Positions 1 through 32,900 of a stretch of DNA of 32,900 bases are shown in pieces. Location of the stretch: the NCBI GenBank assembly GCA_026417815.1, contig JAOACN010000408.1:1-32900 (forward strand), read 5' to 3'. Below the pieces are notes generated by a model that was not told the DNA's origin, did no database searches, and was given only the letters and a program-made list of their open reading frames with translations. This stretch comes from Chloroflexaceae bacterium. Its GTDB lineage: Bacteria > Chloroflexota > Chloroflexia > Chloroflexales > Chloroflexaceae. Position 1 is the stretch's first letter; each line of letters starts with the position of its first letter. Position numbers and translations under genes: made by a program.

Positions 1-1037
1 TGGTTACAGGCGACCATCCTGCCACGGCGCTGGCCATTGCCCGCGACCTGGGCATCGCCAGCGAACCCGACGACCTGGTAGTGGGCCGTGACCTGCCCCA
101 CGTGCAAAGCGGCAGCGCAGCGGACTTTCTGGAGCGCACCCGCGGCGTCCACGTCTTCGCGCGGGTTACGCCGTTGCAGAAGTTGCACATCGTCGAGGCC
201 CTGCGGGCGCAGGGGCACTTCGTGGCCGTCACCGGCGACGGGGTGAACGACGCGCCGGCGCTACGGGCCGCCAACATCGGCGTGGCCATGGGATCGGGCA
301 CCGACATTGCCAAAGACACCGCCGACATCATCGTCACCGACGACAATTTCGCCTCGATCGTCCATGGCGTGGAGGAGGGGCGCTACGCCTACGCCAACGT
401 GCGCAAGGTCATTCTGCTGCTGGTATCTACCGGCGCGGCAGAGGTGCTGCTCTTCCTGCTGGCGGTGGCCCTCGATTTCCCCCTGCCCCTCATCGCCGTG
501 CAGATCCTCTGGCTCAACCTGGTCACCAACGGCATCCAACACATCGCCCTCTCCTTTGAGGCGGGAGAGAAAGGGCTGATGCGCCGGCCTCCCCGGCGGC
601 CCGAAGAGGGCATCTTCAACCGGCGCATGGTCGAGCAGGTCGTGCTCTCCGGCCTGACGATCGGGCTGATCGGCTTCGGGGTCTGGATCTATCTGCTCAA
701 CGCGGGGTGGGAGGAAGAGGCGGCGCGCAATCTGCTCCTGCTGCTGATCGTCCTGTTTCAGAACTACCACGTCTTCAACTGTCGCTCGGAGTACGTCTCG
801 GCGTTCCGTATGCCCTTCCGCAACAACCCCTTCGCCTTCGTGGCGGTGATCGCGGCCCTGGGGTTGCACACGCTGGTGATGCACGTGCCCTTTATGCAGT
901 CACTGCTGCGCATCGCTCCGGTTACCCCGGAGCAATTCCTGATCCTCGCCGCCCTCGCTGGCGCCATTCTGGTGATCATGGAACTGTACAAGCTCGTCCG
1001 GCGCGAACCGGCGCTGGCGCTGAAGGGAGTGTCGTAA
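1..1037 (+). CDS. P-type cation-transporting ATPase, C-terminal portion (5' end lies outside the window)
   Basis: Frame 3 is open from nt 3 (VTGDHPATALAIARDLGI...) into ORF 81..1037. It has the hinge motif VTGDGVNDAPAL and TDDNFASIV, followed by several hydrophobic helices (M5-M10-like). This is typical of type II (Ca2+/Mg2+-like) P-type ATPases. Confidence 0.9.
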   Translation, partial: VTGDHPATALAIARDLGIASEPDDLVVGRDLPHVQSGSAADFLERTRGVHVFARVTPLQKLHIVEALRAQGHFVAVTGDGVNDAPALRAANIGVAMGSGTDIAKDTADIIVTDDNFASIVHGVEEGRYAYANVRKVILLLVSTGAAEVLLFLLAVALDFPLPLIAVQILWLNLVTNGIQHIALSFEAGEKGLMRRPPRRPEEGIFNRRMVEQVVLSGLTIGLIGFGVWIYLLNAGWEEEAARNLLLLLIVLFQNYHVFNCRSEYVSAFRMPFRNNPFAFVAVIAALGLHTLVMHVPFMQSLLRIAPVTPEQFLILAALAGAILVIMELYKLVRREPALALKGVS

Positions 1038-1098
1038 CCAGAATCCCTTTTCCTTCGGAGGGGCTTCGCCGTTCCGAGCTTCTCTCCAACCTCCGGCA

Positions 1099-1131
1099 GG
1101 GGCGTAGGGAAACCAGGTTTCCCCACGCCCC
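1099..1131. repeat. REP-like palindrome, family A (GGGGCGTAGGGAAACC-a-GGTTTCCCCACGCCCC), between convergent genes
   Basis: Near-perfect 16-nt inverted arms read directly from the sequence. The core GGGAAACCnGGTTTCCCC recurs at 6004-6026, 6086-6114, 11695-11717, 3415-3441 and 32613-32630. It sits between the ATPase stop (1037) and the ackA stop (1152). No U-tract follows. Confidence 0.7.
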
Positions 1132-1151
1132 TGCCCGCGGCGCCAGCCCCC

Positions 1152-2345
1152 TCAGCGCCCGTGCAGGGCGCTGACCGTATGACGGGCGATCATCTGCTCC
1201 TCGTCGGTGGGGATTACCCACACCGATACCCGGCTGTCGGGGGTGGTGATGCACGGCCCGCGGCCCTCGTTGGCGGCGGGGTCGAGTTGCACGCCCAGCC
1301 AGGCCAGGCCCCGGCAGACCCGCTCGCGGATCGGGGCGCTGTTCTCCCCGATGCCGGCCGTAAAGACCATGGCATCAAGGCCGCCCAGGGCCGCGGCCAG
1401 GGCGCCCGTTTCGCGGATGATGCGGTAGACGAAGTAGTCAACCGCCAGCGCGGCGCGCGGGTCGCTGCTGGCGAGGAGGGTGCGCATGTCGTTGCTGATC
1501 CCCGACAGGCCGAGGAGACCGGAACGCTTGTAGAGCAGGTCCTCGATCTGTTTGGCGCCCATCCCCTTTTCCTGCATCAGGTAGAGCAACACCCCCGGGT
1601 CGATCTGCCCGCAGCGGGTGCCCATCGGCAGCCCGTCGAGCGCCGTGAAGCCCATGGTGCTCTCGACGCTGCGGCCCTGGTGGATGGCGCACATGCTGGC
1701 GCCATTGCCCAGGTGGGCCACGATAACCCGACCGTCGGCGATCTGCGGCGCGACGTCGCGGAGCGCCTGGGCGATGTACTCGTAGGACAGACCGTGAAAA
1801 CCGTAGCGCCGCACCCCCTCGGCGTAGAACTCCTCGGGGAGAGCGAAGCGTTCCACCACCGCGGTGTGGGTACGATGGAAGGCCGTATCAAAACAGGCCA
1901 CGTTGGGCACGCCGGGCAGAAACTCCATCGTCGCGCTGATGCCCGCCAGGTTGGCGGGTTGGTGCAGCGGCGCCAGGGGCACGAAGGTTTCGAGAGTCGC
2001 CAGTATCGTCTCGTCCACCACCACGGGGGCGCTGTAGAGCGTGCCGCCGTGCACCACGCGGTGCCCGATCCCCAGCAGACCATCCTCGGGCAACTGCGGA
2101 TCGAGGTAGGCCGCCAGCCGTTCCAGAGCATAGGCATGCCCACGCCCCGCCGGGCGCACCGCCCAGGCGTCTTCGTGCACCGTCGCCCCGGTCCGGTCCT
2201 CGACCTTGAAGCGCGGCTGGGTGCCGATGCCTTCGATCTGCCCCTTGAAACGAACCGTGACACTGGCCGCATCGGCAGCGTAGTCGTACACCGTGAACTT
2301 GATACTCGAGGATCCGGCATTCAGTACGAGAATCGCTCTGGTCAC
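1152..2345 (-). CDS. ackA: acetate kinase
   Basis: 397-aa ORF. The N-terminus ILVLNAGSSSIKF and later motifs (HRVVHGG, FDTAFH, YGFHGLSY, IVAHLGNGAS, VFTAGIGENS) are hallmark acetate/propionate kinase signatures. GTG start with GAGGAGG 6 nt upstream. Lies immediately downstream of pta. Confidence 0.93.
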   Translation of the reverse strand: MTRAILVLNAGSSSIKFTVYDYAADAASVTVRFKGQIEGIGTQPRFKVEDRTGATVHEDAWAVRPAGRGHAYALERLAAYLDPQLPEDGLLGIGHRVVHGGTLYSAPVVVDETILATLETFVPLAPLHQPANLAGISATMEFLPGVPNVACFDTAFHRTHTAVVERFALPEEFYAEGVRRYGFHGLSYEYIAQALRDVAPQIADGRVIVAHLGNGASMCAIHQGRSVESTMGFTALDGLPMGTRCGQIDPGVLLYLMQEKGMGAKQIEDLLYKRSGLLGLSGISNDMRTLLASSDPRAALAVDYFVYRIIRETGALAAALGGLDAMVFTAGIGENSAPIRERVCRGLAWLGVQLDPAANEGRGPCITTPDSRVSVWVIPTDEEQMIARHTVSALHGR

Positions 2346-2381
2346 GCGGCGCCTCCTCTCGGCTCATAGAGGCGGATCGAA

Positions 2382-3359
2382 TTACGCTGCCGCGGCGGCC
2401 TGGGCGCTCTTGCGAGCGTGGACCAGCAGCACCGCGAGGGCGCACGAGGCCAGCCGGGCGCGCACGCTGTCGGCGCGGCTGGTGAGGATGATCGGCACGC
2501 GCGCGCCGAGCACGATCCCCGCCGCCTCGGCCCGGGTGAGGAACGTCAGTTGCTTGGCCAGGATATTGCCCGCTTCAAGATCGGGCACCACCAGAATGTC
2601 GGCCTGCCCGGCCACTGGCGAACGGATGCCCTTGGCCCTTGCCGCCTCCACGCTGATGGCGTTATCGAAGGCCAGCGGGCCATCGAGAATGCCGCCGGTG
2701 ATCTGCCCACGGTCGGCCATCTTGCACAGCGCGGCGGCGTCAATCGTGGACTGCATGGCCGGGTTAACCGTTTCAACCGCGGCCAGAATGGCGACCTTCG
2801 GTTCGGGGATGTTGAGGGCCAGGGCCAGGTCGATCGCGTTCTGCACGATGTCACGCTTGGCCATCAGATCGGGGGCCACGTTGACCGCCCCGTCGGTGAC
2901 GATCAGCGGCTTGGGGTAGGTGGGCACGTCCATCACGAAGCAGTGGCTGATGCGCCGCCCGGTACGCAGCCCGGTGGTGCTGTTGACCACCTCGGCCAGC
3001 AACTCATCCGTGTGGAGGCTGCCTTTCATCAGCGCCTCGGCCTCCCCGGCCCGCACCAGGGCCACGGCCTTGGCCGCCGCCTCGTGGCTGTGGGCGGCGT
3101 CCACGATCGGGAAGGGCGTCAGATCCAGCCCCTCGCGCTCGGCCACGGCGCGGATCTTCGCCTGCGGACCAACCAGAACCGGCTTGATCAGCCCTTCTCG
3201 CGCCGCATCCACCGCGGCCGTCAGCGAGGCGTCATCACAGGGGTGGGCCACCGCCACGATGATCGGCTCCCGCTCCCTGGCCGCGTCCATCAGCATTTTG
3301 TAGCCGTCGAACTGGTTATCGCCCAGCACCGCGGCCGGGTTGGTGTGTTCGGTTGACAT
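2382..3359 (-). CDS. pta: phosphate acetyltransferase (short form, PTA_PTB family)
   Basis: 325-aa ORF with PTA_PTB-type sequence (VAVAHPCDD..., GPQAKI, DGAVNVAP, GQADILVVPDLEAGNILAK). ATG at 3359. Only 36 nt upstream of ackA on the same strand, the classic pta-ackA pair. Confidence 0.9.
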   Translation of the reverse strand: MSTEHTNPAAVLGDNQFDGYKMLMDAAREREPIIVAVAHPCDDASLTAAVDAAREGLIKPVLVGPQAKIRAVAEREGLDLTPFPIVDAAHSHEAAAKAVALVRAGEAEALMKGSLHTDELLAEVVNSTTGLRTGRRISHCFVMDVPTYPKPLIVTDGAVNVAPDLMAKRDIVQNAIDLALALNIPEPKVAILAAVETVNPAMQSTIDAAALCKMADRGQITGGILDGPLAFDNAISVEAARAKGIRSPVAGQADILVVPDLEAGNILAKQLTFLTRAEAAGIVLGARVPIILTSRADSVRARLASCALAVLLVHARKSAQAAAAA

Positions 3360-3383
3360 CGTTCCGCTCCTCTCCTCTGTTGC

Positions 3384-3441
3384 GGGGAGGGCGAAACCCT
3401 CCCCTCAGGCATGGGTGCGGGGCAACCGGGTGTCCCCACAC
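3384..3441. repeat. Composite REP-like element: family B-like hairpin (GGGGAGGG-cgaaa-CCCTCCCC, 3384-3404) plus family A-like hairpin (3415-3441)
   Basis: Perfect 8-bp stem at 3384-3404 and an imperfect palindrome GTGCGGGGCAACC-ggg-TGTCCCCACAC. Located in the divergent pta/aminotransferase intergenic region. Confidence 0.65.
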
Positions 3442-3632
3442 CCTTCCCGCTGGCAGGTGGAATCATGGACGTATTGCCGCAGCATGTCAAACGACGGAAC
3501 GAAACAGCCCCGGGTCACGCGGGCCACCAGATGTCCCGCGCCCAATCCAAAAGCCAGAAATCCCAAATCCACCCTTGTGGTACCATACAGGGCGCCAGTC
3601 TGCCCGTAGAATAAGCGCCGCAGGAGCCTGTG

Positions 3633-4817
3633 ATGAGCCATGTTCGCGTCGCCGCCCGCGTCAGCGGCTTCGGCACCTCGATTTTCGCCGAGATCAGCGC
3701 CCTGGCCCTCGAGTGCGGGGCAGTGAACCTGGGCCAGGGGTTCCCCGACTTTGCCGGCCCGGCCTGGGTGAAGCAAGCCGCCGCCGAGGCCATTGCCGCC
3801 GACATGAACCAGTACGCCCCCTACCAGGGTCTTCCACGGTTGCGCGAGGCCATCGCCGCAACCTGGCGCGCCCAGGGCTGGCGCGAACCCGACCCGGCCC
3901 ACGAGGTGACGGTCACCAGCGGCGCGACCGAGGCCCTGTTCGCGGCGATGCAGGCGCTGATCGATCCCGGCGATGAGGTGATCGTCTTCGAGCCATTCTA
4001 CGATGCCTACGTGCCCGATATTACCATGGCCGGAGGCGCGCCGCGCCTGGTGCGCCTGCACCCTCCCGCGCCCGGCGCGCCCGCCTGGCGCTTCGACCCC
4101 GATGAACTGCGCGCCGCCTTCGGACCCCGCACGCGGTTGCTGCTACTCAACACGCCCCACAACCCGACCGGCAAGGTCTTCAGCCGCGCCGAACTGGAAC
4201 TGATCGCCGCCCTGTGTATTGAACACGACGTCCTGGTCGTCACTGACGAGGTGTACGATCAACTGGTCTTCGACGGCGCCAGGCACCTGCCGATCGCCAC
4301 CCTGCCAGGTATGTGGGAACGCACGCTGACGATCAACTCCACCGGTAAAACCTTCAGCGTCACAGGGTGGAAGATCGGCTATGCGGTGGGACCGGCCTGG
4401 CTCAACCAGGCGTTGCGCTCCGCCCACCAGTGGGTGACCTTTGCCACCGCCACGCCGCTGCAGGTTGCCGCGGCCGCGGCCCTGGAGAGCGCCCTGACCA
4501 ACGGCTACTACGCCCAGTTCCGCGCCGAGTACGCCCGGCGCTACCAGGTGTTGCGCGCCATTCTGGACAGCGCCGGCCTGCCCACGCTACCGACCGAGGG
4601 CAGTTACTTCATCATGGTTGACATCAGCCGGACGGGGTTCGGGAGCGATGCTGAGTTCTGCCGCTGGCTCACCCGCGAGGTCGGCGTGGCGGCCATTCCA
4701 CCCTCGGCCTTCTATGCTGACCCGGCCTCGGCGCCCCTGCTGGCGCGCTTCTGCTTCGCCAAGCGCCTGGAGACGTTGCAGGCCGCGGGCGAGCGCCTGG
4801 GGCGCCTGGGGGCGTAA
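3633..4817 (+). CDS. pyridoxal-phosphate-dependent aminotransferase, class I/II (YbdL / kynurenine-methionine aminotransferase-like)
   Basis: Motifs NLGQGFPDF, LLLNTPHNPTGKVF and NSTGKTFSVTGWKIGY (PLP-lysine region). AGGAG at 3622-3626 lies 6 nt before the ATG at 3633. The track ORF starts 3 nt earlier at a GTG. Confidence 0.9.
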   Translation: MSHVRVAARVSGFGTSIFAEISALALECGAVNLGQGFPDFAGPAWVKQAAAEAIAADMNQYAPYQGLPRLREAIAATWRAQGWREPDPAHEVTVTSGATEALFAAMQALIDPGDEVIVFEPFYDAYVPDITMAGGAPRLVRLHPPAPGAPAWRFDPDELRAAFGPRTRLLLLNTPHNPTGKVFSRAELELIAALCIEHDVLVVTDEVYDQLVFDGARHLPIATLPGMWERTLTINSTGKTFSVTGWKIGYAVGPAWLNQALRSAHQWVTFATATPLQVAAAAALESALTNGYYAQFRAEYARRYQVLRAILDSAGLPTLPTEGSYFIMVDISRTGFGSDAEFCRWLTREVGVAAIPPSAFYADPASAPLLARFCFAKRLETLQAAGERLGRLGA

Positions 4818-4854
4818 GGCCGAAGCATCGGTTGTGCCGATGCTTCGGCCTTAC
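4814..4854. repeat. Palindromic element, family D (GTAAGGCCGAAGCATCGG-ttgtg-CCGATGCTTCGGCCTTAC); possible bidirectional terminator or stabiliser
   Basis: Perfect 18-bp stem. The aminotransferase TAA stop (4815-4817) lies inside the left arm. Located between convergent genes. A second copy at 26176-26216 carries a compensatory C/G to T/A change. No U-tract. Confidence 0.7.
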
Positions 4855-4867
4855 ATTGCAGGACAGG

Positions 4868-5911
4868 TCATCGCGCCGTCTGCGACGAGACCTGGCTCAT
4901 TGCGGCGAGCTGGCGGGCCTGACCGGCGAGGCCGGCCTGGGCGCGTTCAATGTAGGCGCGGGCTTCCTGGAAGCGCTGGGCGGCGCGGTTGGCATTGGCG
5001 ACGTCGTAGCCGCTGTAGAACTCCAGTAACGCATCGAGGCCGGCGAGTTGCAACTCCAGGCCCCGGCGGTAATCGTCGTGGGCCCGCTGGAGCGTGCCGG
5101 GCGGGCGCAACTGGCCCATGGCGGCCATGGCCGCCTCGACCGAGGCGCGCAGCCGTTGCGTGGCGGCCACGTGCCCTACCGAGGCCCCGCCGGGCCGGCT
5201 GGTGGCCTCGCGGTAGGCGGCGGTCGCGGCGCGCAGGTCGGCCCGCACGGCCTCAAAGGCGGCCAGGTAGCTCACCGTCAGGCCCTCAACGACGGCGAGC
5301 GGTTCGGCTTCGAGGATGGGCGCAATGGTGGGCGTGGCTGGAACAGGTGTGGTCAGGGCCAGGCTAAAGACAGCCTCTTCCGGGACGGACGGCCTTGTCC
5401 AGGCGCGTTGCGTGGTCAGGATCAGGCTCTGGTGCAGCACCAGGGCAACCAGCAGGAGGGCGATGGGAAAGGCCCAGAGCAACAGCCGCGCCCGGCGCGT
5501 CTCACGGAGCGAATGGCGCCAGCCGATCCACCAGGCCGGGTCGGTCCCGCGGCGCTGGTTGAGGGCGGGAGAAGAGGGAGCGGCAGCCGCAGCCAGGCCA
5601 GGGGCCGGGCGGGCCGCGCCGGTGTAGCCCTTGCGTTCGCGGAGAAATTGTAAGCCGCGCCGGGCGTGCTGGTTATGCGGATTGAGCTTGAGCGCCGCCT
5701 CGAGGCAAAAGGCCTGCTCATCGGGGTCCTCAAGCACGCCGCTGAGCCAGAGCCAGGCCAGTTCACAACTCGGGTCGAGTTGCAGCGAACGGGTCAACAA
5801 ACCAGCGGCGATGCGCTTCTGGCCGCTGCGGGCAGCAGCCACGCCCCGCTGGTACAGGCCCTGGGCCTCGCCGATGTTCGCTTTGACCGCCGGCTCGATG
5901 CTGCTGGTCAT
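4868..5911 (-). CDS. TPR-repeat membrane protein of unknown function
   Basis: The N-terminus has TPR-like helices (GLYQRGVAAARSGQKRIAAGLLTRSLQLDP...ELAWLWLSGVL...CLEAALKLNPHNQHARRGL). One TM helix (LLLWAFPIALLLVALVL) is followed by an Ala/Arg-rich helical C-terminal domain. The start is set at Met18 (5911) because the track start at 5962 lies inside a REP element (5953-5979). Confidence 0.7.
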   Translation of the reverse strand: MTSSIEPAVKANIGEAQGLYQRGVAAARSGQKRIAAGLLTRSLQLDPSCELAWLWLSGVLEDPDEQAFCLEAALKLNPHNQHARRGLQFLRERKGYTGAARPAPGLAAAAAPSSPALNQRRGTDPAWWIGWRHSLRETRRARLLLWAFPIALLLVALVLHQSLILTTQRAWTRPSVPEEAVFSLALTTPVPATPTIAPILEAEPLAVVEGLTVSYLAAFEAVRADLRAATAAYREATSRPGGASVGHVAATQRLRASVEAAMAAMGQLRPPGTLQRAHDDYRRGLELQLAGLDALLEFYSGYDVANANRAAQRFQEARAYIERAQAGLAGQARQLAAMSQVSSQTAR

Positions 5912-5952
5912 GGGTCTGAGAGCCTCTCCGGACAACTCCTTCGGGAGGGGCT

Positions 5953-6164
5953 GGGAGGGCAAAGCCCTGCCAGGAACCCGCCTTCCGCGCTCCGTTGGAG
6001 AAGGTGGGGAACTCGGGGTTCCCCACGCCCCTTACAGGAGGGCTGCGCCCTCCCGGCAACCTGCCTTCCACGCTCGGTTCGACGTAAGGTGGGGAACTCC
6101 GGGTTCCCCACCTTACGGGAGGGCTGCGCCCTCCCAGAAGGGCATCGGATACCCCGGGTATCCG
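5953..6164. repeat. Dense cluster of REP-like palindromes (families C, A, B, A, B and a CGGATACCC-c-GGGTATCCG palindrome)
   Basis: GGGAGGGCAAAGCCCTGCCAGGAACCC at 5953-5979. GTGGGGAACTCGGGGTTCCCCAC at 6004-6026. GGAGGGCTGCGCCCTCCC at 6037-6054. AAGGTGGGGAAC-tccgg-GTTCCCCACCTT at 6086-6114. GGGAGGGCTGCGCCCTCCC at 6117-6135. A further palindrome at 6146-6164. The A+B unit is tandemly duplicated, and the cluster fills the GH18-to-TPR intergenic gap. Confidence 0.8.
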
Positions 6165-6173
6165 CACAGGCGC

Positions 6174-7439
6174 CTAATGGTCCGGCAACAGCGGATTAAT
6201 CGCCCGTTGCACCAGGGTGGCGTCTTCGACCAGGCTGGCGCGAATGGCGCGCCAGTACTCTGGTTGCTCGTAGCCAAGCTGCCAGATGGCGATGCCGGCA
6301 AGATCCTGGGTCTGGACGGTTTTAATTTTATCGGCCAGGCCAACCTCGGTCATGAACCACACCTCGCGCCAGCCCTGGGGCGAGCGGTACGAGAAGGTGC
6401 TTTCTCCGACCCGACCGCGGGCGTCCCGTTCACGGAAGTTCACGGTTACGCCCTGGGTGGCAATAATCTCTTCGAGGGTCTTCCAGGGACGGGCAGTGGC
6501 CGGGCCGCCGGGAGGCCAGTCATAGCCATAGAAATGCACGCCGATCAGCACCTTGGACGGATCAACGACCGAGCGGGCGTACTCGGACACCGATTCGATC
6601 CAGTACGCCGGGGCCACCGGGCCGGGGCCGCTCCCGCGCCAGTGGTAATCGTAGGTCATGATGCGCAGTTGATCAACATGCTTCCCCAGTTCGGCCCAAT
6701 CCTGGAAGCCCCCCAGGCCCCCCCAGTCGCTATCCTTGGCATGCACCGCCACGGTGAGCACCCGGCCGTGGCGGTGCAGGGCCGCGGCCAGTTCGGCGAT
6801 AAAGGCTGAGAAATCCCCGCGCAGGGATGGATCGAGACCCTCGTAGTCAATGTCGATCCCGTCATAGCCACGGGCCAGCACCTCATCGAGGATGTTCTGC
6901 ACATGGCGCGCGCGGATCTGCGGATTGCGCAGGACTCCCACGACAGAGTTCGGGTTCGCGGTCACGTTGTGGATCGAGGGAATAATGCGGACGTTATGCT
7001 CGTGGGCGATGCGCACCAGATCGTCATTGCGGGCGCCGTAGATCCGCCCGCTGGCATCGGTGGAGTACCAGAAGGGGCTAATATCGTCAATAATGTCGGC
7101 ATTGGCGAAAAACGACTCGCGCGCCCCGCCCTCGAAAAGGGGAGGCAACCAGACCACGATATAGCGCCCGCTCTTGGGATGGTAACTGACCGGACCGGCC
7201 TGGGGATCGGCGACGGTGGGAACCGGGGTTGGCGGCACCGGGGTTGGCAGCACGATGCGGAGCGGCGGTGCGGGCGTGGTGGTGGGGACGACCTGCGCGG
7301 TGGCGGCGGCAGCAGCTTGAACCTCTGGCAACCGCCGGGCGAGGCGGAGGGTCTCAGCGATCAGAAAGCCGGCAACCAGCAGCGCAACAACGTACAGCGC
7401 GCCGAGGATGAGAGCGCCGAAGGGAGGCGGGCGTCGCAT
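6174..7439 (-). CDS. glycoside hydrolase family 18 protein (chitinase / peptidoglycan-hydrolase-like), N-terminally membrane anchored
   Basis: GH18 catalytic motif DGIDIDYE (coded around 6842-6866). It has an N-terminal TM helix and a Pro/Thr-rich linker. Later motifs MTYDYHW and IAIWQLG fit the GH18 TIM barrel. It starts 2 nt after the upstream zincin-like gene stop. Confidence 0.85.
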   Translation of the reverse strand: MRRPPPFGALILGALYVVALLVAGFLIAETLRLARRLPEVQAAAAATAQVVPTTTPAPPLRIVLPTPVPPTPVPTVADPQAGPVSYHPKSGRYIVVWLPPLFEGGARESFFANADIIDDISPFWYSTDASGRIYGARNDDLVRIAHEHNVRIIPSIHNVTANPNSVVGVLRNPQIRARHVQNILDEVLARGYDGIDIDYEGLDPSLRGDFSAFIAELAAALHRHGRVLTVAVHAKDSDWGGLGGFQDWAELGKHVDQLRIMTYDYHWRGSGPGPVAPAYWIESVSEYARSVVDPSKVLIGVHFYGYDWPPGGPATARPWKTLEEIIATQGVTVNFRERDARGRVGESTFSYRSPQGWREVWFMTEVGLADKIKTVQTQDLAGIAIWQLGYEQPEYWRAIRASLVEDATLVQRAINPLLPDH

Positions 7440-7441
7440 AC

Positions 7442-7807
7442 TCAGTAGGCCCCGAGCTCACGCAGGCGATCATCGCTGATGCCAAAGACGTGGGCGATCT
7501 CGTGGAGCACGGTGCGCCGCACCTGGGCGCGCAGCGCCTCGGCGGTGCGGAAGTCGCGTTCGAGCGGTTCTTGAAAGATCACGATCGTATCGGGCAACAC
7601 CAGCAGATTACTTGCCCGTTCGGTAAGGGGAACGCCGTGGTACATCCCATAGACCGACTGCCAGGGTTTCAAGCCCAGCATCCGACGCTGTTCGCGGGTG
7701 GGTCGGCGCTCCACGATGATCTCGACGTTCTCCAGATAAGCGGCGAACTCGTCGGGCAGGCTGTCAAGGGCCTCGATCACGAGTTGTTCAAAGCTGGCGC
7801 TGTCCAT
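7442..7807 (-). CDS. zincin-like metallopeptidase (Zincin_1 / DUF1025-type)
   Basis: HEIAHVFG (HExxH) lies near the C-terminus, and the family-typical start is FEQLVIEALDSLPDEF...ENVEIIVE. The start is chosen at the internal ATG 7807 because a consensus promoter sits directly in front of it. The track ORF extends to 7867. Confidence 0.8.
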   Translation of the reverse strand: MDSASFEQLVIEALDSLPDEFAAYLENVEIIVERRPTREQRRMLGLKPWQSVYGMYHGVPLTERASNLLVLPDTIVIFQEPLERDFRTAEALRAQVRRTVLHEIAHVFGISDDRLRELGAY

Positions 7808-7843
7808 ACGGGCATTATACGATTCGACGATAACGGGTGTCAA
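7808..7843 (-). promoter_or_regulatory. Consensus sigma-70-type promoter (TTGACA-18 nt-TATAAT) ending 6 nt before the ATG; implies a leaderless mRNA
   Basis: The minus strand reads GAAATGC TTGACA CCCGTTATCGTCGAATCG TATAAT GCCCGT ATG GAC. The -35 is at 7843-7838, the -10 at 7819-7814 and the ATG at 7807-7805. There is no room for a Shine-Dalgarno sequence. Confidence 0.6.
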
Positions 7844-7909
7844 GCATTTCACCTGACGTCCGCGCATGGGCGTCGCTCAATGGCGCACTGGATGGGCTAC
7901 AATGGCAGT

Positions 7910-7940
7910 TTGTGTCGGGCAGGCGAAATCGTGGTAGACT
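7910..7940 (+). promoter_or_regulatory. Candidate promoter for the SLT-like gene (TTGTGT ... TGgTAGACT extended -10)
   Basis: TTGTGT at 7910-7915 and TGG+TAGACT at 7932-7940. The 19-nt spacer is long. A weak match found by eye only. Confidence 0.25.
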
Positions 7941-8024
7941 CGGGACGCGCGCCCTCACGGCATGTGATGGCGCGCCGGGCGCGATGGGGCGCCGGAAGAA
8001 CCGGTGAACCATCCAGGAGAAAGC

Positions 8025-9053
8025 ATGATCTGGCGACCCCTGTTCAGTTTCAGCCTGTTCCTGAGCCTGATCCTCCTTCTGGCGCATGCGCGTCTCGCAC
8101 TCGCCACGGCGCCGGGAGCGCCGCAGACGGCCCCCACCACGGCGCCAGCAGCGCCGCAGATGGCCCCCGCCCCGCCAGACCTGGCAGGCTTCGGAGCGCA
8201 ATCACCTCCGCTCGTTCAGCCAGAACCGACCATCGAGCCCTTTGTGCGCCCCGATCTGGCCCGGCGCCTGGAACGGCTTCGCCCGGTGATCCTCGCCGCC
8301 GCGAAGCGCCACAACCGCGCCGAACTTTCGGGGATGGACGACGAGAGCTTTGCGGTAGTAATGGCCCTGATCATTTACAACGAGAACTTCGGCTGGCTGG
8401 AGGACGACGTTCCACCACTGCGGCTCGTTACCCCGCTGTACCAGCAGTTGCAACAGGCGGCCAACCAGCGCCTGCCCGGCAGCAACTTCAGCGTCTGGCC
8501 AGTCAACCTGCGCCCCTCGGTGGCCCTGGAGATCCTCAAGCAGCAATTGCCCCTGGCCGATGGGCAGATGATCCACGTGCCGGTACGGGTCGCAGGCAGC
8601 CGCGTCGACCCGGCGGCCTATGCGCGTCCGGCTGACCTGCTGGCGGCGATCAATGCCGAAATCAGCCGTGATGATCTGGCGATAGCCTACCTCGCGGCCA
8701 ACCTGGAACGGGGGATCTATCGCGCGGCCCTGGAGGGCGCGCCGGTCACCTGGCAGACGCTGGCGGCCTGGCACAATCAGGGGATCGTGAACCCGCGGGC
8801 CATTCGGGTAAATCCCACCGCCCGCGACTACGTGCGCCGGGCCGCGGCCTTTCTGCCACTGGCCCGGGCCCTGATCGCCGCTTCTGGCGACGGTGCAGGG
8901 CTTGAGCGCAGTGCTGTTTCAGAAGGGTACGCAACCGCGAGCGGCGCGACAGGGGGGCATCGGGACGCCAACCGCAGGGGAGCTATTCGCGCGTCACGCC
9001 CTGTACGGAGCGCAGGCGCTTCAGTACTTCCTGCTCGAACTCGCGAGGATTAG
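8025..9053 (+). CDS. secreted protein with a divergent lytic-transglycosylase (SLT)-like domain
   Basis: AGGAG at 8015-8019 precedes the ATG at 8025. Signal peptide MIWRPLFSFSLFLSLILLLAHARLALA, then a Pro/Ala-rich linker. IIYNENFGW (candidate catalytic Glu), SVWPVNL and AAWHNQG resemble the SLT ES / GLMQ / AYNAG motif order. The last ~60 aa are low complexity and overlap the convergent gene. Confidence 0.55.
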   Translation: MIWRPLFSFSLFLSLILLLAHARLALATAPGAPQTAPTTAPAAPQMAPAPPDLAGFGAQSPPLVQPEPTIEPFVRPDLARRLERLRPVILAAAKRHNRAELSGMDDESFAVVMALIIYNENFGWLEDDVPPLRLVTPLYQQLQQAANQRLPGSNFSVWPVNLRPSVALEILKQQLPLADGQMIHVPVRVAGSRVDPAAYARPADLLAAINAEISRDDLAIAYLAANLERGIYRAALEGAPVTWQTLAAWHNQGIVNPRAIRVNPTARDYVRRAAAFLPLARALIAASGDGAGLERSAVSEGYATASGATGGHRDANRRGAIRASRPVRSAGASVLPARTRED

Positions 9054-9231
9054 CCCTGGGGAAGTACTCGGTTTCAATCATCGCCGCCGGCACATCGTCG
9101 CAGGCGGCCATACACTCGAGTTCGACCAGGCGGATGTCCTGGGGGTGCGTAGCGGCAAGACGCTTGAGCGTCGCCAGAAAGTTGGGCCGGCTTCTCGCGC
9201 AGTGACGACAAAAAATCAGGTCAAGGGGCAT
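8983..9231 (-). CDS. small Cys-rich protein, DUF1450 (YuzB)-like
   Basis: An 82-aa reading from the internal ATG (9231) of track ORF 8983..9723. The pattern FCRHC ... LECMAACDD ... then an acidic helical tail resembles DUF1450. The upstream part of the track ORF runs through REP elements and was discarded. Confidence 0.5.
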   Translation of the reverse strand: MPLDLIFCRHCARSRPNFLATLKRLAATHPQDIRLVELECMAACDDVPAAMIETEYFPRANPREFEQEVLKRLRSVQGVTRE

Positions 9232-9434
9232 GGACACAAACCTTTCAAGATGCCGGAGACGCTGCCCATACCCCTCCCGCGTGGAAGCACCTCTGGTTTT
9301 CGACCACGCGAGCCTGGCTGCAGGATCACAGCGCCTTCGTAGTGTACACGGTCTGGCTGAGGTTTGCAAGATCCGTACAAAAGCATTGCATTCGGTGCTG
9401 CGGCTGCGCCGCGCGCTACCAGAGGGCAGGGTTC

Positions 9435-9597
9435 TTGACCGGGAGAGGCTGAGAGGGCTGCGCCCTCCTCGCCCCTGGCGCACCAGCAAGTCGTCGAACG
9501 GGAAGGTCCGGGTGGGCGAAGCTATTCCAGACCCTGACGCACCGGCGAGGGGTTGACCGGGAGGGTCTGGGCGGGCTGCGCCCTCCCAGGGACCCTC
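9435..9597. repeat. Two copies of a ~35-45 nt hairpin element (TTGACCGGGAGrGyCTGrGmGGGCTGCGCCCTCC...), family B-type
   Basis: Copies at 9435-9468 and 9553-9597 share TTGACCGGGAG..GGGCTGCGCCCTCC. The second extends to a long hairpin GGGAGGGTCTGGGCGGGC-tgc-GCCCTCCCAGGGACCCTC. Confidence 0.75.
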
Positions 9598-9651
9598 TTT
9601 CCCGACCGTGAGGTAACGGGACTCGCCGGAGGCGCCACTAACATAGTGAAG

Positions 9652-9657
9652 TATAAT
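9652..9657 (+). promoter_or_regulatory. Candidate -10 box (perfect TATAAT) 16 nt upstream of the hydrolase fusion gene
   Basis: TATAAT lies in a locally AT-rich patch (acatagtgaagTATAATacaag). No convincing -35 and no obvious SD before the 9674/9680 start. Confidence 0.3.
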
Positions 9658-9673
9658 ACAAGAAACGAGATTT

Positions 9674-11632
9674 GTGGCGATGAATCCATCGGGTGTGGAA
9701 CCAACAGCCTGGGCGAGCATCACGAAGCGGCATCACGCCACGCTCGACATCGCCTACCTGGAGGCAGGTGAGCGCGGACCGGTCGTAATCATGCTCCACG
9801 GCTGGGGCGCGTTCAAAGAGTTATGGTGGAACACGCTGCGTGGCCTGGGGCGTGACCATCGGTGCTACGCGCTCGATCTTCCCGGTCACGGAGACTCGCC
9901 GCTGCACCGTCGCGACAGCATCCGCGATCTGGCCGATGCGGTCGGCGCGTTCTGCGACAGCCTGGATCTGCGCGAGATTACCCTGATCGGCCATTCAATG
10001 GGCGGCGCGGTGGCGATCGCCCTGGCGCTGCGCCGGCCTGACCTGGTGCGGCGCCTTGTGCTGGTGGATGCGGCGGTAGACGCCTACCAGATGCCCAGGT
10101 TCGCCCGAACGTACCTGCTCCCCACCCTGGGATGGGCCCTGTTTCGCCTGGTGTTGCTCGGCGCGCGCATCGTCAGCCCCATCGGCGCGCAGGTGCCCCA
10201 CACTCACCGCGGCGGCTGGGTGCGGCCCTGGCTGCGACGCGGCTCCTACATGGCTCGCTCCGATCCCGACGCTCTGTACCGGACCTACCGCGCCCTCTTC
10301 CGCGCCCGCGCCGGTCGCCGACTCGCGCGTATTAACGTGCCCACCCTGGTGATCAGCGGGCAGTTCGACGCGCTGGTGCCCCGCGAGCACTCGCGCCGCC
10401 TGGCCCGGCGCATCCCCCACGCGCGCTTCGTGGAGATCCCTGGCGCGTTGCACAATCCTATGGATGAACGCCCACGGACCTTTGAGCAGACCGTGCGCGC
10501 CTTTCTTACCGACACGTCGTCGGCAGATTCTGACCCTCCCGAAAAAACGCTTACGCCTCCAGAACGGGCTACGCTGATGCGCCTGCAACGGTTCTTCGGT
10601 CGCGCCGCGGTTGATGCGGAACGCTTGCTCGAACGGCTCCAACGCCCCGGACGGCGCGCCGGCCCCGCGCTGATCGTCCCCTATCGGGGCATGGGCACCC
10701 CCGCTGTGCTGCACCTCAGCGGGCGCGTGCTCGAAGATCGCGGCATCATGCCCCCGGGCGATGCGGATACGCGCTGGGCCAACCTGCGCGCCAACTGGCG
10801 ACGTTTCGGCTCGCGCGAATTGCCGCATGTGCGCGTGCGCGCCACGTTCCAGGATACGGTCGTCGAAACCTCCACCGACGCGGAGGGCTACTTTCACCTT
10901 AGCCTGCAGCCGAGCGCCCCCCTCGATGACGCGCCGGTCCAGATGGTGAACCTGGAACTGCCCGACCTGGGCGCGCGCGCCGCGGGCGAGGTCTTCGTTC
11001 CGCCTCCGAGCGCCCGTTGCGCCATCGTGAGCGACATTGACGACACGGTGCTGCAGACCTACGCCACCGACATGCTCAAAATGCTCGCCCTGACCTTTCT
11101 GCACAACGCGCGCACGCGCCTGCCCTTCGAAGGCGTGGCGGCGCTCTATGGGGCGCTGGTCGCCGGACCGGACGGCCAGCGCCAGAACCCTATCTTTTAC
11201 GTGTCGAGCAGCCCCTGGAACCTGTACGACTTCCTGGTGGATTTTCTGGCCTACCATGGCCTGCCCGCAGGGCCACTGTTTCTCACCGACTACGGTCTCG
11301 ATCGCGATCGGCTGGTTCGGCAGGGCCATCGCCGGCACAAACTGGAAGCCATCGGGCGCATCGCCACGACCTATCCGCATCTGCCGCTGGTGCTGATCGG
11401 CGACAGCGGCCAGCACGACCCGGAGATCTACCTGGAGGTTGCGCGTACCTACCCGGGGCGCGTCGTGGCGATTTACATCCGCCACGTGAGCCACGAGCGC
11501 CGCGCAGAGGAGGTGCAAGCCCTGAGCGCGGAGGCGCGGCGCCTCAACGTGCCGATGGTGCTGGCGCCCAACACGGACGCCCTGGCCACCGACGCCGCCC
11601 GCCGGGGGCTGATTGCCGCCCCGGCGCCGTAG
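9674..11632 (+). CDS. fusion protein: N-terminal alpha/beta-hydrolase plus C-terminal App1-like phosphatidate phosphatase domain (DUF2183)
   Basis: The N-terminal half has HGWGAF and the nucleophile elbow GHSMGG (9989-10006). The C-terminal half has the DxDxT motif DIDDTV (11033-11047), then SSSPWNLY and GDSGQHDPEIY, typical of App1/DUF2183. The start may be GTG 9674 or ATG 9680. Confidence 0.85.
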   Translation: MAMNPSGVEPTAWASITKRHHATLDIAYLEAGERGPVVIMLHGWGAFKELWWNTLRGLGRDHRCYALDLPGHGDSPLHRRDSIRDLADAVGAFCDSLDLREITLIGHSMGGAVAIALALRRPDLVRRLVLVDAAVDAYQMPRFARTYLLPTLGWALFRLVLLGARIVSPIGAQVPHTHRGGWVRPWLRRGSYMARSDPDALYRTYRALFRARAGRRLARINVPTLVISGQFDALVPREHSRRLARRIPHARFVEIPGALHNPMDERPRTFEQTVRAFLTDTSSADSDPPEKTLTPPERATLMRLQRFFGRAAVDAERLLERLQRPGRRAGPALIVPYRGMGTPAVLHLSGRVLEDRGIMPPGDADTRWANLRANWRRFGSRELPHVRVRATFQDTVVETSTDAEGYFHLSLQPSAPLDDAPVQMVNLELPDLGARAAGEVFVPPPSARCAIVSDIDDTVLQTYATDMLKMLALTFLHNARTRLPFEGVAALYGALVAGPDGQRQNPIFYVSSSPWNLYDFLVDFLAYHGLPAGPLFLTDYGLDRDRLVRQGHRRHKLEAIGRIATTYPHLPLVLIGDSGQHDPEIYLEVARTYPGRVVAIYIRHVSHERRAEEVQALSAEARRLNVPMVLAPNTDALATDAARRGLIAAPAP

Positions 11633-11649
11633 AGCCGGCCCGGTGGCAC

Positions 11650-11994
11650 GGCTCTCCGGCGCCCGATGGGCCGGCTCTCCGGCGCCCGCCGGGGGTGTGG
11701 GGAAACCCGGTTTCCCCTGGTTATCACGTCAGCGGTGGTTTCGCTGCGCGGCCGGTTGGGTTACGGTTCGGGGAGGCGCGGAAGGCTGCGCCCTCCGCAA
11801 TCTTCTGGTTTCGCCCAGGCGGTACAATCTTCCTGCTTTCGCCGGGGCGTACCCCTGCCCCGGCAGAACAATGGGCGCAGGAAGGCTCCGCTTCCCCGCA
11901 CCTCAACTCAGGTATGAACCATGTCTTACCGGTGCATCCGGCAAGTTTGCGAACGGGAGGGTCTGGGAGGGCAAAGCCCTCCCAGGAACCCTCC
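11650..11994. repeat. Cluster of intergenic repeats: 16-nt direct repeat x2, family A hairpin, family B hairpin, long family C hairpin
   Basis: GGCTCTCCGGCGCCCG at 11650-11665 and 11673-11688. GTGTGGGGAAACC-c-GGTTTCCCC at 11695-11717. GCGGAAGGC-tgc-GCCCTCCGC at 11778-11798. GGGAGGGTCTGGGAGGGC-aaa-GCCCTCCCAGGAACCCTCC at 11955-11994. Confidence 0.8.
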
Positions 11995-12053
11995 TCCCAG
12001 CCCCTTCGTGTAACTTGTTGGATGCACCGCTTACTCGCAAGAGGCAAGGAGGT

Positions 12054-13127
12054 ATGGATAACAACCCCAATCTTTCCAGTCAGGTTGAAAACCTGCACGT
12101 ACGCGAACTAACCCCGCTCCAATCGCCGCTGGAGTTGAAACAGCAGTTGCCCCTCAGCCCGACCGCGGCCCGCACTGTGACCACCGCCCGCGAGGCGATC
12201 CGGCGCGTGCTGCGCGGCGAGGACCGGCGGCTGCTGGTGGTGATCGGCCCGTGCTCCATTCACGATCCCGAGGCGGCCCTGGAGTATGCCCGCCGCCTGC
12301 GCCGCCTCCAGGACGACCTCAGCAGCCAGCTCGTGCTGATTATGCGCGCCTATCTGGAGAAGCCCCGCACTACCGTCGGCTGGCGCGGCCTGATCAATGA
12401 TCCGCACCTTGATGGCTCGTTTGACATGCAATCCGGGCTGCGCATTGCTCGCCAGTTGCTCACGGCGATCAACGAACTCGGTATCCCGGTGGCTACCGAG
12501 ATGCTCGACCCGATCAGCCCCCAGTACCTGGACGACCAGATCAGTATGGCCACCATTGGCGCCCGCACCAGCGAGGCCCAGACCCACCGGGCGCTGGCCA
12601 GTGGCGTCTCGATGCCGGTGGGCTTCAAGAACAGCACCGACGGCGGGATCGAGGCGGCCGTCAATGCCTGCGTCTCCGCCGCCGTGCCCCACAGCTTCCT
12701 GGGCATTGACGACCGCGGACGCAGCGCGGTGGTGAAGACCACCGGCAACCCCGATGGCTTTGTCATTCTGCGCGGGGGGCGCCACGGCCCCAATTACTAC
12801 CCCGAATACGTTGTGCGGGCCGCCCGCCTGATGCGCGAGGCCTCGCTCCACCCCGCCGTGATGATTGACTGTAGCCACGCCAACGCTGGCGGCGACTACC
12901 GGCGCCAGGAGACGGTCTGGTACAACGTCGTCGAGCAGGTGATCCACGGCCCAACCCCCATCGTCGGGATGATGGTCGAGAGCAACCTGGAGGAGGGGAA
13001 ACAGCCGTTCCTCGCCGATCGGTCGAAGCTGCGCTATGGCGTCTCCGTTACCGACGGCTGCGTGGGCTGGGCCACCACCGAGTTGCTGCTCCACGAGGCC
13101 CACCTGGCCCTGGAACGGGCGCGGTAG
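12054..13127 (+). CDS. aroG: 3-deoxy-7-phosphoheptulonate (DAHP) synthase, class I
   Basis: 357 aa from ATG 12054, with a strong AAGGAGG at 12046-12052. Class I DAHP synthase sequence: LLVVIGPCSIHD, MRAYLEKPRTTVGWRGLINDP, GARTSEAQTHR, GFKNSTDG, IDCSHANA. Isozyme identity (aroF/G/H) is not determinable. The 147-aa N-terminal extension of the track ORF crosses REP elements and was discarded. Confidence 0.93.
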   Translation: MDNNPNLSSQVENLHVRELTPLQSPLELKQQLPLSPTAARTVTTAREAIRRVLRGEDRRLLVVIGPCSIHDPEAALEYARRLRRLQDDLSSQLVLIMRAYLEKPRTTVGWRGLINDPHLDGSFDMQSGLRIARQLLTAINELGIPVATEMLDPISPQYLDDQISMATIGARTSEAQTHRALASGVSMPVGFKNSTDGGIEAAVNACVSAAVPHSFLGIDDRGRSAVVKTTGNPDGFVILRGGRHGPNYYPEYVVRAARLMREASLHPAVMIDCSHANAGGDYRRQETVWYNVVEQVIHGPTPIVGMMVESNLEEGKQPFLADRSKLRYGVSVTDGCVGWATTELLLHEAHLALERAR

Positions 13128-13204
13128 CGGGCGTCAGGGCAACCCGGACGCACCGGCGCGCGCCGCAACACTTCGGGTTGCTGCGGTCTGCCTCCCGCCG
13201 GGCC

Positions 13205-13237
13205 GGGGCGCGGGGAGGGATCGCCTCCCCGCGCCCC
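13205..13237 (+). terminator. Strong GC hairpin downstream of the DAHP synthase gene (GGGGCGCGGGGAGG-gatcg-CCTCCCCGCGCCCC); candidate terminator
   Basis: Perfect 14-bp stem with a 5-nt loop, 78 nt after the stop codon. It is followed by ccgttctg, which is only a weak U-tract. Confidence 0.4.
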
Positions 13238-13282
13238 CCGTTCTGCAGAGGGCTGCACCCTCCACATCTCCCCCATGCACAA

Positions 13283-13453
13283 CTCTACGTTGTCACTTGC
13301 CGCAGTTTCCGCGGCGAGGAGGCTCGGAGGCGCTGCACCCCTCCGCGCTTTCCTCTTCCTGGTACGGCGCGGCTTCGCTGCGCCGCATCAGGAAGGGAAG
13401 ATCTTCGAGGGCCTGCGGCCCCCGCAACCCCCGCCAGGGGCATAGGAACAAAG
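13283..13453 (+). repeat. ~170-nt structured repeat, copy 1 (MITE-like or ncRNA-like)
   Basis: Aligns by eye at roughly 80 percent identity over its whole length with 19172-19343 in the same orientation. Shared blocks include TTGTCACTTGCCGCAG, CACCCCTCC, CAGGAAGGGAAGATCTTCG, CTGCGGCCC and CGCAACCCCCGCCAGGGGCA. Confidence 0.75.
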
Positions 13454-13572
13454 AAGGCCACGCAGCGAAACCGTGTTTTAGACATAATGCGCGCATCATG
13501 TAACCTTTCGGGGTATACTGAAGAAGAACGCGGCAAGCAACTGGCAAGCGTGGTTGTACGATTACATATGCT

Positions 13573-13857
13573 ATGACCGACGAGCCACAATCAAACAAGC
13601 CGCCGGAGGGCAACGCCCTGGCCTACTGGGCGATTATTGGCACCTCGGCGCTGCTGTGCTTCGCCTGGTTGCTCACCGGCAGTCTGATGTTGACCCTGGC
13701 GATCATCGCCCTGGGGCTGCTGCACCTGGCGCGCCACTTCCCCGAGGCCGAACAGTTTGTGCAGGCCGATCCCATCCTGATGTGGTTACGCCGCATGTCG
13801 CCGCTGATCGTTATCGGGATCGCTACGCTGGTGCTGGCGACACGCTATTTGCGGTAG
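13573..13857 (+). CDS. small integral membrane protein (3 predicted TM helices), unknown function
   Basis: 94-aa ORF with strong GC3 codon bias and three hydrophobic stretches (YWAIIGTSALLCFAWLL, LMLTLAIIALGLL, SPLIVIGIATLVLA). First gene of the plus-strand glycan cluster. No clear SD. Confidence 0.6.
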   Translation: MTDEPQSNKPPEGNALAYWAIIGTSALLCFAWLLTGSLMLTLAIIALGLLHLARHFPEAEQFVQADPILMWLRRMSPLIVIGIATLVLATRYLR

Positions 13858-13906
13858 CCAGGGACGCGGCTTCACCACGCACTACCCCGAGAAACAAGGG
13901 TTTTCC

Positions 13907-13936
13907 GGGGCGGGCTGCGCCCTCCCGGACCCTCCC
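13907..13936. repeat. REP-like family B element (GGGGCGGGCTGCGCCCTCCCGGACCCTCCC)
   Basis: Same core as 9569-9587. The tail CCTCCCGGACCCTCCC is identical to 32528-32543. Confidence 0.7.
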
Positions 13937-14000
13937 ATCGGGCATCATCCCTTCTTCACCTCCCCCTCAGCCGGGTGTCGTCCGGCAGCGCGACGATCCA

Positions 14001-14009
14001 TGCTACAAT
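14001..14009 (+). promoter_or_regulatory. Candidate extended -10 promoter element (TGcTACAAT) upstream of the deacetylase gene
   Basis: TGCTACAAT is read directly from the sequence. It overlaps the track ORF start (14000), which argues for the downstream ATG 14057 (or 14072) as the real start. No good -35. Confidence 0.3.
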
Positions 14010-14056
14010 TGGGCGTTTCGCGAACGGCCCATGGCCATCCGTGCCCTCCAGCACCG

Positions 14057-15961
14057 ATGGCGTCCGATCCGATGGTTTCACGACGAGTGCTTCTCGGCGC
14101 GACGATGGTCAGTCTGCTGGTTGGCGTCCTGGGCGCGTTGCTCTACGCGCAGCAACGGGTGGCCCGATGCGCCTTCGTGCCCCTCGTCGCCGCCGAGTTG
14201 CTACCCAATGCCAGCCTTGTCCCCGGTGAGGCCGCGGGGATGCCCGCCGGCTGGCAGCGCCGCGCCGGGGGCGTGGAACTGCGCGGCCCTGCCGTTGATG
14301 GGCAGGGCTTTGACCTCGACGGCGACGGGCGGGCGCTACAGTTGCTCGGCATTGCCAATTACGCTCAGACCCCGCCGATCCCGGTGCGGCCCGGTGAGCG
14401 GTACTGCTTCAGCGGCTTCACCCTCACCGACTCGGAGCAGCGTTCTCCCACCCGCGCCCGCCTGGTCTTTAGCTGGCGCGATACCTCCGGGGCCACCGTG
14501 AGCGAAGCTGCCACCCTCTGGCAGCCAGTGACCCTCTGGACGCCCGAGGCCCCGCCCCGCGACTGGTCGCGCCTGCAGGGCAGTTTCGTCGCTCCGCCTG
14601 AGGCCCGTTCCCTTGTCGTGCGTATCGAGCCGGCCTCGGATGACCGGATCTACCTGGATGCCATGCACGCGCGCCGGGGGGGTGGGGCCCTTGCCGGCCT
14701 GGCCGCGCCGACCCTCGCCGTCGCCGCCGATCCGCCCCGCCTGGCCCGCTGGCCCCTGGGCCGCCAGGCCGCCGTGGCCTTCACCTTCGACTGGGAAACC
14801 GCCATGGGCGGCCTGATCCACTCGCGCTCGGTCGGCGACCCCAACTACGATAAGGACCCCGAGGCCCGCGGGCTGCGCATGCGCGAGGGGATCACCACCA
14901 CACTGCAACTCTTTCGGCCCTACGGCGTGCGCGCCACCTACTACGCTACCGGCTACAACTTCCTCCTCGGCAACCCCGAGCGCCGTCGCTTTATGGGCGA
15001 CCCGGTGTTCGCCTGGGCCAGCCCGGCCAATGGCTGGATCACCGATCGCTGGACGCGGACCCCCTGGTTCGCCGACGACCCCTTCGGCACCTACCGCAGC
15101 CATCCGGCCTGGTACTTCGGCGACCTGATCCGGCCCCTGCGGGACGCCGGTCACGAGATCCAGAGCCATACCTTCAGCCACCTCTACGGCGGCCTGGCCG
15201 ACGCGGCCACCTGGGCAGCCGATCTGCGAGCCTGGAACGAGGTGGCCGCCGAACGGGGCCTGGCCCCGGCCACCTCCCTCGCCTTCCCCTGGAGCGGCAG
15301 CGCCGGCATGAGCGACGCTAACTGGGACGTGCTTGAACAGGGCGGGATCAGCAGCGTTACCCGGCTGAGTAACCAGATGCAGTACAATCTGTTTCCGACC
15401 GACAGTGACGGCGTGGTGCTCGAACCGCGCTGCCGCTGGCTGCCGGGCCGCGAGGGGCGCATTCTGGCCTGTCCCGACTTCTACCTGACCCCCGAGCGGG
15501 TCAGCCTGGCCCTGCAACAGATTGAACGTGCCATCGCCGCCGGGGGCGCCATTGACCTCTGGGCGCATACCGAGGAGGTCACGGCACCCGAGCAGATCCG
15601 GGCCTGGGAGCGGGTGGTGGAGCGCGTGGCCCGCGACCGGCGGCTCTGGGTGGCGCCCCTCGGCGAAATCGCCGCCTGGCAGGCGGCCCTGGCCACGGTG
15701 CAGGTTGAACCGGTCGCCACGCAGCCGGGCGACGAGGGCATGCTCACCGTGCGCGTCGCCAATCTGAGCGCCGTCGATCTCGCCGATCTGACCCTGCACA
15801 TGCCCGCGAGCACCCGGCGCGTCCTGGTGAACGGCGAGGAACTGGCCCGCGACGAGCGGCCGCTCCCCCACGGACGGGGATGGTGGCCCGCCGCCGCGCT
15901 CGCCACGTTCGATCTGCCCGCGGGCCAGACGGCGGAGGTGCAGGTATGGCTGACGCCGTGA
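14057..15961 (+). CDS. membrane-anchored polysaccharide deacetylase (CE4 / NodB-like) with an N-terminal carbohydrate-binding-like beta-sandwich region
   Basis: A TM helix (VLLGATMVSLLVGVLGALLYA) is followed by a ~180-aa region resembling CBM4/9-type modules (LLPNASL...GW..., ...ARSLVVRIEP...IYLDAMH). Then comes a NodB-like core: AVAFTFDWE, ATYYATGYN, GHEIQSHTFSH, AFPW. The start is uncertain (14000/14057/14072). Confidence 0.8.
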   Translation: MASDPMVSRRVLLGATMVSLLVGVLGALLYAQQRVARCAFVPLVAAELLPNASLVPGEAAGMPAGWQRRAGGVELRGPAVDGQGFDLDGDGRALQLLGIANYAQTPPIPVRPGERYCFSGFTLTDSEQRSPTRARLVFSWRDTSGATVSEAATLWQPVTLWTPEAPPRDWSRLQGSFVAPPEARSLVVRIEPASDDRIYLDAMHARRGGGALAGLAAPTLAVAADPPRLARWPLGRQAAVAFTFDWETAMGGLIHSRSVGDPNYDKDPEARGLRMREGITTTLQLFRPYGVRATYYATGYNFLLGNPERRRFMGDPVFAWASPANGWITDRWTRTPWFADDPFGTYRSHPAWYFGDLIRPLRDAGHEIQSHTFSHLYGGLADAATWAADLRAWNEVAAERGLAPATSLAFPWSGSAGMSDANWDVLEQGGISSVTRLSNQMQYNLFPTDSDGVVLEPRCRWLPGREGRILACPDFYLTPERVSLALQQIERAIAAGGAIDLWAHTEEVTAPEQIRAWERVVERVARDRRLWVAPLGEIAAWQAALATVQVEPVATQPGDEGMLTVRVANLSAVDLADLTLHMPASTRRVLVNGEELARDERPLPHGRGWWPAAALATFDLPAGQTAEVQVWLTP

Positions 15962-15988
15962 GTTCGTGTCAACAGCGTGAGGCCCACT

Positions 15989-17890
15989 ATGGCCGGGACG
16001 GTTGAACAGGGCGCCGGGCGGCTGGCGCGCCTGCGCGCGAGCTTCGGGCTGCTCGGCGCGCCACTGCTGGGCCTGAAACTGTACCAGTGGCTGTGGCTGC
16101 TGCTGGCGGTCACGGGCGCCCTCGCCGTTGCCGCGCCGCGGGTCCTCTCGCAGCCGGTGACCTACGTCGCCCGCGCCGAGACACGCTTTGACCTGCGGCG
16201 CTACGGCCCGATCTACGAGCCGGTGGCCCCGGGCGTCAGCGGCCTCGACATCGCCATCAACGACGCCACCGAGTCCCTGCGCCAGGACCGGCTGGCGCGG
16301 GCCGATGTGCGCTTCGGTCGCCCGGACTTCCGCGTGGTCTTCGCGCCGCGCGAGCCAGGAGTGGTGGAGGTGCGCGGGATCGGCCCCACCGCCGCCGAGG
16401 CCCAGGACCTCGCCAACGCCGGGGCCGAGGCCCTGGCGCGGCACGTGCGCGCCGCTGGCGGGCGCGAGATCCTGCGCAACATGCTCGGCTGGGAACTCTG
16501 GCTGGCCCTGGAACCCGAGGGCCGCCCCGCGCCCACACCCTTCGATACGCTCCTGCGCGACATTCTGCGCGTAAACGCCTTTCCCATGTCGCGCGACCTG
16601 GAGCCGGTCTCCACCCCCCGACTGATCGCCGACCTGCCCCGCGAGGAGCTTAGCGACCTGGCCCGCGCCCTCGAGGCGCGCTACGACCTCTGGCGCTTCG
16701 CCATCAATACCCGCAATGCCACTCTCGACGCCCTGTGCGGCACGACCGGGGCAGAGGGAACCGCCGCGCGCGAACGGGCCCTCGAAACCTGCGCCCGCGC
16801 CAATGCCGTTGTCCATGCGGAGCTGATCGAGCGGAACCGCGAAATCACCCGTCTGCGGGCCATTCAGGCGACCCTGGATTACGTCCTCGTCACCTACGCG
16901 GCGCGCTTCGACCCCGACCAGCCTTCGGCGGCCCACCGTGTCGCCGCTGCCCTGCCCACGGCGCCCGAGCCGCGCTACGTGCCCCAGCTCCTGGCCCTGG
17001 CGGCCCTCGTTGGCGTTGCCATCGGCGTGGCCGGCGTGGCCATGGACCGCAGCGCCGGCATTGCCACTCGCGTCAGCGAGATCCTGGGCTACCGCGAACT
17101 GATCCGCAACCTCGTGCTGCGCGACCTGCGCGCCCGTTATAAGGGCAGCGCCCTCGGCTACCTCTGGACGCAACTGGCGCCCCTGGGCATGATGCTGGTC
17201 TACGTGCTGGTCTTCAGCCTGCTGTTGCCCGGCAGCATCGCCATGTTCCCGATCTTCCTCATCGTCGCCCTGTTGCCGTGGAACTTCACCGCCGAGGCGG
17301 TAACAGGCGGCGCTCGCAGCGTGATTGACAACGCCGCCCTGATCAAGAAGGTCTACTTTCCCCGCGAGGTGCTGCCCCTGACGGCAGTGTTCTCGAGCAT
17401 GGTCAACTACCTGCTCTCGCTGCCGATGATGCTGCTGCTCATGATCGCGGTGCAACTCCTGACCATTGGCCGGCTCAACTTCGCCTGGACCTTCGCCTAC
17501 CTGCCGGTGTTGCTGGTCATCCAGGTGATCATGCTCTCCGGCATGGCCCTCTTTCTGGGCGCGGTGGCGGTCTTCTTTCGCGACGTGGTGCACCTGGTGG
17601 GCATTCTGGTGAGCATCTGGTTCTTTCTGACGCCGGTGATCTACCCGCTGGGTGTTTTCGGCGATGGCCTGGCCGCCCGGCTGGTGCGCTGGCTGAACCC
17701 CATGGCCTCGCTGACCGAGTTCTACCGCGAAATCCTCTACGGCAACCCGGTTCCCGTGGGCCAGATCCCCACGCCGGGCCTGCCGGCCCTCGATAGCGTG
17801 CTGCGCGTGAGCATCACCGCGGGCCTGTTCCTGGTGATCGGCATGTGGGTCTTCCAGCGCGCGGCGCATCACTTCGGAGAGGCGCTGTGA
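15989..17890 (+). CDS. wzm: fusion: Wzz/PCP-like (polysaccharide co-polymerase) N-terminal domain plus ABC-2 type polysaccharide-export permease (Wzm/TagG-type)
   Basis: The C-terminal ~270 aa are a typical ABC2_membrane permease ([27 protein letters not shown]..., [22 protein letters not shown]). The N-terminal ~360 aa have PCP topology. TM1 ([20 protein letters not shown]) is followed by PVTYVARAE and [26 protein letters not shown] helical region and a Pro-rich stretch ([11 protein letters not shown]) then lead straight into TM2. GAGG lies 6 nt before ATG 15989, and GTG 15977 is an alternative start. Confidence 0.8.
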
Positions 17891-19119
17891 GTCCGGTGAT
17901 CGAGTTCGAGCAGGTCAGCAAGTACTTCGTTCGCCACCGCGTCGAGCGCCGGACGGTGCAGGAGTGGGCCATCGGCCTGTTTCAGCGGCGCCCGCCGGGC
18001 GACGATGCCTTCTGGGCCCTGCGCGATGTCAGCTTCTGCGTCGAGCAGGGACAGAGTTTTGGCCTGGTGGGCCACAATGGCGCCGGCAAGAGCACGGCCC
18101 TGAAGCTGATTATGCGCATTCTCGAACCGAATAGCGGGACGGTACGGACGCGGGGCCGGATCGCCGCCCTGCTCGAACTGGGAAGCGGCTTCCATCCCGA
18201 GTTGAACGGCCTGGAAAACGTGTTCCTGTACGGCTCGCTCATGGGCCTCAGCCGCCGCGAGATGGAACGCCGCCTGCCCGCGATCGTCGAGTTTGCCGAC
18301 ATCGGCGACTTTCTGGAGACCCCGATCAAGCACTACTCGTCGGGTATGTACACCCGCCTGGCCTTCTCCGTGGCCACCGCGGTAGACCCCGATGTGCTGA
18401 TCACCGACGAGGTGCTGGCGGTGGGCGACGAGGCCTTTCAGCGCAAGTGCCTGGAGCGCATCTACCACTTCCGCCGGGCCGGGAAGACGATCATCTTCGT
18501 CTCCCACGCTCTGGAAGTGGTGCGCTCCCTGTGCGATACGGCCCTCTGGCTCGACCACGGCGAGGCCCGCGCCTGCGGTCCGGCCGGGAAGGTAATTGAC
18601 GCCTACCTGGCCGATGTGAACCGCAAGGAGCAGGAACGCCTCGCGGCGGACCATCCCGATCTGAGCCTGCCCGCGACCGAGGAGGCGGTCTTCCGCCGCG
18701 GCAGCCGCGAGGTGGAGATTGTTCGCGTCCAGCTCCTCGATGCCGCAGGGGAGGAGCGCAGCGTTTTTCACACTGGTGAGGCGCTGACCATTCGGATGCA
18801 CTACCAGGCCCATGAACGGATCAGCGACCCCGTGTTCGGCGTGGGCATCTTTCATGAAAATGGCACCTGGCTCAGCGGCCCCAACACCGGCTTCGACGAG
18901 GTGCCCATCCCCGCCATCGAGGGATACGGGCAGATTGACTACCACCTGCCGTCGTTACCGCTCAACACGGGGCGCTTTCAGATCAGCGTCGCCGTGGTTG
19001 ACCGGACCCAGACCCATGTGTATGACGTTCACGATCGCCTTTACCCGTTCGTGGTGCATGGATCGGGCCGTGATCGCTACGGGATGGTCGCCATTCCGGG
19101 GGAATGGCGCGTGCGCTAA
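17887..19119 (+). CDS. wzt: polysaccharide-export ABC transporter ATP-binding protein (Wzt/TagH-type) with a C-terminal Wzt_C-like glycan-binding domain
   Basis: Walker [10 protein letters not shown], signature YSSGM and Walker [12 protein letters not shown]. The C-terminal ~140 aa (from about 18691: [12 protein letters not shown]...[10 protein letters not shown]...FGVGIF...) match the beta-sandwich extension of O-antigen Wzt proteins. The GTG start overlaps the permease TGA (GTGA at 17887-17890), suggesting translational coupling. Confidence 0.9.
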
Positions 19120-19171
19120 GCTGGTTTCGCCGCGTGGCCCTTCGCGTAGCCTTCGGAGGAGGCGCAGTTAC

Positions 19172-19343
19172 CTCTATTTTGTCACTTGCCGCAGGTTCCG
19201 CTGCGAAGAGGTCTGGAAGGGCTACACCCCTCCGAGCTTTCCTGTTCCTGGCGCGGCGGGGAGAATCCGCGCCGCGCCAGGAAGGGAAGATCTTCGGGGG
19301 TCTGCGGCCCTCGCAACCCCCGCCAGGGGCAACGTGACAAAGT
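19172..19343 (+). repeat. ~170-nt structured repeat, copy 2 (MITE-like or ncRNA-like)
   Basis: Same orientation as copy 1 (13283-13453). Terminal inverted repeat TTTGTCACTTGCC ... GGCAACGTGACAAA. Central 12-bp hairpin CCTGGCGCGGCG...CGCCGCGCCAGG. Internal palindrome GAAGATCTTC. Confidence 0.75.
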
Positions 19344-19422
19344 AGGGTCAGGCAAACGACCATCCAGCGAGACCAGGTCCACGTGCAATGGCCGGAGGCG
19401 CCGGGTTATCAGGACAACAGCT

Positions 19423-20385
19423 ATGGCAGAACAGAATCCCCAGGACCTCTACAACGCCTTTTACTACCGAACCGGTTGTGGACCGCCCTACCAGCGTGAT
19501 GAACACTGGATGGCCTTCTTTGGACGGATCGCCGAGACGATCGTCGAGCGCATCAGTCCACGCAGTGTCCTCGATGCCGGTTGCGCCTTCGGCTTGCTGG
19601 TGGAGCAACTGCGGCTCCTGGGGGTTGAGGCTGAGGGTGTGGATATATCCGAATTCGCGATTGCCAGCGCTCCGGAGACGGTCCGGCCACATGTACGGGC
19701 AGCTTCGATAACCGAACCCTTCGGACGCCGGTACGACTTAATCGTCTGCATTGAGGTGCTGGAGCACATGCCCCAACGGGACGCCGAGGCTGCCATCGCC
19801 AATCTGACCGCGCACAGCGACGACATCCTGTTCGCCTCCTCGCCGCTCGATTTCAAGGAAGCGACCCATGTCAACGTCCATCCGATTGAACACTGGGTCG
19901 AACTGTTCGCCACGCATGGGTTCGTGCGCGATGTTGACTTTGATGCCAGCTTCGTTACCCCCTGGGCCATGCGCCTGCGCCGCCGCGCCGATCCGCTGCC
20001 CCGCATCGTGCGCGATTACGAGCGGCGGTTCTGGGAAGTATGGAAGGCTTCGACCGACCTGCGCGAACTGGTATTGAACCAGCGCAAACAGATCGAAGCC
20101 GCGCACGAAAACTGGCAGAACTGCACCCGCTCGCTGGAAGCGTGCAACCGGTCGTTGAGCGAGACGCAACGCGAATACGCCCAGAGCGTCGCAAAGGGAC
20201 GGCAAGACGTTGAGGATCTCAAGGCCTACATAGCGCGCCTTGAAGCTGATCTGGCGCAGAAAATCGCGCACATCAACGAACTGAAGACCATCATTGCGCG
20301 CCTGGAGTCTGGACGCGTGATGCGAATCCTCCGCGCCCTGGAGGCCCGGCGCGCGCGCTTTTTTCGCTCCGGCACGAGGGACTGA
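19423..20385 (+). CDS. class I SAM-dependent methyltransferase with a C-terminal coiled-coil tail
   Basis: 320 aa from ATG 19423. SAM motif I is VLDAGCAFG, followed by YDLIVCIEVLEHM. The C-terminal ~110 aa are heptad-rich (RELVLNQRKQIEAAHENWQ...LKAYIARLEADLAQKIAHINELKTIIARLESGRVMRILR). The N-terminal extension of the track ORF crosses repeat copy 2 and was discarded. Confidence 0.85.
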   Translation: MAEQNPQDLYNAFYYRTGCGPPYQRDEHWMAFFGRIAETIVERISPRSVLDAGCAFGLLVEQLRLLGVEAEGVDISEFAIASAPETVRPHVRAASITEPFGRRYDLIVCIEVLEHMPQRDAEAAIANLTAHSDDILFASSPLDFKEATHVNVHPIEHWVELFATHGFVRDVDFDASFVTPWAMRLRRRADPLPRIVRDYERRFWEVWKASTDLRELVLNQRKQIEAAHENWQNCTRSLEACNRSLSETQREYAQSVAKGRQDVEDLKAYIARLEADLAQKIAHINELKTIIARLESGRVMRILRALEARRARFFRSGTRD

Positions 20386-20443
20386 CGCCGGACAGCGCCC
20401 TGCCCCCGGGGATGGCGCAAACTCTACTACCGAGAACCTGCTA

Positions 20444-22981
20444 ATGACCTCAGCAACTGTCTCCGTCGTGGTTGTCAACCTCAATGGTCGTCACCATCTG
20501 GAAAGCTGTTTCCGGTCCCTGCTTGAGCAGGATTATCCGGCGCACCTGGTCGAACTGATCCTGGTTGACAACGGCTCTACCGATGGTTCGGATCAGTTGA
20601 TGGCGGAACGTTTTCCGTCGGTCAGACTGGTCAGGAACGAACGGAACACAGGCTTCGCGCCAGCGGTGAACCAGGGCGCGCGCGTCGCCAGCGGGCAGTA
20701 TCTGGCGCTGATCAATAATGACATGCGCCTGGAACGTGGCTGGATCAGCGCCATGGTCGCCACACTGGAGGCGCATCGTGAGCGCGGCGTGGTCTGTGTC
20801 GGATCGCGGATCCTGGACTGGGAAGGAAAGCATATTGACTTTATCAGCAGTGGCGCAGGGTTTACCGGTTTTGGCTATCAGATGTACCACAACCTGCCGG
20901 TCGAGGCGATCGATCTCGGTGAACACGAGGCGCTTTTCGCCTGCGGCGGCGCCATGCTGGTCGATCGCGCCATCTTTCTCGAAACCGGAGGTTTTGATGA
21001 AGACTTCTTTGCCTACTATGAAGACGTAGATTTTGGCTGGCGCCTGTGGTTGATGGGCTATCGCGTCCTGATCACCCCGGCGGCGCTCGTGTATCATCGG
21101 CATCATGGCACCTCGAGTCGTATGCGGAAGGCGCAGCTATACAAGCTGTTTGAACGCAATGCCATGATGATGATCATAAAGAACTACGAGGAGGCTCACC
21201 TCTATCGTGTCCTCAGCGCGGCGTTCTTGTTACTGTTTCAGCGCATCGTCGGCCATGCAAAGGACGATGTGCCCTGGGAGGGGTTCGATTTTGGCGCCGA
21301 TGGGCCACGGCGGACGCTCAGCGAGGAGGTGAGCGTCCCCGCGCACGCCTTCAGCCCGATTGCCGCGATGAAGGATCTCTATGAGCACTTTCCCCGCCTC
21401 TGGGCGAAACGCCAGCATATTCAGGCTCGCCGGGCGCGGGCCGATGAAGAGATTTTTTCCCTCTTTCGCAACCCGTTTTCGGGTATCCACCATCCTGAAG
21501 CATCTCCATTGCTTACTCGTGTGCTCCTCGACAACCTGGGAGTCAGTTCGATGCTGTCACAGCACCGGAAACGTCGGGTACTGGTAGTGAGCGGCGACCC
21601 GATTACGGAGAACCTGGCCGGGGTTGGGATCCGCGCCGTGGAACTGGCGCGCGGATTGGGCCAGGTCTGCGAGGTGACCCTGGCCGCCCCGGAGAAGGTC
21701 GCGCTGGAACTGCCCGGCGTGCAGAGTGTAGCCTTTGAGCGTGACAATCAACAGTTGATGGCCAATCTGGTCGAGTACGCCGAGACGATCATTGTGCAAG
21801 GCTATACCTTGTACCGGTATCCAGTTATTGGCGCCGCAGACAAATACGTGGTGGTGGATCTGTACGATCCATACTACCTTGAGGGACTGGCGCTCTTTTC
21901 CCGCAAAGGACCGGAGCGCCATCGCGACGATCTCCGCGCCACGCTTGATACCATCGCCGACCAGTTGCACCGCGGCGACTTCTTTATCTGCGCCAGCGAA
22001 CGGCAGCGGGATCTCTGGCTCGGCGCGCTCCTGGCGCTCGGACGTCTCGACCTGACGAATTACGTTCAGGATCCCGCCTTCCGCTCATTGATTGATGTGG
22101 TACCATTTGGGTGCCCCGAGACGCCCCCGGTGCACACCCGCCGTGTGCTGAAGGGAGTCGTCCCCGGGATCACCGAAGGCGATACCGTAGCCCTGTGGGG
22201 AGGTGGCATCTGGGACTGGCTCGACCCGCTGACGGTTATCCGGGCGATGGCGCTGGTGCGCGAACAGCGACCTGATCTGAAACTGTTCTTTCTGGGCAAT
22301 ACGCATCCGAACACTGCGGATGTACCGGAAATGCAGATGTACGGCCAGGCCCTCGCCCTGGCCAGGGAGCTCGATCTTCTGGGACGAACCGTATTCTTTA
22401 ATGACCGCTGGGTGCCCTACGCCGAACGCGCCAATTATCTCCTGGAAGCGGATGTCGGCGTCAGCGCCCATCTCGATCACCTCGAAACCCGCTTCGCCTT
22501 TCGCACCCGCATGCTTGACTACATCTGGGCCGGCCTGCCGATGGTGGTAACGGCGGGCGACACCCTCGCCGACACCGTGATGCATCAAGGACTGGGTCAG
22601 GTCGTACCCATCGGCAACCCTGATTGCTTCGCCCGCGCATTGCTGGAGCTTACGAGTCAGCCCCAGGCTCGCCAGCGTTACGCCCCCGCCTTCGCGTCGG
22701 CGCGGGCCACCTTCTCGTGGCAGCGGGCGCTCGAACCCCTGGTCGCCTTCTGCGCCAATCCGCGCTACGCTGCGGATCGCGTGACTGCGACGCTGGCAGA
22801 AACGCCGCCTCCTTCCGCGTCACGGGTCGATCGCGAGGCCGAACTCGAAGCAATGATCGCGGAAAAGAACGCCCACATCGCCCGGCTGGAGGACCTGATA
22901 CGACGCCTGGAGTCGGGGCGGATCATGCGTTTGCTCGGACTGGTCGAGCGATTGCGCCGCCGACGCCGCCCGGCCCTGTGA
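20444..22981 (+). CDS. bifunctional glycosyltransferase: N-terminal GT2 (GT-A) domain plus GT4/GT1-like (GT-B) domain plus C-terminal coiled-coil tail
   Basis: GT2 domain: VSVVVVNLNG...LILVDNGSTDGS...NTGFAPAVNQG...LINNDMRLE...YEDVDFGWR. GT-B domain: RVLVVSGD...GVGIRAVELA..., LFFLGNTHP..., ETRFAFRTRMLDYIWAGLPMV. Tail: AELEAMIAEKNAHIARLEDLIRRLESGRIMRLLGLVERLRRRRR. Confidence 0.88.
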   Translation: MTSATVSVVVVNLNGRHHLESCFRSLLEQDYPAHLVELILVDNGSTDGSDQLMAERFPSVRLVRNERNTGFAPAVNQGARVASGQYLALINNDMRLERGWISAMVATLEAHRERGVVCVGSRILDWEGKHIDFISSGAGFTGFGYQMYHNLPVEAIDLGEHEALFACGGAMLVDRAIFLETGGFDEDFFAYYEDVDFGWRLWLMGYRVLITPAALVYHRHHGTSSRMRKAQLYKLFERNAMMMIIKNYEEAHLYRVLSAAFLLLFQRIVGHAKDDVPWEGFDFGADGPRRTLSEEVSVPAHAFSPIAAMKDLYEHFPRLWAKRQHIQARRARADEEIFSLFRNPFSGIHHPEASPLLTRVLLDNLGVSSMLSQHRKRRVLVVSGDPITENLAGVGIRAVELARGLGQVCEVTLAAPEKVALELPGVQSVAFERDNQQLMANLVEYAETIIVQGYTLYRYPVIGAADKYVVVDLYDPYYLEGLALFSRKGPERHRDDLRATLDTIADQLHRGDFFICASERQRDLWLGALLALGRLDLTNYVQDPAFRSLIDVVPFGCPETPPVHTRRVLKGVVPGITEGDTVALWGGGIWDWLDPLTVIRAMALVREQRPDLKLFFLGNTHPNTADVPEMQMYGQALALARELDLLGRTVFFNDRWVPYAERANYLLEADVGVSAHLDHLETRFAFRTRMLDYIWAGLPMVVTAGDTLADTVMHQGLGQVVPIGNPDCFARALLELTSQPQARQRYAPAFASARATFSWQRALEPLVAFCANPRYAADRVTATLAETPPPSASRVDREAELEAMIAEKNAHIARLEDLIRRLESGRIMRLLGLVERLRRRRRPAL

Positions 22982-23028
22982 CCTGGAGGCGTACATCCGG
23001 CTGTACCTCCCGTTGCGTAAAGGATGCT

Positions 23029-23940
23029 ATGACGCGCTTTGATGTCGTGAAACAGCGTGTGCGCTCGGCAATTCGGGCCCTCGCTGGCGTCGAGGAGGTT
23101 GCTCTGCCCGTAACGGCCCCGCCGCCCGGTCCCCCGGCAGCGGTCTATCAACCGTCCGGGCATATCCTGGATTACTATGTGACGGAGGCGCCGAGTCCCC
23201 AGACCGCCCTCGATCTCTTCAAGGGCGAATGGACCTCTCGGCTCCCTGCTCCACTCGACCAGGCCCGGGCGGGCTCGATCGGCCTCTTCGACGATCCACG
23301 CATCACATGGGCCGTTGAGCAACTCGGCGGTGTTCAACACTGCTCGGTGCTCGAACTCGGGCCGCTTGAAGGGGGCCACTCGTATATGCTCGAACGCGCT
23401 GGCGCGGCGGAAGTGGTGGCAATTGAAGCCAACGCGCGCGCCTTTCTGAAATGTCTGATCGTCAAAGAGTTGCTTGGACTCCAGCGCGTCCATTTCCTCT
23501 GTGGTGATTTTGTGGCATACCTGCGCTCCGCGCCGCGTCGTTTTGACATTATCGTGGCCAGCGGCGTGCTCTACCATATGCGCAATCCGGCTGAACTGAT
23601 TGCCCTCATGGCCCGGGCCAGCGATCGGATCTTTGTATGGACCCACTACTACGACGCGGCGATTATCCGCTCCTCGCCCATCCTGGCGCCCAAGTTCCCC
23701 TCCAGTTTCACCGCCGAATACGCCGGTTTCACCCACACCCTCTACCGCCAGGAATACCAGTCAGCACTCGATGAGTTGAAGTTCTGCGGCGGTAGCGCCG
23801 AATACAGCGCCTGGATGAGCCGCGAGGAGTTGCTCGCCTGCGTGCGCCATTTCGGCTTCGGCGATCTCCGGATTGCCTTCGACGCCCCTGATCACCCCAA
23901 CGGCCCGAGCCTTGCCTTCGTCGCTACACGTGGGCCATGA
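23029..23940 (+). CDS. class I SAM-dependent methyltransferase (second methyltransferase of the cluster)
   Basis: 303 aa from ATG 23029. The Rossmann-type motif VLELGPLEGGHSYML..AAEVVAIE is followed by FDIIVASGVLYHMRNP. The upstream part of track ORF 22624.. overlaps the GT gene out of frame and was discarded. Confidence 0.75.
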   Translation: MTRFDVVKQRVRSAIRALAGVEEVALPVTAPPPGPPAAVYQPSGHILDYYVTEAPSPQTALDLFKGEWTSRLPAPLDQARAGSIGLFDDPRITWAVEQLGGVQHCSVLELGPLEGGHSYMLERAGAAEVVAIEANARAFLKCLIVKELLGLQRVHFLCGDFVAYLRSAPRRFDIIVASGVLYHMRNPAELIALMARASDRIFVWTHYYDAAIIRSSPILAPKFPSSFTAEYAGFTHTLYRQEYQSALDELKFCGGSAEYSAWMSREELLACVRHFGFGDLRIAFDAPDHPNGPSLAFVATRGP

Positions 23941-23958
23941 TGAAAGTCGAGGAGTACC

Positions 23959-26037
23959 ATGCACCAATCCCGTCCCCTCTCTCGCCTCACTCGCCCCGCC
24001 CTGCTGTTCTGGGCGATCCTCCTCCTGGTGGGCCAGGCCGTGCCCCTCGGCGGGCGCACGGCCGCGCAGGGCTCGGCAAGCATCGGCTTTGCGGCCCCTG
24101 ACGCTTTGACCGTATCCGTGGATGCCGGTGATGACTTCGCAACCACGGTTCTCGGCGATCCCTGGGACATGGATCGCGCTCGCGATATTCAGTATGAAAT
24201 CGGGTTTGCCGGTATAGGCGCTGCGAATGGGATATGGTCGGGAACCTATAGCGGTGTGGATCACGCTTCGGGCGCCCAGACCAGCGGCTACCTCTTTCCG
24301 CTTTTCCAGGGCTTTAGCACTCCCATTCAGGGACTGTTGAGCCAGGAACTGCCCCTGAACAAAGTCGGCGCTCAGGACCGCTATGCCATTGATGCCTCAC
24401 GGTACACCCGACTGACGTACCGCATGTCCGTTACGCCGCGTTCCGCGCAGGGGCCGTTTGCGGTTATGTGGACCAACGCCAGACCAGTGACATGGCCCGA
24501 CGGCAGCCAGCGCTTCGCGGACCTGGATGCCTGTCAGGGGACCACGGCGTTCTTCCCCTGGAATGGCTGGCGGGTGTACGATTTTGATATGACGCGGCCC
24601 AATGGGGCGCCCAACGCGCGGGCGGGCGCCTGGCAGGGTCTGGTCCGTGGCCTGCGCATCGATCCGCTTGTCATCCCCCAGGCCGGGGTTCAGGTCAGTG
24701 TCGACTGGATCCGCCTGAGCGACCCCGCCTCGGCCCCGACGATCGCCATTCCCTGGAGCGCCGCCGGCGCGGCGGCAAACGACCGGGTTGACATCTACAT
24801 AGCGGACAATCCCCAGGGACGCGATGCCGCGCCCCTGGCCCACGGCCTCCCTGTCAGCGCCGGTCGCTATGAACTGGCAACCAGCATCTTGCCGCCTGGC
24901 CAGCATTACTTCCAGTTGCGACTGAAGGACGGCGCCAGCCAGAATGGCTGCACCGTCACACGGGCCGTTAGTAACTGGGTGGGCCCGCTTACCATCACGC
25001 CCGCGCCGATCCTCACCTTCGCCCGGCCGAGCATGTTGAGCGGCCCCGATTATGCCCTCTCCGAGCTTGGGCGCGCCTGGGACATGCAGTCGGGCGATGA
25101 TATTGCCGCCGTCAACCCGCCGGGTTGGCCCCCGACCATCGCTGATGTGCGCTTCAACGATGGGATCCTGACCGCGCGCGCCGTGTACCATCCCACGGTA
25201 AACGGGCAACCCTTGAACGACTCCGACGCGCAACTCTGGCTGCGGGTCAATCCTCAACGGCCAATTGACACCACCTACTATCGCTACTTCTCAGTACGCT
25301 TTAAAGTTGATTTTCCTCCATCGCGAGACATCAACTGGGCCATTAAGAATGGCTGGGGTATGCGTATCTTCTGGTGGGATCGCGGGCTCACCAGCGATGG
25401 GTCTGAAACCAAGTACGGAACCTACTACGAAGGGTGGAACATCTACTCGGTTGATCTGGCGCGGTCCTTCCCGCCACTCCCCCTGAGCGACCCGCGTCAG
25501 GCCGACAATATCCTGACCCCGCGCGAGGAAAGCACGTTCCCCAACCAGGCCGGCTGGACCCAGATCCGCCAGGCCCGCGCCCTGCGTTTCGATCCGCTGG
25601 AGACAACCCCGGCGGCGGTGGGCACGGGGGCGGATGTGTTTCAGATCGACTGGATCCGGCTCACCGCCAACGATGAGGTGAGGCGTGGGCAGCCATTCAC
25701 TGTCGAAGCGGGCGTGAACGTGCCCCCTTCAACCCTGCGGTCCGTTACGTTTTTCTATACGAACAATCGCCAGGACCCCTTCCAGAGTCCTGCCCGGCCC
25801 GTCGCCGCCGAACCGCCGGCAGCCACTGGCCCTACCAACGCCTTTCGTGTGCATCTGCCCCTCATGGGGAACAGGACACTGGCCAGAAACCCGGTCCCGA
25901 TTGTCGGCAACCCGTTGACGTTTCAATGGGACACCTCGACCGTGGCGCCGGGTACGTACTACGTGTGTGCCAGGGTCGAAAGCGCGTCCCGCGCCTACAG
26001 TTACTGTAGCGAGACACCGGTGGTCGTGCGGCCGTAG
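23959..26037 (+). CDS. secreted protein of unknown function with two copies of a ~200-aa domain, each followed by an Ig-like segment
   Basis: GAGGAG lies 4 nt before the ATG. Signal peptide: RPALLFWAILLLVGQAVPLGG..AAQG. The internal duplication is GDPWDM...YTRLTYRMSV...WRVYDFDM...LRIDPL...VDWIRLSD against GRAWDM...YRYFSVRFKV...WNIYSVDL...LRFDPLE...IDWIRLTAND. I recognised no named family. Confidence 0.8.
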   Translation: MHQSRPLSRLTRPALLFWAILLLVGQAVPLGGRTAAQGSASIGFAAPDALTVSVDAGDDFATTVLGDPWDMDRARDIQYEIGFAGIGAANGIWSGTYSGVDHASGAQTSGYLFPLFQGFSTPIQGLLSQELPLNKVGAQDRYAIDASRYTRLTYRMSVTPRSAQGPFAVMWTNARPVTWPDGSQRFADLDACQGTTAFFPWNGWRVYDFDMTRPNGAPNARAGAWQGLVRGLRIDPLVIPQAGVQVSVDWIRLSDPASAPTIAIPWSAAGAAANDRVDIYIADNPQGRDAAPLAHGLPVSAGRYELATSILPPGQHYFQLRLKDGASQNGCTVTRAVSNWVGPLTITPAPILTFARPSMLSGPDYALSELGRAWDMQSGDDIAAVNPPGWPPTIADVRFNDGILTARAVYHPTVNGQPLNDSDAQLWLRVNPQRPIDTTYYRYFSVRFKVDFPPSRDINWAIKNGWGMRIFWWDRGLTSDGSETKYGTYYEGWNIYSVDLARSFPPLPLSDPRQADNILTPREESTFPNQAGWTQIRQARALRFDPLETTPAAVGTGADVFQIDWIRLTANDEVRRGQPFTVEAGVNVPPSTLRSVTFFYTNNRQDPFQSPARPVAAEPPAATGPTNAFRVHLPLMGNRTLARNPVPIVGNPLTFQWDTSTVAPGTYYVCARVESASRAYSYCSETPVVVRP

Positions 26038-26175
26038 CGCAATGCCAGCGCGGCGCGTCTGACGCGGTCAACGTCGCCAGTGTTCCCGGAGGTCCGCCCC
26101 CTTCCGGATCCTCCCGCCGCGGGTAGACGCTCTGGCACTTCGTCGGAGCCTCCGTGCCGGGCCGGCCCTGGCGTG

Positions 26176-26216
26176 GTAAGGCCGAAGCATTGGCGCAGCC
26201 AATGCCTCGGCCTTAC
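26176..26216. repeat. Palindromic element, family D, second copy (GTAAGGCCGAAGCATTGGC-gc-aGCCAATGCCTCGGCCTTAC)
   Basis: Same arms as 4814-4854, with a compensatory CATCGG/CCGATG to CATTGG/CCAATG change and one A/C mismatch. Again located between convergent genes. Confidence 0.7.
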
Positions 26217-26373
26217 GCGCGCGCCGTCAGATTGGCTCAGACGCAGCGCCAGCGAAGCCAGAACCCGCCGCGGGCGCAACGAGCGGAGCGCGCTGCCCTC
26301 CGTCCATCTCCCGGACGGACACTGTGGAAGGCTGCGCAACCGGACTATCCCCCGGGCCCTAATCCAACAAGGT

Positions 26374-27714
26374 TCACCTCGGCGCGCCAGCCTGAAGCCG
26401 TGCCAGGTGATAACAGAGCAGGGCCTGGCGCACCTGGGTCTCGAGTACGGCCTGCTGGGCATGGCGATCAATCTGCTCCTGCAGTTGCGCCAGGCTGCGC
26501 TGCGCCGCGAGATTGAAGCGAGTCTGCTGGTGCATAAGGGGAAGCACGTACCAGCGGGTTGCAATGCCGTTCCAGGCGCGACGGAAGGCCGCGACCAGAG
26601 GCACCCGCGAGTGAAAGCGATGCTCGCGCAGGACCGCCTCTGTCTCCGCCTCGGCAATCAGGCCGGCAAGGGCGGCGCTCGTCGGAACACCCAGGAGGTC
26701 GCGGGCCGCTGCCGGCCACTCGGTGGGCCGGTCTTGCAGCGTGGCCGTGACCGTCGCCAGGATGCGCCCGTAGCGCAGAATGGTCGCGCGCATATCGGCG
26801 TCAGGCACGGCCAGCCCGTGGGGTAACGACTGGCGATAGACCAGACTGGCCACGGCCCGATCGAGCGCGGAGGCCTGGCGCAAGCGGTAGGACTCGGCGG
26901 GCGCGAAGCCGTTCCAGAGCGTCTGCCAGTCCATATGCTTGCAGGCGAAGCGCAGGCGGTTCAGATGGTGGTAGTAGTAGAACGCCCCGCTAAACGATCC
27001 GGTGGATGACGCCTCGCCGTGACGCAGAACCGATCGGGGCGTGTACCAGCACTCCGCTCCAAGCTCTCGCGCGCGCCAGCAGAGATCAACGTCCTCAAAA
27101 TAGCCGGGAAAGAAGCCCGGGTCCAGGCCATCCAGGCGTTCCCACAGCGCGCGTCGCAGCGCCAGCGACGCGCCGGTGACAAACTCAACCACCTCTGCGC
27201 TCTCGTACCGTCCGGTGTCGCGCTCGCCCGCTCCGCGATGATGCGCCAGAACATCCGGCCAGCGCAACGCGCCGCCGGCATGGCGGAGTCGCTGTCCATC
27301 CAGATCAACGATCTTGCTGCCGGCAATGCCGCAACTCGGCCTGGCCAGCATCTCCACCAGGGCCGCCAACCAGTGGGGGTCAACCACGGTGTCGGGATTC
27401 AAGAGTGCCAGGATCTCGCCACTGCTGGCAGCTACGCCGCATCGCACCCCGCCACTGAAGCCGAGGTTGGTTTCCTGCGGCAGCAGAAGCGCCTCGGGCA
27501 GCAATTGCCGGACCAGGGCAACACTGTCGTCCTGGGAGGCATTATCCACAACCACGATTTGCGGGGGCGGATCGTAGCACAGGGCGCGCAGGGCCGCACA
27601 ACACGCGGTCAGATACGGAGCACTGTTGTGGGTAACGAGAATGATCGAGACGTTGGGGTTCACGCTGGCCCCTGACAGTTGAGCAGCGCCCGAAGCATCG
27701 AGAAGCTCCTGCAC
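26374..27714 (-). CDS. GT2-family glycosyltransferase (rhamnosyltransferase-like) with a ~170-aa C-terminal extension
   Basis: VSIILVTHNSAPYL...VVVDNASQDDS...NLGFSGG...LLNPDTVV...FEDVDLCWRA. GTG start at 27714. An internal GTG giving MNPNVSIILV is an alternative start. Confidence 0.85.
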   Translation of the reverse strand: MQELLDASGAAQLSGASVNPNVSIILVTHNSAPYLTACCAALRALCYDPPPQIVVVDNASQDDSVALVRQLLPEALLLPQETNLGFSGGVRCGVAASSGEILALLNPDTVVDPHWLAALVEMLARPSCGIAGSKIVDLDGQRLRHAGGALRWPDVLAHHRGAGERDTGRYESAEVVEFVTGASLALRRALWERLDGLDPGFFPGYFEDVDLCWRARELGAECWYTPRSVLRHGEASSTGSFSGAFYYYHHLNRLRFACKHMDWQTLWNGFAPAESYRLRQASALDRAVASLVYRQSLPHGLAVPDADMRATILRYGRILATVTATLQDRPTEWPAAARDLLGVPTSAALAGLIAEAETEAVLREHRFHSRVPLVAAFRRAWNGIATRWYVLPLMHQQTRFNLAAQRSLAQLQEQIDRHAQQAVLETQVRQALLCYHLARLQAGAPR

Positions 27715-27791
27715 CGGGCGATGGCGCTCCTCGGGCTTCTCGACTATGGGCAGGCGCCACCTCCAGGCGGCAACGTAACGGCAATGCGGTC

Positions 27792-27837
27792 AAAAAGGGT
27801 GTGACCGGCCCGGTCCGGGGACCGGGCCGGTCACACC
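27792..27837 (-). terminator. Rho-independent terminator of rpoC
   Basis: On the minus strand, 8 nt after the rpoC stop, there is a perfect 19-nt inverted repeat GGTGTGACCGGCCCGGTCC/GGACCGGGCCGGTCACACC (27798-27837). It is followed by CTTTTTG (the A-run at 27792-27796 on the plus strand). Confidence 0.8.
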
Positions 27838-27845
27838 ACCGGCGA

Positions 27846-32438
<4,593 letters not shown>

Positions 32439-32512
32439 TGGGCTCACTCCTCTGGCGGCGGATACGCCGCAAAGCGCGCGCAGCGCCTCGGTGATAGTGC
32501 CACGGAGCTTTC

Positions 32513-32630
32513 CTGGGACGGCGCAAGCCTCCCGGACCCTCCCACGTTCACGTCAGGAGAGGGTTTGGAAGGGCATAACCCTTCCAAACCCTCCTGTAGG
32601 CGGCAGAGGTGTGGGGCAACCCGGGTCCCC
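32513..32630. repeat. REP-like elements in the rpoB-rpoC spacer (B/C-type half element, long family C hairpin, family A hairpin)
   Basis: GGGACGGCGCAAGCCTCCCGGACCCTCCC at 32513-32543. GGAGAGGGTTTGGAAGGG-cataa-CCCTTCCAAACCCTCC at 32556-32594. GGGGCAACCCGGGTCCCC at 32613-32630. Confidence 0.75.
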
Positions 32631-32635
32631 CATCA

Positions 32636-32900
<265 letters not shown>

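Follow-up and report, generated by a model that had tools for sequence, protein, structure and literature searches.

A cell-envelope glycan synthesis and export locus in Chloroflexaceae with a predicted PCP fold fused to the Wzm permease

The slg system of Geobacillus stearothermophilus is a Gram-positive Wzm/Wzt system with a methyl-capped chain, a binding domain on Wzt and a multi-domain methyltransferase-glycosyltransferase, WsaE. Polysaccharide co-polymerase (PCP) domains normally lead polysaccharides through the periplasm of diderm bacteria. The streptococcal transporters are not known to have a PCP or a Wzt_C domain, and no PCP fusion is known from the mycobacterial galactan, TagGH or TarGH systems. 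PplD is a precedent for a CE4 enzyme that acts on a wall glycan exported by an ABC transporter (PMC8807736). In KpsMT-KpsE, the group 2 capsule exporter with a cage made of a class-3 PCP, the C-terminal transmembrane (TM) helix of KpsE lies packed on the N-terminal portion of the interface helix of KpsM, and translocation through the inner membrane does not require KpsE (PMC11041684). The Chloroflexales have a diderm-like envelope in cryo-ET and no LPS, Lol or Bam genes, and both the make-up and the assembly of their outer layers are open questions (PMC7332563).

The window, a 32,900-nucleotide stretch of DNA from a Chloroflexaceae bacterium, contains a real locus for synthesis and export of a cell-envelope sugar polymer. 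Nine adjacent open reading frames (here g1 to g9) have coding-type GC3 values of 0.72-0.89, and the island is bounded by a DAHP synthase gene upstream and by rpoC with a strong terminator downstream (27837-27798). The original prediction had listed a small protein with three TM segments, a membrane-anchored CBM-like and CE4 protein, a Wzz/PCP-like domain fused to Wzm, a Wzt with a C-terminal glycan-binding extension, a methyltransferase with a long coiled coil, a GT2 and GT-B protein with the same tail, a second methyltransferase, a secreted protein with a duplicated domain and no known family, and a convergent GT2. Every one of these domain calls was confirmed, the coiled coil as a putative one, and the host belongs to the Chloroflexota as proposed.

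The nine genes had also been described as a coherent set. All genes and domains are present, but sequence comparison with related loci indicates that they do not form a single evolutionary unit. Recurrence across lineages is limited to g2-g3(-g4), methyltransferases of the g5 type and the GT-B half of g6, and a single conserved unit of nine genes was rejected because g1 is restricted to close relatives, g7 to two loci with the same type of 3' cassette (L086 and L088), and g8-g9 are separable. The core is kept in dozens of Chloroflexales genomes. A characterised locus type with identical architecture was not found, and plain TagGH export is not what the genes encode; NCBIfam searches with all nine proteins gave sub-threshold matches only and no characterised equivalog. 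In the literature searched, neither a PCP::Wzm fusion nor this Chloroflexus locus is described. No tRNA was found in a tRNA scan, no sites in a sigma-70 promoter scan, and nothing at the Rfam gathering threshold in the whole window.

The permease is encoded by g3 (15989-17890, plus strand). Its C-terminal part (17071..17890, plus strand) is a Wzm ABC-2 permease matched by Pfam ABC2_membrane (PF01061, aa 376-588) with 53 bits, and the best PDB match is Wzm of Aquifex aeolicus (6m96, E 1.9e-19), with mycobacterial Wzm and TarG next. The N-terminal 365 amino acids (15989..17070, plus strand) have a PCP fold in the AlphaFold2 model (pLDDT 88.6), with a TM helix, an alpha/beta base with a helical hairpin, and a second TM helix. 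The two predicted TM helices (35-57 and 335-360; hydropathy peaks at 35-58 and 333-358) flank a large extracytoplasmic domain. Foldseek against PDB gave Wzz, WzzE, Wzc, KpsE or FepE for each of the top 50 matches (best E 5e-5, probability 1.00); their TM-scores are low (0.2-0.37), which counts against the assignment. The classical PCP signature in the second TM helix is PX2PX4SPKX11GX3G. In g3 the corresponding motif is P327-x2-P330-x-P332-R333-x12-G346-x3-G350, in which P327, G346 and G350 are invariant and P330, P332 and R333 are found in at least 90% of the homologues (22-24 sequences). These prolines and glycines are recognisable as the PCP signature, though their spacing differs from the classical motif. 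No Pfam match was obtained for the N-terminus even at E 10, Wzz and GNVR profiles included, and no PCP was matched when PDB was searched with a profile at E 10. Sequence profiles gave nothing relevant, and the domain was identified by fold comparison only. KpsE with KpsMT, and not Wzz, is the closer precedent for an ABC exporter that carries a PCP, and the packing geometry of KpsE and KpsM is what a covalent PCP::permease fusion would fix.

The fusion is conserved in the class Chloroflexia and in Thermoflexus (Chloroflexaceae, Roseiflexaceae, Kouleothrix, Herpetosiphonaceae and Thermoflexus). An exhaustive profile search of 1.84 billion representatives gave 33 representatives: every full-length one is a fusion protein (570-640 aa), and the shorter ones are putative fragments; no complete stand-alone PCP copy was found. 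A stand-alone PCP gene beside an unfused Wzm in Anaerolineae, Ardenticatenia and Caldilineae was considered but not found, all full-length matches being fused.

It seems quite unlikely that the N-terminus of g3 shares only its fold with the PCPs and is instead a regulatory or scaffold module, which would dock g2 or a ligase or sense the wall. Such a module would agree with the two copies per transporter that the fusion predicts, with the strict synteny of g2 and g3 in the Chloroflexales, with the low TM-scores to real PCPs and with the dispensability of KpsE for translocation across the inner membrane (PMC11041684). However, Thermoflexus and deep Chloroflexia have a fused permease with Wzt alone and no adjoining g2, and the PCP-like domain therefore has a role independent of g2. 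The PCP signature in the second TM helix is also conserved.

In every Chloroflexales locus that covers the flank, g2 lies directly upstream of g3. It encodes a putative membrane-anchored, extracytoplasmic enzyme (14057..15961, plus strand) with one N-terminal TM helix. The AlphaFold2 model (pLDDT 89.5) shows three domains: a beta-sandwich resembling CBM22/CBM16, a barrel of NodB/CE4 fold and, at the C-terminus, a further domain of beta structure. Foldseek matches of the N-domain are CBM22, CBM16 and CBM4, and those of the barrel include 3rxz (TM 0.72, E 1.8e-12), 1z7a, 3qbu, 3s6o, PuuE and HP0310, while the Pfam match to Polysacc_deac_1 barely passes (24.3 bits, cut-off 23.1). Residues D245-W-E247, H371xxxH375 and H504 are invariant. 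NodB motif 2, HxxxH with two metal-binding histidines, is present as the invariant S370-H371-T-F373-S-H375. Canonical NodB motif 1 has two tandem aspartates, TFDD (PMC10967932); in g2 it is an invariant TFDWE, with the first Asp kept, the second changed to Trp and an invariant Glu next to it. The best-named NCBIfam match is HfsH, a deacetylase of an adhesive exopolysaccharide, with 26.9 bits, far below the cut-off of 400 bits. The nearest structural relatives belong to a NodB subclass with unproven substrates; this and the exchanged Asp count against the pathway model described below. The deacetylase had been regarded as an addition to the export system, and this view was not upheld: no other gene is linked to the fused permease as tightly as g2.

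The start codon of g4 (17887..19119, plus strand) overlaps the stop codon of g3 by 4 nucleotides. The protein has an ABC_tran domain and a Wzt_C domain at about 18694-19092 (PF14524, 104.7 bits, cut-off 30.4), and it aligns in full length, over both domains, with Wzt of A. aeolicus (8dku/7k2t, E 8e-64). Judged from these alignments, the transporter is of the O-antigen (Wzm/Wzt) type, with Aquifex WzmWzt as the closest solved relative, glycan-binding domain included. Export of a free exopolysaccharide of capsule, sheath or fibril type, with the PCP as the mark of a group-2-capsule-like function, is an unlikely explanation. Apart from this fusion, the only ABC exporters known to work with a PCP are capsule systems, KpsE being an example (PMC11041684), the filaments of Ca. 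Viridilinea have a dense fibrillar outer layer (PMC7332563), and HfsH, the best-named match of g2, acts on an exopolysaccharide. The transporter is nevertheless of the Wzm/Wzt type with a cap-reading domain (KpsT E 4e-33 versus Wzt 8e-64, KpsM unmatched), the proteins of the window include no OPX/KpsD with a Poly_export domain and no KpsS or KpsC, and cap-gated Wzt systems make short, length-controlled chains.

The first gene of the island, g1 (13573..13857, plus strand; GC3 0.85), encodes 94 amino acids with about three TM segments (hydrophobic stretches at aa 15-56 and 75-93) and has no Pfam or NCBIfam match. It is kept at 90-94% in the closest relatives (L084-L086) and is absent from other loci. 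Upstream of it is a structured intergenic repeat of 175 nucleotides, D1 (13283..13457, plus strand), with a second copy, 82% identical, at 19172..19346 (plus strand), where the conserved export block gives way to the variable cassette. D1 is also found upstream of the g1 homologue in L084 and L085. Several hairpins are predicted in it by alignment folding; it has no credible Rfam family, and Rfam searches of the 13.1-13.6 kb leader gave spurious matches to eukaryotic miRNA and lncRNA only.

The close relative L084 is about 90% identical in DNA as far as the stop codon of Wzt (19119); beyond it the identity collapses, and L084 has a different set of glycosyltransferases. This sharp break indicates, at the sequence level, that the 3' half of the island, g5-g9, is an exchangeable, serotype-like cassette.

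The cassette begins with g5 (19423..20385, plus strand), a SAM methyltransferase (Pfam Methyltransf_23/12/25/11) with a putative coiled-coil tail of about 110 amino acids: aa 192-299 are heptad-rich and poor in Pro and Gly, and aa 209-311 have a sub-threshold SMC-like NCBIfam match. Homologues are found in about 15 loci, and g5 is a candidate chain terminator. It was also considered as a homologue of WbdD and rejected, with no WbdD match in PDB at E 0.01; the best PDB matches are Mg-protoporphyrin and UbiG methyltransferases. The O8/O9a logic put forward in the original prediction is thus an analogy and does not imply family membership. The next gene, g6 (20444..22981, plus strand), encodes by Pfam a GT2 domain (aa 7-242) and a GT-B domain (aa about 375-770), followed by a tail (aa 795-845). 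The GT-B half is widespread, with stand-alone proteins of 594-599 aa in C. aurantiacus and L084, and has no sequence match in PDB. Over their final 30 residues g5 and g6 are 60% identical (E 7e-9), and this tail is found on methyltransferases and GT-B proteins in 11 of 89 related loci, the window excluded. The third cassette member, g7 (23029..23940, plus strand), is a SAM methyltransferase with a CmoB/Methyltransf_9-like fold according to Pfam and NCBIfam.

The protein encoded by g8 (23959..26037, plus strand) is predicted to be secreted or anchored (hydrophobic aa 10-32). It has a duplicated domain of about 230 amino acids, although the internal duplication is weak (E 1e-4), and no Pfam or NCBIfam family match and no sequence match in PDB. 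Among 68 clusters of homologues none has a functional name; those with a name are hypothetical or uncharacterised. The gene is always located among glycosyltransferase and methyltransferase genes and always paired with a convergent GT2, here g9 (26374..27714, minus strand; Pfam Glycos_transf_2, 76.6 bits), a separate transcription unit behind the rpoC terminator. A palindromic hairpin, terminator-like or REP-like, lies in the convergent gap between the two genes (26167..26216) and has a second copy at 4805-4854. The pair is conserved in L086, L087 and L088. It had been proposed that the secreted protein is a part added to the export system; it is present, but from its conservation g8 belongs with g9 to a separable two-gene module.

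In Geobacillus, Wzm/Wzt is known to export methyl-capped S-layer glycans, and the locus might likewise serve glycosylation of a surface protein, as slg does in Geobacillus and Paenibacillus, with g8 as the obvious candidate acceptor. We regard this as decidedly unlikely. The position of g8, a secreted protein of an uncharacterised surface-protein family, among glycosyltransferase and methyltransferase genes would fit, as would the FG-GAP, Big_7 or Y_Y_Y surface-protein domains of some of its relatives, the Paenibacillus origin of the nearest non-Chloroflexota Wzm in the genome scan, and the S-layer seen in Ca. Viridilinea (PMC7332563). However, the island encodes neither an O-oligosaccharyltransferase nor a Wzy_C-type ligase, most loci with the g2-g3-g4 core lack g8, g8 can lie far from the core (L087), and C. 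aggregans and Roseiflexus have no S-layer in cryo-ET (PMC7332563), yet their genera carry the core.

The more probable explanation is that the locus encodes an ABC-transporter-dependent pathway for a strain-variable cell-envelope glycan of the Chloroflexales. It would be a new form of that pathway, in which cap-gated export in the style of O8/O9a is combined with a KpsE-like conduit. This model is based on the domain architecture, the PCP fold with the motif in the second TM helix, the likeness to Aquifex WzmWzt, the contact geometry of KpsE and KpsM, the conservation of the fusion, the synteny of g2 and g3, the NodB and CBM folds of g2, the shared tail, the break in identity to L084 and the precedent of PplD. 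From their domains, cytoplasmic glycosyltransferases, namely the conserved GT-B of g6 and the GT2s of the cassette, would build the chain on a lipid carrier, with the initiating enzyme encoded elsewhere. The g5 methyltransferase, with its long, coiled-coil-like tail, would cap the non-reducing end, and the last 30 residues common to g5 and g6 probably co-localise terminator and polymerase at the membrane. The C-terminal domain of Wzt would read the capped end and license export via Wzm. The PCP domain, given its fold and fusion to Wzm, would stand over the channel as a cage or chimney on the periplasmic side, in the way that KpsE surrounds KpsMT, and the cage might hand the polymer to the outer envelope layers. 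Outside the membrane, g2 would modify the glycan after export, and de-acetylation is the most likely reaction. Some observations count against the model. The fusion implies two PCP domains per transporter dimer versus an octamer of KpsE, g5 is unrelated to WbdD, some loci have no adjacent Wzt, and some, such as that of C. aurantiacus, have a Wzt with a binding domain but no g5 homologue. No gene of the window specifies a polymer, a carrier, an initiating transferase, a ligase of LCP or WaaL type or an outer-layer pore.

The locus is a concrete, lineage-wide candidate for studies of the envelope, with a core of the CBM and NodB enzyme, PCP::Wzm and Wzt, and a serotype-like variable part. It would unite the cap-gated export of O-antigens with an ABC exporter that has a PCP as its conduit, two paradigms so far regarded as distinct. 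The single polypeptide fixes stoichiometry and contact geometry, which makes it attractive for structural work on PCP and ABC-2 proteins. PCP-fold proteins of this kind are invisible to current sequence profiles, and in the phylum they are annotated only as "ABC transporter permease". A tentative and improbable extension is that PCP::Wzm-Wzt and its obligate CBM and NodB partner build or feed the outer membrane-like layer of the Chloroflexales, which is free of LPS and BamA, as a minimal trans-envelope conduit for a glycan or glycolipid whose origin was independent of the Lpt and OPX routes of classical diderms, with the strain-variable cassette in the role of an O-antigen.

Comparisons with known systems show that permease and ATPase are homologous to those of the mycobacterial galactan and TagGH/TarGH exporters (9qfx 4.4e-14, TarG 1.2e-8, TarH 1.2e-58). 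The solved ATPase chains of these exporters (260-280 aa) cover no more of g4 than its nucleotide-binding part, so the cap-reading Wzt_C domain is not found there. The streptococcal Rgp/Gac systems for rhamnopolysaccharide are similar in that a monoderm-type wall glycan is exported by an ABC-dependent pathway and modified by an extracytoplasmic CE4-fold enzyme (PMC8807736). Differences are the added CBM-like domain and the TFDWE motif of g2, and the top 50 structural matches of g2 are 3rxz, PuuE-like and HP0310-like proteins and do not include PplD. Fused methyltransferase-GT2-GT2-GT1 proteins of slg style occur in the related Chloroflexales locus L088; unlike slg, the island has a PCP fusion and a NodB enzyme and no O-oligosaccharyltransferase of WsaB type.

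KpsMT-KpsE also combines a PCP-fold protein with an ABC-2 exporter, the best fold matches include chains of KpsE, and the junction between the TM helix of KpsE and the interface helix of KpsM has a covalent counterpart here (PMC11041684). On the other hand, this is one polypeptide with two copies expected and not eight, its transporter is of Wzm/Wzt type, KpsD/OPX, KpsS and KpsC are absent, and no sequence similarity to KpsE is detectable. As in O8/O9a and Aquifex WzmWzt, an ABC-2 permease is combined with a Wzt that has a C-terminal carbohydrate-binding domain, a methyltransferase with a tail that is here a putative coiled coil adjoins multi-domain glycosyltransferases, and the glycosyltransferase content is serotype-like and variable. 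The host lineage has no LPS pathway (PMC7332563), and the acceptor therefore cannot be lipid A-core. The re-wiring of O8/O9a that was originally proposed holds for the PCP fusion and for the tail on both enzymes but not for a deacetylase added on: in contrast to O8/O9a, the permease bears a fused PCP-fold domain of about 365 amino acids, the tail is also found on a glycosyltransferase, and an extracytoplasmic CBM and NodB enzyme is part of the core.

The interval 13573-27714 of the window, where nine genes were predicted, is filled by nine ORFs with gene-like third-position GC bias in a sequence with a G+C content of 62-73%. The island is bordered upstream by the DAHP synthase gene and downstream by rpoC on the minus strand, which is followed by a terminator with an 18-bp stem. 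Refined start codons are located at 14057 (g2), 15989 (g3), 17887 (g4, overlapping g3 by 4 nt), 19423 (g5) and 23029 (g7). The predicted domains were mostly matched by Pfam: a weak Polysacc_deac_1 in g2, ABC2_membrane limited to the C-terminal 260 residues of g3, ABC_tran and Wzt_C (104.7 bits) in g4, methyltransferase domains in g5 and g7, GT2 and GT-B in g6 and GT2 in g9. Hydropathy analysis indicates about three hydrophobic segments in g1, in agreement with the predicted small 3-TM protein, a single N-terminal anchor in g2, 2 + 6 TM helices in g3 and an N-terminal signal in g8, with g4 to g7 and g9 being soluble. No Pfam match was obtained for g1 or g8.

Residues 1-365 of the permease g3 have no Pfam match even at E 10 and no sequence match in PDB. 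An AlphaFold2 model of this domain, built on 22 homologues, is confident (pLDDT 88.6, pTM 0.76) and consists of a TM helix, an alpha/beta base, a long helical hairpin, a beta strand and a second TM helix. The best 50 Foldseek matches in PDB are all polysaccharide co-polymerases (PCPs), including WzzB 6rbg (E 5e-5), WzzE, Wzc, KpsE from the KpsMT-KpsE complex and FepE, with the low TM-scores (0.2-0.37) expected of a flexible elongated monomer. The second TM helix carries the motif P327-x2-P330-x-P332-R333-x12-G346-x3-G350, which resembles the classical proline/glycine motif of PCPs. P327, G346 and G350 do not vary in the alignment, while at least 90% of the sequences have P330, P332 and R333. 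The structural matches, the topology and this motif suggest that the domain is a PCP by fold and topology but not by sequence profile. A PCP-like domain fused to a Wzm permease, as originally predicted, is supported by the model, but KpsE is a closer analogy than the proposed Wzz. With such a fusion, each transporter would be expected to have two PCP domains, not eight.

Outside this domain g3 is an ordinary Wzm, with Wzm from Aquifex aeolicus as its closest solved relative (1.9e-19) and the mycobacterial galactan Wzm and TarG as the next best; KpsM is absent among the PDB matches. The ATPase g4 aligns with full-length A. aeolicus Wzt over its whole length including the binding domain (8e-64), while the match to KpsT is only 4e-33. 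This alignment and the Wzt_C match confirm the glycan-binding extension proposed for the C-terminus of g4.

Full-length homologues of the fusion (about 633 amino acids, 54-95% identity) were found in Chloroflexus aurantiacus, Oscillochloris, Ca. Chloroploca, Ca. Viridilinea and other Chloroflexaceae, where their annotation says no more than ABC transporter permease. When species-representative genomes were scanned, the fusion was detected in Chloroflexaceae, Roseiflexaceae, Kouleothrix, Herpetosiphonaceae, Thermoflexus and deep Chloroflexia; in Anaerolineae, Ardenticatenia, Caldilineae and one Paenibacillus the match covers the Wzm part alone (residues about 357-637). Just 33 of 1.84 billion representative proteins were matched by a profile built from the N-terminal domain. 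All full-length matches are 570-640 amino acids and fused, the shorter ones are read as putative fragments, and no complete stand-alone copy was found among the 33. Because the matches are so few and the full-length ones fused, the domain appears to be a lineage-restricted invention.

Comparison of the nine proteins with all collected loci by tblastn shows that the gene order is conserved in part. The g2 gene is located directly 5' of g3 in every Chloroflexales locus with that flank in the sequence compared, and Wzt is usually the downstream neighbour of g3. About 15 loci have a methyltransferase of the g5 type. Nearly universal is the GT-B half of g6 (amino acids 375-828), which C. aurantiacus and the closest relative encode as a separate protein of 594-599 amino acids. 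On the other hand, g1 is confined to the three closest relatives, and g7, g8 and g9 occur together with a single type of cassette. Thermoflexus and one genome of deep Chloroflexia have just the fused permease with Wzt, amid unrelated genes. The fused transporter is therefore the ancient core, and the link to g2 is a Chloroflexales feature. The deacetylase-like enzyme, originally regarded as an addition, belongs to the core. The g2-g3 pair lacks an adjoining Wzt gene in L003 (Oscillochloris sp. ZM17-4), L019-L021 (Roseiflexus), L025 and L026, so these loci must either draw their ATPase from a gene at another place or share that of a different system. Wzm, Wzt and a methyltransferase 64-67% identical to those of the window were also found on a 3.3-kb contig binned as 'Candidatus Gracilibacteria' (L032, JAAUTF010000710.1), most likely a mis-binned Chloroflexales fragment.

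The AlphaFold2 model of g2 (pLDDT 89.5) matches NodB/CE4-fold proteins in Foldseek, among them a putative deacetylase from M. smegmatis (3rxz, TM 0.72), PuuE, HP0310, 1z7a and 3s6o, and its N-domain resembles CBM22, CBM16 and CBM4 modules (TM about 0.65). Together with the N-terminal anchor, this agrees with the predicted membrane-anchored enzyme of CBM-like and CE4 type. Residues invariant in the homologues include D245-W-E247, S370-H371-T-F-S-H375 and H504. Compared with the canonical NodB motifs 1 and 2 (PMC10967932), the first Asp of motif 1 and both His of motif 2 are kept but motif 1 has a different residue at its second Asp position, and the nearest structural relatives belong to a NodB subclass without proven substrates. 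This pattern makes a hydrolytic role plausible, with g2 as a putative metal-dependent hydrolase, most likely a deacetylase. Precedent for such a function comes from streptococci, where the CE4 enzyme PplD removes N-acetyl groups from the linkage unit of rhamnopolysaccharides exported by an ABC transporter (PMC8807736).

The relative with a 95% identical Wzm (L084/L085) is about 86-92% identical in DNA over 5685-19119. The high identity ends at 19119, the stop codon of Wzt; past this position it is 70% over part of g5, and no alignment was found beyond that. This relative has a stand-alone GT-B, a 336-amino acid GT2, a 1031-amino acid double GT4 and an 825-amino acid protein without assigned function. 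In L086, which is more distantly related (84%), the gene order of the window is retained throughout. The 3' half of the island is a variable, serotype-like cassette, the same pattern as in O-antigen and other surface-glycan loci, where conserved export genes lie beside exchangeable synthesis genes. The pair of g8 and the convergent GT2 also closes the locus of Viridilinea halotolerans and lies far from the transporter in Oscillochloris ZM17-4, so g8-g9 is a separable module.

The g8 protein fits its description as secreted, duplicated and without recognisable family. The internal duplication is weak, the two copies being 24% identical across 238 aligned columns (E 1e-4) and both ending in DWIRL, and none of the 68 clusters in the family has a functional name.

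The tail proposed to be common to g5 and g6 was recovered, with 60% identity over the final 30 residues of the predicted coiled-coil regions (E 7e-9). In 11 of 89 related loci, methyltransferases and GT-B proteins have C-termini with the motif KNAHIxxLExLIxRLE[SN]GR[VIL]MR[LI]L followed by basic residues. Ahead of the motif, g5 has about 110 residues that are rich in heptads and poor in Pro and Gly. The tail may bring terminator and polymerase together at the membrane. By sequence, g5 is unrelated to WbdD. In L086 (13381-14626) the g5 homologue is split into a 277-amino acid methyltransferase ORF and a 104-amino acid ORF with the predicted coiled-coil tail, either by a frameshift or assembly error or as a naturally detached tail module. 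The Ca. Viridilinea halotolerans locus L088 (296-4093) encodes a single protein of 1265 amino acids with a methyltransferase, two GT2 and a GT1, a terminator-polymerase fusion in the style of WsaE and WbdA-WbdD in the same locus type as the window.

Several repeats were found in and around the island. A structured intergenic element of 175 nt (D1) is present in two copies, 82% identical, one upstream of g1 (13283-13457) and one exactly where the conserved export genes meet the variable cassette (19172-19346); the relative L084/L085 has the first copy only (7331-7494). D1 has no Rfam match. It may serve both places as a promoter or leader, or may be a site of recombination with a loose similarity to JUMPstart elements. 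A G+C-rich palindromic element of 66 nt (core GGGAGGGTCTGGGAGGGC...GCCCTCCCAGG) occurs three times, apparently in intergenic positions (5926-5991, 9542-9607 and 11938-12003), and resembles dispersed repeats of the REP type. A hairpin of 43 nt that is nearly perfect (GTAAGGCCGAAGCAT...ATGCTTCGGCCTTAC) at 4805-4854 recurs 21 kb away at 26167-26216, in the convergent gap between g8 and g9, and is probably a bidirectional terminator or REP-like element. Two genes upstream of the island, a position kept in L084-L086, a 652-amino acid alpha/beta hydrolase fused to an APP1-type phosphatidate phosphatase catalytic domain (9674-11632, plus strand) may be a lipid-handling enzyme. Further upstream genes, a GH18 (chitinase-like) and a Zincin_1 metallopeptidase-like gene (6174-7867, minus strand), are syntenic in close relatives.

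The best-supported reading of the island is an ABC-transporter-dependent pathway for an envelope glycan. The chain would be assembled in the cytoplasm and capped by methylation, the cap would be recognised by the binding domain of Wzt, and export would proceed via Wzm with the fused PCP-fold domain guiding the chain outward, where g2 might modify it outside the membrane. No gene for an initiating transferase, a ligase or an outer pore was found within the window. The host lineage has no LPS, Lol or Bam genes, yet a diderm-like envelope with a puzzling outer layer (PMC7332563; PMC13319060), and a conserved export module spanning the periplasm is notable for this reason. The original observation of an unusual surface-glycan assembly and export island is confirmed and its interpretation supported, after four corrections: the KpsE analogy, g2 as core, the variable 3' half and the separable g8-g9. 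In the KpsMT-KpsE structure, the pocket into which the C-terminal TM helix of KpsE packs is formed with the N-terminal portion of the interface helix of KpsM (PMC11041684), and this junction is the one that a covalent PCP::Wzm fusion would fix.
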